Origin: a virus
Length of the DNA stretch: 55,242 nucleotides
Direction: 5' to 3' (one strand)
Virus record (IMG/VR): IMGVR_UViG_3300045988_053272
Shown here: positions 1 through 55,242 of the stretch, piece after piece
Position numbering within the stretch: the stretch's first letter is position 1
Layout of the letters: the number at the start of each line of letters is the position of its first letter
Translations under genes and position numbers: made by a program
Notes under the pieces: model-generated
What the model was told of the DNA's origin: nothing
Seen by the model: the letters and a program-made list of their open reading frames with translations, nothing else
The model's database searches: none

Positions 1-99
1 CCTACGGCGGCGAGAGAGGTGCTTGCGCGTGGCCGCTGCGCTTTCCTTTCAAAAATCCCATGTGTCCCGTGCTGGAACAAACTCAATGATCGTTCCCTC
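1..99. repeat. Terminal direct repeat, left copy (99 bp)
   Basis: nt 1-99 (cctacggcggcgagagagg...caatgatcgttccctc) recur exactly at 55144-55242. Confidence 0.95.
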
Positions 100-357
100 C
101 GGCACGGGGTCGCAGGGCTCGCCGTCAAAGGCGTTGCCCTGCTTCGTGCAGATGTCGGCCGGTCTGCTCCGGCGCGGGTCGACATCGACATAGAGCCGAC
201 CGTCGCACTCGTAGACGGGGCGATCCCAGCTGTCGCGGCCTCTGTGTTCCAGCCGCAACACTGGCGCGGCGCAGAACTCCTCGTAGCTCATGTGGCCCTC
301 CGCTTTCATCGCGGCACTGGCAGCGGCCAGCTCCTCGGGCGTCCAAGATTTGCTCAT
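49..357 (-). CDS. Hypothetical protein (102 aa)
   Basis: ORF 49..372. The start was moved to the ATG at 357, which is preceded by GAGAGGTG. No family recognised. Last gene of the leftward cassette. Confidence 0.6.
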   Translation of the reverse strand: MSKSWTPEELAAASAAMKAEGHMSYEEFCAAPVLRLEHRGRDSWDRPVYECDGRLYVDVDPRRSRPADICTKQGNAFDGEPCDPVPEGTIIEFVPARDTWDF

Positions 358-358
358 A

Positions 359-496
359 TCAGCACCTCTCATATTTCCGTTCGATACTGCGCATCAGATT
401 CAAGACATCCTGCGCGAAGGGATATTCGCCCGTGTTGTCCCGCACGACCTCTGATAGAAAGCTTCGCAGCTCACGCCAGCATTCTGTGTAGAACAT
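359..496 (-). CDS. Small hypothetical protein (45 aa)
   Basis: Hand-translated ORF MFYTECWRELRSFLSEVVRDNTGEYPFAQDVLNLMRSIERKYERC, below the track cut-off. It fills the gap between two leftward genes, and its stop abuts the next start. Confidence 0.35.
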   Translation of the reverse strand: MFYTECWRELRSFLSEVVRDNTGEYPFAQDVLNLMRSIERKYERC

Positions 497-506
497 CAGC
501 TCGTCG

Positions 507-950
507 TCACGCTTCACACTCACTGCCTCCTTCCTCCATGCGCCAGTTTTCTGGCGCGGCGACGATAGCCCATGCGGTCAGCGGAGTTATGCTATCCATC
601 ATATCCTCCAAGGCCTCCTGCATTCCGCAGGCATCGCAGATATAGACCGTTGCCCTGCGGCTCAGAGCGTTGCGGGTGACGCTCTCCGCGTCCATTGTCA
701 TCTTCCCGCAGCGGGGACAGGCAAAATGCCCGTCCTGCTGCTTCTTGCTGAACTCAGCAATGAGAACTCGCGCCAGCGTTTCCTCGTGTGGCTCGACGCT
801 CTCGATTTCCCACACCTCGCGGTCGTCGATCCGGCCATCGGCTTGAGCCTTTTCCTGCGCCTGCTGATGATCTGCCGCGAATACGGCGGCGGTGATCCGC
901 TGGCCGTTGTCACGATTGCGATAGGTGACCGTCCAAAACCTGTTCTCCAT
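507..950 (-). CDS. Zinc-ribbon protein, function unknown (147 aa)
   Basis: ORF 507..1037. The start was moved to ATG 950 (MENRFWTV, GTGAGG RBS). Two CxxC pairs are present (CPRCG ... CDACG). Confidence 0.6.
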   Translation of the reverse strand: MENRFWTVTYRNRDNGQRITAAVFAADHQQAQEKAQADGRIDDREVWEIESVEPHEETLARVLIAEFSKKQQDGHFACPRCGKMTMDAESVTRNALSRRATVYICDACGMQEALEDMMDSITPLTAWAIVAAPENWRMEEGGSECEA

Positions 951-958
951 GGTGTACC

Positions 959-1153
959 TCACTTTCTGTTGTGCAGTTCCTCGATCTCGTCGAGAGTAGC
1001 GAGCCGGACATCTAACTCGTCGATCATCTTCTGACAATGACCGGCTATGTCGTGCGCCTGCCCCTCCAAAGCCTTCTCCTGCATCTGGCGATAGTTTTCC
1101 TTTTCGGCGATGACGCCCTTGCGGGCCCAGCCGAGGATTTCGAGATAGGTCAT
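959..1153 (-). CDS. Hypothetical protein (64 aa)
   Basis: ORF 959..1201. ATG 1153 is preceded by GGAGAAAGGAGCAGCT. Confidence 0.55.
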   Translation of the reverse strand: MTYLEILGWARKGVIAEKENYRQMQEKALEGQAHDIAGHCQKMIDELDVRLATLDEIEELHNRK

Positions 1154-1197
1154 AGCTGCTCCTTTCTCCCCGTCGTGCCGATAGGTCAGCTTCTGCT

Positions 1198-1356
1198 TCA
1201 CAGCTTGCAGAGATCCTTAAACTCGTTTGCGATGTTCTCGATGATCTGCGTGGTGCTGTAATACTGGGTCACATTGTCGCCCTGCATTGCGGCGTCCATG
1301 AGCATCGAGAGAAATTCTTCCGCATCCATGCGGTCGATGATGATTTTATCGTCCAT
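1198..1356 (-). CDS. Small hypothetical protein (52 aa)
   Basis: Hand-translated ORF MDDKIIIDRMDAEEFLSMLMDAAMQGDNVTQYYSTTQIIENIANEFKDLCKL. It fills the gap in the leftward gene string. Confidence 0.4.
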   Translation of the reverse strand: MDDKIIIDRMDAEEFLSMLMDAAMQGDNVTQYYSTTQIIENIANEFKDLCKL

Positions 1357-1367
1357 ACTCGTTCCTT

Positions 1368-1598
1368 TCACTCAATGGCAGCTTCGATGCTGCTGATGAC
1401 TTCCTCCAGGTTATCTACGGCTTCGGAGAGGTTGTCGCAGGCCTCGTCTGCCTTTTCATAGCGTTCGCTCTCCTGCATATTCTCAGGGATATTGTCGCGG
1501 TACTCTTCCTCCTCGGCCTGGAGATCTTCGAGACTGCCCTTCAGCTCCTCCAGCTGGTCGATGATGCTCTGCAGGCTCTTTCTGCGGATTTTGTTCAT
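1368..1598 (-). CDS. Small, very acidic coiled-coil protein (76 aa)
   Basis: ORF in track. Rich in E and D (LEDLQAEEEEYRDNIPENMQESERYEKADE...). Confidence 0.6.
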   Translation of the reverse strand: MNKIRRKSLQSIIDQLEELKGSLEDLQAEEEEYRDNIPENMQESERYEKADEACDNLSEAVDNLEEVISSIEAAIE

Positions 1599-1643
1599 GG
1601 TCGTGTCCTTTCTCCCCGTAGGCCCGATAGGTCAGGCACTTCG

Positions 1644-1841
1644 TTAATCGACGATAATGATTTCGGCACCGTCAAGCTCGTATTCCTCACCAATCGAGGC
1701 GAGGTCTGCCCACCCTTCAACATCTGCGGCTATGTCGTGACTGTAGCCGTGGTCGGTTAAAAAATCATATATACCGTCATGCTCCGACGTCTTAAACTGT
1801 GCCTGCGCCTCGGCGGTTTTGATGATGATCGTTCCGTACAT
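1644..1841 (-). CDS. Small acidic hypothetical protein (65 aa)
   Basis: ORF in track, same strand and tightly spaced with its neighbours. Confidence 0.55.
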   Translation of the reverse strand: MYGTIIIKTAEAQAQFKTSEHDGIYDFLTDHGYSHDIAADVEGWADLASIGEEYELDGAEIIIVD

Positions 1842-1856
1842 CGCTGTCGTTCCTCC

Positions 1857-2099
1857 TCACTTTTTCAGGTTTTTGATAAATGCATCGACTTCTTCAAGGC
1901 TGGAGAAGAAGTTCTCGTAGGCGCCAAGGCCGCAGGCGCGAATAACGCGAAAAGCACCGCCTCTGTTTTGCATGACGCCGAGGCCATTCTGCTCGGCGAT
2001 TTTGACGGCCTCTTGCGTGAGAGCGCCCATGCTCTTGATTTCGCGGCTCTCGCCCTTTTCAAATGCACTCTTGCAATTTCTACGGTCGATAAATCTCAT
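1857..2099 (-). CDS. Hypothetical protein (80 aa)
   Basis: ORF in track. Member of the leftward cassette. Confidence 0.55.
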   Translation of the reverse strand: MRFIDRRNCKSAFEKGESREIKSMGALTQEAVKIAEQNGLGVMQNRGGAFRVIRACGLGAYENFFSSLEEVDAFIKNLKK

Positions 2100-2180
2100 T
2101 TCAAATTCTCCTTGTATTTCTATGCCTTGCGCTTTATACTGAGGGGGAGGGGAGCTTTCCCGCTCCCCCTCGCGCCGAGG

Positions 2181-2315
2181 TTAGGTCTCTTGGCGTTCGC
2201 CCTGCTGGGGCTTGCTGTTAGGTTTGATGGTGATTGTAATCCGGTCGGCTAAATCGGGGTTATCAGCCAGCAACCTCAGAAGCTCTTGCAGGGCTTCTTT
2301 TTTTGCTTTGTCCAT
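2181..2315 (-). CDS. Small hypothetical protein (44 aa), first gene of the leftward cassette
   Basis: Hand-translated ORF MDKAKKEALQELLRLLADNPDLADRITITIKPNSKPQQGERQET. The ATG is preceded by GGAAAGGAGGACAGG. Confidence 0.45.
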   Translation of the reverse strand: MDKAKKEALQELLRLLADNPDLADRITITIKPNSKPQQGERQET

Positions 2316-2365
2316 CGGCCTGTCCTCCTTTCCGGAGAGGTTTGTTCCTCTCCCTTACAAGAACT

Positions 2366-2464
2366 ATATTACACTAATTCGTGTCACTTGTCAACAGTTA
2401 TTTTACATTTTTTCGTGGAAATCGTAAAAAAGTTTTTGACAAGCGACACATTTTAGTGTATAGT
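2366..2464. promoter_or_regulatory. Mirror-image divergent sigma-70-type promoters
   Basis: Plus strand: TTGACA (2436-2441), 17 nt, TATAGT (2459-2464). Minus strand: TTGACA (complement of 2389-2394), 17 nt, TAATAT (complement of 2366-2371). Both -35 boxes sit in the inverted repeat TTGACAAG(C/T)GACAC. Confidence 0.7.
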
Positions 2465-2484
2465 ACGAGTGAGGAGGTGAGAGC

Positions 2485-2700
2485 ATGGGACTCTCTGTTG
2501 CCGAAAAGATTCGCCTGATCATGAAAAGGCAGAAAATAACGATGGGCGATCTGGCTGAGGCGTCAGGGCAGGCGCGGCAAAACCTGTCCAACAAAATGAC
2601 GCGCGGGAACTTTACGGAAAAAGACATCACGGAGTTGGCGGCGGCGCTCGGCTGCACAGTCGAAATCCGTTTTGTCACACAGGACGGCGAGGAGATATAA
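2485..2700 (+). CDS. XRE-family helix-turn-helix regulator (71 aa)
   Basis: HTH pattern KITMGDLAEASGQARQNLSNKMTRGN. GAGGAGGTG RBS. Confidence 0.8.
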   Translation: MGLSVAEKIRLIMKRQKITMGDLAEASGQARQNLSNKMTRGNFTEKDITELAAALGCTVEIRFVTQDGEEI

Positions 2701-2744
2701 GAAAAGGCCCCGGGCGAATGAACGCCCGAGGCCTCGGAGCAGGC

Positions 2745-3005
2745 TTAACGCTTGCTATGTATATCCGCGCCGGTGCGCGTCTTGACTCTGGTCTCCTTGT
2801 TTTCCTCTCGGATCATCAGGTCTGACAGCTCGCACCCCAGCGCCTCACAAATAAGATCCAGATGCTCCAGGTTTACCCTTTCTGCGATCTCATGGTACAG
2901 GTCATTGATCGTCGAAGGTCGAATGCCTGTTGCCCTTGCAAGGTCAGCTTGTGACCACCTCCGCTCGCCAAGCCGGGTGGACAGTAAAATCCTAATCATA
3001 GCCAT
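2745..3005 (-). CDS. XRE-family helix-turn-helix regulator (86 aa)
   Basis: HTH pattern WSQADLARATGIRPSTINDLYHE. Confidence 0.8.
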   Translation of the reverse strand: MAMIRILLSTRLGERRWSQADLARATGIRPSTINDLYHEIAERVNLEHLDLICEALGCELSDLMIREENKETRVKTRTGADIHSKR

Positions 3006-3098
3006 GCTCCTTTACGGTAGATTCTAACAACGATTTTAGAATCTCGCTGGATTTTGGTAGATTATAACGAAATCCGTTATGGCTATGAAAAAAACACA

Positions 3099-3140
3099 AA
3101 GAGGCTACCGCGCAGGAACAATCCTGTGCAGTAGCCTCTT
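3099..3140. terminator. Bidirectional rho-independent terminator
   Basis: AAGAGGCTAC (3099-3108) pairs with GTAGCCTCTT (3131-3140) and has inner pairing. An A-run lies upstream and TTTTTTATT downstream. It sits just after the integrase stop. Confidence 0.75.
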
Positions 3141-3142
3141 TT

Positions 3143-4819
3143 TTATTCTTCCGCGTCGAGCGGACAGACCAAAACGAAGACTCCGCCGACCATATAGATT
3201 GCAGAGATAGGAGCAGAGCCAGGCGACCTCTCGGTTCGTCTGGCTCTGCTTTGGTGGCTCAAAGTGGAGCTAAGACGAACACATGACGCCTCGTCATCTA
3301 TGCTGTCTATGACATCTTCCAGCGGGATCTCAATCGTATTCTTATCACCGGCAAAGCTGAACACAATTTTCACGCGGTTATCGTCGTATAGATAGGCCGC
3401 AACAAGGAATGTGTCAAACAGTCCAGCTTGATACTTCTTGTCATGCACATCTCCCTCGCGCAAGCTACGGAGCCATTCGACGAGTCTTTCCCGATTGGTA
3501 GGCACAATAGCCGCTTTTGCAGCGCATATCTTCCCTTCTATGGCGGTGCGCTCTGCTTCCAACTCCATTAAACGGCCTTTCGTAGTCTCCGTGATAATAC
3601 CCTTCTCAATTGCCGACATGACATTCTTTATGCTGCGGTTAACTTCTGCGAGTTGATCCTCAAACACGCTAAGGTGACTTTCTGACACTCTACGATCATG
3701 ATCTTCTACGCAACTATCCGCGATCCATTCGATTATGTCATCTTTAAGTGCGTAGTCCCTGATTGCCTTTGCTATTTTCAGCTCGATCACATCGCGGCGA
3801 ACATTCTTCTTGTGGCAGGTTTTCTCAGTCCGCCTCTTTTGGCAGACGTAGTAGAAGTGCAGCTTCCCTGCCCGGCCTGTGCCGGAGATGCCGGTCATGG
3901 GACTTTTGCAATGCCCGCAGAACAGCTTGCCGGTGAGAAGATAGTCACCATTGACGCGGTGACGCCCTTGTGGATTTTTCTTCGTGGTAATCGCCTCCTG
4001 GACCTTGAAGTAGAGTTCATCGCTGACGATCCTCGGGATGCCGCCCTCAATGCGGACATCGCCGTAGATATAAATGCCGCGGTATCTCTCGTTGGAAAGG
4101 ATCTTCTGAAAGCTCGACCGCCCCCATGGGCGACCGTACGAGGTTGTAATGCCTCTGGCATTTAGGCTGCTCATAATATCCACGAACGCCTCGCCGCAGG
4201 AAACTCGTGTGAAGATCTCCCGGATAACCGCCGCCCTTGGCTCGTCGATGGCATAGTGCAGCGTTTCGTCTGCTTTATAGCCGTAGGGCAGATGGCCGTT
4301 CGTCACCATGCAATTTGCGGCGTTGTCGTACAGACCGCGCTTGATGTCCTCGGCCATGTTCTCGGAATAGAACTGGTTGACATTCATCATCGAGCGGGCA
4401 GCGAAGCGTCCGGCCGCAGTATCGTCGAAATCCTCCTCCACATAGAGAACACGGACACCCAACTCCTGAAACCGTGCTTCGTTGACAAGAGCTTCCAGCA
4501 TATTGCGGCCTATACGGTTGGACTTCCACGCAAGCACATAGCGGAACTTCCCTTTTGCGGCATCGGCCATCATACGCTGAAAATCCACCCGCTTGTCTGT
4601 GCGACCGGAAACGGCACGGTCGGCATAGGTGTCGATGATCCTGATGCCATACTCCGCCGCCAGCTCATAGCATTTCTCAAACTGCTGTTCAATGCTGATG
4701 TCTTTCTGGTTGTGGCTGCTGTACCGACCGTAGAGAACGCCTGGCTCTTCGATTTCCAGCTTCTTGCCCCGCTTCGGCTTCGCCGGGTGCTTTGCAGGTT
4801 TTCTCGGCAACAGCGCCAC
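3143..4819 (-). CDS. int: Large serine recombinase (phage integrase), 558 aa
   Basis: N-terminal resolvase-type catalytic region (YGRYSSHNQ...), a recombinase domain and a zinc-ribbon (CGHCKSPMTG ... YYVCQKR). GTG start at 4819. Confidence 0.9.
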   Translation of the reverse strand: MALLPRKPAKHPAKPKRGKKLEIEEPGVLYGRYSSHNQKDISIEQQFEKCYELAAEYGIRIIDTYADRAVSGRTDKRVDFQRMMADAAKGKFRYVLAWKSNRIGRNMLEALVNEARFQELGVRVLYVEEDFDDTAAGRFAARSMMNVNQFYSENMAEDIKRGLYDNAANCMVTNGHLPYGYKADETLHYAIDEPRAAVIREIFTRVSCGEAFVDIMSSLNARGITTSYGRPWGRSSFQKILSNERYRGIYIYGDVRIEGGIPRIVSDELYFKVQEAITTKKNPQGRHRVNGDYLLTGKLFCGHCKSPMTGISGTGRAGKLHFYYVCQKRRTEKTCHKKNVRRDVIELKIAKAIRDYALKDDIIEWIADSCVEDHDRRVSESHLSVFEDQLAEVNRSIKNVMSAIEKGIITETTKGRLMELEAERTAIEGKICAAKAAIVPTNRERLVEWLRSLREGDVHDKKYQAGLFDTFLVAAYLYDDNRVKIVFSFAGDKNTIEIPLEDVIDSIDDEASCVRLSSTLSHQSRARRTERSPGSAPISAIYMVGGVFVLVCPLDAEE

Positions 4820-4855
4820 CCCCCTTCTAACGATAGATTTGCAGTAGTAGATATT

Positions 4856-4913
4856 CAGAATCAGAAACAGAATACAGATACAGTCTCAGATACAGATACA
4901 GGTACAGAGACAG
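4856..4913. repeat. Tandem degenerate hexamer tract (about 10 units, consensus CAGATA on the plus strand)
   Basis: cagaat cagaaa cagaat acagat acagtc tcagat acagat acaggt acagag acag, read directly from the sequence. Confidence 0.85.
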
Positions 4914-4951
4914 TGCGCGCACGATCGCGCGCACACGCACGCGCGCACGCG
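4914..4951. repeat. Alternating purine-pyrimidine GC tract
   Basis: tgcgcgcacgatcgcgcgcacacgcacgcgcgcacgcg. It contains the perfect palindrome GTGCGCGCAC. Confidence 0.85.
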
Positions 4952-5028
4952 AGGTATCACTACGGTATACCATGATGATTTTCCCAAAAAGTTTGCGTGC
5001 GATACCATATATACCTGTATCGATAGGG

Positions 5029-5442
5029 TTAAATTTTATCGGAAATCTCTATAACCGCGAAGTACATATGCTTACAAGGGAGGCCCCTTTTTCTGAAATC
5101 AGGGCATGAACACCCAGATACGTCTATGTCATGCATCTCACCGCGCTCTCCGAGGACGCGGGCTGTATGCATTTCCGGGTCGTAGTTCAGAAGTTTTATG
5201 CGCTTGGAATATATGCCTTTTTCCATCCGACTTCGCTGCTCGGGAGGAAGGTGTGTTATATATCCCCACGCAGGCCAGCCGACTTTTGCGAAGTCCTCCG
5301 CAAACTTGTGACAAATCGCCGTTCTCGCATGTATAGTTTCCTGCTGACGGTCCTTTTCAGCTTTTGCGGCCCTGTGCAACATCGTACCAACAATTACGAG
5401 GGCTACTGTCACGCCAATAAAGAAAACTGCCAGGATTTCCAT
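5029..5442 (-). CDS. Membrane-anchored SWIM zinc-finger protein (137 aa)
   Basis: ORF 5029..5469. The start was moved to ATG 5442 (GGGGAG RBS). N-terminal hydrophobic helix ILAVFFIGVTVALVIVGTML. C-terminal CxC-x10-CxH motif (CSCPDFRKRGLPCKH). Confidence 0.7.
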   Translation of the reverse strand: MEILAVFFIGVTVALVIVGTMLHRAAKAEKDRQQETIHARTAICHKFAEDFAKVGWPAWGYITHLPPEQRSRMEKGIYSKRIKLLNYDPEMHTARVLGERGEMHDIDVSGCSCPDFRKRGLPCKHMYFAVIEISDKI

Positions 5443-5597
5443 AATGAACTCCCCATTATCCACCTTCACCCGTATGTAGCCTGCTGTCTGTCGAAGTTTG
5501 CTGAAAGTGATAATCTATCTTTTCTCACAAAATTGCTGCGAGGTCTGATATAATAGCTTCACTGCCGACAGTAAAATACAACAAAGGAGCCACCGCT

Positions 5598-5768
5598 ATG
5601 AGTCAGGATAAACTATCTGAATATTGTGAGTTTGTAGTGCTTTCGCAGCAACTGCTCGGCGCAGATGATGAGGCATACATCAAGTTCCTTCGTTTTTGCG
5701 TGGAGCGTTTGCATAAAGGTGACCAAGTTCAAGCAATTTGGTCCGACTATCAGGATCAAGTAAAGTGA
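5598..5768 (+). CDS. Possible small protein (56 aa), convergent with the repressor gene and overlapping its 3' end
   Basis: Hand-translated ORF MSQDKLSEYCEFVVLSQQLLGADDEAYIKFLRFCVERLHKGDQVQAIWSDYQDQVK. AAAGGAG RBS 8 nt upstream. Extended -10 TGaTATAAT about 45 nt upstream. Confidence 0.35.
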   Translation: MSQDKLSEYCEFVVLSQQLLGADDEAYIKFLRFCVERLHKGDQVQAIWSDYQDQVK

Positions 5769-6219
5769 ATATTTTTGTGATTTCTGAGAGTCCGGCGTCC
5801 TCCGCGATGCCGGACTTTTCAATTCCAAGCATGGAATCAATAGATTCTCCAAGCTGATCGGAAAGCTCACAGGCGTAGTCAAAGGTCAGCGGAATTACCC
5901 TCTTGATGATAAGATCCACCTCATACAAATCTATCCCGGCCGCCTCGAGGTCATGTTTGTCACTACTGTCAATGATACGCTTTAGATTGCTGGTAAATAT
6001 CTTGCTATGTTCGCCTGAATCCACATGGCCCACAAGAAAATCTATGCTGACATTAAACGCATCTGCAATAGCCTCGAGGTTTTCGAGACTTGGGGCTCGT
6101 ACGTCTTTCTCATACATGGCAATAAGACTGCGGGAGACATTTATTTTCTCAGATAATGCTTTCTGCGTTAAATCATCTCGTTTTCTCAAATAAACAAGAG
6201 TTTCAGACAACCGACTCAC
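5680..6219 (-). CDS. CI-like repressor (XRE HTH plus C-terminal domain), about 179 aa
   Basis: ORF 5680..6237. Likely GTG start at 6219 after GAGGTG. HTH LTQKALSEKINVSRSLIAMYEKD. Divergent from a cro-like gene. Confidence 0.8.
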   Translation of the reverse strand: MSRLSETLVYLRKRDDLTQKALSEKINVSRSLIAMYEKDVRAPSLENLEAIADAFNVSIDFLVGHVDSGEHSKIFTSNLKRIIDSSDKHDLEAAGIDLYEVDLIIKRVIPLTFDYACELSDQLGESIDSMLGIEKSGIAEDAGLSEITKIFTLLDPDSRTKLLELGHLYANAPRKNEGT

Positions 6220-6242
6220 AATAATCACCTCGGACAAAGATT

Positions 6243-6346
6243 ATCACAAAGCGTGACAAAAGTAAATAGTTTAAGAAAATTTTGTCACAGAGAGTGTTGA
6301 CAAGCCCAGGTGCCTGTGGTATTATCGCATTGTCACTTGAAGTGAC
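6243..6346. promoter_or_regulatory. Switch region: rightward promoter plus operator-like palindromes
   Basis: TTGACA (6297-6302), 17 nt, TATTAT (6320-6325). GTCAC-N5-GTGAC at 6332-6346. Weaker TCAC-N5-GTGA at 6243-6255 and TCAC-N5-GTG at 6284-6295. Confidence 0.7.
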
Positions 6347-6374
6347 ATATACATCATGAAAGGAGGGAAATAAT

Positions 6375-6566
6375 ATGGACCTTGGTAAGCGTCTGAAAGA
6401 GCTGCGCGGAGATCGCAACCGTGAAAAAGTTGCGGAAGCCGTAGGAATTTCGTCTTCTGCGCTCGGAATGTATGAATGCAACAAGCGAATTCCTCGGGAT
6501 GATGTCAAAAAGAAACTTGCTGATTTTTACAATGTGTCGATTCAGCAGCTTTTTTTTGAAGATTGA
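6375..6566 (+). CDS. Cro-like XRE-family regulator (63 aa)
   Basis: HTH REKVAEAVGISSSALGMYECNKR. AAAGGAGGG RBS. Confidence 0.8.
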   Translation: MDLGKRLKELRGDRNREKVAEAVGISSSALGMYECNKRIPRDDVKKKLADFYNVSIQQLFFED

Positions 6567-6567
6567 T

Positions 6568-6582
6568 GTCACTCTAAGTGAC
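6568..6582. promoter_or_regulatory. Fourth operator-like palindrome GTCAC-N5-GTGAC
   Basis: gtcactctaagtgac immediately after the cro-like stop codon. Confidence 0.5.
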
Positions 6583-6598
6583 TTACAGGAGGTGAACT

Positions 6599-7087
6599 AT
6601 GGATACGGCATCAAGACGAAGGAGCCTAATTCAGACAGAAAGTCTCTTGGAAATCGTGTCCCGGATTAAAGTCAGGTCTTTCGGGGATCGCGCAATTAGG
6701 TATCTCGATGACGCTGGGGACAGATGGATTGTTTTTTCTGACATTTGCAAAGCGCTCGGGTATAAAAACCCCAATCACGAAAGCAAAAAAGTCGATCCAG
6801 AGGAAAAACGCAAGTTAGATATCGGGCTGAGAAACACGCTCGCTGTGTGTATCAACCGCCGAGGATTGCTTAGATTTGTGCTGTTCGCCAATAAACCGGA
6901 GGCGTCTGAGTTCTTGTCGTGGGCGACGAGGGAAATATTTTCTGACTGGAATGACGAGCATGCCCGCTACAGTGAAAGTCCCGAGATAGGGGAGAAAGAT
7001 GAAATCTTGCGTACGGTAAGGAGCCTCACCCCATGTCAGAAAAAAGCATTCGCTTCGTATCTCTACTACCTCACAGCAAAGGGGTGA
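6599..7087 (+). CDS. Bro-N domain protein / putative antirepressor (162 aa)
   Basis: IRYLDDAGDRWIVFSDICKALGYKNPNHESKKV...RRGLLRFVLFANKPEASEFLSWATREIF matches the Bro-N pattern as I remember it. Confidence 0.7.
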   Translation: MDTASRRRSLIQTESLLEIVSRIKVRSFGDRAIRYLDDAGDRWIVFSDICKALGYKNPNHESKKVDPEEKRKLDIGLRNTLAVCINRRGLLRFVLFANKPEASEFLSWATREIFSDWNDEHARYSESPEIGEKDEILRTVRSLTPCQKKAFASYLYYLTAKG

Positions 7088-7091
7088 TTTC

Positions 7092-7301
7092 GTGACCAAC
7101 GGCAATAGCTGCAGGGAAACCCTTGAAGGTGAGTTGACGGACGATATTCACATTGACACATCAGCAATTCCCGAAAGCGTACGACATCGGCTCTGCGCGC
7201 TGACCCTCGAAAGGTTCAATGCATTTGTGGCGATACCGGGGAACGCTGAGTGGTTAGATGCCCGTATTGCCGCCAGAAAAGCGGCCAAAGCCGCTGAGTG
7301 A
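7092..7301 (+). CDS. Hypothetical protein (69 aa)
   Basis: ORF in track. GTG start after GGGGTG. Confidence 0.5.
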   Translation: MTNGNSCRETLEGELTDDIHIDTSAIPESVRHRLCALTLERFNAFVAIPGNAEWLDARIAARKAAKAAE

Positions 7302-7516
7302 AAGGAGTGTTGAAGACGGCATATTACCGGACTTGCCCTTACTGCGGCAGTAATAACGACCCCGGCGAGGCCTGTGATTGCCGCGCAGAAACAAAAAAAG
7401 AGGTCGCCCCGCTGCATCGGGAACGACCTCGGGCAAATGCTTACCCACAGTCAGTTTACCAACCGATCTGTGCGAAGTCAAGAGGTGAGGAGGTGCTACC
7501 GTGGCTGAAGAGCTGA
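7298..7516 (+). CDS. Small Cys-containing protein (72 aa)
   Basis: CPYCGSNNDPGEACDC motif. The start position is uncertain. Confidence 0.45.
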   Translation: MKGVLKTAYYRTCPYCGSNNDPGEACDCRAETKKEVAPLHRERPRANAYPQSVYQPICAKSRGEEVLPWLKS

Positions 7517-7878
7517 GAGAGCTCCGGCTTTCCAAGCAGATACCGGCCAAGGATATGGTCGCGGTGGTACAAGCCATCTACCCCAAGTACGACAAGACCG
7601 TTCAAAGCAAGTGCGAGAACGGAGAAGCCTACGGCGTGAGCCTGCGACCGGACGCGATGGCGGCGCTCTACGCGCACTTCGCGCCGGAGCTGGCAGCGAG
7701 CCGCAAGACGGCCAAAAAGGACGCACACCGGCTGACCTGTCGTATCTCGGCAAGGCTTGAAACCGCCGACTACGAGGCGTTGCAACGGCTGATAGAGGCT
7801 GAGGGCTACGCCACCACACAGGACTGGCTGACCGCCACCGTCCGCCGCTACATCGCAGAGGCAGGTGAAACCGAATGA
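7501..7878 (+). CDS. Hypothetical protein, possible DNA-binding (125 aa)
   Basis: ORF in track. GTG start after GAGGAGG. Confidence 0.55.
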   Translation: MAEELRELRLSKQIPAKDMVAVVQAIYPKYDKTVQSKCENGEAYGVSLRPDAMAALYAHFAPELAASRKTAKKDAHRLTCRISARLETADYEALQRLIEAEGYATTQDWLTATVRRYIAEAGETE

Positions 7879-8093
7879 ACTACGATCTGCCAGACCACCC
7901 CGTTATCCAAAACATGGAGCGCACCGGCTACCCGGACGGCAAGGAGCCGACCTTCCCGATTTGCCCCGTCTGTGGTGAAGAGTGCGAGGAAATTTTCAGA
8001 GACAAAGATTTGAATATCGTCGGCTGCGATATCTGCATCAAGCAGTCCGACGCATGGGAGGAGCCGGAGTGCTTCCCCGGAAAGGAGTATTGA
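7875..8093 (+). CDS. Small zinc-ribbon protein (72 aa)
   Basis: CPVCGEECEE ... CDICIKQ. ATGA overlap with the preceding gene. Confidence 0.6.
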   Translation: MNYDLPDHPVIQNMERTGYPDGKEPTFPICPVCGEECEEIFRDKDLNIVGCDICIKQSDAWEEPECFPGKEY

Positions 8094-8473
8094 TGAAAGG
8101 ACTGGTTATCACCACCGAAAACAAGATGCAGGTCAGGGAGTTCGGCGAGCCTGCGTATGAGACCATCGGAAAGGCTGTCGGCGGATGGATCGAGGTCGTA
8201 CACCCGAAGGGCCTGCCCGGTCCGTTCTGCATGGTCGTCAACGAGGAAGGGCTGCTGCGCGGTCTGCCGCTCAATTTGTTCGGCTGCATTCTCTACGATA
8301 CCGTGCGCCACGGAAATCCCATTGTCGGAGACATCGTGATTCTCAAAGAAGGCTTCACCACGCCCGGCGAGAGAGACTTTATCGGGCTGGACGAGGACGA
8401 CATCAAATTCCTCGGCGCAATGGCCGTCAGTCTGAGCGGCGGCGGTATCAAGTGGGAAAGCGAGGCGCGGTAA
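8093..8473 (+). CDS. Hypothetical protein, DUF3846-like (126 aa)
   Basis: ORF 7982..8473 trimmed to ATG 8093 (GGAAAGGAG RBS). The family call is from memory of the pattern and is tentative. Confidence 0.55.
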   Translation: MKGLVITTENKMQVREFGEPAYETIGKAVGGWIEVVHPKGLPGPFCMVVNEEGLLRGLPLNLFGCILYDTVRHGNPIVGDIVILKEGFTTPGERDFIGLDEDDIKFLGAMAVSLSGGGIKWESEAR

Positions 8474-8730
8474 TGGCAAGGTTCTATTTTACATACGGCA
8501 CGGACGGTCAGCCGTTTTTCGGAGGCTGGACTGAGGTCGAAGCACCGGACGCTCACGCGGCCTGCGCGGCATTCCGCGCCTATCATCCCGATAAGACCAA
8601 GGGCTTAGTGAATTGCTCCAGCATCTATGACGAGGAGAAGTTCAAGCTGACCGAAATGTACCGGGAAAGCAATTTCGGTTTCCGGTGCCATGAAATCATC
8701 ACTCTGCGGCGCGAAGCCGCTACCAACTGA
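8473..8730 (+). CDS. Hypothetical protein (85 aa)
   Basis: ORF 8185..8730 trimmed to ATG 8473, which overlaps the previous stop. Confidence 0.55.
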   Translation: MARFYFTYGTDGQPFFGGWTEVEAPDAHAACAAFRAYHPDKTKGLVNCSSIYDEEKFKLTEMYRESNFGFRCHEIITLRREAATN

Positions 8731-8744
8731 AAGGAGCTATCACC

Positions 8745-9701
8745 ATGATCAGAAACCCGAACGACATCCAGGAGGGCGCGAAGAAAATCCGCATGCTGAT
8801 CGCCGGTTATCCCGGCATCGGAAAATCCACTCTGGCGCTGTCCGCCCCCAATCCCCTGCACATCGACGTTGACTTCGGTATCGACCGCATCGAGCCGCGC
8901 TACCGCAAGCCGTACATCCAGCCCCAGAGCTACGACGAGATCCTCGGCGATCTCACCCCCATCAATCTTCAGGACTTCGACACGCTGGTTTTCGATACCG
9001 GCGGCAAGCTGATCTCGCTGATGTCCCTGTGGGCCATCAAGAAAGACCCGAAGTATGGCCAGCGCGACGGCAGCCTCTCCCTCAAAGGCTACGGCTTTGT
9101 CGGCAAGGAATTCGTCCGGCTGATGGACTACTGCTTCTATGAGCTGCAGAAGAACATCGTCATCGTGTTCCACGCCACGGAGGAAAAGGACGGCGACAAC
9201 ACCCGCCTCCGCATCAAGGTCGAGGGCCAGACGAAAAACAACGTCTGGGAGCCTATGGACCTGGGCGGCTTCGTAGAAATCTACGGCAATGACCGCACCA
9301 TCGGCTTCTCCAACTGCGAGAGGTATTTCGCCAAGGGGACGCGCGGCATCTCCGGCATTCGCAAAATCCCCGCACTCGGCCCGACCAGCCCTAACGACTT
9401 CCTGACGAAGCTGTTCGCTGAGTACAACGCCAAGGCCACCGCCGAGGTCGAGCAGAACGCAGTCGATCAGGCGGCATACGAGGCCGCGATGGTTGAGGGC
9501 ACGGCCATCATCGCCGGCATTGTCGATGTCGACACCGCCAACGCCGCCATGCCGAAATATCAGGCCATTAAGCACGCGCTGACCTCCAACAAGGAGCTGG
9601 GCGTTCTCTGGAACAAAAAGATCAAGGAATGCGGCCTGTTCTTCGACAAGGTTTTGAAGAAATACACACCCGCGCCCGAGGAGGCAAAGGAGGCGGAGTA
9701 A
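8745..9701 (+). CDS. AAA_24 / Sak4-like recombination ATPase (318 aa)
   Basis: Walker A GYPGIGKST near the N-terminus. Position within the recombination module. Confidence 0.75.
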   Translation: MIRNPNDIQEGAKKIRMLIAGYPGIGKSTLALSAPNPLHIDVDFGIDRIEPRYRKPYIQPQSYDEILGDLTPINLQDFDTLVFDTGGKLISLMSLWAIKKDPKYGQRDGSLSLKGYGFVGKEFVRLMDYCFYELQKNIVIVFHATEEKDGDNTRLRIKVEGQTKNNVWEPMDLGGFVEIYGNDRTIGFSNCERYFAKGTRGISGIRKIPALGPTSPNDFLTKLFAEYNAKATAEVEQNAVDQAAYEAAMVEGTAIIAGIVDVDTANAAMPKYQAIKHALTSNKELGVLWNKKIKECGLFFDKVLKKYTPAPEEAKEAE

Positions 9702-10313
9702 ATGGGACGCTACCTGATGACCCATTCCCTGTTGGCGTCCTGGCTCTACACCATGAAGGGAAACCCCTACGAGGACATGACGACAGAGCGCGATCCGATG
9801 GGTGAATTCATGCTGACGCTGCGTCGGGAGCCGACACCGACCACCGAGGCTATGCAGAACGGCATTGACTTTGAAAATCTGGTGACGGACATCATCAACG
9901 GCCGCGCCGACCCCAACGATCCGTGGCATGCCGCCGCAGAAAAGGTCGCCCGGCGCTGCGCCGGTGGCGTCCTCCAGTACAAAGCCAAGAAGATTGTGGA
10001 GGTCGGCGGTATGAGCCTTCTTCTGTATGGCCGTCTGGACTGCTTGAAAGCGGGGGAGATCATCGACATCAAATTCACCAAGAGCTACGACACCGGCAAG
10101 TTCTTTTCCAGCACACAGCACCCCACCTACTTCGAGTTAATCCCCGAAGCGCGGCAGTTTACCTACATCGCCAGCAACGGGCGCGATGTATGGCCGGAAA
10201 CATACTTCCGTGAGGACGCTCCCAGCATCTTCCCTGTCATTTCCGACTTCTTCGACTGGCTCCGGGCGGTGGATCTGATGCAGGTCTATCAGGAGAAGTG
10301 GGCGACGCTATGA
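9702..10313 (+). CDS. PD-(D/E)XK-type nuclease (203 aa)
   Basis: GRLDCLKAGEIIDIKF gives a D...D-x-K arrangement. Adjacent to the ATPase. Confidence 0.55.
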   Translation: MGRYLMTHSLLASWLYTMKGNPYEDMTTERDPMGEFMLTLRREPTPTTEAMQNGIDFENLVTDIINGRADPNDPWHAAAEKVARRCAGGVLQYKAKKIVEVGGMSLLLYGRLDCLKAGEIIDIKFTKSYDTGKFFSSTQHPTYFELIPEARQFTYIASNGRDVWPETYFREDAPSIFPVISDFFDWLRAVDLMQVYQEKWATL

Positions 10314-10849
10314 ACGGCAAGCTGAAAGACTGGTCGTTCTCCCGCACCGGAGAAAGCGTGCTGACCATCACGACCAGAGAGAGCTGCAAGAAGCTGTGGG
10401 ACGCGCTCGGCGATCAGGAGATTACATTCTCCATCAAAAGGCGCGTCATCCCCCGAAGCCTCAACGCGAACAACTACGCATGGTCGCTGATTGAGAAGCT
10501 GGCCGTCGCTGTGAAGTCGGACAAGGACTCCGTTTACGAGGAAATGCTCCGGCGCTACGGCACCGGCGAGACATACACCGACGAGGCCGGAAACGAGTGC
10601 AAGGTGTTGTTCTCCCTGCGGGAGGGCGTACCGCCCGCGCTGGTAGCGCGCCACTATGCCGAAACCGGCGTCGGTTATGTCGAGGGGAAGAAGTTCATTC
10701 ATTACCGGGCGATCAAAGGCACCAGCGAATATTCCACGAAAGAAATGAGCGTCTTTCTGGACGGCATCATTTCCGAGTGCCAGGAGGTCGGCATCGAAAC
10801 CGACACCCCCGAGCAGATCGCCAGATACAAGGAGGAGTGGGGACGGTGA
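10310..10849 (+). CDS. NinB/Orf-like or putative-HNHc-type recombination protein (179 aa)
   Basis: ORF 10298..10849 trimmed to ATG 10310 (ATGA overlap). The RSLNANNYAW motif resembles that family. Confidence 0.45.
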   Translation: MNGKLKDWSFSRTGESVLTITTRESCKKLWDALGDQEITFSIKRRVIPRSLNANNYAWSLIEKLAVAVKSDKDSVYEEMLRRYGTGETYTDEAGNECKVLFSLREGVPPALVARHYAETGVGYVEGKKFIHYRAIKGTSEYSTKEMSVFLDGIISECQEVGIETDTPEQIARYKEEWGR

Positions 10850-11196
10850 GCTACGGCGAAGACCTAATGATTGAAATGCTGATTAACGAAGCGGTAGAAG
10901 GAGAAGAACGGCGAAACGATATGTGCCGCCTGTATGGGGCTCTCGGTGCAAAGACTTGGATTTCTGCAAACGGAACGACCATCAGCATTCGGAAGATGGA
11001 TGACCGCCATATCCGAAATTGCATCTCGATGCTCAAGAGGAATATGCCGCTTTATGATGAGCCTTTCGATAGGATCGCCTTAAAGTATATCGAACTGCTT
11101 GAAGCGGAAATTCAGACAAGATACCCACCCAAAGATGCCTCCGAGGGCTTCTTTGGCGAAGAGGAGGACGAATTCATTGCGCAAAGTTTATTGTGA
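10846..11196 (+). CDS. Hypothetical protein (116 aa)
   Basis: In-frame part of ORF 10597..11196. GTG 10846 lies after AGGAGG; ATG 10867 is an alternative start. Confidence 0.5.
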   Translation: MSYGEDLMIEMLINEAVEGEERRNDMCRLYGALGAKTWISANGTTISIRKMDDRHIRNCISMLKRNMPLYDEPFDRIALKYIELLEAEIQTRYPPKDASEGFFGEEEDEFIAQSLL

Positions 11197-11578
11197 CTAC
11201 TGCGGTCGAGAGACTGAGTATGTCGACAGCAAGGTCATCTACGGCAAGAGCTACGGCAAAATCTATCTCTGCCGGAACTGCATGGCATACGTCGGTGTGC
11301 ATAAGGGGACGGATAAGCCCCTCGGCCGCCTTGCCAATGCGGAGCTGCGGAACTGGAAAAAGGCTGCACACGCCGCATTTGACCCTCTGTGGAAGTATGG
11401 CCGCTTTCGAGGCCATCGCAACGCGGCCTATGCGTGGCTTGCTCAGAAGATGGGCTTGCCCGTGGAGAAGACCCACATCGGAATGTTTGATGTCGGCCAG
11501 TGCCGCAAGGCCATCGAAATCATTGAGAAAGAAACGAAAGGAGACCGTTATGGAAGATATCAAAAAGACCCCCGCTGA
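11177..11578 (+). CDS. Zinc-ribbon protein, DUF3268-like (133 aa)
   Basis: ORF 11099..11578 trimmed to TTG 11177 after GAGGAGG. CDYCG ... CRNC. Confidence 0.5.
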   Translation: MRKVYCDYCGRETEYVDSKVIYGKSYGKIYLCRNCMAYVGVHKGTDKPLGRLANAELRNWKKAAHAAFDPLWKYGRFRGHRNAAYAWLAQKMGLPVEKTHIGMFDVGQCRKAIEIIEKETKGDRYGRYQKDPR

Positions 11579-11822
11579 GCTGGTCGCTGACCTGATGCTT
11601 GACCCCGGCTTTGTCCTCGTTCCGCAGGATCGCTACGAGGAGCTGATCCGCGCCGAAACGGAGCGTGATGTGCTGGAAGCGACCATCAAGGGAGAGAACA
11701 GCTACAATGTCGACAGAGTTCTCGCCGCCATTCAGAAGGCAAGAAAAGCGGCATGGCTGAAAGTGTCGGCGGCTGCCCTCAATGCCGAGGGAGCACCGGA
11801 GGCGGGAAACGATGCTGAATAA
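11550..11822 (+). CDS. Hypothetical protein (90 aa)
   Basis: ORF 11193..11822 trimmed to ATG 11550 (GAAAGGAG RBS). Confidence 0.5.
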   Translation: MEDIKKTPAELVADLMLDPGFVLVPQDRYEELIRAETERDVLEATIKGENSYNVDRVLAAIQKARKAAWLKVSAAALNAEGAPEAGNDAE

Positions 11823-12318
11823 GATTGTTGTCATGGGCCGACTGACCCGTGACCCGGAACTGCGCCGTACGCAATCCGGTCTTTCTGTGACCAGCTTCTC
11901 CGTCGCCTGCGACCGCGATTTCAAAAGCCAGTCCGGGGAAAAGGAAACAGATTTCATCGACATCGTTGCCTGGCGCCAGACCGCTGAATTCGTCTGCAAA
12001 TATTTCAGCAAGGGACGCATGGCGGTCGTCGAGGGGCGGCTGCAGATCCGCGACTGGCAGGACAACAATGGCAACAAGCGTCGGTCCGCCGAGATTGTAG
12101 CCGACAATGTTTACTTCGGGGATTCCAAACGCGACGGTGACGGCGGCGGTTATCCGCAAGGTGGTTATGCTCCACAGGGAGGTTACCCCCATCAGGGACC
12201 GAGCTACGGTGCGCCGGGCGGCTCCTCCTATGGCGCGGCCTCCGGAGGCTATCCTGCGTCGGATTACGGCGGTGACTTTGCGGAAGTCAGTGAGGACGAC
12301 GGCGAGCTTCCGTTCTGA
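11812..12318 (+). CDS. ssb: Single-stranded DNA-binding protein (168 aa)
   Basis: OB-fold N-terminus MLNKIVVMGRLTRDPELR, a Gly/Pro/Tyr-rich linker and the acidic tail DDGELPF. Confidence 0.9.
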   Translation: MLNKIVVMGRLTRDPELRRTQSGLSVTSFSVACDRDFKSQSGEKETDFIDIVAWRQTAEFVCKYFSKGRMAVVEGRLQIRDWQDNNGNKRRSAEIVADNVYFGDSKRDGDGGGYPQGGYAPQGGYPHQGPSYGAPGGSSYGAASGGYPASDYGGDFAEVSEDDGELPF

Positions 12319-12322
12319 TATG

Positions 12323-12344
12323 GTCGCCCGGGAAACCGGGCGAC
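12323..12344 (+). other. Perfect 9-bp hairpin with GAAA loop between ssb and the replication gene
   Basis: GTCGCCCGG gaaa CCGGGCGAC. No U-tract follows. Confidence 0.6.
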
Positions 12345-12368
12345 AGCCCACCGAAGGAGGTGAACACT

Positions 12369-13100
12369 ATGGCGAGCTATCGGAATATCAGCATGGACTT
12401 TTGGACGGACAGCAAGGTCGTCGATGACTTTACGCCCGAGGATCGGTACATCTATCTCTACTGCATGACCAATCCGCACACCAATCTCTGCGGCTGTTAC
12501 GAGGTCAGCATCAAGCAAATTGCCAACGAGACAGGGTACAACAACGATTCCGTGGAACGCCTGCTGAAACGCCTGGATAGCGCGCACAATGTCATTCGGT
12601 ACAGCGCGCAGACCAAGGAACTGCTGATCCTCAACTGGTGTCGATACAACTGGTCGACGTCCGAAAAGCTCAACAAGCCGCTGCTGGGCGAGATTCGCAA
12701 GGTCAAGAACGATCGTTTCCGCGAGTACCTGGCAGCGCGCTACAACGAGCGCTCTACCGTAACGGCGCAGTATAACGCTGCAGAAGATGACCGCCCCGAG
12801 GTCCCCCGCCATAAGCACGGCGCGCATGGATGGGTGCGGCTCACCGAAGAGGAATACGCCCGGCTGATCGACGACCTCGGCGAAGAAGAGTTGACGCGCT
12901 GCATCGACTACATAGACGAGTCCGCTCAAATGCACGGCAACAAGAACAAGTGGCGCGACTGGAATCTTGTCATTCGGAAGTGCAGCCGTGAACGCTGGGG
13001 CATCCGTGGCGGCAACGGCAGCCGGCCGAGCGCCAGCGGGAGCGCTATGGACGACCTGCAGCAGCTCCACCAGATGTACGCCAGCGAGGAAAGCCTATGA
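12369..13100 (+). CDS. Replication initiation / replisome-organiser-like protein (243 aa)
   Basis: ORF 12360..13100 trimmed to ATG 12369 (GGAGGTG RBS). The N-terminal pattern FWTDSKVVDDF...IYLYCMT is typical of phage replisome organisers. Confidence 0.6.
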   Translation: MASYRNISMDFWTDSKVVDDFTPEDRYIYLYCMTNPHTNLCGCYEVSIKQIANETGYNNDSVERLLKRLDSAHNVIRYSAQTKELLILNWCRYNWSTSEKLNKPLLGEIRKVKNDRFREYLAARYNERSTVTAQYNAAEDDRPEVPRHKHGAHGWVRLTEEEYARLIDDLGEEELTRCIDYIDESAQMHGNKNKWRDWNLVIRKCSRERWGIRGGNGSRPSASGSAMDDLQQLHQMYASEESL

Positions 13101-13651
13101 CGCACAAGGAAATGAGCGAGATATTCGCTGTAATGCTCCTTGCCTATCCGAATGCAGAGGTTTTCAAGGGCGGCATCGCAAAGCTCGGCCCTACCATCAA
13201 TCTGTGGGTGACCTGCTTGCCGGAGATCGACTTCTGGACGGGACAGCAGGCTGTTGTAAAGTTGGTGCGCGAGTGCAAATTCCCGCCGACTATCGCAGAA
13301 TTCAAGGAAAAAGCCGAAAAGGTGCAGGCCGAAGTGAGGGCGCGGATTGACCAGGCGTGGAATTACCTCAAGCTCGATATGGACCTTGGGAAAACGCCAG
13401 AGGAGGCTGTGGCAAGATTGCCGGAGGGAACGGATATAAGGCGCGTCATTGAGGCTATGGGTGGCCCCTCTCGGTTGATTGCAACAGGAGAGCGCACCTT
13501 TGGCGACGGCACCGTAAAGACATACGAGTATTACAACTACGACGGTTTCAAGTCCGCATATGAAACGATCATCCGGCAGACAAGCGCGCTCAACAGTGGG
13601 CCGCGCAAAGCGGTCGGACCAGGCATGAAGCAGATAGGAGGGAAAACATGA
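13097..13651 (+). CDS. G39P-like helicase-loader protein (184 aa)
   Basis: LLAYPNAEVF ... KFPPTIAEFKEKA resembles the G39P family. Follows the organiser with an ATGA overlap. Confidence 0.5.
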   Translation: MTHKEMSEIFAVMLLAYPNAEVFKGGIAKLGPTINLWVTCLPEIDFWTGQQAVVKLVRECKFPPTIAEFKEKAEKVQAEVRARIDQAWNYLKLDMDLGKTPEEAVARLPEGTDIRRVIEAMGGPSRLIATGERTFGDGTVKTYEYYNYDGFKSAYETIIRQTSALNSGPRKAVGPGMKQIGGKT

Positions 13652-14265
13652 AACGAAGAAGAAAAAGGAGGGCTTCGCCGGCGCCGCTTATCTGCCTGCT
13701 CGCAGTTTTAGCCTGCATCGTGGCTCTCCGCATCAGCGTCAGCGAGGAAACCGCGGCGTCGGCACAAATGACCGGCAAGTTAGAAAACCCAGCAACGACA
13801 GCACCTGTCCGGCTTTTAGAAGCAGAGATGACCGAGGCTGAGCAAGTTACCAGGGCCGAAGATCGCCCCGCCCGCGCAGCTCGGTATATCAACATCGAAA
13901 TGACTGACGAGGAGCTGGCAGAACTGGCTGCGGTCGTATTCCTCGAAGCCGGCAATCAGAGCGCCGAGGGGCAGCAGGCCGTTGTCGAAGTCGTTTTCAA
14001 CCGCGTGCTGCACTCCGCTTTCCCGGGCACAGTACACGATGTGCTGCACCAAGGAGAGGGAGGCGATGTTCCGCAGTTCTCCACCATCTACGCGGTCAGC
14101 ACCGCGACGCCGACGCAAGCGCAGTATGACGCCATCAACGGCGCTCTGTATGGAGATACGATCCTTGACGCCGACGTGGTTTTCTTCTCCCGCAATGGAG
14201 AGAACGACCGCGTATGGGGGCAGATCGGAGATCACATCTTCTGCCGCGAATACATCTGGAGGTAA
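13648..14265 (+). CDS. SleB/CwlJ-family cell-wall hydrolase with N-terminal signal/anchor (205 aa)
   Basis: LICLLAVLACIVAL anchor. Hydrolase_2-type core AAVVFLEAGNQSAEGQQAVVEVVFNRVLHSAFPGTVHDVL...QFS. Confidence 0.7.
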   Translation: MKRRRKRRASPAPLICLLAVLACIVALRISVSEETAASAQMTGKLENPATTAPVRLLEAEMTEAEQVTRAEDRPARAARYINIEMTDEELAELAAVVFLEAGNQSAEGQQAVVEVVFNRVLHSAFPGTVHDVLHQGEGGDVPQFSTIYAVSTATPTQAQYDAINGALYGDTILDADVVFFSRNGENDRVWGQIGDHIFCREYIWR

Positions 14266-14270
14266 CGAGC

Positions 14271-14453
14271 ATGACGCGAAAGAGATTTCGGCAAGCCTGC
14301 GGCATCATCGCCGCGCTCGGATTCCTTCTGGTCCTCGGAACTGCCGGTGCCAGCGATTGTGACCTTATCCCCATGAGCCAGATACTCCGGCAAGGTTGCA
14401 TCGGGCTTGGAATGCTCGCCGGCGGGCTATGGCTGGGAGGGTATCTCTCATGA
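14271..14453 (+). CDS. Small membrane protein (60 aa)
   Basis: ORF 14214..14453 trimmed to ATG 14271. Two hydrophobic segments. Confidence 0.5.
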   Translation: MTRKRFRQACGIIAALGFLLVLGTAGASDCDLIPMSQILRQGCIGLGMLAGGLWLGGYLS

Positions 14454-14962
14454 CTGTGAAGAAAGACCCGAAGCGCCAGCTGCTCGGCAAGATCGCAAAA
14501 GCCCGCGGTAAGCAGTTTGAGAGCCGCATCGACGATTCCTTTGCCTACTACGCACAGAAAGGCTTTGCGATCATCGAAAAGACGCCGGAGCCGATGCACC
14601 CCACGAAAAATCTCGGCAATGGCAAGTTCATCGCCTACTACGAAAAGCAGGCACAGCCGGACTATAAAGGCACCATCAAGGGCGGCAGGACGGTCATGTT
14701 CGAGGCGAAATTCACCGCCGCCGACCGAATGGAGCAGAGCCGCGTCCTCCAGAGCCAGCAGGACTATATGGACAGGCATCAGGCGCTCGGCGCTCGCTGC
14801 TTTGTCATCGCCGGTTTCAGCTCCGGCATGGTCTATTGCGTCCCCTGGGACATCTGGAAGACCATGAAAGACCACTTCGGCCGCAAGTATGTGACGGAGG
14901 CCGACTTGGGGAAATATCAAGTGCAGACGGCGTGGAATGGCACGCTGCTCCTGCTCAACTGA
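14450..14962 (+). CDS. recU: RecU-type Holliday-junction resolvase (170 aa)
   Basis: GKQFESRIDDSFAYY...IIEKTPEP...DYKGTIKGGRTVMFEAKFT matches the RecU pattern. Confidence 0.75.
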   Translation: MTVKKDPKRQLLGKIAKARGKQFESRIDDSFAYYAQKGFAIIEKTPEPMHPTKNLGNGKFIAYYEKQAQPDYKGTIKGGRTVMFEAKFTAADRMEQSRVLQSQQDYMDRHQALGARCFVIAGFSSGMVYCVPWDIWKTMKDHFGRKYVTEADLGKYQVQTAWNGTLLLLN

Positions 14963-14981
14963 ATTGAAAGGAGTTACCACC

Positions 14982-15665
14982 ATGAGCGAAATTTCCATGT
15001 ATGAAGCCCAAAAAAAGAAGATGCAGGGCCTGTGCGATGAGCACGATCTCGTCTATCGCTTTGAAAAAGACAGATACCCCATCATCTTTACCATCAAGCC
15101 CGTACAGGGCATGGACGCGCAGATTTCCATGCTGGAGAACGTCGAGGAGGTCGGCTACCGCAGCCCCGACGCCTCCATGTCCTGGATCTTCGAGGACGGC
15201 GGTCTGGACACGAAGGTAACGGGCGGCACCTTTACCATCAGCAAGACGCTCCGCACCAAGATCGAGTCCATTCTGGTGAAGATGATTACCTACTGGCAGC
15301 AGTATTTCTTCCGCGATGTGCTGGAAAAGAACGCATTGCGCAGCGGCCTCATGCCGGTCATTGACGAGGACGAGGCTGGCGATACCGACGAGGAGCCGGA
15401 GGACGAGGGGGATATGCAGGGCGAGGATGGCCCCGATGTTGACCTGGACGACCCCGACATTCAGCAGGCCATTACCATTGTTCGGGCAGAGAATAAAGCG
15501 ACTGTGGGGCTGTTGCAACGCCGTATGAGCGTTGGCTACGCAAAGGCTGCGCGTCTGATTGACGCACTGGAGGAGCTGGGTGTCGTCGGTCCGTATAACG
15601 GCTCCGATGGCCGCGAGGTTCTCCCTACCGACGAGCCTGACGACACGGAAGGCGGTGAAGATTGA
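14982..15665 (+). CDS. Protein with C-terminal FtsK-gamma winged-helix domain (227 aa)
   Basis: ATVGLLQRRMSVGYAKAARLIDALEELGVVGPYNGSDGREVL is a close match to the FtsK gamma motif. Confidence 0.7.
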   Translation: MSEISMYEAQKKKMQGLCDEHDLVYRFEKDRYPIIFTIKPVQGMDAQISMLENVEEVGYRSPDASMSWIFEDGGLDTKVTGGTFTISKTLRTKIESILVKMITYWQQYFFRDVLEKNALRSGLMPVIDEDEAGDTDEEPEDEGDMQGEDGPDVDLDDPDIQQAITIVRAENKATVGLLQRRMSVGYAKAARLIDALEELGVVGPYNGSDGREVLPTDEPDDTEGGED

Positions 15666-15895
15666 TGCCGACCGTAAATGCCAATAAGCATACCGCGCAC
15701 GACCTGCAGCTTGCCGGTCAGATGCGCCGCGAGGATTACAAGACAATCAAGCACATGGACAAGGCGACGCTTGCGGCCTACCTCAGCCGCGTGTGGAAAC
15801 GCGGGTATGACGCCGGGTATCAAGCCGCCGTTAAGTCAGTCGCTCCGCAGCTGCGCGAAGCTGCAGAACTGAAAGCAGCGGACAAGGAGGGCTAA
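15662..15895 (+). CDS. Hypothetical protein (77 aa)
   Basis: ORF in track. ATGA overlap with the preceding gene. Confidence 0.5.
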   Translation: MMPTVNANKHTAHDLQLAGQMRREDYKTIKHMDKATLAAYLSRVWKRGYDAGYQAAVKSVAPQLREAAELKAADKEG

Positions 15896-15898
15896 GTC

Positions 15899-16756
15899 AT
15901 GGGAAACGCCCTGCGGCACGTCAGAGGGGAAAGCCAGAAGAATATCGTCCGCTTCATAGAAGGGCTGAGTGGGAAGTATTCCCGCTGGGACATCTGGCAG
16001 GACTTCATCATCATGTCGGCCATCGCAATCGCCAACACGATGGGAGGCCCGCAGGCCAAGGCCAGGGAAGAAATGTACCGCAGCCGCGCAGAGAAGTATT
16101 CCGCTAAGGAGCTGGAAGTCTTTGCAGATATGTTGCTTGAGGTCGTAGCCGAATTGGAGCGTGATCCCGAGCAGGACTTCCTCGGTGAGCTTTTTATGGC
16201 ACTCGGCCTCGGAAACGAATGGAAAGGACAGTTCTTCACTCCGTACAGTGTCTGCAGGGCGATGTCCGCGATGACCTATGCGCCTGATATGACGGCGCGG
16301 ATAGAAAAGCAGGGCTGGGTGTCCGTGAACGACCCCGCCTGCGGAGCCGGTGCGCTGCTGCTCGCATTCGCCAATGAGTGCCGGAGACAGCACATCAACT
16401 ATCAGACTTCGGTGTTGTTCGTGGCGCAGGACATAGACTTTCTTGCCGGGTGTATGTGTTACATCCAACTTAGCTTGCTCGGCTGCCCCGGCTATGTTGT
16501 CATTGACGACTCGCTCCTGCGCCCGTCCGTCAGCTATGACGCCCGCGGTCTGCTGCCAAAGGACGGTCCGCAGGTCTGGTACACACCGATGTATTTCCGC
16601 GATGTCTGGCACTACCGCCGCATCGGGGCGCAAATGGATCTCCTGTTTCGGAACGCGGCAGAGCAGGTACCGGCAGAGCCGCCGGCGCCTGCCGCGCCGC
16701 CGGAACAATCTCAACCGCTGGCGGAAACGAAAACCGGCCAGCTCACTCTATTTTGA
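15899..16756 (+). CDS. N6-adenine-methylase-like protein lacking the NPPY/F catalytic motif (285 aa)
   Basis: GQFFTP and DPACGAGALL (HsdM-type motifs X and I) are present. No N/D-P-P-Y/F/W occurs anywhere downstream. Confidence 0.65.
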   Translation: MGNALRHVRGESQKNIVRFIEGLSGKYSRWDIWQDFIIMSAIAIANTMGGPQAKAREEMYRSRAEKYSAKELEVFADMLLEVVAELERDPEQDFLGELFMALGLGNEWKGQFFTPYSVCRAMSAMTYAPDMTARIEKQGWVSVNDPACGAGALLLAFANECRRQHINYQTSVLFVAQDIDFLAGCMCYIQLSLLGCPGYVVIDDSLLRPSVSYDARGLLPKDGPQVWYTPMYFRDVWHYRRIGAQMDLLFRNAAEQVPAEPPAPAAPPEQSQPLAETKTGQLTLF

Positions 16757-16770
16757 TGGGAGGGAACGGA

Positions 16771-17955
16771 ATGCGGCAGCCGCCGCCTCTCGGGAGCCGG
16801 ACATGGAAACCCGAGGAAGAAGATTATTTGATGGAAAAGTGGGGGCAGATTTCTGTTCCGGCCATCGCAAAGAAACTCAATCGTACCACAAACGCCGTCA
16901 AGGTCAGAGCTCAGCGTCTGGGTTTAGGCGCGGTATTGATGGCTGACGAGTATGTCACTCTAAATCAACTCCTGCTGGCGGTGAACGGAGGAAGCAGCTC
17001 CTACGGCTACAAAATGAAAAGCTGGGTCGAAAATCGCGGCTTGCCCGTCCACACAAAAAAGGTCAACCGCTGCAGCTTTCGGGTGGTCTACATTGAAGAG
17101 TTCTGGGAGTGGGCCGAGCGATACCGCAGCTTCATCGACTTTTCCAAAATGGAGCCGTTGGCGCTCGGCGAGGAGCCGGGCTGGGTAGCCGAGCAGCGCA
17201 AGAAAGACCTTGAGGCATACGCCATTCAGAGGAAAGACCCGTGGGGAGAGGACGAGGACTCTCGGCTGAAGATGCTGCTCAGTAAGCACAGGTACTCATG
17301 GGCGGAAATTTCCGAGATGATGCATCGTTCTCACGGTGCGATCGCGCGCCGTTGTCGTGACCTCGGCATCAAGGACCGCCCCGTTTCGATGGAGCTGACC
17401 GGAAAGCGCGGCACATGGACCAGCGAGGATTTTGAAATACTGGCAGACGGCATCCGCCACGGCGACAGCTACGCCGCCATAGGCAAGGCGGTCGGCCGTT
17501 CCGAAAAGTGCGTCCGATCCAAGGTCTACAACGATTATCTGACCGAGAACGCCGACAAGGTGCGGGAAATGCTCGGTGATGGCGCGTGGGGGCACGGTGC
17601 GCCGGAAATGGACGTCCGTCATGGCTTCTATATCTCCCGCACCCGCCATCAGGTCAGGCGCGACCTATCCGCGCTGGCAACGGTCATTCGTAAGCGCATG
17701 AACGATCTCGGCTATGATCCTTACTGGCAGCGGTTTATGTGCATGAATTGGGACGACATTGGCGGATGCTCCGCAGGGTGTACGGATTGCGACAGCTGCA
17801 CAGCATTCCGGCGTATTCAGCCTCAGTATTGCGCACGGTGCGGCGGCACCTTCTACGAGCGCAAGGAAAACCGCTTCTGTGCGGCCTGCCGCACCGCGAG
17901 GAAGAAGCAGGCCCAGCGGCACTGGTGCCGCGTGAACGGCATGAGCCGAAGATAA
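16771..17955 (+). CDS. Myb/SANT-repeat DNA-binding protein with Cys-rich C-terminus (394 aa)
   Basis: Three W-x-EED-type repeats (RTWKPEEEDYLMEKWG, DPWGEDEDSRLKMLLSK, GTWTSEDFEILADGI). C-terminal CSAGCTDCDSC ... CARCGG ... CAAC. Confidence 0.6.
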   Translation: MRQPPPLGSRTWKPEEEDYLMEKWGQISVPAIAKKLNRTTNAVKVRAQRLGLGAVLMADEYVTLNQLLLAVNGGSSSYGYKMKSWVENRGLPVHTKKVNRCSFRVVYIEEFWEWAERYRSFIDFSKMEPLALGEEPGWVAEQRKKDLEAYAIQRKDPWGEDEDSRLKMLLSKHRYSWAEISEMMHRSHGAIARRCRDLGIKDRPVSMELTGKRGTWTSEDFEILADGIRHGDSYAAIGKAVGRSEKCVRSKVYNDYLTENADKVREMLGDGAWGHGAPEMDVRHGFYISRTRHQVRRDLSALATVIRKRMNDLGYDPYWQRFMCMNWDDIGGCSAGCTDCDSCTAFRRIQPQYCARCGGTFYERKENRFCAACRTARKKQAQRHWCRVNGMSRR

Positions 17956-18005
17956 TAAACAGTCCCAGCCGAGGGGCAAAGCTCGGCGTAAGAAAGGAGC
18001 GTTTT

Positions 18006-19376
18006 ATGGCAGAAATCAAGTACATTCCGGTCAGTAAACTGTGGGGGCATCCCGATAACCCCCGTAAGGACCTGGGCGATGTGACCGAGCTGGCCGAGAG
18101 CATCAAGGTCAACGGCGTACTCCAAAACCTCACCGTTGTTCCGCTGATCGGGGAAATCACAAAGAAGTGGGACGGAGAAAGCTACCGCGTCATCATCGGC
18201 CACCGCCGTCTTGCGGCCGCAAAGCTGGCCGGTCTGGAGGAGCTTCCCTGCGTCGTGGTCGAGATGTCGGAGCGGGAGCAGCTGAGTACGATGCTCACGG
18301 AGAATATGCAGCGGTCCGATCTGACGGTCTACGAACAGGCACAGGGCTTCCAGATGATGCTTGACATGGGCGATACCGTCGAGGACATCGCGGAAAAGCC
18401 CGGCTTTTCCGCTACCACCGTCCGGCGCCGCGTAAAGCTCCTGGAGCTGGACAAGGATAAATTCAAGAAGTCCGAGGAGCGCGGCGTCAGCTTGTTCGAT
18501 TATATGGAGCTGGACAAGCTGAAAAGTCCGGAGCGCAAAAATGAAATGCTCGATTTTATTGGCACCGATAATTTCAAGTACAAGCTGAAACAGGCCATCG
18601 ACGCCGAAGCCGCGGACGAGCGTAGGGCTTCGTGGGTGGAGCGGTTAAGCTCCTTTGCGACGCAGGTCACCGACAGAACTGGCTATAAGTTCGCCAGGAG
18701 CTTCTATGTCAACAGCGAGGTCAATGTAGAACGCCCGGAGGACGCAGATACCGTCGAGTATTTCTTCATCGTCGAAACGTACTATATCACGCTGATGACC
18801 AAGGACGCACCGACCACCCTCACTCCAGAAGAGGAAGCAAAAAAGCGTGAGGAGCAGATGAATCAGGAACGAAAGAATGCTGCTGAAAAGGCGTTGTCCG
18901 AAGCAACCGCCCGCGCCTACGAGCTTCGCGCCGACTTCGTGGCTACCGTTTCCGCAGCTGCCATCAAAAAGCGCCTTGTGGACATCGTAGCGCTGTGGGC
19001 CTACGCCGAATACTGGGACGATACCAGTTGGCTCACCGAAGAGGAAATCGCACAGGCTACCGGCGCCGAGACCCTTGCCGAAGATGGCGAGGACGGCGAG
19101 GACGATGCCGCATTTACGCTCCAGGCCGTGACCGACGCGATCGGCAAGACGCCTGAAAAGGCGCTCCTGCGAATGATCTATGCGCGCCTGGGTGACGGAA
19201 AGTCCGAGGGCTATTTCCGCAGCTACTGGAACAGCTACACCATGAAGCATGAGGAAAACGAGAAGTTGGACCGCATCTATGCGTTGCTCGTCAAGCTGGG
19301 CTACGAGATGTCCGACGATGAAAAGGCGCTTCAGGACGGAACACATGAGCTTTTCGGGGAGGCGACCGGCGAATGA
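18006..19376 (+). CDS. ParB N-terminal-domain protein (456 aa)
   Basis: ORF 17739..19376 trimmed to ATG 18006 (AGAAAGGAG RBS). YIPVSKLWGHPDNPRK ... VIIGHRRLAAAKLAG. Confidence 0.8.
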   Translation: MAEIKYIPVSKLWGHPDNPRKDLGDVTELAESIKVNGVLQNLTVVPLIGEITKKWDGESYRVIIGHRRLAAAKLAGLEELPCVVVEMSEREQLSTMLTENMQRSDLTVYEQAQGFQMMLDMGDTVEDIAEKPGFSATTVRRRVKLLELDKDKFKKSEERGVSLFDYMELDKLKSPERKNEMLDFIGTDNFKYKLKQAIDAEAADERRASWVERLSSFATQVTDRTGYKFARSFYVNSEVNVERPEDADTVEYFFIVETYYITLMTKDAPTTLTPEEEAKKREEQMNQERKNAAEKALSEATARAYELRADFVATVSAAAIKKRLVDIVALWAYAEYWDDTSWLTEEEIAQATGAETLAEDGEDGEDDAAFTLQAVTDAIGKTPEKALLRMIYARLGDGKSEGYFRSYWNSYTMKHEENEKLDRIYALLVKLGYEMSDDEKALQDGTHELFGEATGE

Positions 19377-19636
19377 GAGCATCTACCTGCAAAGGCTGCG
19401 GCGCAGCTATCGTCTGGATCAGAACACCCGGCGGGAAGTCCATGCCGTGTGACGCCACCCCGCGCTATTACATCGAAAAGCCCCGATCCGGCAGTAAAAA
19501 GATTGTCACGCCTAATGGCGAGGTCATTTCCTGCGAGTACACGGAAGACCCGCACAAGGCCACCGGCACCGGCTTCGCTCCCCACTGGGGGAGCTGCCGG
19601 GAGGCTGGGAAGTTCAAAGCAAGGAGGAATGCCTGA
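19373..19636 (+). CDS. Small Cys-containing protein (87 aa)
   Basis: CKGCGAAIVW ... ATGA overlap. Confidence 0.5.
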   Translation: MRASTCKGCGAAIVWIRTPGGKSMPCDATPRYYIEKPRSGSKKIVTPNGEVISCEYTEDPHKATGTGFAPHWGSCREAGKFKARRNA

Positions 19637-20148
19637 TGGACAAACTAACGTGGTATGACGAAGACGGACGCATTTACTGTCGCCGCGGGTACGAAGTGGC
19701 TCTGGCCAGACTGGCTTCCTATGAGGCGACTGGGCTCTCTCCTGATGAAGTCACGAAGATGGGAATGATGTTCGAGGACAGCAAGCGGTATTCCGGGAGG
19801 CTGGAAGGACGACTGAAAGCCTACGGTGATCTTGGCACAATCACCCGTCTCCGCGAACTGGCCCAGGCTGACCGGGAGGGGCGGTGCGTGGTGCTGCCGT
19901 GCAAGGTGGGGGAAAGCATTTGGGTGCATGACAGGGACGGTAAAGCGAGAGAAATGGAACTTGACCCGCCAGACATTAGATGCCATTGCAAAAAAGAAGA
20001 TAACCTTTGTATGGCTCTTTGCGATTCCAAGCAGAACGGGGTATGCGCGTTCCGCCTGAAAAATGATGGTACGAGCATTGGCAAAACCGTATTCCTCACC
20101 CGTGAGGAGGCGGAACAGGCGCTGAAGGAGGCGGAGCGGAATGACTGA
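19636..20148 (+). CDS. Hypothetical protein (170 aa)
   Basis: ORF in track. Start overlaps the previous stop. Confidence 0.55.
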   Translation: MDKLTWYDEDGRIYCRRGYEVALARLASYEATGLSPDEVTKMGMMFEDSKRYSGRLEGRLKAYGDLGTITRLRELAQADREGRCVVLPCKVGESIWVHDRDGKAREMELDPPDIRCHCKKEDNLCMALCDSKQNGVCAFRLKNDGTSIGKTVFLTREEAEQALKEAERND

Positions 20149-20428
20149 CAGAGAAGCGATTGAGTGTTTTGAGAGTCATTGTAAAAATTGCTCTATTAAA
20201 GACGAATGCAAAAGGCTGAAAGAAAAAGGAAAATTAGTTTGCAGGAACACAAACGCCATCTCCGCCCTCCAAGAACGCATTGACCGGGAGCGTGGGTGCG
20301 AGTTCTGCTCAGATAATTTTGATTTTTGGGCATCAGAAATAAGCGGATATTTCGATAGAAAAGATATTAAATTTTGCTTGCACTGCGGACGCAAGCTGAA
20401 AACGTCTATGCCGGGGGAGGAAGTATGA
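20141..20428 (+). CDS. Cys-rich hypothetical protein (95 aa)
   Basis: ORF in track. Local drop in GC content. Confidence 0.5.
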   Translation: MTDREAIECFESHCKNCSIKDECKRLKEKGKLVCRNTNAISALQERIDRERGCEFCSDNFDFWASEISGYFDRKDIKFCLHCGRKLKTSMPGEEV

Positions 20429-20715
20429 GTGATTGCGTAAATAAAAAATCATGTATTGACTATGCAAGACTTGGAGAAAACGCAGAATGTTATCTGTGCC
20501 CTGATTACAAAGCACCCATGACCAACGCCGACCGCATCCGGGCCATGTCAGACGAGGAGCTGGCTTATTTTATAAGCGACATAGCAGATACGTGCGAGCG
20601 GAATACAGAGTGCAACCAGCATTGTTATGGATGCGTTGAATCGTACTGCGAATACGCAAGATGTTTGGACTGGCTCCAGCAGCCAGCGGAGGAGGTCAAC
20701 GAAGAAAATGATTGA
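20425..20715 (+). CDS. Cys-rich hypothetical protein (96 aa)
   Basis: ORF 20374..20715 trimmed to ATG 20425. Confidence 0.5.
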   Translation: MSDCVNKKSCIDYARLGENAECYLCPDYKAPMTNADRIRAMSDEELAYFISDIADTCERNTECNQHCYGCVESYCEYARCLDWLQQPAEEVNEEND

Positions 20716-21112
20716 TTTTGGAGATTGCATATGCTATTGCCATTGGGACAATAGCTTGATCTGCAAGAAGCAGTTTCAGTGTGACGGGTGTAAACACCAG
20801 CCCGCCGCCGATGATAAGAAAAACGGCAAGGCCGAGCCGATACACATTCGCTGGGCTGAGGATTATTGGAGCGGCAGATATCCCGAATGCCCCTCCTGCG
20901 GGAATATGCCGTACAGCTTGGAGCGGTGTGTCTTCTGCGGTCAAAGGTTTCTGCCCGACGCGCTTACGGAGGAATGGGGCAAGCCGCCAGAGGAAGTTCA
21001 CATGGACTGCCACTCCTGTGGAGGAAAGAGCACGATGGTCGGGGCAAGGGCGCGCAGTAACGGACACTTTCACGGGCAATGCACAGCCTGTGGGTGCATG
21101 GTGATGGAATGA
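20708..21112 (+). CDS. Cys-rich zinc-ribbon protein (134 aa)
   Basis: ORF 20627..21112 trimmed to ATG 20708. CPSCG, CVFCG, CHSCGG and CTACGC motifs. Confidence 0.55.
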   Translation: MIDFGDCICYCHWDNSLICKKQFQCDGCKHQPAADDKKNGKAEPIHIRWAEDYWSGRYPECPSCGNMPYSLERCVFCGQRFLPDALTEEWGKPPEEVHMDCHSCGGKSTMVGARARSNGHFHGQCTACGCMVME

Positions 21113-21124
21113 AAAGGAGCTTCT

Positions 21125-21826
21125 ATGGAACGATTTGAAGAACTGCTCGATTACATAAACGAGCTGAACAGCAGCGGCCGCATTCCGTATGAGGACTATA
21201 GCCGCCTTTACGATTTGGCTTCCGAGCTGGGCGAAGCGGAGAATGCCCTTGGCGCAGCCAAAGTCGATATTGCCGCCTTGCTGTGGCTGAATGGCAACTG
21301 CGAATACTGCGAACACGGGGAGAAAGAGGAATTCAGCGGCGCGAACAGGTGGCATTGTCAGCTTGGAAACGGCGTAGATTGCCGCCCCGTATGGCGCGGC
21401 GTCGTAACAAAAGACTCCCTGCTCGAGATACATAAGGCAAACCCGACTTTGCTTCGTGCAAAGCCCAGCCGCGCGGAGACTATGTTCGGGCCGAAAGAGA
21501 CCTGGGATATCCCTGATAGAGCAGAAGCCGAGGAGACCACGCTGAATACATACAAGGGATTTCTGCTTATTCGGTGCGCACAGTGCGGAGATTTGCGAGG
21601 CTTTTGTGTCAAAAAGCCTATCTCGTCTTATCGGTGTGCGGCCTGCGGTGGAGAAACGCCGCTGCACGATCTCACGTCGGCGCACATCCGCTGTAAGTGC
21701 GGGAAGAGCTTCAAGTATCGAACGAACATTGAAGAGGACAGTATCACCTACAACTGCCTTTCCTGCGGCGCGCCGGTCGATCTGGTCTATAACAAGAAAG
21801 CCCGCGCCTATCAGACGGTGCGATGA
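21125..21826 (+). CDS. Cys-rich multi-zinc-ribbon protein (233 aa)
   Basis: CAQCG, CAACGG, CKCG and CLSCG motifs. Confidence 0.55.
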   Translation: MERFEELLDYINELNSSGRIPYEDYSRLYDLASELGEAENALGAAKVDIAALLWLNGNCEYCEHGEKEEFSGANRWHCQLGNGVDCRPVWRGVVTKDSLLEIHKANPTLLRAKPSRAETMFGPKETWDIPDRAEAEETTLNTYKGFLLIRCAQCGDLRGFCVKKPISSYRCAACGGETPLHDLTSAHIRCKCGKSFKYRTNIEEDSITYNCLSCGAPVDLVYNKKARAYQTVR

Positions 21827-22008
21827 TGCTCGTCATCACCGTTCATGTGAACGCTCCGGCGGGGCAGGCCATTGGCATAAAGGAGCAGATTGCTCAGGAT
21901 TTGGAGCGATACGGCGATACCCGCGTGGTATCGGTGGAAGTAATACAGCCGACATACCGGCAGATGCAGATCGGAGAGGTCAGCGACCGGCAGCGCGGCA
22001 AAAAGTAA
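21823..22008 (+). CDS. Hypothetical protein (61 aa)
   Basis: ORF in track. ATGA overlap. Confidence 0.45.
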   Translation: MMLVITVHVNAPAGQAIGIKEQIAQDLERYGDTRVVSVEVIQPTYRQMQIGEVSDRQRGKK

Positions 22009-22046
22009 GAACAGGTAAGGGGTGAGCCATTACGACGCTTTCAGAG

Positions 22047-22424
22047 TTGAATCAGCACTTCGAGCTGATAGAGAAATTGGCAAGGGCAAGGGAGATGCTA
22101 CAGTCCTTGCGTGACGCGGCTTGCCCCGGCGCGGCTGTTCTCACAGGTATGCCGCATACTCCCGGCATAAAGGATAAGGTCGGCGACCTCGCAGCCGAAA
22201 TCGTGGACATGGATGCGCGTGTCGGCTTTCTGGAGGAAGAGGTCAAGGCCAGCGAGGGGCAGATCATGCCGTTCATTCAAGGCATCGACGATGACCAGAC
22301 GCGCCTGATCTTCCGGCTGCGCTTCCTGAGAGGGCTCGCATGGAAAGAGGTCGCAGCGGTCATAGGAGGCCGCAATTCGGAGGATTCGGTAAAGATGGTG
22401 TGTTACCGCTACCTCGGTAGTTAA
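22047..22424 (+). CDS. Sigma-70 region-4-like late-gene activator (DUF1492/RinA-type position), 125 aa
   Basis: LTGMPHTPG...DDDQTRLIFRLRFLRGLAWKEVAAVIGGRNSEDSVKMVCYRYL. Last regulator before the packaging genes. TTG start. Confidence 0.6.
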   Translation: MNQHFELIEKLARAREMLQSLRDAACPGAAVLTGMPHTPGIKDKVGDLAAEIVDMDARVGFLEEEVKASEGQIMPFIQGIDDDQTRLIFRLRFLRGLAWKEVAAVIGGRNSEDSVKMVCYRYLGS

Positions 22425-22654
22425 AAGCTGTTCTTCGCTGTTGCAACTCGTTTCTTGATATTCCCCGCACCATGTATTAGGATTAGACTCGTAAAATCCT
22501 ACATAAGCCAGGCGGCCATCCCTCGCGGGGTGGCCGTCATTCGTTTGGGAAGGAGGTTGAGGCCTGCGCGTTACTCCTTGCGCGCCGGTCATGCGCCGGG
22601 TCCGATGTTCGCCAGCAGAGGGCAGCGGTGACATCATAAAAGGAGATTTCCAAA
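22425..22654 (+). promoter_or_regulatory. 230-nt leader of the cargo operon with promoter-like hexamers and hairpins
   Basis: TTGATA (22455-22460), 17 nt, TAGGAT (22478-22483). Hairpin GGCGGCCA/TGGCCGTC (22511-22538). AAGGAG (22550-22555), CTCCTT (22574-22579) and the true SD AAGGAG (22640-22645). Confidence 0.5.
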
Positions 22655-24037
22655 ATGTTCGGAATTGTCATTCTGGCCGTCTATGCGGTGCTGATGATCG
22701 GCGTCACGCTGATGTTCACCCGAAAGACGACCGACGCAGAGGGCTTCCATGTGGCGGACCGGCGCATCGGCTCGGCGATTGCCGCCATGAGCATCGCCGC
22801 CACTTGGATTTGGGCTCCCTCACTGTTCACTTCCTCGGAGATGGCCTATACGCGCGGCATCCCGGGGATGTTCTGGTTTACGGTACCGAATGTGCTGTGC
22901 CTGATCCTGTTTATCCCCTTTGCAAAAAGGATCCGGGCGCAGTACCCGGAGGGCATCACCTTGACCGGCTACATGGCGGAGCGCTATCACTCCGGCAAGG
23001 TCAAGGGCGTCTACTCCTTCCAGCTCGGCGCGCTGGCCGTTCTTTCAACGGCGGTGCAGCTGCTCGCCGGGGGAAAGACGCTGGCTCTCATTACGGGGCT
23101 GCCATTCTGGAGCATGACGCTCGCCCTGGCAGCTATCGCATATTCCTACTCCCGCTTCTCCGGGCTGAAAGCCTCCATCATCACCGATGTCGTCCAGCTG
23201 GGCATTATTCTCATGGGTGGCGCTCTGCTGGTCGTTCTGAGCCTTCGCATGACCGGCGGCTTTGACACGGTACGGGCAGGGCTTGGTGCTGTCTCCGGAG
23301 AATATACTTCGCTCACCTCCTCCACGGGCATTGAGGTCCTGCTGGGCTACGGTCTGCCGATGGCTGTCGGTCTGATCTCCGGCCCGTTCGGGGATCAGTG
23401 CTTCTGGCAGCGAGCTTTCGCAATCAGGCGCGACCGCATCGGCAGATCGTTTTTTGCCGGTGCGCTTTTGTTTGCGCTCGTTCCGATCTGCATGGGAACG
23501 GTGGGCTTCCTCGCCGCTGGATCCGGCTTTGTGGCCAGCGACACCGGCATGGTCAACTTTGAATTCGTTTCCTCGCTGCTTCCGACATGGGTGCTGGTCC
23601 CGTTCCTGTTTATGATTATCTCCGGCCTGCTCTCCACAGTGGATAGCAACCTTTGCGCGGCAGCGTCGCTCACGACAGACTGGCTCGGCATTGGGAAGGA
23701 CACGGTGCAGACTTCGCGCCGCACCATGCTTTGCCTGCTGATCGTGGCTATCGCCATCGCCAACATTCCCGGCCTGACGGTGACATACCTGTTCCTGTTC
23801 TACGGAACGCTCCGCGCTTCGACGCTGCTGCCGACGGTCATGACGTTGCTCGGTAAGAAGCTAACGGGCAAAGGCGTTTTTGCCGGTGTGCTGACCGCGC
23901 TGTGTGTCGGGCTTCCGATCTTCGCCTACGGCAATCTCGCCGGCATTCCGGCTGTGAAAGCGGCAGGCAGTCTGACGACCGTCCTGTCCAGCGGCCTTGT
24001 CGCCGTTATCGCCTCGAGAAAGGCGGTGAAGGCATGA
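22655..24037 (+). CDS. Sodium:solute symporter family (SSF) permease, 460 aa
   Basis: About 12-13 hydrophobic segments. N-terminal SSF-type pattern EGFHVADRRIGSAIAAMSIAATWIWAPSLF...AYTRGIPG. Confidence 0.75.
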   Translation: MFGIVILAVYAVLMIGVTLMFTRKTTDAEGFHVADRRIGSAIAAMSIAATWIWAPSLFTSSEMAYTRGIPGMFWFTVPNVLCLILFIPFAKRIRAQYPEGITLTGYMAERYHSGKVKGVYSFQLGALAVLSTAVQLLAGGKTLALITGLPFWSMTLALAAIAYSYSRFSGLKASIITDVVQLGIILMGGALLVVLSLRMTGGFDTVRAGLGAVSGEYTSLTSSTGIEVLLGYGLPMAVGLISGPFGDQCFWQRAFAIRRDRIGRSFFAGALLFALVPICMGTVGFLAAGSGFVASDTGMVNFEFVSSLLPTWVLVPFLFMIISGLLSTVDSNLCAAASLTTDWLGIGKDTVQTSRRTMLCLLIVAIAIANIPGLTVTYLFLFYGTLRASTLLPTVMTLLGKKLTGKGVFAGVLTALCVGLPIFAYGNLAGIPAVKAAGSLTTVLSSGLVAVIASRKAVKA

Positions 24038-24816
24038 GCCTCGGGAGGAAGCAGAGTATCGACAACAGTGCATGGCTGGAAGCCGTTGCAACTATCGAAG
24101 AAGCCGTTTCCCGCGCAGAGCTGGACGAACTTACTGCCGCGACCGTGGCGGACATCAAGGCCGTGACGGCTGGGAAGTGCGCTGCCTACGCATGGAGCGC
24201 TGGTAAGGACAGTATTGTCCTTGGCAAACTTTGTGAAGCGGCCGGCGTCACCGATAGTATGATCGGCGTGTGCGACCTGGAATACCCCGCCTTTGCCGCG
24301 TGGATCGAGGAGCATAAGCCGGCAGGCTGCGAAGTCATCAACACGCATCAGGACATCGACTGGCTGGTGAAGCATCAAGAGATGCTTTTCCCCAAGGACT
24401 CCGCCGCGGCCGGACGATGGTTTTCTATCGTGCAGCACCGAGCGCAGCGTGAATACTTCAGGGCGCACGAGCTGGACGTCATCATTCTCGGCCGCCGCCG
24501 TGCGGACGGCAATTATGTCGGTCGCAACAGCAATATCTATACCGATGGCAAAGGTGTGACGCGATTCAGCCCGCTCGCTGCGTGGAAGCATGAGCACATC
24601 CTTGCCTATATTCACTACCATCAGCTCCCGCTTCCGCCGATCTACGGCTGGAAGAACGGATATCTGTGCGGCACTCACCCGTGGCCCGCCCGCCAATGGA
24701 CGGGCAGCATCGAGAACGGCTGGCGCGAGGTCTACGATATCGACCCCGGCATCGTCCTTGCGGCAGCTGAAAAGATCGACAGCGCTCGCGCCTTCTTGAA
24801 GGGGGTGCAGGCATGA
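24034..24816 (+). CDS. PAPS-reductase-family PP-loop ATPase, copy 1 (260 aa)
   Basis: ORF 23902..24816 trimmed to ATG 24034 (ATGA overlap with the permease stop). PP-loop AWSAGKDSIVL. CysH-like tail FSPLAAWKHEHILAYIHYHQLPLPPIYG. Confidence 0.8.
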   Translation: MSLGRKQSIDNSAWLEAVATIEEAVSRAELDELTAATVADIKAVTAGKCAAYAWSAGKDSIVLGKLCEAAGVTDSMIGVCDLEYPAFAAWIEEHKPAGCEVINTHQDIDWLVKHQEMLFPKDSAAAGRWFSIVQHRAQREYFRAHELDVIILGRRRADGNYVGRNSNIYTDGKGVTRFSPLAAWKHEHILAYIHYHQLPLPPIYGWKNGYLCGTHPWPARQWTGSIENGWREVYDIDPGIVLAAAEKIDSARAFLKGVQA

Positions 24817-25418
24817 AGGTCATAAAGAAGCCTCTGACCGAGCTGCGGCGACCGGATCGGAATGTCCGAATGCACACCGACAAGCAGCTGAAGGAGTTCC
24901 GCCGCTCTGTCGAAATGTTCGGTCAGATCCGCCCCATCGTGGTCGATGAGGACGGCGTTATTCTCGCCGGCAACGGCTTATACGAAACGCTGCTCTCCCT
25001 CGGCCGCACAGAAGCGGACTGCTATGTTGTGTCCGGGCTGACTGAGGCAGAGAAGAAAAAGCTCATGCTGGCCGATAACCGCGTCTTTGACCTGGGCGTT
25101 GACGATTTGGCTGCGCTGGACGCTTTTATCCTCGACCTGAAAGACGACCTGGACATTCCCGGCTACGAAGAGGATCTTCTCCGTGCGATGGTGATGGAGG
25201 CTGACGAAGCCAGCGACGCCCTGCTTGAGTACGGCACCATTGAGCCGGAGCAGGCTGCGGCCATCACCGAGACGCGCGAGAAATACGCCGCCCGGGAAGA
25301 AGCTGCTGCGGCGCAGGCTGAGGAAGTCGCACCAGCACAGAGCGGCACGGCGTCTTCCACCGAGCCCGCTAAGAGGTTTATCCTCTGCCCGAAATGTGGT
25401 GAGCGGATATGGCTGTAA
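24813..25418 (+). CDS. ParB/Srx-fold protein, copy 1, degenerate Arg motif, C-terminal zinc ribbon (201 aa)
   Basis: LRRPDRNVRMH...FGQIRPIVVDEDGVILAGNGLYETLLSLG, where GNGL stands in the position of GHGR/GHRR. Ends in CPKCGERIW. ATGA overlap. Confidence 0.7.
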   Translation: MKVIKKPLTELRRPDRNVRMHTDKQLKEFRRSVEMFGQIRPIVVDEDGVILAGNGLYETLLSLGRTEADCYVVSGLTEAEKKKLMLADNRVFDLGVDDLAALDAFILDLKDDLDIPGYEEDLLRAMVMEADEASDALLEYGTIEPEQAAAITETREKYAAREEAAAAQAEEVAPAQSGTASSTEPAKRFILCPKCGERIWL

Positions 25419-26563
25419 AGCGCATCAGCTCAGACATCGACGTTGTGACTGCGGCGCGCCAGCGGATCAAGAATGTATTTTCCAACGGCGTCCCCGTATA
25501 CCTCTCGTTTTCCGGCGGCAAGGACAGCATCGTTCTCGCCGACCTGACCTATAAGCTGATCCAGGCCGGAGAGATCAATCCCTCGCAGTTGACCGTCCTT
25601 TTCGTGGACGAGGAGGCAATCTTCGATTCCATTGAAGCAACGACCAAGGCGTGGCGGAAGAAGTTCCTGCTTGCCGGCGCCAAGTTTCAATGGTGGTGCA
25701 TCGAGGTCAAGCATTTCAGCTGTCTCAATGAGCTGTCCAGCGATGAAACCTTCGTCTGCTGGGATCGGCGCAAGCGCGATGTCTGGGTGCGGCAGCCGCC
25801 GCCCTTTGCCATCCGCAATCACCCGCAGCTCCGGCCAAGGATCGACAACTATCAATCCTTCCTGCCCCGCGTGACGATGGACGGCATCATGATCACCGGC
25901 GTCCGCGCGGCAGAGTCCATTCAGCGGCTCCAATACATGGCGGCACTGAATATGGGCGCAAAGGGCATCACCGGCACGAACACCATCTATCCCATCTACG
26001 ACTGGAAGACGGCGGACGTCTGGCTGTACCTGCGAGACCAGCGCATCGAAGTCCCCGAGGTCTACCTGCAGATGTATCAGGTCGGCGTCAATCGGAATCA
26101 GCTGCGCGTGTCGCAGTTCTTCTCTGTTGATACCGTACCCGTGCTGGTACACCTGGGCGAATATGACCCATCGCTCATGGAGCGCGTCCTTCGGCGTGAG
26201 CCGAACGCATACCTTGCCATGCTGTACTGGGACAGCGAAATGTTCCACCGCACCACAAGGAAGCGCCGGGAGCTGGAGGGTGAGGACACCAAGGACTACC
26301 GTGCGCTCCTGAAGGAGATGCTGTTCGTCCGTCCGGGAGACTTCTTCAACACGGAGCATAAGCGCAAGATCGCCAAGCAGTACCGCAAGATGTTCATTCA
26401 GATGGACGGAATGGCTCGGCCGCGCGACTACAAGAAAATGTACGGCGGTCTGACTGCTGGTGATCCCAAGCTCCGCACCCTGCGCGCCATCTATCAGGAC
26501 ATATCCTGCGCCTACGCTGATTACGCCAAGCGCTTCCGGAAGGGAGGTGAGGCAAATGGCTGA
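25409..26563 (+). CDS. PAPS-reductase-family PP-loop ATPase with long C-terminal extension (IbrA/DUF3440-like), 384 aa
   Basis: PP-loop LSFSGGKDSIVL ... IYPIYDWKTADVWLYL. A 190-aa C-terminal extension. 10-nt overlap with the preceding gene. Confidence 0.8.
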   Translation: MAVKRISSDIDVVTAARQRIKNVFSNGVPVYLSFSGGKDSIVLADLTYKLIQAGEINPSQLTVLFVDEEAIFDSIEATTKAWRKKFLLAGAKFQWWCIEVKHFSCLNELSSDETFVCWDRRKRDVWVRQPPPFAIRNHPQLRPRIDNYQSFLPRVTMDGIMITGVRAAESIQRLQYMAALNMGAKGITGTNTIYPIYDWKTADVWLYLRDQRIEVPEVYLQMYQVGVNRNQLRVSQFFSVDTVPVLVHLGEYDPSLMERVLRREPNAYLAMLYWDSEMFHRTTRKRRELEGEDTKDYRALLKEMLFVRPGDFFNTEHKRKIAKQYRKMFIQMDGMARPRDYKKMYGGLTAGDPKLRTLRAIYQDISCAYADYAKRFRKGGEANG

Positions 26564-27080
26564 CGCGGATTTGTTCGCCCCGTTATCCTCCCTGCAATGG
26601 GTAGACCGGGAGCAGCTCAAACCCAATGACTACAACCCCAACAAGGTCAACCGCGAAAATCTGAAACTGCTGGTGCAATCGATCATGACCAATGGCTGGA
26701 CGCTTCCCATCGTTGTGCGTCCCGACTACACCATCATCGACGGCTTTCACCGCTGGACCGTGGCCGGAGAGGAGCCGCTGCACACCATGCTCAAAGGCAA
26801 GGTGCCGGTGGTAATCGTGCGGCATGATGACGCGACCGAGGATATTTACGGCACCGTCACACACAACCGCGCTCGTGGTACACATCTGCTTGAGCCGATG
26901 AAAGCCATCGTAAAGCGGCTGCTGGACGAGGGCAAGTCCGTTCAGGAGATCGGCAAACAGCTCGGAATGAAACCCGAAGAAGTATTCCGGCTCGCTGATT
27001 TCTCGCGTGATGACTTCCTCGGCATGATGACCAAGGGCGTTAAGGGGTATAGCCATGCGGAATTGCTGACGAAGTTATAA
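26556..27080 (+). CDS. ParB/Srx-fold protein, copy 2 (IbrB-like), 174 aa
   Basis: ORF 26460..27080 trimmed to ATG 26556 (8-nt overlap). LKPNDYNPNKV ... IIDGFHRWTVAGE ... HTH-like SVQEIGKQLGMKPEEV. Confidence 0.75.
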   Translation: MADADLFAPLSSLQWVDREQLKPNDYNPNKVNRENLKLLVQSIMTNGWTLPIVVRPDYTIIDGFHRWTVAGEEPLHTMLKGKVPVVIVRHDDATEDIYGTVTHNRARGTHLLEPMKAIVKRLLDEGKSVQEIGKQLGMKPEEVFRLADFSRDDFLGMMTKGVKGYSHAELLTKL

Positions 27081-27656
27081 CACAATACCACAGCCAGGCG
27101 CATACATCGCACGAGAGCGGCGTATCTGCGTCTGGCTGTGTTGCGCCCTCCCCCTCTCGGCATCGTCGCGCTGAGGGCGGGGAAATGCGTTGCAACAGGC
27201 GACGACGGCAAAAGGTACTGTGACGACCCCCGCCCCACACGCCGCGGGCTCGCCGACCCCGAAAAAAGCGTAGTTACCAAGGCAAAATTTTGGCATTTCC
27301 GTTCCGCTTTGGCGTTGCTTTTGGTGCCAAGCGCGGCACCTGTGGCGGTACCTGCCGCAATCCCCCATCGCTTTATCCGTCTTTCTCCGCGGGAATGTGG
27401 AGGAAGTCCAGATAAAGGCCTCCTATGTAATATAAGACCACGCGCGGGATAAGGGTCTCGCACAGAGCTGCTGGTACCGGCCTGTGTGCTCCAGTGCAAT
27501 TCTGGTGAGTCCCGCATTCGGACACAAAAAAAGACCCGACTGCTGGAACAGTCAGGTCTTGCGCCCTCGGGCGATATGGTTTTGCACTATCGATACCATA
27601 TCACAATTTACGCAGACAGTCAAGCCGGCTGGACTGCGCAAGGAAGGAGGAGCGCC
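27081..27656. other. 576-bp non-coding, highly structured region upstream of terS; probable cos / late-leader region
   Basis: No plausible ORF. Long hairpin at 27089-27140. Competing GC pairings at 27143-27235. G-rich tract GAGGGCGGGGAAATGCG (27173-27189). Palindromes GGTGCC/GGCACC (27322-27339) and TGTGGCGGTACCTGCCGCA (27341-27359). Confidence 0.6.
27526..27560 (-). terminator. Rho-independent terminator oriented for the minus strand
   Basis: Stem AAGACCCGACTG / CAGTCAGGTCTT (27531-27560) is preceded on the plus strand by A7 (27526-27532). This gives a U7 tail only for a minus-strand transcript. Confidence 0.7.
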
Positions 27657-28217
27657 ATGTCTGAAGCTATTGATGTCATTACCGAGGAAACGGAGGTAAG
27701 CACGACAGAGCTGGCCTGCGTCCTGGGCATCACAGGACGGCGCATTCGCCAGATGGCGGAGGACGGTCAGCTGCAAAAGGTCAGCAAGGGGCGCTTCCTC
27801 CTTGCCGATTCCGTCCAGCGGTATGTTAAGTTCCTGTCCGACGGCCCGATGGACGAAGAGGATAAGAAGCTGGAGAAGACCCGCCGCGTGGCGGAGACGA
27901 CGATGAAAGCGTCCAAGGCCACCATCGCCAAGCTGGAGGCCGAGGAGCTGAAAGGTACCATGCACCGTGCGGAGGACGTTGCCGCGCTGACGGAGGATCT
28001 GGTCTACACCATTCGCGGTGCGCTCAATGCGCTGCCGGGGCGGCTGGCCGTCGATGTAGCGGCTGTGTCCACGCCTGCCGAGGCGTCCGAGGTTATCCGC
28101 AAAGAGGTCAGCAAGGTCATGCGGGAGCTGGCCGGGTATCACTACGACCCCAAGAAATACGAGGAGCGCGTGAGAGAACGGCGCGACTGGTCGGAGCGTG
28201 ACAGCGATGACGAGTAG
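27657..28217 (+). CDS. terS: Terminase small subunit (186 aa)
   Basis: ORF 27486..28217 trimmed to ATG 27657 (GGAAGGAGGAG RBS). N-terminal HTH TTELACVLGITGRRIRQMAEDGQL. Immediately upstream of terL, overlapping it. Confidence 0.7.
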   Translation: MSEAIDVITEETEVSTTELACVLGITGRRIRQMAEDGQLQKVSKGRFLLADSVQRYVKFLSDGPMDEEDKKLEKTRRVAETTMKASKATIAKLEAEELKGTMHRAEDVAALTEDLVYTIRGALNALPGRLAVDVAAVSTPAEASEVIRKEVSKVMRELAGYHYDPKKYEERVRERRDWSERDSDDE

Positions 28218-30129
28218 GCTCGCCGCCGTCCGGCTGAACAAGGTCATCGCCAAAGCGATGGCCGGTATGCTCCCGCCGGACGACCTGACCGTAACCGAAT
28301 GGGCGGAGCAGAATCGCCGCCTGTCGGCCGAGAGCGCCGCAGAGCCCGGACCGTGGCGCACCGAGCGCACCCCCTATCTCCGCGAGCCGATGAACGCATG
28401 GACCGACCCAAAGATACGGCACATCGTCATGGTGGCTGCGTCCCAGGTCGGTAAGTCTGAATTTCTCAATAACTGCATCGGCTATGTGATCGACCAGGAC
28501 CCCGGCTCGATCCTGTTTGTCCACCCTACCACCATTGACGCAAAGGAGTATTCCAAGCTCCGCATCGCGCCGATGATCCGCGACTGCCCCACGCTGCGAA
28601 AGAAGGTCAGCGACCCCAAGAGCCGTGACAGCGGCAATACAATTCTGCAAAAGACCTACCCCGGAGGCATCCTCACGATGTGCGGCTCCACCGAGGCCCA
28701 CGCTCTGGCGTCAAAGCCTATCCGCTATGTGCTGGGCGACGAGCGCGACCGCTGGGCGCTGTCTGCCGGTAACGAGGGCGACCCGTGGGATCTGGCGATG
28801 GCGCGGCAGACGACATTCTACAACGCGAAAAGCGGTGAGGTGTCCACGCCCACCGTCAAAAACGCCAGTGCCATCGAAGCCGCCTACGCGACAGGCACGA
28901 TGGAGCGGTGGAAATCCCGCTGCCCTCATTGCGGCGAGTATCACGAGATCCAATGGGCGGACATCCGCTTTGAGCATGACGAGATCATCGTCGCGGGGAA
29001 AAAGACCTACAAGGTCCGCAGCGTCTGCTATGCCTGCCCCGGCTGCGGCTGCATCTCCACCGAGGCGGAAATGAAGCGCGCCCCGGCAAGATGGGAGGCG
29101 GACAACCCCGCCGCCTATGAGCAGGGCACGCGCTCGTTCTGGCTGAACGCCTTTGTCAGCCAGTGGGCGAGCTGGGAATCCATCATTCTGAAATACCTGA
29201 ACGCCATCGGCAGTACCCGCAAGATGCAGGTCGTCTACAACACCTGCTTCGGCGAGCTGTGGGAGGATCGCGGAGACCTGGAGGACGAGGACAGTCTGAT
29301 GGCGCGCAGGGAGGAATACCCCGCCGAGCTGCCGGAGGGCGTGCTTGTTCTGACGGCCGGTGTCGATACCCAGGACGACCGCATGGAATACGAGATCGTC
29401 GGCCATGGCCACTTTGGTGAGACCTGGGGCATCGAGAAAGGCATCGTCATGGGACGACCCGACGACGATGCCGTATGGGCGCAGCTGGACGAGCTGGTAT
29501 TTGACCGTGTTCTGCGCTTTGAGAACGGCGTGGGGCTGAAAATGTCAATGTCCTTTGTGGACGAGGGCGGACACTTCACGCAGGAGGTCCGTATGCAGTG
29601 CCGGGCGCGGCTGGGCAAAAAGGTGTTCTGCATCAAGGGTATGCCCGGCAGCGATAAACCATACACCGCGCCGCCGAAAAAGCAGAAGATCATCATCAAG
29701 CAGACGGCGGTCGGCACCTGCTGGCAGTACCAGATCGGCGTTGACTCCGGCAAGGAGGTCATCATGGACAACCTGCGCGTACAGACGCCGGGCGCGAAAT
29801 ATTGTCACTTCCCCAAGCGGGATGACTACGGCTCCGGCTACTTCACAGGGCTGCTCTCCGAGGTCAAGGTCTACGACCCCAACAAAAAGCAGCCGTGGCA
29901 GTGGAAGAAGATCCCCGGCCACGAGCGCAACGAGGCGCTGGACTGCCGCAACTACGCGCTGGCGGCGTTCAAGGCGCTTCCTAAGAACCTGGACGAGATA
30001 GACAGGCGGCTAAAGGAGGCGGGCGGCGAACGCACTCCTGCCCCTGTTGCAACGCCTGTCATGCCGCCTCCCGCCGCCAAGCAGAGGCCGAAGCGCAGAA
30101 GCAGAAAGAAATACTACGACGATTGGTGA
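28207..30129 (+). CDS. terL: Terminase large subunit, lambda GpA family (640 aa)
   Basis: TVTEWAEQNRRLSAESAAEPGPWRTERTPYLREPMNAW...VMVAASQVGKSE (Walker A). Size and order match lambda gpA. Confidence 0.9.
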   Translation: MTSRLAAVRLNKVIAKAMAGMLPPDDLTVTEWAEQNRRLSAESAAEPGPWRTERTPYLREPMNAWTDPKIRHIVMVAASQVGKSEFLNNCIGYVIDQDPGSILFVHPTTIDAKEYSKLRIAPMIRDCPTLRKKVSDPKSRDSGNTILQKTYPGGILTMCGSTEAHALASKPIRYVLGDERDRWALSAGNEGDPWDLAMARQTTFYNAKSGEVSTPTVKNASAIEAAYATGTMERWKSRCPHCGEYHEIQWADIRFEHDEIIVAGKKTYKVRSVCYACPGCGCISTEAEMKRAPARWEADNPAAYEQGTRSFWLNAFVSQWASWESIILKYLNAIGSTRKMQVVYNTCFGELWEDRGDLEDEDSLMARREEYPAELPEGVLVLTAGVDTQDDRMEYEIVGHGHFGETWGIEKGIVMGRPDDDAVWAQLDELVFDRVLRFENGVGLKMSMSFVDEGGHFTQEVRMQCRARLGKKVFCIKGMPGSDKPYTAPPKKQKIIIKQTAVGTCWQYQIGVDSGKEVIMDNLRVQTPGAKYCHFPKRDDYGSGYFTGLLSEVKVYDPNKKQPWQWKKIPGHERNEALDCRNYALAAFKALPKNLDEIDRRLKEAGGERTPAPVATPVMPPPAAKQRPKRRSRKKYYDDW

Positions 30130-30139
30130 GGTGTCCGAT

Positions 30140-30394
30140 ATGGATAAAGTTGAACTGCGGGCGCGGCTGGACTTCTGGCAGAGCGCCCTCTCAAAGCTGC
30201 GCGCCGCATATCTGGCTCTTGTGGACGGCGGCGTAAAAAGCTATGTCATCGACGACCGCGAGCTGACGCGCTTCGACCTGCCCGACCTGAAGGACGAGAT
30301 CGAAGACGCGGAGAAGAAGGTCGACGAACTGCTCGCGGAGCTGAACGGCCGCAAGCCGAGAAAGGCTTTCGGCATCGTTCCACGCGACTGGTGA
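30140..30394 (+). CDS. gpW-like head-tail joining protein (84 aa)
   Basis: ORF 30047..30394 trimmed to ATG 30140. Small, and located between terL and the portal gene as in lambda. Confidence 0.6.
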   Translation: MDKVELRARLDFWQSALSKLRAAYLALVDGGVKSYVIDDRELTRFDLPDLKDEIEDAEKKVDELLAELNGRKPRKAFGIVPRDW

Positions 30395-30427
30395 CCTTTT
30401 TCGTGAGGTCACGAAAATGATACCGGC

Positions 30428-30506
30428 AAAGCGCCCGAAAGGGCTTTTTGCACAGGCAGCCTGGCGGAGTTTGCTCCTTTCGCCGCCGGGCGGCCTGTTT
30501 TTTATT
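30428..30506 (+). terminator. Two tandem rho-independent terminators inside the head operon
   Basis: GCCC-gaaa-GGGC followed by TTTTT (30428-30449). ACAGGCAGCC...GGCGGCCTGT with an inner GGCGG/CCGCC stem followed by TTTTTTATT (30452-30506). Confidence 0.65.
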
Positions 30507-30529
30507 CCGAAAACGGGAGGCGATAAGCA

Positions 30530-32155
30530 TTGAGCAACAAGAAAGACCGCCGCCGCGCAGCCGCGCCGCAGGCGAAGGGGTACAGCGAAGCCGGGGCCAG
30601 CTTGACGCGGCGGGCGCTCAAGGGATTTGTTCCGGACAGCGGCGCTCCCAATGAGGACATCAACCGCAACAACGCCACCCTGCGGCAGAGGGCGCGAATG
30701 CTCTACATGGCCGCGCCGGTGGCTACGGCGGCGATCAATACCAACCGCACCAAGGTCATCGGGACGGGGCTGACGCTCAAAGCGTCCGTGGATCGCGAGG
30801 TGCTGGGCATCTCCCCGGAGGCGGCGAAGAAGTGGCAGCACGCGGCGGAGATGGAATTCCGGCTGTGGGCAGGGAAAAAGCAGAACTGCGACGCGCTGGG
30901 CCTGAACAATTTTGAGAGCTTGCAGCAGCTCGCCTTGAAGTCGTGGCTGCTCAGCGGCGATGTGTTCGCGCTGGTCAAGCGATACCCGGCAACACCACTA
31001 AACCCCTACACCCTGCGGCTTCACATCGTGGAGGCGGACCGCGCCTGCACGCCAAGCGAATATGGCGGCGGTGTCACCATCGGCGGCTTCGTGGAGGGCA
31101 AGATCCCCGAGGGAAAGCCCGGCGCAGGCCACAAGGTCTACGACGGCGTGGAGGTGGACGGCAACGGCCGCGTGGTCGCCTATCACATCAGCAACACCTA
31201 CCCGCACCAGATCACCAGTGAGCCGCAGAAGTGGCAGCGCGTTGAGGCCTACGGCGCCAAGACCGGCCTGCCGAATATTCTCCACATCATGGACAGTGAG
31301 CGCCCGGACCAGTACCGCGGCGTTCCTTATCTGGCGCAGGTCATCGAGCCGCTGCTCCAGCTTCGGCGCTACACAGAATCCGAGCTGATGGCGGCGCTGG
31401 TGCAGAGCTTCTTCACTGCATGGATCGAAACGGAGACCGACCCCTCCGATACACCCTTCAACGAGGTTGGCGCAGGAGATATTGCCGGCGTCCCCGCCGA
31501 GGTCAACGCGGACGGCGGACCGATGGCGAACAACATCTCCGATGATGACAACGAGTACGAGATGGGACCGGGTACGGTGACGCACCTCGCCCCCGGGGAA
31601 AAGGTCAACTTCGGCAATCCGAACATCCCCACCGCTGGCTTTGAGACCTTTGTCAAGACGCTGTGCAAGCTGGTCGGCGCAGCTTTAGAGCTGCCTTACG
31701 ATGTGCTGATCAAGGAGTTCAACAGCTCCTATTCCGCAAGCCGAGGCGCGCTGCTGGAGGCGTGGGAAGCATTCAAAATGCGCCGGAAGTGGTTTGTGGA
31801 CGACTTCTGCCAGCCGGTCTATGAGATGTTCCTGGCCGAAGCGGTCGCTCTGGGGCGCATCAACGCCCCCGGCTTCTTCACAGACCCCCTTGTGCGGGAG
31901 GCATGGTGCGGCGCGCGCTGGATCGGCCCCGTGCAGGGCAGCCTTGACCCCAAGAAGGAGGCAGAAGCCGCCCTCATGCTGATCGACAACGCCATCAAGA
32001 CCCATGAGCAGGTCAGCCGCGAAATGAGCGGCGGCGACTGGGAGGAGAACGTGGAGCAGCTGCAGCGTGAAAACGAGCTGCTGACACAGGCAGGAGGCAA
32101 CAAGGTCACCGTTGTATCGGCATCGCCGAAAGAAGGTGACGGCGATGAAGACTAA
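30530..32155 (+). CDS. Portal protein, lambda gpB family (541 aa)
   Basis: TTG start after GGGAGG. Size, position and N-terminal pattern (RQRARMLYMAAPVATAAINTNRTKVIGTGL) fit that family. Confidence 0.85.
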   Translation: MSNKKDRRRAAAPQAKGYSEAGASLTRRALKGFVPDSGAPNEDINRNNATLRQRARMLYMAAPVATAAINTNRTKVIGTGLTLKASVDREVLGISPEAAKKWQHAAEMEFRLWAGKKQNCDALGLNNFESLQQLALKSWLLSGDVFALVKRYPATPLNPYTLRLHIVEADRACTPSEYGGGVTIGGFVEGKIPEGKPGAGHKVYDGVEVDGNGRVVAYHISNTYPHQITSEPQKWQRVEAYGAKTGLPNILHIMDSERPDQYRGVPYLAQVIEPLLQLRRYTESELMAALVQSFFTAWIETETDPSDTPFNEVGAGDIAGVPAEVNADGGPMANNISDDDNEYEMGPGTVTHLAPGEKVNFGNPNIPTAGFETFVKTLCKLVGAALELPYDVLIKEFNSSYSASRGALLEAWEAFKMRRKWFVDDFCQPVYEMFLAEAVALGRINAPGFFTDPLVREAWCGARWIGPVQGSLDPKKEAEAALMLIDNAIKTHEQVSREMSGGDWEENVEQLQRENELLTQAGGNKVTVVSASPKEGDGDED

Positions 32156-32345
32156 CTTCGAGCATCTGCAAAGCCTGAATGTGCGGAGCATGGCGCTCGC
32201 CATCTGGAACTACGCAAGCGACTACTGCGCCTATTGCCCGAAGAACATGGAGCGCCGCTGCAACGAGAACTGCCGCGCGGGAATCCGCGAGTGGCTGAAC
32301 AGTCCCTACATTCCGTCAAGCGATATCTGGAAAGAAAAGAGGTAA
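32145..32345 (+). CDS. Small Cys-rich protein inserted between portal and protease genes (66 aa)
   Basis: ORF 32112..32345 trimmed to ATG 32145. CAYCPKNMERRCNENC. Confidence 0.45.
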   Translation: MKTNFEHLQSLNVRSMALAIWNYASDYCAYCPKNMERRCNENCRAGIREWLNSPYIPSSDIWKEKR

Positions 32346-32350
32346 AGCGC

Positions 32351-33610
32351 ATGAGTATTCCGGCAAAGAGAGCTGGGCGAAAGTCTCCCGCCGTCAGCAT
32401 CTCGAAAAAGGTCTATACGATGGCCACGGTGGACGGCAGTGATGCCGAGATCACCATGTATGGAGACATCTACGAGGAGCAGCCCACGAACTGGTGGGGC
32501 GAGCCCGTCGAGGGGCAGTACATCCTTCTCTCCGAGTTTTTGGAGGACCTCAAGCAGATCTCCGGCTGCACGTCCATCACTATCCGCATGAACAGCTACG
32601 GCGGCGACGCCGGAGCATCCAACATGATCCACAACCGCCTGCGGGAGCTGGCGCGGAACGGCACGAAGCTTACCTGCATCGTGGACGGCGTTGCCATGAG
32701 CGGCGGCAGTCTTATCATGTGCGCCTGCGATACGGTCAGGGTCAATCCCTCCAGCCTCGTCATGATCCACAAATGCTGGACCTTCCTGTGGGGCGGCTAC
32801 AACGCCGACGAGCTACGGGAACAGGCTACCCAGCAGGAGGCGTGGGACAAGATGCAGATGGAGGTCTACACGCGCAAGACCGGGCTGTCGGCCACGGTGA
32901 TCTCCCACATGATGGCGGACACGACCTATATGACAGGCCGCGAGGCCATCGACAAGGGCTTTGCGGACGAACTGATCGAGGACGCGGAGCCGACCAGCAT
33001 CGCCGCCAGCGCGGACGGGCGCAGCCTGTTCGTGAACGGGCGGCAGATGCACCTTGCCCCCGGCATGTTTGCGCCGGACAACATTCCCACGGTCACACCC
33101 GAGGCCTCCGCCCCGGTTGAGACAGATAAAAACAAGCCGGAAGTCACCGGCGATGAAGGAGGAATTTCCATGACCAAGGAAGAGCTCCGGGCGAAGTACC
33201 CGGACGAGATCGCCCAGGTGGAGGCCGACGCCCGTGCTTCCGTCGATCACACTGAGGCGGTCAACACCGCGATCCAGGCCGAGCGTGCGCGTATGCAGGA
33301 GATCGACGAGATCTCCGGTCTGCTCGACGCGACGGACGTGCAGCAGGCCAAGTACGGTGACAAGCCCTGCTCTGCTGCCGACCTGCTGATGGCAGCGGCC
33401 AAGAACGCCGCCAAGCAGGGCAAGAAGTTTCTGACCGATCTGAAGGACGACAGCGAGGAATCCGGCGCCGAGGGCGTTCCCGCCGCTCCTGCCCCCGCAG
33501 TCGAAACGCCCGAGGGCGAAGACGGCGAGAAGAACGACACCCCCGAGGCGCGCATGACCAACGCCCGGAGCATGGTCGCTGACCTGCTGGGCAAGAAGAA
33601 GGAGGGCTAA
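32351..33610 (+). CDS. ClpP/S49-type head maturation protease fused to a scaffold-like C-terminal region (419 aa)
   Basis: ITIRMNSYGGDAGASNMIHNRL...VDGVAMSGGSLIMCACD...LVMIHK. Acidic/Ala-rich coiled C-terminal half. Confidence 0.85.
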   Translation: MSIPAKRAGRKSPAVSISKKVYTMATVDGSDAEITMYGDIYEEQPTNWWGEPVEGQYILLSEFLEDLKQISGCTSITIRMNSYGGDAGASNMIHNRLRELARNGTKLTCIVDGVAMSGGSLIMCACDTVRVNPSSLVMIHKCWTFLWGGYNADELREQATQQEAWDKMQMEVYTRKTGLSATVISHMMADTTYMTGREAIDKGFADELIEDAEPTSIAASADGRSLFVNGRQMHLAPGMFAPDNIPTVTPEASAPVETDKNKPEVTGDEGGISMTKEELRAKYPDEIAQVEADARASVDHTEAVNTAIQAERARMQEIDEISGLLDATDVQQAKYGDKPCSAADLLMAAAKNAAKQGKKFLTDLKDDSEESGAEGVPAAPAPAVETPEGEDGEKNDTPEARMTNARSMVADLLGKKKEG

Positions 33611-33614
33611 GAAC

Positions 33615-34019
33615 ATGATCAATCTGAGTGAAAAGCTCGGCGAGATGACCTTTGACGGTCTGATCACCGACATCAAGCCCGCACCCGAAGTGCGCGGCGG
33701 CGTTATCCGCAAGCTGTCCGCTGCGGCCACGCTCAAGCGCGGCACCATTCTTGCCAAGTCCTCCGGCACGGCCGGCGACGGCAAGCTGGTCGTTCTCGGC
33801 AGCACGGCCAAGGAAAACGAGACCCTGACCCCCGACTGCATCCTGTGCGACGACATCGACGTCGGCACCGCCGCCGACGAGAAGGTGGCAGTCTACACCG
33901 CCGGCTGCTTCGACATCGGCAAGGTGACGGTCTCGGCCAGCTACACCATCACCGAGAGCGATAAGGACAACCTGCGTATGCGCGGCATCGTCTTCAAGGC
34001 TGCCGCCGCTGCCAACTAA
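33615..34019 (+). CDS. Head decoration protein (lambda gpD-like), 134 aa
   Basis: Size and position immediately upstream of the major capsid gene. Gly/Ala/Thr-rich composition. Confidence 0.65.
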   Translation: MINLSEKLGEMTFDGLITDIKPAPEVRGGVIRKLSAAATLKRGTILAKSSGTAGDGKLVVLGSTAKENETLTPDCILCDDIDVGTAADEKVAVYTAGCFDIGKVTVSASYTITESDKDNLRMRGIVFKAAAAAN

Positions 34020-34033
34020 GGAGGGAATCAACA

Positions 34034-35107
34034 ATGGCTGAACTGAATTTCTTCGATACCTATGTGCTGATGGCGATCGCCGAGGAGATCGTTCCTCAGC
34101 AGACCTTTTTCCGCGACCGCTACTTTCCCACCGGGGAGCGCGACATCTTCGCCTGCGACAAGGTACTGACCGAGTACCGCAAGGGCGACCGCAAGATGGC
34201 GGCGTTCGTCTCCGCCCACGCCGGTGACATCCCCATGGACCGCATCGGCTATGCCATCCATGAGTACCAGCCCGCTTTCATCGCGCCGTCCCGTCTGCTG
34301 ACGCTGGATGACCTGACCAAGCGCGGCTTCGGCGAGGCGATCTACGCCAACAGCACCCCCGCCCAGCGCGCGGCGCGTCTGCAGCTGGACGATCTGACCG
34401 ACATGGACCGCCGCATCGTACGCCGCGAGGAGTGGATGTGCGCGCAGACCATGATCAACAACGCCTGCACCATGCAGACCTACATCGACGACAAGACCGA
34501 GGGTGAGAAGCTGTATGTCAAGTTCTTCGATGACGCCAGCGACCACACCTATACCGTGGCCACCAAGTGGAACGCCACGGGCGGCGACTTCTTCGGCGAT
34601 GTGAAGGCCATGTGCCGCAAGCTCTCCAAGCGCGGCCTGCGCGCGGCCGACCTGGTGCTCGGCTCTGACGTAGCCGACGCGATCCTCGACATGGAGAAGG
34701 TGCAGAAGCTGCTCGACCGCAACAGCGGCATCATCATCGGTACCATCGACCAGGAGCTCAGCCGCTACGATGGCGTGGTCTATATGGGTACGCTTAATTT
34801 CGGCGGCTTCAAGCTGAACCTGATCTCCGTAGACGAAACCTACATCGACAACAACGGTACCGAGCAGAAGTATTTCCCCGCCACCTCCGCCATGGTCACC
34901 GCCCCTGGCTGCGGCCATCTGATGTACGGCCAGATCACCCAGATCGACTACGGCTCCACCGCCTTTGCCAGTCATGCCGCGGCCCGCGTTCCGAAGTTCT
35001 CTCTGAACCAGGAGGCGGACATCCGCAAGCTGCGTCTGGGCGCGCGTCCGCTGGCTGCTCCTCATAACTACTGCCCGTACATCTACGCGGCCGAAGTTGT
35101 GTCCTGA
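34034..35107 (+). CDS. Major capsid protein, lambda gpE family (357 aa)
   Basis: MAELNFFDTYVLMAIAEEIVPQQTFFRDRYFP... is typical of the capsid protein E family. Position supports the call. Confidence 0.85.
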   Translation: MAELNFFDTYVLMAIAEEIVPQQTFFRDRYFPTGERDIFACDKVLTEYRKGDRKMAAFVSAHAGDIPMDRIGYAIHEYQPAFIAPSRLLTLDDLTKRGFGEAIYANSTPAQRAARLQLDDLTDMDRRIVRREEWMCAQTMINNACTMQTYIDDKTEGEKLYVKFFDDASDHTYTVATKWNATGGDFFGDVKAMCRKLSKRGLRAADLVLGSDVADAILDMEKVQKLLDRNSGIIIGTIDQELSRYDGVVYMGTLNFGGFKLNLISVDETYIDNNGTEQKYFPATSAMVTAPGCGHLMYGQITQIDYGSTAFASHAAARVPKFSLNQEADIRKLRLGARPLAAPHNYCPYIYAAEVVS

Positions 35108-35130
35108 CCCGGCGCGGAAAGGAGACTGCT

Positions 35131-35604
35131 ATGACGAAAATTGAGATCATCTGCGGCACATACGGCTACAGACCGGATGGCTCGAAGCACCCTATTCCCA
35201 TCGACCGCGGCGGTATCTGTGAGGTCTCCGAAGAGGAGGCGCAGCGCCTTTTTGCCCTGTGTGTCGCCCGCCCCGCCGAGGAAACGCCCGCTCCCGCCGT
35301 TGCAACGCCCCCTGCGGGCGAGGACGGCGGCGGGGCTGGCGCTGACCCATCTAACAGCGACGAGGGCGCAGAGGACGCGGAAAGCGCCCATCTTGACCCC
35401 GAGCAGCTCAAAACGCTGACCAACGCCAAACTCACGGAGCTGGCCAAGGAGATGGGTATCGACACCGCTAAGCTCAAGACCAAGGCGCAGCTGATCGCCG
35501 CCATTACGGATGTTCCGCTGGAGGACGCGATCGCCGAGGACGACGACGGCGTGGACGACGGCGAAGCGCCCCCTGTGCTGACGCCGGAGGCTCCTGTGGT
35601 ATGA
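35131..35604 (+). CDS. Hypothetical head-associated protein with HeH/SAP-like motif (157 aa)
   Basis: LKTLTNAKLTELAKEMGIDTAKLKTKAQLIAAI. Confidence 0.55.
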   Translation: MTKIEIICGTYGYRPDGSKHPIPIDRGGICEVSEEEAQRLFALCVARPAEETPAPAVATPPAGEDGGGAGADPSNSDEGAEDAESAHLDPEQLKTLTNAKLTELAKEMGIDTAKLKTKAQLIAAITDVPLEDAIAEDDDGVDDGEAPPVLTPEAPVV

Positions 35605-35969
35605 GCGGCTTCAAGGATATGGTCGCCCGCGACAACTTCGGCGTGTTCCTCAACTGTGACGAGTTCGCAGAGAAGCGCACCGTCAAGTATGATGGGGCGA
35701 CCTACGAGGATATCCCCATCGTCCTCTCCGGTCTGAAGGAGAAGGATCGCCGTCAGCTGATGAGCGACCATGCCCAGGGGCTTTACATCGTCTCTTCCGT
35801 TCTCCACTGCGCCCTGTCCGATCTCGGCGGGGCGCAGCCGGAGCGGGGACAGCGTATCCGGATCAACGACCAGGAGGGCGGCGGGGGCTTCTTCCGCGAG
35901 TTCTACGTCGCGTCTTCGGTCTGCGAGATGGGTATGCTCCGCGTGGAATTGGAGGCGGTTGACGAATGA
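35601..35969 (+). CDS. Putative head-tail connector protein (122 aa)
   Basis: Position. ATGA overlap. Confidence 0.5.
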   Translation: MSGFKDMVARDNFGVFLNCDEFAEKRTVKYDGATYEDIPIVLSGLKEKDRRQLMSDHAQGLYIVSSVLHCALSDLGGAQPERGQRIRINDQEGGGGFFREFYVASSVCEMGMLRVELEAVDE

Positions 35970-36538
35970 GCTTTATCCGCGTCAACGAGGTCGGCGACGA
36001 CAGCCTGGAGCGCGTGAACAAGCTGCTGCACAACGTGCCGGGCGGCGTTTACAAGGCGGCGTTCTCCGCGCTGAAACGCGCCGGAGACACAGCCAAGACC
36101 CGCGCCGGACAGTTCGCCGCCGCCGAGTACACCATCAACAAGGGCGATTTCATGCGCAACGTCCATTCCAAGAGCCACATCACGGGCGGCGCAGGGGGCG
36201 TGATGGGTATGAGCATCAGCTTCTCCGGCACCGTCCTTCCGCTGCTGACCTTCAACACCACCTACAGCCGGGACGGCACCGTTCAGACGCAGGTCAAGCG
36301 TAACGGCGGAGCCGCCACCTTGCAGCACGCTTTCGTGGCAAAGATATTCGGCCCGACCGCCGTATTTGAGCGCGTCGGCGCGCCCCGCTTTCCCGTGGAG
36401 CAGAAGTTCGGCCCGTCCACCGGCCATATGATGCGGAACGAAGAGGTCATCGAGAAGATGGACGAGACGATTCGCGACACCTACGAAAAGCGCATCGAGC
36501 ATGAAATACTGCGCGTACTGAACGGATGGGGAGGCTGA
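35966..36538 (+). CDS. Putative neck / head-completion protein (190 aa)
   Basis: Position between the capsid and sheath genes. Family not resolved. Confidence 0.5.
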   Translation: MSFIRVNEVGDDSLERVNKLLHNVPGGVYKAAFSALKRAGDTAKTRAGQFAAAEYTINKGDFMRNVHSKSHITGGAGGVMGMSISFSGTVLPLLTFNTTYSRDGTVQTQVKRNGGAATLQHAFVAKIFGPTAVFERVGAPRFPVEQKFGPSTGHMMRNEEVIEKMDETIRDTYEKRIEHEILRVLNGWGG

Positions 36539-36541
36539 TTT

Positions 36542-37027
36542 ATGACGAGAATTATTCTGCTGGAACGCCTGCGGGACTTCACCAAGGAGGCCACCGCCGA
36601 CCTGATCATGCCGACCAGAATGCAGAAGGGAGACACGGAGCAGGGCTACCGCCCGGCCGACGTCTACCTGACGCGCCTGCCTGACGGAACTTCCGCCACC
36701 AAGAAAGCCCCCTATGTGCTGCACCAGATCATCACCGGCATGGATCAGCAGCCGCAGGGACAGCGCGTGACCTCCAGCGCAAAGGTGCGCTCCATCTGCT
36801 GCGTCTATAACGATGACGAGCAGGAGGGCGGATTGATGCTGCTGAACCTCATGGAGCGCATCCGCGTGGCGCTGCTGCGGCAGGTCGTCATCGGAGAGCA
36901 GTTCACCCTTGATCTGGAAGCAGGGCTTGAGGTGCTGGTCTATCCCGATGACACCGCCCCCTATTTCGTGGGAGAAATGATCTCCACATGGATACTTCCC
37001 CCCGTGGAAAGAGAGGTTAACTTATGA
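36542..37027 (+). CDS. Putative neck / tail-completion protein (161 aa)
   Basis: Position. Confidence 0.5.
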   Translation: MTRIILLERLRDFTKEATADLIMPTRMQKGDTEQGYRPADVYLTRLPDGTSATKKAPYVLHQIITGMDQQPQGQRVTSSAKVRSICCVYNDDEQEGGLMLLNLMERIRVALLRQVVIGEQFTLDLEAGLEVLVYPDDTAPYFVGEMISTWILPPVEREVNL

Positions 37028-37359
37028 GCGAAAAAATCATCGACACGGCGGAGCAGACCGCCGAAGCCGCGCCCAAGGCGGCAAAGAAAAAGCCCGCCGC
37101 GCTGAAGAAGCCTGCCGACAGCGGCAGCTTCTGCGTCTATCTCGGGCCGACCATGATGGGCGTGATCCAGCGCGGCACCATCTATCGCGGCGGCCGGAAG
37201 GAAGTCCTTGACGCCCTCGCCCCTGTGATCGCACAGTACCCGCTGATCGCGTCGCTGGTGGTGAGCGACGAAACGCTTCCCACCGACCGTATCAAAGTCA
37301 AAACGCCCGGCAACCTGCTGTATGTGAATTATCACAAGCTGGCCAAGGGCATGAAGTAA
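37024..37359 (+). CDS. Hypothetical virion-module protein (111 aa)
   Basis: Position. ATGA overlap. Confidence 0.5.
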   Translation: MSEKIIDTAEQTAEAAPKAAKKKPAALKKPADSGSFCVYLGPTMMGVIQRGTIYRGGRKEVLDALAPVIAQYPLIASLVVSDETLPTDRIKVKTPGNLLYVNYHKLAKGMK

Positions 37360-37372
37360 GGAGGAATTTTCA

Positions 37373-38794
37373 ATGAACCACGGCGTATATGTTTCTCAGC
37401 TGGCAACCAGCGTCAGTACCCCTGTCGTGGCGGAGTCCGGCATTCCCTTCGTAGTCGGTCTGGCTCCTGTTCAGGCGGCGGATAAGCCTGCTGCCCCCGG
37501 CACCCCTGTTCTCTGCACCAGCTGGTCGGAGGCGGTGGAGAAGCTGGGCTACTCCGACGACTGGGCAACCTACACGCTCTGCGAATTCATGTATTCGCAC
37601 TTCAAGCTGTTCGCCTGCCAGCCTGTCATTTTCTGCAATGTTCTGGATATCGCCACCGCAAAGGAGGCGTCTGCCGCGGCTGATGTTGCGGTGACGGAGC
37701 ACAAGGTGAAGCTTCCCATCGCGGCCATCAACGATTCCGCGCTGGTCATCAAGCCTGCCGGCGGTACCGGCTCTGCCTATGTGTCCGGCACCGACTATAA
37801 CGCCTATTACAGCGGCGAGCATCTGGTAGTGGAGCTGCTGTCTACCGGCAGCGCCTATGATGCCGAGCAGGTAAACATCGCCTACAACAAGGTCAAGGCG
37901 TCCACCGTCACCGCATCTGACATCGCCTCCGCGATGGAGAATGTGGAGCTGTGCCTGACCCTGCTGGGCATCGTCCCCGATCTGCTGTGCGCCCCCGGCT
38001 ATTCTCAGCAGTCTACCGTGGCTGCTGCAATGACCGCCAAGGCAGGCAACATCAACGGCCTGTTCCGCGCCAAGGCGCTGATCGACATCGACTGCGGCGC
38101 TTCCGGCGCGCGCGCCTATTCCGATGTTCTCACCAAGAAGAACGCCGCCAACATCGCCGACGAGGACGAGATCGCCTTCTGGCCGATGGCGAAGCTGGGC
38201 GATTATAAGTTCCACCTGTCTACCCAGATGGCGGGTCTGATGGCGCAGACCGACACCGGCAACGGCGGCTGCCCCTACGAGTCTCCCTCCAATAAGGGGC
38301 TGCAGTGCGACGGCCTCTGCCTGGAGGACGGCACCGAGGTCAACCTGACGCTTGCGCAGGCCAACTACCTCAACGGCATCGGCGTGGATACTGCGCTGAA
38401 CTTCATGAGCGGCTGGGTGGCGTGGGGCAACTACACCGCCTGCTATCCCTCCAACACCGATGTCAAGGATTACTTTATCCCGGTCAGCCGTATGTTCGGC
38501 TGGGTCGGCAACTCTCTCGTCAAGACCTTCTGGAGCAAGCTGGACAAGCCTATGACCCGCCGCCTGATCGACACCGTTCTCGATTCCGCCAACATCTGGC
38601 TCAACGGTCTGGTGGGTATGGGCTACCTTCTGGGCGCTCGCGTGGAGATGCTGGAAAACGAAAACCCGCTGACCAACCTCATGGCCGGCATCATCAAGCT
38701 CCATGTCTACATGACGCCGCCCTCTCCCGCTCAGGAGATCGACTTCGTGCTGGAGTATGACGCCAGCTATGTCACCAGCGCCCTGCAGGGCTAA
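37373..38794 (+). CDS. Contractile tail sheath protein (473 aa)
   Basis: N-terminus MNHGVYVSQLATSV...GIPFVVGLAP is typical of sheath proteins. Followed by the tube gene. Confidence 0.85.
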   Translation: MNHGVYVSQLATSVSTPVVAESGIPFVVGLAPVQAADKPAAPGTPVLCTSWSEAVEKLGYSDDWATYTLCEFMYSHFKLFACQPVIFCNVLDIATAKEASAAADVAVTEHKVKLPIAAINDSALVIKPAGGTGSAYVSGTDYNAYYSGEHLVVELLSTGSAYDAEQVNIAYNKVKASTVTASDIASAMENVELCLTLLGIVPDLLCAPGYSQQSTVAAAMTAKAGNINGLFRAKALIDIDCGASGARAYSDVLTKKNAANIADEDEIAFWPMAKLGDYKFHLSTQMAGLMAQTDTGNGGCPYESPSNKGLQCDGLCLEDGTEVNLTLAQANYLNGIGVDTALNFMSGWVAWGNYTACYPSNTDVKDYFIPVSRMFGWVGNSLVKTFWSKLDKPMTRRLIDTVLDSANIWLNGLVGMGYLLGARVEMLENENPLTNLMAGIIKLHVYMTPPSPAQEIDFVLEYDASYVTSALQG

Positions 38795-38809
38795 AAGGAG
38801 GTTTGAATC

Positions 38810-39319
38810 ATGGATCAGAGCATTATCAACTTCAAGGTCTACGAGGACTCTGTTGAATATGTCGGTATGGCACAGGCGACCCTGCCTGACCTGACCGCGC
38901 TGACGCAGTCCATCTCTGGCGCCGGCATCGCAGGCAATGTGGAGTCGGTCATTCTCGGCCACTTCGACGCGATGACGCTGGGCCTCAACTTCCGCACCGT
39001 CACCGACCAGAGCGTGAAGCTCTCCGAACCCCGCCGCCACACCATCGACCTGCGCGTTGCGCAGCAGGACGAGGACGTTGTGGCTGGCAAGGTGGTCGTG
39101 CGCGCCGTCAAGCATATTCTTGTGGTCATCCCCAAGAGCGACAAGGGCGGCTCCGTTGCCCCTGCAGCGCCCTCCAACGGCTCCGGCGAGTACGCTGTCC
39201 GCTACTGGGCGACCTACATCGACGGCAAGAAGGTGCGCGAGGTCGACCAGCTGAATTTCATCTGCTATGTCAACGGCACCGATTACCTTGCCGACGTCCG
39301 CAAGGCGCTCGGCATGTAA
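38810..39319 (+). CDS. Tail tube protein (P2 FII-like), 169 aa
   Basis: INFKVYEDSVEYVGMAQATLPDL... Position after the sheath gene. Confidence 0.8.
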   Translation: MDQSIINFKVYEDSVEYVGMAQATLPDLTALTQSISGAGIAGNVESVILGHFDAMTLGLNFRTVTDQSVKLSEPRRHTIDLRVAQQDEDVVAGKVVVRAVKHILVVIPKSDKGGSVAPAAPSNGSGEYAVRYWATYIDGKKVREVDQLNFICYVNGTDYLADVRKALGM

Positions 39320-39332
39320 GAACACGAACAAC

Positions 39333-39366
39333 GCCCGGGGCGGGAGATCCGCTCCGGGCATCTTTT
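39333..39366 (+). terminator. Rho-independent terminator after the tube gene
   Basis: GCCCGG...CCGGGC stem (39333-39359) followed by aTCTTTTT. Confidence 0.6.
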
Positions 39367-39390
39367 TGAGATTTGAAAGGAGTTTTTATC

Positions 39391-39816
39391 ATGGCTGATA
39401 CCAACAAGACTTTTGTCCCCGCTGATGCTTTCTCTACCGTCGACCATGACGAGTACGCGGCGGCTGAGGCACAGGCAAAGAAGAGTGAGGGCAACTACAC
39501 TCTCAAGCTGAAAAAGCCTTTCACCTATGAGGGGCAGACCTTCGACGAGCTGAACTTTGACTTTGAGGGACTGACCGGTGATGATGCCCTCGCCATCGAG
39601 GACGAGCTTCAGGCCATCGGTAAGCCTACCATCTCGCCCACCTTCTCCGGACAGTTCCTTGTGCGCATGGCGGCGCGAGCCTGCACCAACACCATTGTTG
39701 ACGCCAGCGGCCACCCCCGGCGCATCGGCGATGACGCCCTGCGCGCTCTGCCGATTTTTGAGTTTAACCGCGTCAGAGGCAAGGCCCGCTCTTTTTTGCT
39801 GGCATCGGAGCTGTAA
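39391..39816 (+). CDS. Tail assembly chaperone, short form (141 aa)
   Basis: ORF 39373..39816 trimmed to ATG 39391 (AAAGGAG RBS). Located between the tube and tape-measure genes. Confidence 0.75.
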   Translation: MADTNKTFVPADAFSTVDHDEYAAAEAQAKKSEGNYTLKLKKPFTYEGQTFDELNFDFEGLTGDDALAIEDELQAIGKPTISPTFSGQFLVRMAARACTNTIVDASGHPRRIGDDALRALPIFEFNRVRGKARSFLLASEL

Positions 39817-39983
39817 CCGGCGACGGCGGCGTTTGGCTCCGCAGGCAATGCCTTACCATGGCAAAAACCAATCAGACCCCCGTTTCCTACTGGCTGTCGC
39901 TGCCATTGCCATCCCTGTGTAAGTGGATCAAGGTCAGCAATCAGCTTGTGAAAGAAGCCCGGGAAAGACGCAAGCAGAAATAA
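39391..39983 (+). CDS. Tail assembly chaperone, -1 frameshift-extended form (about 197 aa)
   Basis: Slippery heptamer T_TTT_TTG at 39792-39798. The -1 frame stays open to TAA at 39981-39983. The extension (YWLSLPLPSLCKWIKVSNQLVKEARERRKQK) resembles the P2 GpE tail. Confidence 0.65.
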
Positions 39984-40002
39984 TCTGAAAGGAGGGCCGT
40001 CT

Positions 40003-43000
40003 ATGGCAGGCCGCAAAGAGTATGAGATGCTATTCCAGCTGAACGCGCAGCTTGGAGGCAGTTACAGCAAGACCTTTAAGGCCGCTCAGCAGGAAATTGT
40101 GTCCATGCAGAAGGAAATCCAGGCCCTCTCCAAGACACAGGCGGATATTTCCGCATTCCAAAAGCAGCAGGCAGCCGTGGAAGCGACACGGAAGCGGCTG
40201 GAAATGCTGCGGCAGCAATATGACAATATCCAGCGGGAGATGGAGGAGACCGGCAACGAGTCCGCCGACATGAAGAACAAGCTGCTGGCAAAGCAGCTTC
40301 AGATCGACAAGACCTCTGCCTCGCTGGAAAAACAGACCACAAAGCTGAATGAGCTGAGTTCGGCGCTGGAAGAGGCGGGCGTCAATACCGACGACCTCTC
40401 CCACAGCTCCGAACAGCTCTCCGGCAAAATCGACGATCTGAAAAAGAAACAGGGCGAAGCGGCGGACAAGGCTATGACCTTCGGCGACAAGGCGGGGCAG
40501 GCCTTTAATCAGGTACACGAGGCCATCGTGGCCGCAGGTATCGCCGTCGCCCTGAAAGAGATCTACGAATACTTCGCCAGCTGCGCGCAGGCGTCGATGG
40601 ACTTTGAGAGCGCCATTACCGGCGTCGCCAAGACCACAGACCTCACAGACGAGGAACTGGCGGCGATGTCGGACTCCATCAAGGCACTGTCCACGGAGAT
40701 CCCCGCCACTACTGAGGAGATCGCGGCAGTTGCCGAGGCTGCCGGACAGCTGGGCATTCAGAAGGACGTCCTGCTGGACTTCACCGAAATTATGACCATG
40801 CTCGGCACCGCCACCAACATGACGGCGGACGAGGCGGCGACCGCCCTTGCGCGCTTCGCCAACATCACCGGCATGGCGACGGACAATTACGGGCGGCTCG
40901 GCTCCGTCATCGTCGACCTCGGCAACAACTTCGCCACGACGGAATCCGAGATCGTGGCGATGGGTACGCGCCTGGCGTCGGCGGGTAAGCTGGCCGGACT
41001 GACCGAGCCGGAGATCATGGCTCTGGCGGCGGCGATGTCCTCTGTCGGCATCGAAGCCGAGGCGGGCGGTACCGCCATGACCCAGACGCTCAACGCCATT
41101 GAAAAGGCCGTTGCAAAGGGCGGGGACGACCTCGCGGAGTTCGCCCGTATCGCGGGTATGTCCTCCGAAGAATTTTCTTCTGCGTGGAAGAACGACGCCA
41201 TGAGCGCCCTGACTTCCTTTATCGGTGGGCTCGGCAAGCTGGACGAGCAGGGCGAGAGCACCGTCCTCGTACTGGAAGACCTGGGTCTGACCGGCATCCG
41301 GCAGAGCAATATGCTCAAAGCCCTGGGTCTTGCCGCAGACCAGATGACCGGCGCGGTGAACACTGCAAATACCGCCTGGCAGCAGAATACCGCCCTCACC
41401 AACGAGGCCAACAAGCGCTACGCCACCGCGCAGAGCCGGTTGACCATGATGCAGAACGCCTACAACAACCTCAAGGTAGCCATCGGCGACGCCTATACTC
41501 CCGCGCTCAGCGAGGCTTACGGCGTCGGCACGAAGGTCCTCAACGAAATCACCAAATTCGTTCAAGCAAATCCTGGGGTCGTTGCCGCTATAACTGGACT
41601 GTCTGCTGCGTTGGGAGCTGCCGCAGTTGCGGCGGCAGCTTTTGCGTTGAAAGCGAAGATCGCAGCAGCCGCTGCGGCTTTCCTCACCACCGTAACGCCT
41701 GGCGTTAATTTGATTATGGGCGTTGCGGCAGCCGTGGGAGTTGTTACAGCAGGAATTATTGCCCTTGCTTCCTCCGCAGCGAATGACGCCGTACCCAGTG
41801 TGAAGGAGCTGACCGAAGCCGCCCGAGGAATGCGGGAGGCGATGGACGAGGCCAAGGCCACCTATGATGATACCGTTACCTCCACCATGGCCGCTGCAGG
41901 CGTCGCAGACACCTACATCGGCAAGCTGGAGGAGCTGGAGGCGGCGGGGCTCAATACCGACGAGCAGCACAGGCAGTACCACAACACCCTGGCTCTGCTC
42001 TGCCAGGTGGTGCCGGAACTGGCCGATTATATCGACCTCGAAACCGACACCATCAACGGCGGTACCGAAGCACTCCGCGCCAACACCGAGGCGTGGAAGC
42101 AGAATGCCATGCAGCAGGCCTATCAGAATCAGCTCACCGAGCTGTACTCCCAGTATTCCGCCGTGCTGATCGAGGCAGAAGAAAACAGCATCGGGCTCAC
42201 CAAGGCGCAGTACAGCTTGGAGGCCGCCCAGCAGAAGCTGTCTGATACCTACGCGCAGATGGATGCGCTATGGGCAGACGCGCAGAAGCAGGCGGATGCC
42301 TATTACGACCAGTACGGCTATTACACCGATGCGACCGCTTTTCTCTCGCAGGAATACTACGACCTGCAAAACTCCATCTACGACACCAACAACGAGATAT
42401 GGGCGGCTGAGAAGTCCATCAAGAATTACAACAAGGCGATGGAGGAGGACGCAGACGCCGTTTCCGAGGCTGAGGCGGAGATCGCCCTCGCGGAAGAGGC
42501 GGTCAAAAATCTGACCGCCGCCATGAACGAAGGCACTGGCGCGTCCGAGGAGGCTGCTGCACAGGCCGGCGAGTTCCAGGCTGCCATCTCCGGCGTGCAG
42601 GAAAAGATCAATGCCCTTGTGGAGTCCTACAACGAGGCGTACAGTGCGGCATACGAAAGCATATCCGGACAGTATCAGCTTTGGGACGAGGCCGCAAAGG
42701 TCGTTGCAACCAGCGCAGGCAGCATCAATTCTGCGCTGGAGAGCCAGATCACCTACTGGCAGGACTACAACGCCAACCTGCAATCCCTGACTGACCGCAG
42801 CGCCGACATCGAGGGGCTGAGCGACATGATCGCCTCCTTTGCTGACGGTAGTTCCGACAGCGTGAACGCGATCGCCGGCATGGCAGGCGCCACTGACGAG
42901 CAGCTGGCCACGATGGTAGCCAACTGGAAGACTCTGCAGCAGGAGCAGCAGAACGCAGCGGGGAGCGTAGCCGACCTCAAGACCGACTTCACGGCCACCA

Positions 43001-43602
43001 TGGACGAGCTGCAGACGGCGCTTGCTGAGGACATTGAAGCGATGGACCTTGGCGACGAGGCCAAGGCAAGCGCGCAGGCCACCATTCAGGGATTTATCGA
43101 CGGAGCTGTCGGTATGCTGCCCCAGGTGACCGCCGCCTACAACCGCGTCGCCGCCGCAGCCAGAGCCGCACTGTCCGCATCCGGCACCGGAACGGCCGGC
43201 AGCATTCCCGGCTACGCAGTTGGTACGCAGTCCGCCGCACCCGGCTTTGCCCTCGTCGGCGAAAACGGCCCGGAGCTGGTCTACTTCAATGGCGGCGAGC
43301 AGGTCATGACCGCCGAGGAGACCGCCGCCATGCGCGAGAGCATGGAGATCCAGGCCATCACCTTCGCCCCGCAGCTGCTGGAGGCACTGCACGCCATTCA
43401 TGGCGACGGCGCGCTTTCGGCAGAGCCGGGCGCAGGCTCCGGCGCAGGATCGGTGGAGCTGCAGATCGTGTTTCAAATCAACGGCAGCGCATCGCCCGAG
43501 ACGGTGGAAGCTCTGCGTGAGTACGGAGACGAGTTCGCCGAGCGCGTCCTTGAAGTCATGGAGGAGGCCGGCATCGACACCGCAAGGAGGGCCTACAAAT
43601 GA
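40003..43602 (+). CDS. Tail tape-measure protein (1199 aa)
   Basis: Length, coiled-coil Ala/Gln/Glu-rich sequence, a hydrophobic central segment and position. Confidence 0.9.
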   Translation: MAGRKEYEMLFQLNAQLGGSYSKTFKAAQQEIVSMQKEIQALSKTQADISAFQKQQAAVEATRKRLEMLRQQYDNIQREMEETGNESADMKNKLLAKQLQIDKTSASLEKQTTKLNELSSALEEAGVNTDDLSHSSEQLSGKIDDLKKKQGEAADKAMTFGDKAGQAFNQVHEAIVAAGIAVALKEIYEYFASCAQASMDFESAITGVAKTTDLTDEELAAMSDSIKALSTEIPATTEEIAAVAEAAGQLGIQKDVLLDFTEIMTMLGTATNMTADEAATALARFANITGMATDNYGRLGSVIVDLGNNFATTESEIVAMGTRLASAGKLAGLTEPEIMALAAAMSSVGIEAEAGGTAMTQTLNAIEKAVAKGGDDLAEFARIAGMSSEEFSSAWKNDAMSALTSFIGGLGKLDEQGESTVLVLEDLGLTGIRQSNMLKALGLAADQMTGAVNTANTAWQQNTALTNEANKRYATAQSRLTMMQNAYNNLKVAIGDAYTPALSEAYGVGTKVLNEITKFVQANPGVVAAITGLSAALGAAAVAAAAFALKAKIAAAAAAFLTTVTPGVNLIMGVAAAVGVVTAGIIALASSAANDAVPSVKELTEAARGMREAMDEAKATYDDTVTSTMAAAGVADTYIGKLEELEAAGLNTDEQHRQYHNTLALLCQVVPELADYIDLETDTINGGTEALRANTEAWKQNAMQQAYQNQLTELYSQYSAVLIEAEENSIGLTKAQYSLEAAQQKLSDTYAQMDALWADAQKQADAYYDQYGYYTDATAFLSQEYYDLQNSIYDTNNEIWAAEKSIKNYNKAMEEDADAVSEAEAEIALAEEAVKNLTAAMNEGTGASEEAAAQAGEFQAAISGVQEKINALVESYNEAYSAAYESISGQYQLWDEAAKVVATSAGSINSALESQITYWQDYNANLQSLTDRSADIEGLSDMIASFADGSSDSVNAIAGMAGATDEQLATMVANWKTLQQEQQNAAGSVADLKTDFTATMDELQTALAEDIEAMDLGDEAKASAQATIQGFIDGAVGMLPQVTAAYNRVAAAARAALSASGTGTAGSIPGYAVGTQSAAPGFALVGENGPELVYFNGGEQVMTAEETAAMRESMEIQAITFAPQLLEALHAIHGDGALSAEPGAGSGAGSVELQIVFQINGSASPETVEALREYGDEFAERVLEVMEEAGIDTARRAYK

Positions 43603-43811
43603 GTAAGACCTACACCACCATTCAGGGCGATATGTGGGACAGCATCGCCTTCTCCCAGCTGGGGAGCGAAGCGTACACCGACCGGCTGATGAATCTCAAT
43701 CCGCAGTATCTCGGGTACTACACCTTTCCGGCCGGGATCGTGCTGAAGCTGCCCGACCCTGCTGAGGATGTCGGCGATGCCCTGCCCCCGTGGAAGCAGG
43801 TGGTCGGATGA
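43599..43811 (+). CDS. LysM-like tail protein X (70 aa)
   Basis: YTTIQGDMWDSIAF...NPQYL...FPAGIVLKLP. Confidence 0.75.
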   Translation: MSKTYTTIQGDMWDSIAFSQLGSEAYTDRLMNLNPQYLGYYTFPAGIVLKLPDPAEDVGDALPPWKQVVG

Positions 43812-45157
43812 GCAGCCCGAATCAGGCGCGCCGCGTCACGGCGCAGATATTTTTCCAGGGCGCGGACATCACCGGCAGTATGCGCCCCTATTTCCTGTCG
43901 GCCACCTACACCGACAAGGAGGCGGACGGTACCGACGATCTGCAGCTGAAGCTTCAGGACCGCGATGATATATGGCTCAAAAAGTGGCTGGCCGATGCCA
44001 TCGACGCAGCAGCCTCCGCAGGGAGCCTGTCCGCGTCCTCCAAGGCCAAGACCGATAGTGTGGCAAAGTCCTACAAGGTCACCGCCAAAAGCGGCTTGAA
44101 TGTCCGCTCTGGCCCCAGCACCAGCTACGGTAAATACGGTGCTCTGGTCTGCGGCGCGGAGCTGCAGGTCGAGGGCATCGAAAACGGCTGGGCGAAGGTC
44201 AGCTATAACGGCAAAACCGCCTATGTCAGCGCATCGTACATCAAGGAATCCGGCGGCGGGGGCGGCGATGCTTCTGCCGCCGCTCCTGCCTCTGCTTCCG
44301 GCGCCGGCTTCAAGATCAGCGCCGTGTTCGTTCGGGAGAACTGGACGGGCGGCGGCAGGGATAAGGTGCTGGACTGCGGACAGTTTGAACTGGACAGCGT
44401 TGACGCCTCCGGTCCGCCGAACACCATCACCATCAAGGCGACGGCTCTCCCATATAGCGCACAGATCCGCCAGACAGAGAAATCCAAGGCATGGGAGGCC
44501 TACACGCTTTCCGGCATCGCAAACGAGATGGCCGCTGCCAACGGAATGACCTGTATGTTCCTCGCCAACAGCGACCCGTCCTATGGCCGCGTGGAGCAGT
44601 ACAAGCAGAGCGACATCGCCTTTCTCTCCAAGCTGTGCCACGAGGCGGGCATCTCTTTGAAAGCCACCAATAACCTGATCGTACTTTTCGACCAGGAGGA
44701 TTACGAGAAGAAATCCCCCGTGCTGACCATCGTCCGCGGCAGCGGCAGCTACACCAAGCACAAGCTGAACGCGGGAACGGCCGGAACGCAGTACGCTTCC
44801 TGCCGCGTCAGCTACACAGACCCCGGCACAGGAAAGTGCATCGAGGCCACCGTCAAGGTAGAGGACTACAACGACAAGGCCAAGAACAACCAGCAGCTGG
44901 AGATCACCGCAAAGGTGGCAAGCGTGGCCGAGGCCAAGACCAAGGCTGAAAAATATCTCCGGCTGCACAACAAGTACGCAAAGACCGCGACCTTTACGCT
45001 GCCCGGCAATCCGGATATCGTGGCCGGCGTCACAGCCAAGCTCACCGGCTGGGGTGCGTGGGACGGGAAATACATTGTGGAGCAGGCTGCGCACTCGGTC
45101 GGCTCGTCCGGCTATACCACGCAGGTCAAGCTGCGCAAGACATTGGAGGGATATTGA
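43808..45157 (+). CDS. Late-control-D / tail hub family protein with inserted SH3b-like domain (449 aa)
   Basis: ORF 43790..45157 trimmed to ATG 43808. The insert YKVTAKSGLNVRSGPSTSYGKYGALVCGAELQVEGIENGWAKVSYNGKTAYVSASYI lies at about 44069-44242. Confidence 0.75.
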   Translation: MSSPNQARRVTAQIFFQGADITGSMRPYFLSATYTDKEADGTDDLQLKLQDRDDIWLKKWLADAIDAAASAGSLSASSKAKTDSVAKSYKVTAKSGLNVRSGPSTSYGKYGALVCGAELQVEGIENGWAKVSYNGKTAYVSASYIKESGGGGGDASAAAPASASGAGFKISAVFVRENWTGGGRDKVLDCGQFELDSVDASGPPNTITIKATALPYSAQIRQTEKSKAWEAYTLSGIANEMAAANGMTCMFLANSDPSYGRVEQYKQSDIAFLSKLCHEAGISLKATNNLIVLFDQEDYEKKSPVLTIVRGSGSYTKHKLNAGTAGTQYASCRVSYTDPGTGKCIEATVKVEDYNDKAKNNQQLEITAKVASVAEAKTKAEKYLRLHNKYAKTATFTLPGNPDIVAGVTAKLTGWGAWDGKYIVEQAAHSVGSSGYTTQVKLRKTLEGY

Positions 45158-45507
45158 TGGACGAACTGCAGAATATCCTTTCGAGGCTCGTTCAGACCGG
45201 CACGGTAACGGCCGTCGACAGCGCAAAGCGCAGGGCTCGTGTCAAGTTTAAGGACACAGGCATCATTTCGGACTGGCTCTATGTGCTCCAGCACTACGGA
45301 GCGAATTTCTACATAAAGCCGGACGCAAAGCACACGCATGAGATCACGGACACCTTCACCGGCGGCGGCACAGCCAGCGAATTCCCCGACCATGACCACC
45401 TGCCCGGCTCGCATCTGACCTACTGGATGCCGAAGGTGAATGACCGCGTCCTCTGCCTATACCTTCCGGTATTCAACGGGGACGGTTTTGTGTTAGGAGG
45501 TTTTTGA
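45157..45507 (+). CDS. Baseplate spike / assembly protein V-like (116 aa)
   Basis: ORF 45058..45507 trimmed to ATG 45157. VQTGTVTAVDSAKRRARVKFKDTGIISDWLYVLQ. Confidence 0.7.
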   Translation: MDELQNILSRLVQTGTVTAVDSAKRRARVKFKDTGIISDWLYVLQHYGANFYIKPDAKHTHEITDTFTGGGTASEFPDHDHLPGSHLTYWMPKVNDRVLCLYLPVFNGDGFVLGGF

Positions 45508-45509
45508 GT

Positions 45510-45911
45510 ATGGGAATGGTCGGCTGTCTGGGCGACATCGTTTTTACGGTGTCTGACCGCACGATCGAAACGATCAATAATGTCACCTGGTCTGGGTCGG
45601 CCCGGTACGCGACCCATCAGCGGCACGGCACACACGCCCTTACGGAGTTCACCGGCCTTGACCCCGACAAGATGACCTTCGACATCGTTCTCTCCGCTTA
45701 CCTCGGCGTTGATCCTATCGCCGAGGTCGTGAAGCTGTGGAACTATGAGCGCGGCGGCATCGCCGTCCCGCTGGTGATCGGCAACAAGGGCTACGGGAAA
45801 TATCGCTGGTCCGTGCTTGATCACAAGATGAAGATGAAAACCTATGACGGACGCGGCAACGTCACCAGCGCCACCGTGTCCGTCAGCCTGCAAGAGTATC
45901 TGAGGGGGTAA
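45510..45911 (+). CDS. GpU-like tail protein (133 aa)
   Basis: ATG 45510 lies 9 nt after AGGAGG. The pattern resembles the P2 GpU family. Confidence 0.6.
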   Translation: MGMVGCLGDIVFTVSDRTIETINNVTWSGSARYATHQRHGTHALTEFTGLDPDKMTFDIVLSAYLGVDPIAEVVKLWNYERGGIAVPLVIGNKGYGKYRWSVLDHKMKMKTYDGRGNVTSATVSVSLQEYLRG

Positions 45912-45918
45912 AGCTGCC

Positions 45919-46239
45919 ATGAGCTACAAGGTGACCGCATCTGACATCGGCGCGGTGCAGCTCAACGAGACTGACACCGTACGCTCTGTCTTGCAGAATA
46001 TCGCCATTATCCTTTCCACGCGGCAGGGGACCTGTCCGTTGTATCGCGGCTTCGGTCTTCCTCAGAAGTTCGTGGATAAGCCTCTGCCGGTAGCTATGCC
46101 TATGATGTATTCCGAGGTCAAAGAGGCAGTGGAAGAATATGAGCCCCGCGCCGAGGTGGTGAATGTGACCTTTGCGGCCGACAGAAACGCCCCGGGCAGG
46201 CTGATCCCTACCGTGGAGGTGAACATCATCAATGAGTGA
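45919..46239 (+). CDS. Baseplate wedge protein, GPW/gp25 family (106 aa)
   Basis: SVLQNIAIILSTRQGTCPLYRGFG... Position before the J-like gene. Confidence 0.75.
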   Translation: MSYKVTASDIGAVQLNETDTVRSVLQNIAIILSTRQGTCPLYRGFGLPQKFVDKPLPVAMPMMYSEVKEAVEEYEPRAEVVNVTFAADRNAPGRLIPTVEVNIINE

Positions 46240-47371
46240 GAGAAATACGGGATATCAGTTCGTTTCTACCGACACCGAAGCGGTGGAATCGCTGCTGATC
46301 TCCATTTACGAAAAAATCACCGGCGTCAGCGTGAAGCCCGCCAGCCCCGAAAAACTGTTTATCCAGTTCGTGGCCGCCGTGGTGATCCAGGAGCGCGGGT
46401 TGAACAATTACACAGGCAATCAGAATATCCCAAGCCGCGCGGAAGGGGAAAACCTGGACGCGCTGGCCGAGCTGTTCTATGTCACGCAGCGCCCGGCGGC
46501 GCAGGCTGCGGTCTGCACCGAGCGCTTCCATATCTCCGAGGCACAGACCACGGCGATCCTCATTCCTTCCGGTACGCGCGTCACTGACGCCAGCGGTACG
46601 CTGACATGGGAGACGGTCGCGGATGCCTATGTGTCCATCGGCGAGACCTATGCCGATGTGCAGATCCGCTGCCAGACTGTTGGTGCGGTCGGCAACGGCT
46701 ACGCAGTGGGACAGATCAACACCTTCGTTGACCTGTTCGACTACTGTGAGCGCTGCGAAAACCTCACCGCCAGCGATGACGGCACAGACCAGGCCACTGA
46801 CGACGAGTTCTATGAGCTGATGCGCGCCAGTCAGGACGCTTACAGCTGCGCCGGGGCCAAGGGCGGGTATATCTACTTTGCCAAGCAGGTCAGCACCAAG
46901 ATCGCCGACGTGGTGGCGAACAGCCCCAGCGACGGAGCGGTGGACCTCTATGTCCTCATGGACGACGGCACCATCGCTACCACGGAGCTCAAGAATGCTG
47001 TCCTCGCTGCCTGCAACGATGACACGGTGCGGCCGCTGACAGACAAGGTCTCTGTCAAGGACCCGCAGAAGGTGAGCTACAATATCACCTTCACCTACTA
47101 TGTGCCGAAGGACAGCTCCCTCAGCTCCACGGAGATCAAGGCTGCGGTCGACAAGGCCGTGGCTGAGTTCGTCGCGTGGCAGTGCGGGAAGCTGGGGCGC
47201 GACATCAACCCCTCCGTGCTGATCGGAAAGCTCATGCAGACCGGCATCAAGCGCGTGGCGCTGACCAGCCCGGTCTTTACCACGCTGCGGGATGGCTCCG
47301 ACGACACGACGCCGCAGGTTGCGTCGGTCGGGACCATCACGGCCACGAATGGGGGCTACGAGGATGAATAA
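46232..47371 (+). CDS. Baseplate J-like protein (379 aa)
   Basis: Size, position and pattern. Confidence 0.8.
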   Translation: MSERNTGYQFVSTDTEAVESLLISIYEKITGVSVKPASPEKLFIQFVAAVVIQERGLNNYTGNQNIPSRAEGENLDALAELFYVTQRPAAQAAVCTERFHISEAQTTAILIPSGTRVTDASGTLTWETVADAYVSIGETYADVQIRCQTVGAVGNGYAVGQINTFVDLFDYCERCENLTASDDGTDQATDDEFYELMRASQDAYSCAGAKGGYIYFAKQVSTKIADVVANSPSDGAVDLYVLMDDGTIATTELKNAVLAACNDDTVRPLTDKVSVKDPQKVSYNITFTYYVPKDSSLSSTEIKAAVDKAVAEFVAWQCGKLGRDINPSVLIGKLMQTGIKRVALTSPVFTTLRDGSDDTTPQVASVGTITATNGGYEDE

Positions 47372-47951
47372 GGCGCACGGCATCACGAAGGAAAACCTGC
47401 TGGCCTCCTTGCCGGCAGTCCTTGCCAATGACGACAATATGGCAGCACTTGCCTCTGCCGTTGCCGAGGTGCTGGCTGCCCGCGTAGGCGAGATCGAGCG
47501 CGTGTCGATCTACTCACAGATCGACCGGCTCCCGAACGAGCTGCTGGACATTCTGGCGAACGACTTCAAGGTTGACTGGTGGGACGCCAACTACACCCTG
47601 GAGGAAAAGCGCCGGACGCTGAAAGACTCATGGAATGTTCACCGCAGGCTCGGCACCAAGGCGGCGGTCGTGCTGGCAATCTCCGCCATCTACCCCGATA
47701 CGCAGGTCAGCGAATGGTGGGAATACGGCGGCAAGCCGTACCACTTCAAGCTGCTGATCGACGCCACCTATGAGGATGTCGACCCCGTCAGACATCAGCG
47801 CGTGATCGACCGCGTTGACTTTTACAAGAATCTGCGCTCGGTGCTGGACGAGGTAGAATACTACGATGCCGGAGGACTGGCAACAGAGTATTTCGGCGCG
47901 GCCTGTATCGGCTGCGAGCTGGTCGACAGCGCGGCCGCCATTCGATACTGA
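47364..47951 (+). CDS. Tail protein I-like (P2 gpI family), 195 aa
   Basis: ORF 47292..47951 trimmed to ATG 47364. LLDILANDFKVDWWDANYTLEEKRRTLKDSWNVHRRLGTKAAV. Confidence 0.75.
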   Translation: MNKAHGITKENLLASLPAVLANDDNMAALASAVAEVLAARVGEIERVSIYSQIDRLPNELLDILANDFKVDWWDANYTLEEKRRTLKDSWNVHRRLGTKAAVVLAISAIYPDTQVSEWWEYGGKPYHFKLLIDATYEDVDPVRHQRVIDRVDFYKNLRSVLDEVEYYDAGGLATEYFGAACIGCELVDSAAAIRY

Positions 47952-47968
47952 CACGGAGGTGTTTTACT

Positions 47969-50677
47969 ATGGCAACATGGAACGGCGTCATCACCAACGC
48001 CGGCAACAGCCTGCTCAATGAGTGGGTGAATGAAAAGGCCCTGAACTTCGACAGCGCAGCTGCGGGGCAGGGCACCGTCGCGGCAGCGGCAATGATGGCA
48101 CAGACCGCCCTCGTCAACGAAAAGCAGACCGCGAGCCTGCTGGGCGGCGAGAGGGTATCTTCCGGCATTCGCCTGAAGCTCCGCATCGCTGCGCCGAATA
48201 CGGCCTATACGCTGAATCAGTTCCGCGTATCTGCCAGCGTGGACGGAGGAGCGTCCGCCATGATCGCCTTGTTCCAGCTGGAGCAGGGCGTTCCCATTCC
48301 CAGCAAGACAGAATCGCCGGATTTCGTCTACACCTTTTACGCGCTGATCTCCTGCTCGAATACCGGCACATGGACGGTGACGGTCGACACCAGCGCCTGC
48401 GTCACACAGAGCGATATGTCCGCTGCCATCACTGAGGCGGTAAAGACCAAGCAGGACAAGATCATGGTCAAGGGTCTGCTGCTGGGCGACGGGAACGGGA
48501 ATATCTCTGCGGCAGTCGCCGGAAAGGACTACGGTTATCCACTTGCAACAGGCTCAGGAGCGCCGACAGCCACGACCGAGGGTACCGCAGGGCAGCACTA
48601 CTATGACAGCGCTACGGGCAAGGAATACGTCTGCAGCGGCAAGGACAGCAGCGGCAAGTATCAGTGGAAGCTGTCCGGCGCCAGCGACGCGGCCGATCTG
48701 ACCTATAACGGTAAATCGCTCGACACCTTCCTTGATGGCGTTTCCGGCGACCTCGACACGCTCTCCAAGGGGCTGGACGGAAGTAAGCCACTCACCGGCA
48801 AGACCGATCCGACCTCCAGCACGAAGGGCTCGGTCGGCCAGTCGTATCTGAACACAGACACCATGCAGACCTTCTACTGCACGGCAGCCAACGATCAGAC
48901 CGGCGTATACACATGGGAAAAGCCCAAGGGCGGCGGCGTGGCTCCACAGCTGGAGGTCTCTGTTGCCACCGGATCGGCTATCACCTGTACGAACGGCGAG
49001 ACTACGCTGACTGGCACCAGCGTCGGCGGTAAATGCGTTTTTGATCTCCCTGGCTACGGTACATGGTCGCTGTATGCCACGCTGAACGGGCAGACCACCG
49101 CCACCGAGACTGTGGTCGTGGATCAGGTCAAGCAGTACGCGGTGACGCTGAGTTACTTCGCGGCTACGCTGACCGTAACGGCGGAATCCGGCGCAGTCGT
49201 GACCGCCACGCTTGGCGCGAAGCAGTATACCGGCACCTGCGGCAGCAACGGCAAGTGTGCGCTGACCGTCAACTATGCCGGCACCTATTCCGTGACGGCC
49301 ACCAAGAGCGGGGTATCCTCGTCCACGGCGTCTGCGGCGGTGTCGACCTCCGGCGGCAGTTACACCGCAACGGTGAAGTTCTGCACCATCACCGTCACCA
49401 TCGACAGCGGCTCTACGGTCAAGGCGGTCAACGGTTCCACCACGCTCACGGCCACCAGCAACGGAACGGCAAAGTTCTACCTGCCGAACACCGGCACGTG
49501 GAGCGTCACCGCCACCAAGAACGGCGAGACGGCCACCGGCAGCGTAGCTTGCAGCTCCTACACCGGCTATACGCTGGAGCTGTCCTATGTCAAGGTCTTC
49601 GGTGTCTGCTGGAATTACAGTGCGCAGTCGACGGCTCTGACGCGGCTGAAAAAGGCCACCGATCCGAACGGACTGGTCAATGTCGACATCACCACGAATC
49701 CCTCCCCCGCAGTCGGCACCGGCGCCGGAAGCTCACCCTTCGACAACTATCTCCCGTGGAGCGGCATGGACGAGTACAACATCATCAACAATGCCGTAAG
49801 CTACAAGAAGGGGCAGAGCGGCTTCTCTCGAAGCAGCTACGATACCGTTGTCTTTATCCCCGAGTATTACTTCCGTATTATCGACGATGCCGCCAACAAG
49901 AAACGGTACTTCTACATCGCGGATAAGGCCAAGAGCGGCTTCACCAAGCACCCCGGCTCCGGCAAGTATGTCGGCCGCTACAACACGATCTCCGGCCATT
50001 ATTCCAAGACCGGCGCTGCGCCGCTGGTCAACCTGACCCGCGCATCGGCTCGTTCCGGTGCCAGAGGAAAGGGTAGTAAGTGGAGCGAGTATGACTTCGC
50101 GTCTTGGTGCGCGGTCTGGCTGCTCTATTTGGTGGAGTTTTCCGACTGGGACAGCCAGAGCAAAATCGGGCGCGGCTATGTCGACGGCAACAGCTCTGCC
50201 ATTTCTTCCGGCGGCACGGACAGCATGACTTACCATACCGGACGCGCAGCTGGGACGAATGGAAAGACCGCCGTCCAGTACCGGCACATCGAGAATCCCT
50301 ACGGCAATGTCTTCGAGTGGGTCGACGGCATCAACTTCTCTGATGGTACCGTCTATGTCTGCCTGAACCCTGCGAGCTATGCAGATGACACCGCAAACAA
50401 TTACACGAACATTGGCACTAAAATCCAAAACAACGGCTACATTAGCGCCATCGGCGTAGCGGCTGCCATGCCCTGGGCGTTCTATCCCACGGCGGTCGGA
50501 GGCAGCGAGACGACCTATATTCCGGACTACGCCTACTGCAACTCTGGCTGGCGTGTCCTCCACGTCGGTGGCTACTGGAACGACGGCGGCTATGCCGGCC
50601 TTTTCTACTTCTTCGCGGACTACTCGTCTTCCGACACGTACTCCGGCGTCGGCGCGCGACTCCTTTTCCACCCCTAA
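47969..50677 (+). CDS. Tail fibre protein with C-terminal C-type-lectin/FGE-fold tip carrying the DGR variable region (902 aa)
   Basis: Tail-collar-type N-terminus. Three roughly 60-aa beta-rich repeats. The C-terminal WRVLHVGGYWNDGGYAGLFYF... region ends 12 nt after the VR. Confidence 0.85.
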   Translation: MATWNGVITNAGNSLLNEWVNEKALNFDSAAAGQGTVAAAAMMAQTALVNEKQTASLLGGERVSSGIRLKLRIAAPNTAYTLNQFRVSASVDGGASAMIALFQLEQGVPIPSKTESPDFVYTFYALISCSNTGTWTVTVDTSACVTQSDMSAAITEAVKTKQDKIMVKGLLLGDGNGNISAAVAGKDYGYPLATGSGAPTATTEGTAGQHYYDSATGKEYVCSGKDSSGKYQWKLSGASDAADLTYNGKSLDTFLDGVSGDLDTLSKGLDGSKPLTGKTDPTSSTKGSVGQSYLNTDTMQTFYCTAANDQTGVYTWEKPKGGGVAPQLEVSVATGSAITCTNGETTLTGTSVGGKCVFDLPGYGTWSLYATLNGQTTATETVVVDQVKQYAVTLSYFAATLTVTAESGAVVTATLGAKQYTGTCGSNGKCALTVNYAGTYSVTATKSGVSSSTASAAVSTSGGSYTATVKFCTITVTIDSGSTVKAVNGSTTLTATSNGTAKFYLPNTGTWSVTATKNGETATGSVACSSYTGYTLELSYVKVFGVCWNYSAQSTALTRLKKATDPNGLVNVDITTNPSPAVGTGAGSSPFDNYLPWSGMDEYNIINNAVSYKKGQSGFSRSSYDTVVFIPEYYFRIIDDAANKKRYFYIADKAKSGFTKHPGSGKYVGRYNTISGHYSKTGAAPLVNLTRASARSGARGKGSKWSEYDFASWCAVWLLYLVEFSDWDSQSKIGRGYVDGNSSAISSGGTDSMTYHTGRAAGTNGKTAVQYRHIENPYGNVFEWVDGINFSDGTVYVCLNPASYADDTANNYTNIGTKIQNNGYISAIGVAAAMPWAFYPTAVGGSETTYIPDYAYCNSGWRVLHVGGYWNDGGYAGLFYFFADYSSSDTYSGVGARLLFHP
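50527..50665 (+). repeat. DGR variable repeat (VR), 139 bp
   Basis: Aligns without gaps to 50899-51037. 13 mismatches, every one opposite an adenine of the other copy. Confidence 0.9.
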
Positions 50678-50684
50678 TGGGGGA

Positions 50685-50704
50685 CCGGGGGCCGCAGCCC
50701 CCGG
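50685..50704 (+). promoter_or_regulatory. GC hairpin just 3' of VR (DGR target-recognition-type hairpin)
   Basis: CCGGGGGC cgca GCCCCCGG: perfect 8-bp stem with a 4-nt loop, 20 nt after the VR. Confidence 0.7.
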
Positions 50705-50898
50705 AGCTTTCCCGCCTGCACTATTTGGCGGCATGAGCGCAAGCCCAAAAGCTGAATGGGGTACGGGGCGAAGCCCCGTCGACACGATTTTTGAAAATAA
50801 CGTATTCTGTTATTTTCTCCCGTTTTTCCGTATGCGTGGCAGGCCGGAGGTATAATTATCTCCGGGACTGTCTGCGCCATGCGCCGAGGGCTTGATTT

Positions 50899-51037
50899 CT
50901 ACGCCAACTACAACTCTGGCTGGCGTGTCCTCCACGTCGGTGGCAACTGGAACAACGGCGGCAATGCCGGCCTTTTCTACTTCAACGCGAACAACTCGTC
51001 TTCCGACACGAACTCCAACGTCGGCGCGCGACTACTT
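50899..51037 (+). repeat. DGR template repeat (TR), 139 bp
   Basis: The adenine-rich (AAC-codon) copy of the VR. Lies 126 nt upstream of the RT gene. Confidence 0.9.
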
Positions 51038-51163
51038 GTTTTTCTTTTTGACTGGCGCGGGCTTTCCCTCACCGCTTGGTGAAAATATTGCCGCATAGGA
51101 CGGGGTTAAGTAGGCTTCGGCTCGAACAATCTCGCAGGCAAACAAGGACGGAGGGAAAATCCT

Positions 51164-52261
51164 ATGCCGAAACGAGTCGGCTATCTCTACGACAAGATGG
51201 TTGACCGGGACTTTATCCGCAGCGTCATACAGGAGGCGGCTAAGGGGCGTCGGAACAGGCGAGACATCGCCCGCGTACTGGCGGACCTTGACGGATACGT
51301 CGAAAAGACCTACGAGCTTGTTGCAACGGAGAGCTTTGTGCCATCCGCGCCGAAAGTGCGTGAGATCTATGACGAGAGCAGCGAGAAGTACCGGAAGATC
51401 AAAATGGTCCCGTTCTGGCCGGACGGCGTGATTCAGTGGATGCTGGTGACGGCCATGAAACCGGTACTCATGCGCGGAATGCACCCGTGGTCCTGCGCGT
51501 CCATCCCTGGGCGCGGTGGGAAGCGAATTCACAAGAAGATCCGTGGCGCGCTCCGCAATGATCCGAAAGGGACGAAGTACGCCGCCGAGCTGGACGTCGC
51601 ACAGTATTACCCCAGCATCTCCGGCAAGCGGCTGATCTGGGCGCTGGCGCGGAAGATCAAGGACAAGCGCTTTCTGCGGACGGTCTATTCCATCATCGAA
51701 TCCTGCGGCGGCGGGCTGGCTATCGGGTATTACATCTGCCAATGGCTGGCAAACTTCTACCTGGAGTCTCTGGACCAGTACATCATGACGCTGCCGGGCG
51801 TGAAGTATATGACCCGCTACATGGACAACATCACCCTACTCGGGCCGAATAAGAAGCATCTGCACAAGGCGCGGAAGCTGATCGCCGCATTCATGCAGCA
51901 GCGGCTCGGCCTGTCCATGAAAGCGAACTGGCAGATCTATCCCACGGCAAAGCGCATGGTGAGCGCGGTCGGCTACCGCTTTTCCCGCACTCATGTCATT
52001 CTGCGCAAGCGGAATTTCCTGCGCTTCACCCGGCAATGCCGCCGCGTCAAGAAACGGCTTGACGCCGGGAAGCCTATCATGTTCGCCCAGGCCTCCGGGC
52101 TACTGAGCCGCGCCGGGCAACTGAAACACTGCAATAGTCATACAATTCGGGTGAAGTACATTGACCCGATTGGAGTAAAACACCTGAAGGAGGTCGTGCG
52201 AAATGAGAGTAAGAGGCGACAACGCGCCCAGCAACGCATTCTCGCTGGAGGAGCAGCCTAA
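51164..52261 (+). CDS. DGR-type reverse transcriptase (365 aa)
   Basis: RT motifs including AELDVAQYYPSI, LAIGYYICQWLANFYL (the IGxxxSQ position) and RYMDNITLLG (the YxDD position, here YMDN). Adjacent to the TR. Confidence 0.85.
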   Translation: MPKRVGYLYDKMVDRDFIRSVIQEAAKGRRNRRDIARVLADLDGYVEKTYELVATESFVPSAPKVREIYDESSEKYRKIKMVPFWPDGVIQWMLVTAMKPVLMRGMHPWSCASIPGRGGKRIHKKIRGALRNDPKGTKYAAELDVAQYYPSISGKRLIWALARKIKDKRFLRTVYSIIESCGGGLAIGYYICQWLANFYLESLDQYIMTLPGVKYMTRYMDNITLLGPNKKHLHKARKLIAAFMQQRLGLSMKANWQIYPTAKRMVSAVGYRFSRTHVILRKRNFLRFTRQCRRVKKRLDAGKPIMFAQASGLLSRAGQLKHCNSHTIRVKYIDPIGVKHLKEVVRNESKRRQRAQQRILAGGAA

Positions 52262-52625
52262 TAAGCCGGGGGTAGCCCTGGTACGCTTCTATGAGAACGC
52301 CAAGCCGTTTGAGGAAAAGCGTGACGAGCTGACCATCAGCGGGTGGGTGTATGATGAATATCACTTGGAGCTGAATATGTACGACGGCCTGAGTGAAGAC
52401 ATCCTCGGCAACTATGCCGGTTATCTTGCACAAGCCAAGCTGCATGAGGCAGAGGGCAAGACGATCCCCTCCCTGCAGCAGCAGGTAGCCGACCTGGAGA
52501 CCGACAAGGCGGCATTGACGGAAAAGGTGACGAGCCTTGAGGGGCAGGTCACCGATACGCAGATGGCGCTATGCGATGTCTACGAACAGATCGTCGCCGT
52601 GACATCTACAACAGGAGGCGCGTAA
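52203..52625 (+). CDS. Hypothetical coiled-coil protein (140 aa)
   Basis: ORF in track. Overlaps the RT 3' end by 59 nt, so the start is uncertain. Confidence 0.5.
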   Translation: MRVRGDNAPSNAFSLEEQPNKPGVALVRFYENAKPFEEKRDELTISGWVYDEYHLELNMYDGLSEDILGNYAGYLAQAKLHEAEGKTIPSLQQQVADLETDKAALTEKVTSLEGQVTDTQMALCDVYEQIVAVTSTTGGA

Positions 52626-52628
52626 CTG

Positions 52629-52769
52629 ATGGCGAGCAATTACATGGTGAAGGTCTACGCAGACCTGATCCGCAAAGGAAAAAAGACGATTGAGGAAGTT
52701 CCCGACCAGCTGCGAGCAGCCGTCCGGGAAATCCTCGAAAATAGCAAGAATGGAGCTGAGGGCTTATGA
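52629..52769 (+). CDS. Small protein, paralogue A (46 aa)
   Basis: Hand-translated ORF MASNYMVKVYADLIRKGKKTIEEVPDQLRAAVREILENSKNGAEGL. Confidence 0.55.
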   Translation: MASNYMVKVYADLIRKGKKTIEEVPDQLRAAVREILENSKNGAEGL

Positions 52770-52822
52770 AAAGCCTTCGGCTCCTTCTTTTATACATTCT
52801 GATGGGAAAGGAGGTAGCAGTT

Positions 52823-52939
52823 ATGGCAGTTGTCTACGCGACCCTGATCGTCAAGGGCAAGAAGACCATCGACCAGGTTCCGAGCCTGATTCGGAAGCAG
52901 GTCGAGGAGATCCTGGCAGATCTCGAAGTCACCGTCTGA
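52823..52939 (+). CDS. Small protein, paralogue B (38 aa)
   Basis: Hand-translated ORF MAVVYATLIVKGKKTIDQVPSLIRKQVEEILADLEVTV. GGAAAGGAGG RBS. A terminator-like hairpin follows at 52960-52983. Confidence 0.55.
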   Translation: MAVVYATLIVKGKKTIDQVPSLIRKQVEEILADLEVTV

Positions 52940-53012
52940 CCACGGCATTGATACGGAGGGCAGCTCCTTTGCGGGGCTGCCCTTCTTATCACGCGCAGAG
53001 GAGGATTGAGAG

Positions 53013-53438
53013 ATGACGCTCAAGGATATTTTGTTTGGTGGGGGAAGTGCGCTGTTTATGCTGCTGACGCTGCTCCAGCTCGCCCCCATCAAAATCAATC
53101 CGTGGTCCGCAATAGCAAAGGCTTTCGGGCGCGCTATCAACAGCGAGGTCTTGGAGAAGGTCGGAAAGCTCGAAAGCGAGCTGCAGTGCGTTCGGTCTGG
53201 CATGGCCGAGGAAAAGGCCGTCAACTGCCGGGCGCGCATTCTACGCTTCGGCGATGAATGTCTCCACGGCGAGCGCCACACCAAAGATCATTTCGACCAA
53301 ACGCTCCGGGACATCGCCGCCTACGAACGATACTGCGAGGATCACCCGGAGTTTGAAAACAATGTAACAGAGCTGACCAGTGACCGGATCAAGACGATCT
53401 ATCGCCGGTGCTTGGACAGCAACGACTTTTTGCAGTAA
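53013..53438 (+). CDS. Membrane-anchored hypothetical protein of the lysis region (141 aa)
   Basis: N-terminal hydrophobic segment GGGSALFMLLTLLQLAP. Confidence 0.55.
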   Translation: MTLKDILFGGGSALFMLLTLLQLAPIKINPWSAIAKAFGRAINSEVLEKVGKLESELQCVRSGMAEEKAVNCRARILRFGDECLHGERHTKDHFDQTLRDIAAYERYCEDHPEFENNVTELTSDRIKTIYRRCLDSNDFLQ

Positions 53439-53450
53439 GGAGGACGCACA

Positions 53451-53861
53451 ATGAACGTGCTGGATATGACGATCATCCGCCTGGCCGCAGGGCTTGTGCT
53501 GCTGATCGCCGCGAACATTGCCCTCGGTTCCATCAATGCCATCATTGATGGGGAATGGGATCAGACGAAGTTCCGCAACGGCTGCATCAAGAGTGCAGTT
53601 GTGGCAGCGGCGCTGGTCGCGGTCTACTTCGCCGGGTACCTCAACCCCGATCTGATGGTAGTGGAGGTCGATGGGCAGACCGTAAACCTGATGACAGCGG
53701 TATCGCTGGCTATGCTGGCGGCCTTTACCGCCTATGCCGTTGATGTACTGAAAAAGCTGAAAGATATGCTCTCTACCGCGACACCCGGGGCGGACGCGGC
53801 GCCTACTGCGCTGCCTGCCGGTAAGAGCAAGGAAGACCATACCGCCCCCGAGGAGGAATGA
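53451..53861 (+). CDS. Holin (136 aa)
   Basis: Three hydrophobic segments and a charged C-terminus. Located immediately upstream of the endolysin gene. Confidence 0.7.
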   Translation: MNVLDMTIIRLAAGLVLLIAANIALGSINAIIDGEWDQTKFRNGCIKSAVVAAALVAVYFAGYLNPDLMVVEVDGQTVNLMTAVSLAMLAAFTAYAVDVLKKLKDMLSTATPGADAAPTALPAGKSKEDHTAPEEE

Positions 53862-53864
53862 CCT

Positions 53865-54650
53865 ATGAGCAATAGCCCTCTTGTCAGCTACACAAAGCTC
53901 AGCCCGAATCACTCCGGGCAGAGGACCCGTAAGATCGACCGCATTACGCCGCACTGCGTAGTGGGCCAGTGCAGCGTGGAGCGGCTGGGAGATATCTTCC
54001 TCCCTGCCTCCAGAGAGGCGAGCTGCAATTACGGAATCGGCGCAGACGGCCGCGTCGGTATGTATGTCGAGGAGAAAAACCGATCCTGGTGTTCCTCCAG
54101 CAACGCAAACGACCAGCGGGCGGTGACTATTGAATGTGCGTCCGATGGCGCAGAGCCGTACGCATTCCGCGATGTGGTCTATCAGTCCCTCATTACGCTT
54201 TGCGTCGACATCTGCAAACGCAACGGCAAGACCAAGCTGCTCTGGCTGGAGGATAAGGACAAGACGCTTGCCTACACCCCTGCACCGGACGAGATGGTGC
54301 TGACCGTACACCGCTGGTTTGCCAACAAAAGCTGCCCCGGGAACTGGATGTACGCCCGCATGGGCGACCTCGCCGAAAAGGTGACAGCCCAGCTTTCCGC
54401 AGGCATGGACGAGGAGGATGACGATATGGATATCAACAAATTCAAGGAGCTTTGGCGTGAGATGCGCAAGGAGCTTCAGGACAACGATGCTTCCGCCTAC
54501 TCGGAGGAAGCGCGCAAATGGGCCGTGGATAACGGCATCATTCGCGGCGGCAACTCCGATGAGTTCAATGGAATGTGGGAGGACATGATGACCCGCGAGC
54601 AGCTGGTGACCGTCCTCTACCGCTTCGCCCAGAAGTTTGGGCTGAGCTGA
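53865..54650 (+). CDS. N-acetylmuramoyl-L-alanine amidase endolysin (Amidase_2/PGRP type) with SLH-like C-terminal motif (261 aa)
   Basis: ITPHCVVGQ...NYGIGADGRV...RSWCSSSNANDQRAVTIECA...HRWFANKSCPG. C-terminal ARKWAVDNGIIRGG...MTREQLVTVLYRFA. Confidence 0.85.
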   Translation: MSNSPLVSYTKLSPNHSGQRTRKIDRITPHCVVGQCSVERLGDIFLPASREASCNYGIGADGRVGMYVEEKNRSWCSSSNANDQRAVTIECASDGAEPYAFRDVVYQSLITLCVDICKRNGKTKLLWLEDKDKTLAYTPAPDEMVLTVHRWFANKSCPGNWMYARMGDLAEKVTAQLSAGMDEEDDDMDINKFKELWREMRKELQDNDASAYSEEARKWAVDNGIIRGGNSDEFNGMWEDMMTREQLVTVLYRFAQKFGLS

Positions 54651-54982
54651 TGGCAAGGCGCAAGCGCAGAGCCGCGAAGAAGCGCAAGGCCGAATGGAGC
54701 AAGGTCGTGTGCCTGCTGGCGATGCTGGCCGGTCTGTTGATCGTTCAAGAATGTCTGTTCCTCATGTATCTGTGCATCAAAAGCGGCTATACCGCCGCCG
54801 CTGCATGGCTTACTGCCGCCACCGGCGTTGGTGAGGCGATCATCATCGCCGGAGCAAACGGCTACCTCTCGCTCGCGAAGTCCGACCACAAGCGTGGCGG
54901 AATCACCTTTGAGGCAGCCAAGGCAAACAACTTCCGGACCGACACGGAGGAAAATGGCAGCATCGACAGCCCCGCCATCTGA
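54650..54982 (+). CDS. Small membrane protein of the lysis cassette (110 aa)
   Basis: ORF 54575..54982 trimmed to ATG 54650 (ATGA overlap with the endolysin stop). Basic N-terminus followed by two hydrophobic segments. Confidence 0.55.
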   Translation: MARRKRRAAKKRKAEWSKVVCLLAMLAGLLIVQECLFLMYLCIKSGYTAAAAWLTAATGVGEAIIIAGANGYLSLAKSDHKRGGITFEAAKANNFRTDTEENGSIDSPAI

Positions 54983-54999
54983 ATACCGCCCACACAATG

Positions 55000-55050
55000 A
55001 AAGCCCCCTCGCAGGATTTTACCGTCCTGTCGAGGGGGCTTTTCTATTTT
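55000..55050 (+). terminator. Rho-independent terminator ending the rightward late operon
   Basis: AGCCCCCTCG ... CGAGGGGGCT 10-bp stem followed by TTTTCTATTTT. Confidence 0.8.
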
Positions 55051-55143
55051 CCGGCGCTTTCGCGTTTACGTGGCGCTGTGGCGCTTTTTGTGGCTTGGGT
55101 GTGCGTCTACCCTCCCACGATGCAAAGGGCGTGTTGCAACTCG

Positions 55144-55242
55144 CCTACGGCGGCGAGAGAGGTGCTTGCGCGTGGCCGCTGCGCTTTCCTTTCAAAAATC
55201 CCATGTGTCCCGTGCTGGAACAAACTCAATGATCGTTCCCTC
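55144..55242. repeat. Terminal direct repeat, right copy (99 bp)
   Basis: Identical to nt 1-99. It re-encodes the 3' end of the leftward gene 49..357. Confidence 0.95.

Follow-up and report, generated by a model that had tools for sequence, protein, structure and literature searches.

The window, i.e., the whole stretch of DNA that was analysed, is the 55,242-nt IMG/VR virus record IMGVR_UViG_3300045988_053272, an element (temperate prophage) that encodes a serine recombinase. At 22655–27080 on the plus strand it carries five overlapping genes, g1 to g5, for an SSF permease, a small PP-loop protein, a ParB module, an IbrA-like PP-loop protein and an IbrB-like ParB protein, respectively (Table 1). 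The g1/g2 and g2/g3 junctions are ATGA overlaps (24034–24037 and 24813–24816), g3 and g4 overlap by 10 nt (25409–25418) and g4 and g5 by 8 nt (26556–26563); the five open reading frames and four overlapping junctions listed in an earlier note on this DNA were all found where it had placed them. The same note had put terS downstream of the cassette, and PHROG matches confirm both terS and terL there. No promoter- or terminator-like site is predicted on the plus strand of the g5–terS interval, which makes transcription of the cassette together with the packaging genes probable. It is an accessory cassette heading the late (packaging) operon of an Oscillospiraceae prophage that is temperate and Taranis-like; g1 is 100% identical to the permease of Dysosmobacter segnis BX15. 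The upstream 125-aa protein shares 42% identity with the "RinA-like transcriptional activator" of phage FP_Taranis and matches phrog_36 (transcriptional regulator, E 6.7e-6), and a Pfam search of it gave no match; these two hits lend weak support to a regulator identity, and the "late activator" of the earlier note is kept here as a candidate.

Between this gene and g1 lies a leader of 230 nt. Of 25 non-redundant leaders, 22 have a −35/−10 pair equivalent to the one listed in Table 1, its −10 ending 6–8 nt before a GTAAAAT motif. The motif at the predicted transcript start, GTAAAATCCTA, has seven of its 11 positions invariant across 18 diverse leaders and occurs five times in the window (0.8 expected). 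In the RNAalifold prediction, the AAGGAG of GGGAAGGAGG pairs with the CUCCUU of the P2 loop (96% of cells paired), and the CTCCT of this loop is invariant across 18 leaders. The leader had been regarded as the cassette's own; this does not hold, because it is a structured leader with covariation that is common to late operons and also stands ahead of ParB-N6/N4-methyltransferase genes. Its order of candidate regulator gene, promoter, −10-like element in the first transcribed bases, intrinsic terminator and late genes resembles lambdoid PR'/Q, a likeness of layout alone and of the leader only: lambda has no pseudo-Shine-Dalgarno/anti-Shine-Dalgarno hairpin of this kind.

Table 1. Features of the cassette, its leader and its flanks (window coordinates).
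Feature	Position	Strand	Description
Upstream 125-aa gene	22047–22424	+	candidate late activator/antiterminator; flank, outside cassette
Sigma-70-type promoter-like site	22455–22483	+	−35 TTGATA, 17-nt spacer, −10 TAGGAT
Motif GTAAAATCCTA	22491–22501	+	at predicted transcript start; contains −10-like TAAAAT at about +2 to +7
P1 hairpin	22511–22548	+	GC-rich, T-rich tail, terminator-like; 5/6 counted pairs compensatory across phages
Pseudo-Shine-Dalgarno GGGAAGGAGG	22547–22556	+	complements P2 loop; nearly invariant
P2 hairpin	22561–22588	+	loop CUCCUU at 22574–22579, anti-Shine-Dalgarno-like; 5/7 pairs covary, 18 leaders
Leader element TTCGCCAGCAG	22608–22618	+	conserved; TCGCCA kept in most leaders
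Shine-Dalgarno AAAGGAGA	22639–22646	+	of permease gene; read from sequence; precedes start codon in all leaders
g1	22655–24037	+	SSF-family permease, 460 aa
g2	24034–24816	+	small PAPS-reductase-family PP-loop ATPase, 260 aa, SAGKDS; optional cassette member
g3	24813–25418	+	orphan ParB-like module, type fused to phage DNA methyltransferases, 201 aa; C-terminal CPKCG
g4	25409–26563	+	IbrA-like PP-loop ATPase, 384 aa, SGGKDS; helical C-terminal extension
g5	26556–27080	+	IbrB-like ParB/Srx-fold protein, 174 aa; DGFHRW, NRARGTH
terS	27654–28217	+	phrog_57, E 3e-28; downstream flank
terL	28198–30129	+	phrog_15, E 2e-236; downstream flank

The profile-HMM searches proposed earlier gave the family matches expected for the permease and both PP-loop proteins. 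g1 matches Pfam SSF (79 bits, cut-off 22.8, E 4e-22) and phrog_20720 (E 5e-171), and among solved structures DUR3 (E 1e-23) and CHT1 (E 6e-18) come closest to it. No named NCBIfam subfamily is reached at its cut-off and no characterised subfamily that would name a substrate fits; we assume that the direction of transport is import. Cellular relatives of g1 adjoin catabolic molybdopterin oxidoreductases.

g2 and g4 both match Pfam PAPS_reduct, with 38.9 bits (E 1e-9) and 49.8 bits, respectively. g2 also matches phrog_424 (E 8e-27), and the best folds for its predicted model (pLDDT 90) are PAPS/APS reductase, TtuA, the ATP-PPase domain of GMP synthetase, CysD and FAD synthase. g4 matches phrog_2302 over residues 1–363 (E 1e-85); BLASTP finds the DUF3440-bearing IbrA of phage CHPC1230 (E 5e-25) and Foldseek generic PP-loop enzymes only. 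The long C-terminal extension that had been called IbrA/DUF3440-type is present in g4, whereas Pfam DUF3440 was not detected in it (no match at E ≤ 1). The two PP-loops are conserved family-wide in the canonical ATP-pyrophosphatase form, and the fold matches of the two proteins are ATP pyrophosphatases (TtuA, NcsA, TilS, GMP synthetase, CysD, FAD synthase, LarE). From these loops and predicted folds, both g2 and g4 look like adenylating enzymes. A segment of g2, GYLCGTHPWPARQW, aligns with a CysH segment, GYLSVGDTHTTQKW. Against the NCBIfam CysH models, however, g2 and g4 score 19–26 bits (cut-offs 154–254), and against the CysH, APS-reductase and CysD models together 17–36 bits (cut-offs 154–413); neither protein has the C-terminal ECGLH catalytic motif or an invariant cysteine. 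Ordinary CysH identity, which the earlier note had named as a finding that would count against it, is ruled out by these scores, the absent motif and the canonical PP-loop. DndC identity is rejected for both proteins as well (NCBIfam DndC model, 23.5 bits vs cut-off 290). Local PADLOC matches of g4 to BrxP (E 5e-13) and DndC (E 3e-8) span only ~60 residues, and a cysteine cluster that could hold an Fe-S centre is absent from g4.

For the ParB-like partners, the ParB/Srx-fold assignment given to both stands for g5, which passes Pfam ParB_N (33 bits, cut-off 26.3) and matches phrog_2159 (E 3e-70), and is less direct for g3, whose ParB_N score (12 bits) is below threshold and which is ParB-like only via phrog_620 (E 1e-44) and BLASTP to the N-terminus of a ParB-N6_N4_Mtase (E 1e-10). 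g3 further matches phrog_498 (DNA methyltransferase, E 5e-27) and PADLOC MTase_II (E 2e-15); it reads GNGLYE and does not have the arginines of the ParB CTP-binding motif. Within the cassette, g5 is conserved best, with 65–92% identity where g1 has 57–60%. The cassette had been described as two consecutive, duplicated pairs. We found otherwise: g2 and g4 are similar over only 76 residues (E 1e-4), g3 and g5 at E 0.012, the members of each comparison belong to separate PHROGs, and g2 is optional.

To examine linkage, 160 viral and 80 bacterial-genome loci were fetched by transporter query, and the ParB/IbrA/ParB trio was scored where the sequence continued downstream. Wherever the contig extends, (g2)-g3-g4-g5 lies directly downstream in 80/80 IMG/VR loci with the SSF permease (57–100% identity), is kept downstream in 80/80 loci that have, in place of this permease, the 333-aa membrane protein known from phage Taranis, and the downstream cassette is kept in 80/80 bacterial-genome loci (Oscillospiraceae, Lachnospiraceae, Anaerotruncus, C. 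difficile and Treponema MAGs); please note that this sampling is biased, because most loci were fetched with a transporter as query. A permease without conserved linkage to the PP-loop/ParB genes, another result named beforehand as adverse, was thus not seen at any extending locus. The five-gene arrangement is far beyond chance and recurs in hundreds of independent contigs, and the whole order is also found at 39% permease identity. In a WhiB/Prim-Pol phage with another terminase, the order is ParB (phrog_620)–SSF (phrog_20720)–IbrA (PAPS_reduct + DUF3440)–ParB (phrog_2159)–terS, with the permease 45% identical; the transporter–trio linkage outlasts rearrangement and a change to this unrelated backbone. 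g1 to g5 are one functional unit. g2 is absent from 59 of the 190 distinct transporter-linked cassettes that retain g3, i.e., present in 131/190, versus 0/6 cassettes without a transporter (a weak comparison at n = 6). The conserved core is the trio g3-g4-g5 (ParB-IbrA-ParB) and g2 is optional. This trio is joined to the permease, and usually also to g2, in gut Clostridia phages; in mycobacteriophages, Streptococcus phages and some Clostridia phages no transporter accompanies it, which indicates that an imported substrate is not intrinsic to the chemistry. The cassette as a whole is accessory, judging by its loss in L237, a phage of the same backbone that retains a 60-aa g5 remnant and intact terS and terL. 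Other phages (L197, L199) carry ParB_N + N6_N4_Mtase fusions after the same structured leader and ahead of terS. Given these fusions and the homology of g3 to their ParB module, we read the cassette position as a DNA-modification slot, equivalent to that of the ParB-methyltransferases.

Several known systems share parts with the cassette. IbrA/IbrB-type pairs, found in E. coli islands and many phages, consist of a COG3969 PAPS-reductase + DUF3440 protein and a ParB-like partner; g4 and g5 belong to PHROGs 2302 and 2159, shared with pairs bearing bona fide DUF3440, and the ParB partner likewise lies directly downstream, overlapping the IbrA-like gene. However, three of the five genes, those for the permease, a second PP-loop ATPase and a methyltransferase-type ParB, go beyond such a pair, and g4 has no Pfam DUF3440 match, so the resemblance is one of parts, not of a known mechanism. 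Mycobacteriophage GlenHope has the same ParB...PAPS-reductase-ParB-terminase layout. The ParB-N6/N4 DNA methyltransferase fusions share the g3-type ParB module, the leader and the slot before terS, whereas their enzyme is a SAM-dependent methyltransferase fused to ParB and the cassette has a separate PP-loop ATPase, translationally coupled through the 10-nt overlap. Dnd includes a ParB-like protein, DndB, and DndC, SspD and BrxP (BREX type 4) have the PAPS-reductase-family PP-loop fold in common with g4. Analogies to Dnd, Ssp, BREX-4 and Dpd drawn earlier nevertheless fail at the DndC score and at the partner genes: cysteine desulfurase, DndD/E, SspB/C and BREX genes are absent from the cassette, as are a DpdA/TGT-like transglycosylase and preQ0 genes. 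The likeness to Dpd is that the ParB-like ATPase DpdB partners a DNA-modifying enzyme; DpdB and DndB are both examples of ParB homologues in such a role. Some phages with 7-deazaguanine DNA modification do carry a precursor transporter, the optional YhhQ for preQ0 (PMC6884629). In the 5mYOX thymine dioxygenase system, the enzyme requires, and is activated on dsDNA by, a cognate phage ParB homologue in which no DNA-binding domain is obvious (PMC13229309); that enzyme is an Fe(II)/2-oxoglutarate dioxygenase rather than a PP-loop ATPase, and the system has no transporter. In the literature searched we found no description of a transporter linked to PP-loop/ParB genes, in line with the earlier note, and phage PAPS-reductase-like genes are still treated there as unexplained (PMC11437467; 10.64898/2026.02.18.706556).

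Of the readings considered, modification of DNA with an imported substrate has the best support, and we put it forward tentatively; it draws on the conserved linkage, the DNA-modification slot, the adenylating-enzyme features of g2 and g4, the precedents for ParB homologues that partner DNA-modifying enzymes, the accessory nature of the cassette, the finding of g2 with transporters only and the probable late timing of expression alongside the packaging genes. A non-DNA target, i.e., a small molecule, the nucleotide pool or tRNA modified with the imported compound, for example to rewire metabolism or translation late in infection, is unlikely, though the least so among the alternatives: the nearest folds (FAD synthase, CysD, GMP synthetase, LarE, TtuA, NcsA, TilS) act on small molecules or tRNA and the permease has cellular relatives beside catabolic oxidoreductases, but the two obligatory partners are ParB-like, g3 is homologous to a DNA-methyltransferase-linked ParB module and DNA methyltransferases share the position. 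Somewhat less probable is prophage-borne defence or self-marking, in which host and prophage DNA would be marked in a Dnd- or BREX type 4-like way, or infection sensed, to protect the lysogen, with the membrane protein as supplier or effector. The temperate nature of the element and its serine recombinase, the BrxP and DndC matches and the PAPS-reductase + ParB genes of candidate defence operons (10.64898/2026.04.06.716658) speak for it; those matches are short, however, the DndC score is far below cut-off, and the cassette has no nuclease, effector, restriction partner, cysteine desulfurase, DndD/E or BREX core genes and lies downstream of a promoter-proximal terminator, heading the packaging operon at a position that a ParB-methyltransferase occupies in other phages.

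RAST-derived annotations call the homologues in Taranis and CHPC1230 "co-activator of prophage gene expression IbrA/IbrB", which would make the proteins regulators of late or host transcription, possibly responding to the imported ligand. According to the record annotations, the E. coli IbrA/IbrB pair owes its name to an influence on gene expression and not to DNA modification, and the cassette adjoins a candidate late activator and a complex leader. We consider this role improbable, since the canonical, conserved PP-loop suggests catalysis, the leader lies upstream of the cassette rather than under its control, and loss of the cassette or its replacement by a methyltransferase leaves the late operon in place; modification of nucleic acid could itself produce the E. 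coli phenotype indirectly. The trio stands directly upstream of terminase here and in Taranis, GlenHope and L346, and ParB-like nucleases with an ATPase might assist terminase at cos, a role that HNH proteins have in some cos phages. Such a packaging function is quite improbable: the cassette-deleted L237 has intact terminase genes, the IbrA/IbrB pair follows the lysis genes in Streptococcus phage CHPC1230, terS is separately present and the permease has no evident part in packaging. The usual reading in virome papers (10.1101/2021.01.05.425418; 10.64898/2026.02.18.706556) is that of sulfur-assimilation auxiliary metabolic genes, with g2 and/or g4 CysH- or CysD-like and the permease importing a sulfur source. 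The PAPS_reduct matches, the g2–CysH alignment and the PHROG label "auxiliary metabolic gene" agree with it, but the sub-cut-off NCBIfam scores, the missing ECGLH and cysteine, the ATP-pyrophosphatase form of the PP-loop, obligatory partners that are ParB-like DNA proteins, the absence of other sulfur-assimilation genes from the cassette and an SSF permease outside the known sulfate permease families make it very improbable.

If DNA is modified with an imported compound, as we tentatively propose, the ParB-like proteins would engage replicated phage DNA late in infection and recruit or activate the IbrA-like enzyme. This enzyme would adenylate an oxygen on the target, as other PP-loop ATP pyrophosphatases do, and a nucleophile would then displace AMP. 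The small molecule donating the added group would be imported by the permease and, where g2 is present, might be pre-activated or processed by it. Phage DNA would in this way carry a covalent mark, made just before packaging, that presumably shields it from host restriction.

Five plus-strand genes, here called g1 to g5, encode an SSF permease, a small PP-loop ATPase, a ParB-like protein, an IbrA-like PP-loop ATPase and an IbrB-like ParB protein. The coordinates and the four overlapping junctions claimed in the earlier note were reproduced: ATGA overlaps join g1 to g2 and g2 to g3, g3 and g4 overlap by 10 nt, and g5 directly follows g4 with an overlap of 8 nt. The cassette shares its GC3 and base composition with the adjacent phage genes and is therefore not a recent foreign insert. 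It is flanked on one side by a 125-aa gene product with 42% identity to the RinA-like activator of Faecalibacterium phage FP_Taranis (Taranis), and on the other by terS and terL, which are of the lambda GpA type. A serine recombinase (3143-4816, minus strand) and a probable DGR reverse transcriptase are also encoded in the window, which is a temperate phage.

Features of the cassette and of the leader in front of it
Feature	Position	Strand	Description
Leader promoter	22455-22483	+	sigma-70-type; TTGATA, 17 nt, TAGGAT
Leader motif	6-8 nt after -10		GTAAAATYYTA
P1 hairpin	22511-22538	+	terminator-like; T-rich tail next
Pseudo-Shine-Dalgarno	3' of P1, 5' of P2		GGAAGGAGG
P2 hairpin	22561-22588	+	CUCCUU in loop
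TCGCCAGC element	between P2 and real Shine-Dalgarno
Real Shine-Dalgarno	last leader element
g1	22655-24037	+	460 aa, SSF permease
g2	24034-24816	+	260 aa, PAPS_reduct, PP-loop SAGKDS
g3	24813-25418	+	201 aa, PHROG 620, ParB-like
g4	25409-26563	+	384 aa, PAPS_reduct, PP-loop SGGKDS
g5	26556-27080	+	174 aa, ParB_N

The association of the permease with the cassette, on which the earlier note had staked its reading, holds in viral contigs, in bacterial genomes and in distant phages. Scanning IMG/VR for the SSF permease gave 169 stretches, of which 80 (57-100% identity) were kept; in all 80, as far as the contig reaches, (g2)-g3-g4-g5 come after the permease in unchanged order, and this is also true of backbones whose terminase shows no recognisable relationship. 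Taranis has g3-g4-g5 at the same genomic place, directly after a 333-aa membrane protein, and this arrangement recurs in 80/80 of the Taranis-type loci kept, about one fifth of which also have g2. A survey of 185,579 bacterial species genomes located the permease family in 107 stretches, and each of the 80 examined retains the cassette; the hosts include Oscillospiraceae, Lachnospiraceae, Ruminococcus, Anaerotruncus colihominis DSM 17241, a Clostridioides difficile chromosome and Treponema MAGs. A permease of only 45% identity belongs to a phage that encodes WhiB and Prim-Pol and has a different terminase, in the order ParB(phrog_620)-SSF-IbrA(PAPS_reduct+DUF3440)-ParB(phrog_2159)-terS, and thus the same four families recur in a different order. 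In yet another phage, a 39%-identical permease heads the full five-gene cassette.

The g1 permease is 100% identical to one of Dysosmobacter segnis BX15. Permeases 99-100% identical to that of the window were also seen in isolates assigned to different genera (loci L263-L269: Dysosmobacter segnis, Agathobaculum ammoniilyticum, Yanshouia hominis, Faecousia intestinalis, Hominicoprocola fusiformis), and in the Dysosmobacter segnis locus (L263) the entire cassette is 96-100% identical; the window phage may thus have a broad host range or have spread very recently.

The earlier note had parsed the cassette as a permease followed by two duplicated pairs, and this parse was rejected: similarity between g2 and g4 is confined to 76 N-terminal residues (E 1e-4), that between g3 and g5 reaches E 0.012, g2 and g4 as well as g3 and g5 fall in different PHROGs, and g2 is often absent. 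Presence of g2 was tallied over 196 distinct g4 sequences with enough upstream DNA. It accompanies the SSF permease in 114 cases and is missing in 9; with a Taranis-type protein upstream it is present in 17 and missing in 50, and the 6 cassettes with no membrane protein upstream all lack it. By comparison, g3 is upstream of g4 in 190/190 transporter-linked cassettes, and in some transporter-less ones it is placed after g5. The variability of g2, the constancy of g3 and the weak g2/g4 and g3/g5 matches together therefore define the core as a ParB-IbrA-ParB trio. Mycobacteriophage GlenHope has this trio adjoining the terminase with no transporter, and Streptococcus phage CHPC1230 has a PAPS-reductase/IbrB pair after its lysis genes. 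Please note that g2 was observed only alongside a transporter, and that this restriction is no more than suggestive, since a transporter served as the query for most of the loci retrieved.

Several rearranged loci were seen. In four transporter-less loci (L190, L207, L246, L247) the start codon of the leader opens a mini-ORF of 20-22 aa with an ATGA overlap with the IbrA-like gene, which may be what is left of a lost transporter gene or may act as a coupling peptide; L190 and L207 have the order g4-g5-g3. On the same backbone, L237 (IMGVR_UViG_3300000114_000219) has lost the cassette, with a 159-aa gene of unknown function and a 60-aa remnant of the g5 C-terminus after the leader, and its terL is 1035 aa long with an apparent intein-like insertion. 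A 555-aa metagenomic ORF (P0123) joins g4 and g5 (PAPS_reduct + ParB_N), either as a genuine fusion or through an artefactual frameshift. At L033 8383-9425 a deletion joins g2 residue 212 to g5 residue 38, and g3 and g4 are gone.

Both PP-loop proteins retain the canonical conserved SxGKDS loop. They are not ordinary CysH, as the curated HMM and motif comparisons agree: g2 and g4 score 17-36 bits on the curated CysH, CysD and DndC models against cut-offs of 154-413 (g2 on the CysH equivalogs, NF002537 26 vs 154 and TIGR02057 20 vs 254; g4 on NF002537, 21.5 vs 154; the DndC model TIGR03183, 23.5 vs 290). Alignment to CysH structures stops before the ECGLH motif that carries the C-terminal catalytic cysteine, and this motif is absent from both proteins. 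Homologues with 45-100% identity to the window proteins were taken from the fetched loci and aligned (28-29 for g2, 27 for g4), and neither set has an invariant cysteine. The g4 residue C97 is conserved in at least 90% of homologues and is also present in the IbrA of CHPC1230. PADLOC matches to BrxP and DndC are restricted to g4 residues 156-219, and no cysteine desulfurase, DndD/E, SspB/C or BREX core protein is among the five cassette genes. AlphaFold models (pLDDT 90 for g2 and 74 for g4) retrieved generic ATP pyrophosphatases in Foldseek, i.e., PAPS/APS reductase, TtuA, NcsA, TilS, GMP synthetase, CysD, FAD synthase and LarE, and nothing DndC- or SspD-like; the C-terminal helical domain of g4 had no fold match. 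With IbrA defined as an N-terminal PP-loop domain followed by DUF3440 (COG3969: PAPS_reduct + DUF3440), g4 has no PF11922 (DUF3440) match at E<=1. Its residues 1-363 are spanned by phrog_2302 (E 1e-85), which also holds DUF3440-bearing members (L346), its BLASTP alignment to the CHPC1230 IbrA extends into the DUF3440 region, and in L246 the score of a related cassette protein for DUF3440 is 23.4, with a cut-off of 25.

The family calls made from the sequence stood for g2 and g4 (PAPS_reduct) and for g5 (ParB_N), and failed in part for g3, which falls under the Pfam ParB threshold (PF02195, 12.3 vs 26.3). For g5 the scores are 33 vs 26.3 on the IbrB/ParB-Srx family (PF02195) and E 3e-70 on phrog_2159, and its motifs DGFHRW and NRARGTH are invariant. 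In g3 the position of the nucleotide-binding motif GxxRxxA reads GNGLYE, the arginines being missing; it has an invariant KKLMLADN and a C-terminal end CPKCG. In phage proteins that fuse ParB to a DNA methyltransferase, it is the N-terminal ParB module that g3 resembles most (phrog_498 E 5e-27, PADLOC MTase_II E 2e-15, BLASTP E 1e-10); its homology to ParB modules is supported by PHROG 620/498, the match to PHROG 620 being strong, and by BLASTP only. A third ParB homologue of 545 aa (17739-19373, ParB_N + HTH_ParB, phrog_6218) is found in the early or replication region, with a homologue at the equivalent position in Taranis and in Flavonifractor prophages.

That g1 is an SSF permease, as had been proposed, is borne out by Pfam (PF00474, 79.1 bits vs 22.8, residues 31-413 of 460); it also matches phrog_20720 at E 5e-171. 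By the curated NCBIfam equivalog/subfamily cut-offs (PutP, PanF, ActP, VC_2705) it belongs to no named subfamily (PanF 53 vs 328, PutP 52 vs 515, ActP 28 vs 750), and the sss superfamily model gives 117 vs 184. The family profile matches structures of DUR3, CHT1, vSGLT, SGLT1/2, SMVT and NIS, and the closest solved relatives, DUR3 (urea) and CHT1 (choline), are carriers of small nitrogenous solutes; an amine nucleophile as the imported solute would fit this relatedness, which is only a lead. Homology did not give the substrate a name, whether through NCBIfam, through sequence and profile comparison with the PDB, or through the labels and gene surroundings of distant relatives: these relatives carry only generic labels ("Na+/proline symporter", "urea-proton symporter") and lie in mixed contexts, with molybdopterin oxidoreductases or with a 2OG oxygenase and a deaminase. 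The small SSF subfamily of g1 comprises 245 clusters at E<=1e-30 and is not phage-only, because its remaining members are cellular and in unrelated contexts. One cellular relative (L343, Logan SRR22388143 contig; 41% identity) has a LysR regulator on one side and two molybdopterin oxidoreductases on the other, and another SSF gene is close by; this hints that cellular members feed catabolic molybdoenzymes.

The counterpart in Taranis (FP_Taranis gp35, L001 5017-6018) is polytopic, with 7 or more transmembrane segments predicted, belongs to no Pfam or PHROG family, and substitutes for the SSF permease at the cassette head in about 150 viral contigs (including L083-L162). Profile-profile comparison of the two proteins aligned 190 collinear columns (23% probability, E 9e-4) over the N-terminal two-thirds of the SSF protein, and the Taranis protein may be a divergent, shortened relative of it rather than an unrelated transporter that arose by convergence.

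The cassette had been credited with its own 230-nt leader. This stretch, between the 125-aa gene and g1, is conserved and structured, yet it is found before other cargo in other phages. Its layout recurs in divergent phages before both membrane-protein types, and a sigma-70-type promoter is present in 22/25 non-redundant leaders. Owing to its spacing from the -10, GTAAAATYYTA falls at the predicted transcript start and places a -10-like TAAAAT at about +2 to +7. Among 18 leaders, 86% of cells pair vs 41-56% with the 3' partners slid, cells changed on both sides number 36 vs 14 +/- 3.5 in shuffles (0/500 shuffles reach 36), and compensatory changes affect 5/6 P1 pairs and 5/7 P2 pairs; the window row counts against the P2 structure because it is offset by one column there. 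A pattern scan of IMG/VR placed the same leader before ParB_N+N6_N4_Mtase fusions (L197, L199), before transporter-less IbrA-like genes (L246, and L190/L207 after the mini-ORF) and before the unrelated gene of L237. We read it as a late-operon leader. It resembles lambda PR'/tR' under Q in having a regulator gene, a promoter, a -10-like element in the first transcribed bases and a terminator, and by this analogy it would be under Q-like antitermination, which may be combined with Shine-Dalgarno control. A riboswitch as a clue to the ligand was considered and rejected: within 22000-22800 nothing relevant comes up in Rfam, not even with the threshold relaxed to E<=10, and the leader, being general to the late operon and preceding methyltransferases too, is uninformative on the substrate.

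The GTAAAATCCTA motif has 5 copies in the window vs 0.8 expected. The copy at 2984-2994 (plus strand) is followed by ATCATAGCC...GCTCCTTT, resembling the leader start, with the recombinase gene nearby; that at 51154-51164 (plus strand, 1 mismatch) is just 5' of the reverse-transcriptase gene, and another is at 55012-55022 (minus strand, 1 mismatch). These extra copies may serve the same regulator as additional promoters or operators.

What does the cassette do? In gut viromes, PAPS-reductase-like genes rank with the most frequently called "auxiliary metabolic genes", and the routine interpretation of them is sulfur metabolism. For this cassette sulfur assimilation is the least supported explanation, given the CysH scores and the lack of both the ECGLH motif and an invariant cysteine in g2 and g4. 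Best supported, at somewhat under an even chance in our judgement, is a phage DNA-modification module using an imported small molecule. It is argued for by the strict association of the permease with the IbrA-like ATPase and the two ParB-like proteins, which survives rearrangement, by the canonical adenylating motifs and a ParB module common to DNA methyltransferases, by the regulatory position shared with those methyltransferases, and by the late timing and the dispensability of the cassette. From the permease linkage across many lineages we infer that in these phages the enzymes work with a transported solute, and the position common to the cassette and the ParB-methyltransferases points to DNA as the target. 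ParB homologues partnering DNA-modifying enzymes have recent experimental precedent (PMC13229309). Rival explanations are that the enzymes act in metabolism of a small molecule or of tRNA, or that the cassette serves prophage defence, regulation or packaging. No plus-strand promoter- or terminator-like site is predicted between g5 and terS, so the cassette is probably co-transcribed with the packaging genes.

A more specific form of the DNA-modification reading, which we consider rather unlikely, is that the cassette installs a previously undescribed covalent mark on phage DNA, the added group being a gut-derived small molecule imported by the permease. In such a scheme, the phage's own permease would take up the molecule that becomes the added group, an oxygen of a base or of the backbone would be adenylated by the IbrA-like PP-loop enzyme, and the ParB-like adaptors would steer this enzyme to DNA. 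If true, the widespread IbrA/IbrB (PAPS-reductase/ParB) family would gain its first function at the biochemical level, and the chemical identity of a phage genome would depend on compounds available outside the cell. If the sulfur reading is wrong for the PAPS-reductase-like family, many virome AMG interpretations would need revising.

IbrA/IbrB-like PAPS-reductase/ParB phage modules are already known and annotated, and recent papers have termed phage PAPS-reductase-like genes puzzling or suggested anti-defence DNA modification. In the library searched, which was queried for IbrA/IbrB, DUF3440, COG3969, the combination of PAPS reductase and ParB, and Taranis, no functional study turned up, and neither the permease linkage nor the optional second PP-loop gene nor the shared leader is described. 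Phages with 7-deazaguanine are known to encode precursor transporters, uncorrelated with the pathway (PMC6884629). In Dpd the TGT-like transglycosylase DpdA adjoins the ParB-like DpdB, whereas no DpdA was found among the five cassette genes with any library used. Cultured, inducible carriers, i.e., Faecalibacterium phage Pioen (PMC11792537) and several prophages (Dysosmobacter segnis BX15, Anaerotruncus colihominis DSM 17241, Agathobaculum desmolans ATCC 43058, Acetatifactor muris DSM 23669), make the function of the cassette experimentally tractable.

In related Flavonifractor-type prophages, a weak Mom-like gene (L261 3908-4357) and an N6_Mtase gene (L260-L262 26-886) lie upstream of the same cassette, and some cassette phages therefore carry several DNA-modification genes. 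The sole gathering-level Rfam match in the window is an RT-18 RNA (RF03021, 51070-51149, 65 bits vs a gathering score of 41), directly upstream of a 365-aa reverse transcriptase (Pfam RVT_1; region 51070-52258), and the two probably form a diversity-generating retroelement. Such an element has been reported for Taranis-like Faecalibacterium phages. A 902-aa ORF at 47969-50677, with no Pfam match, could be its target gene.
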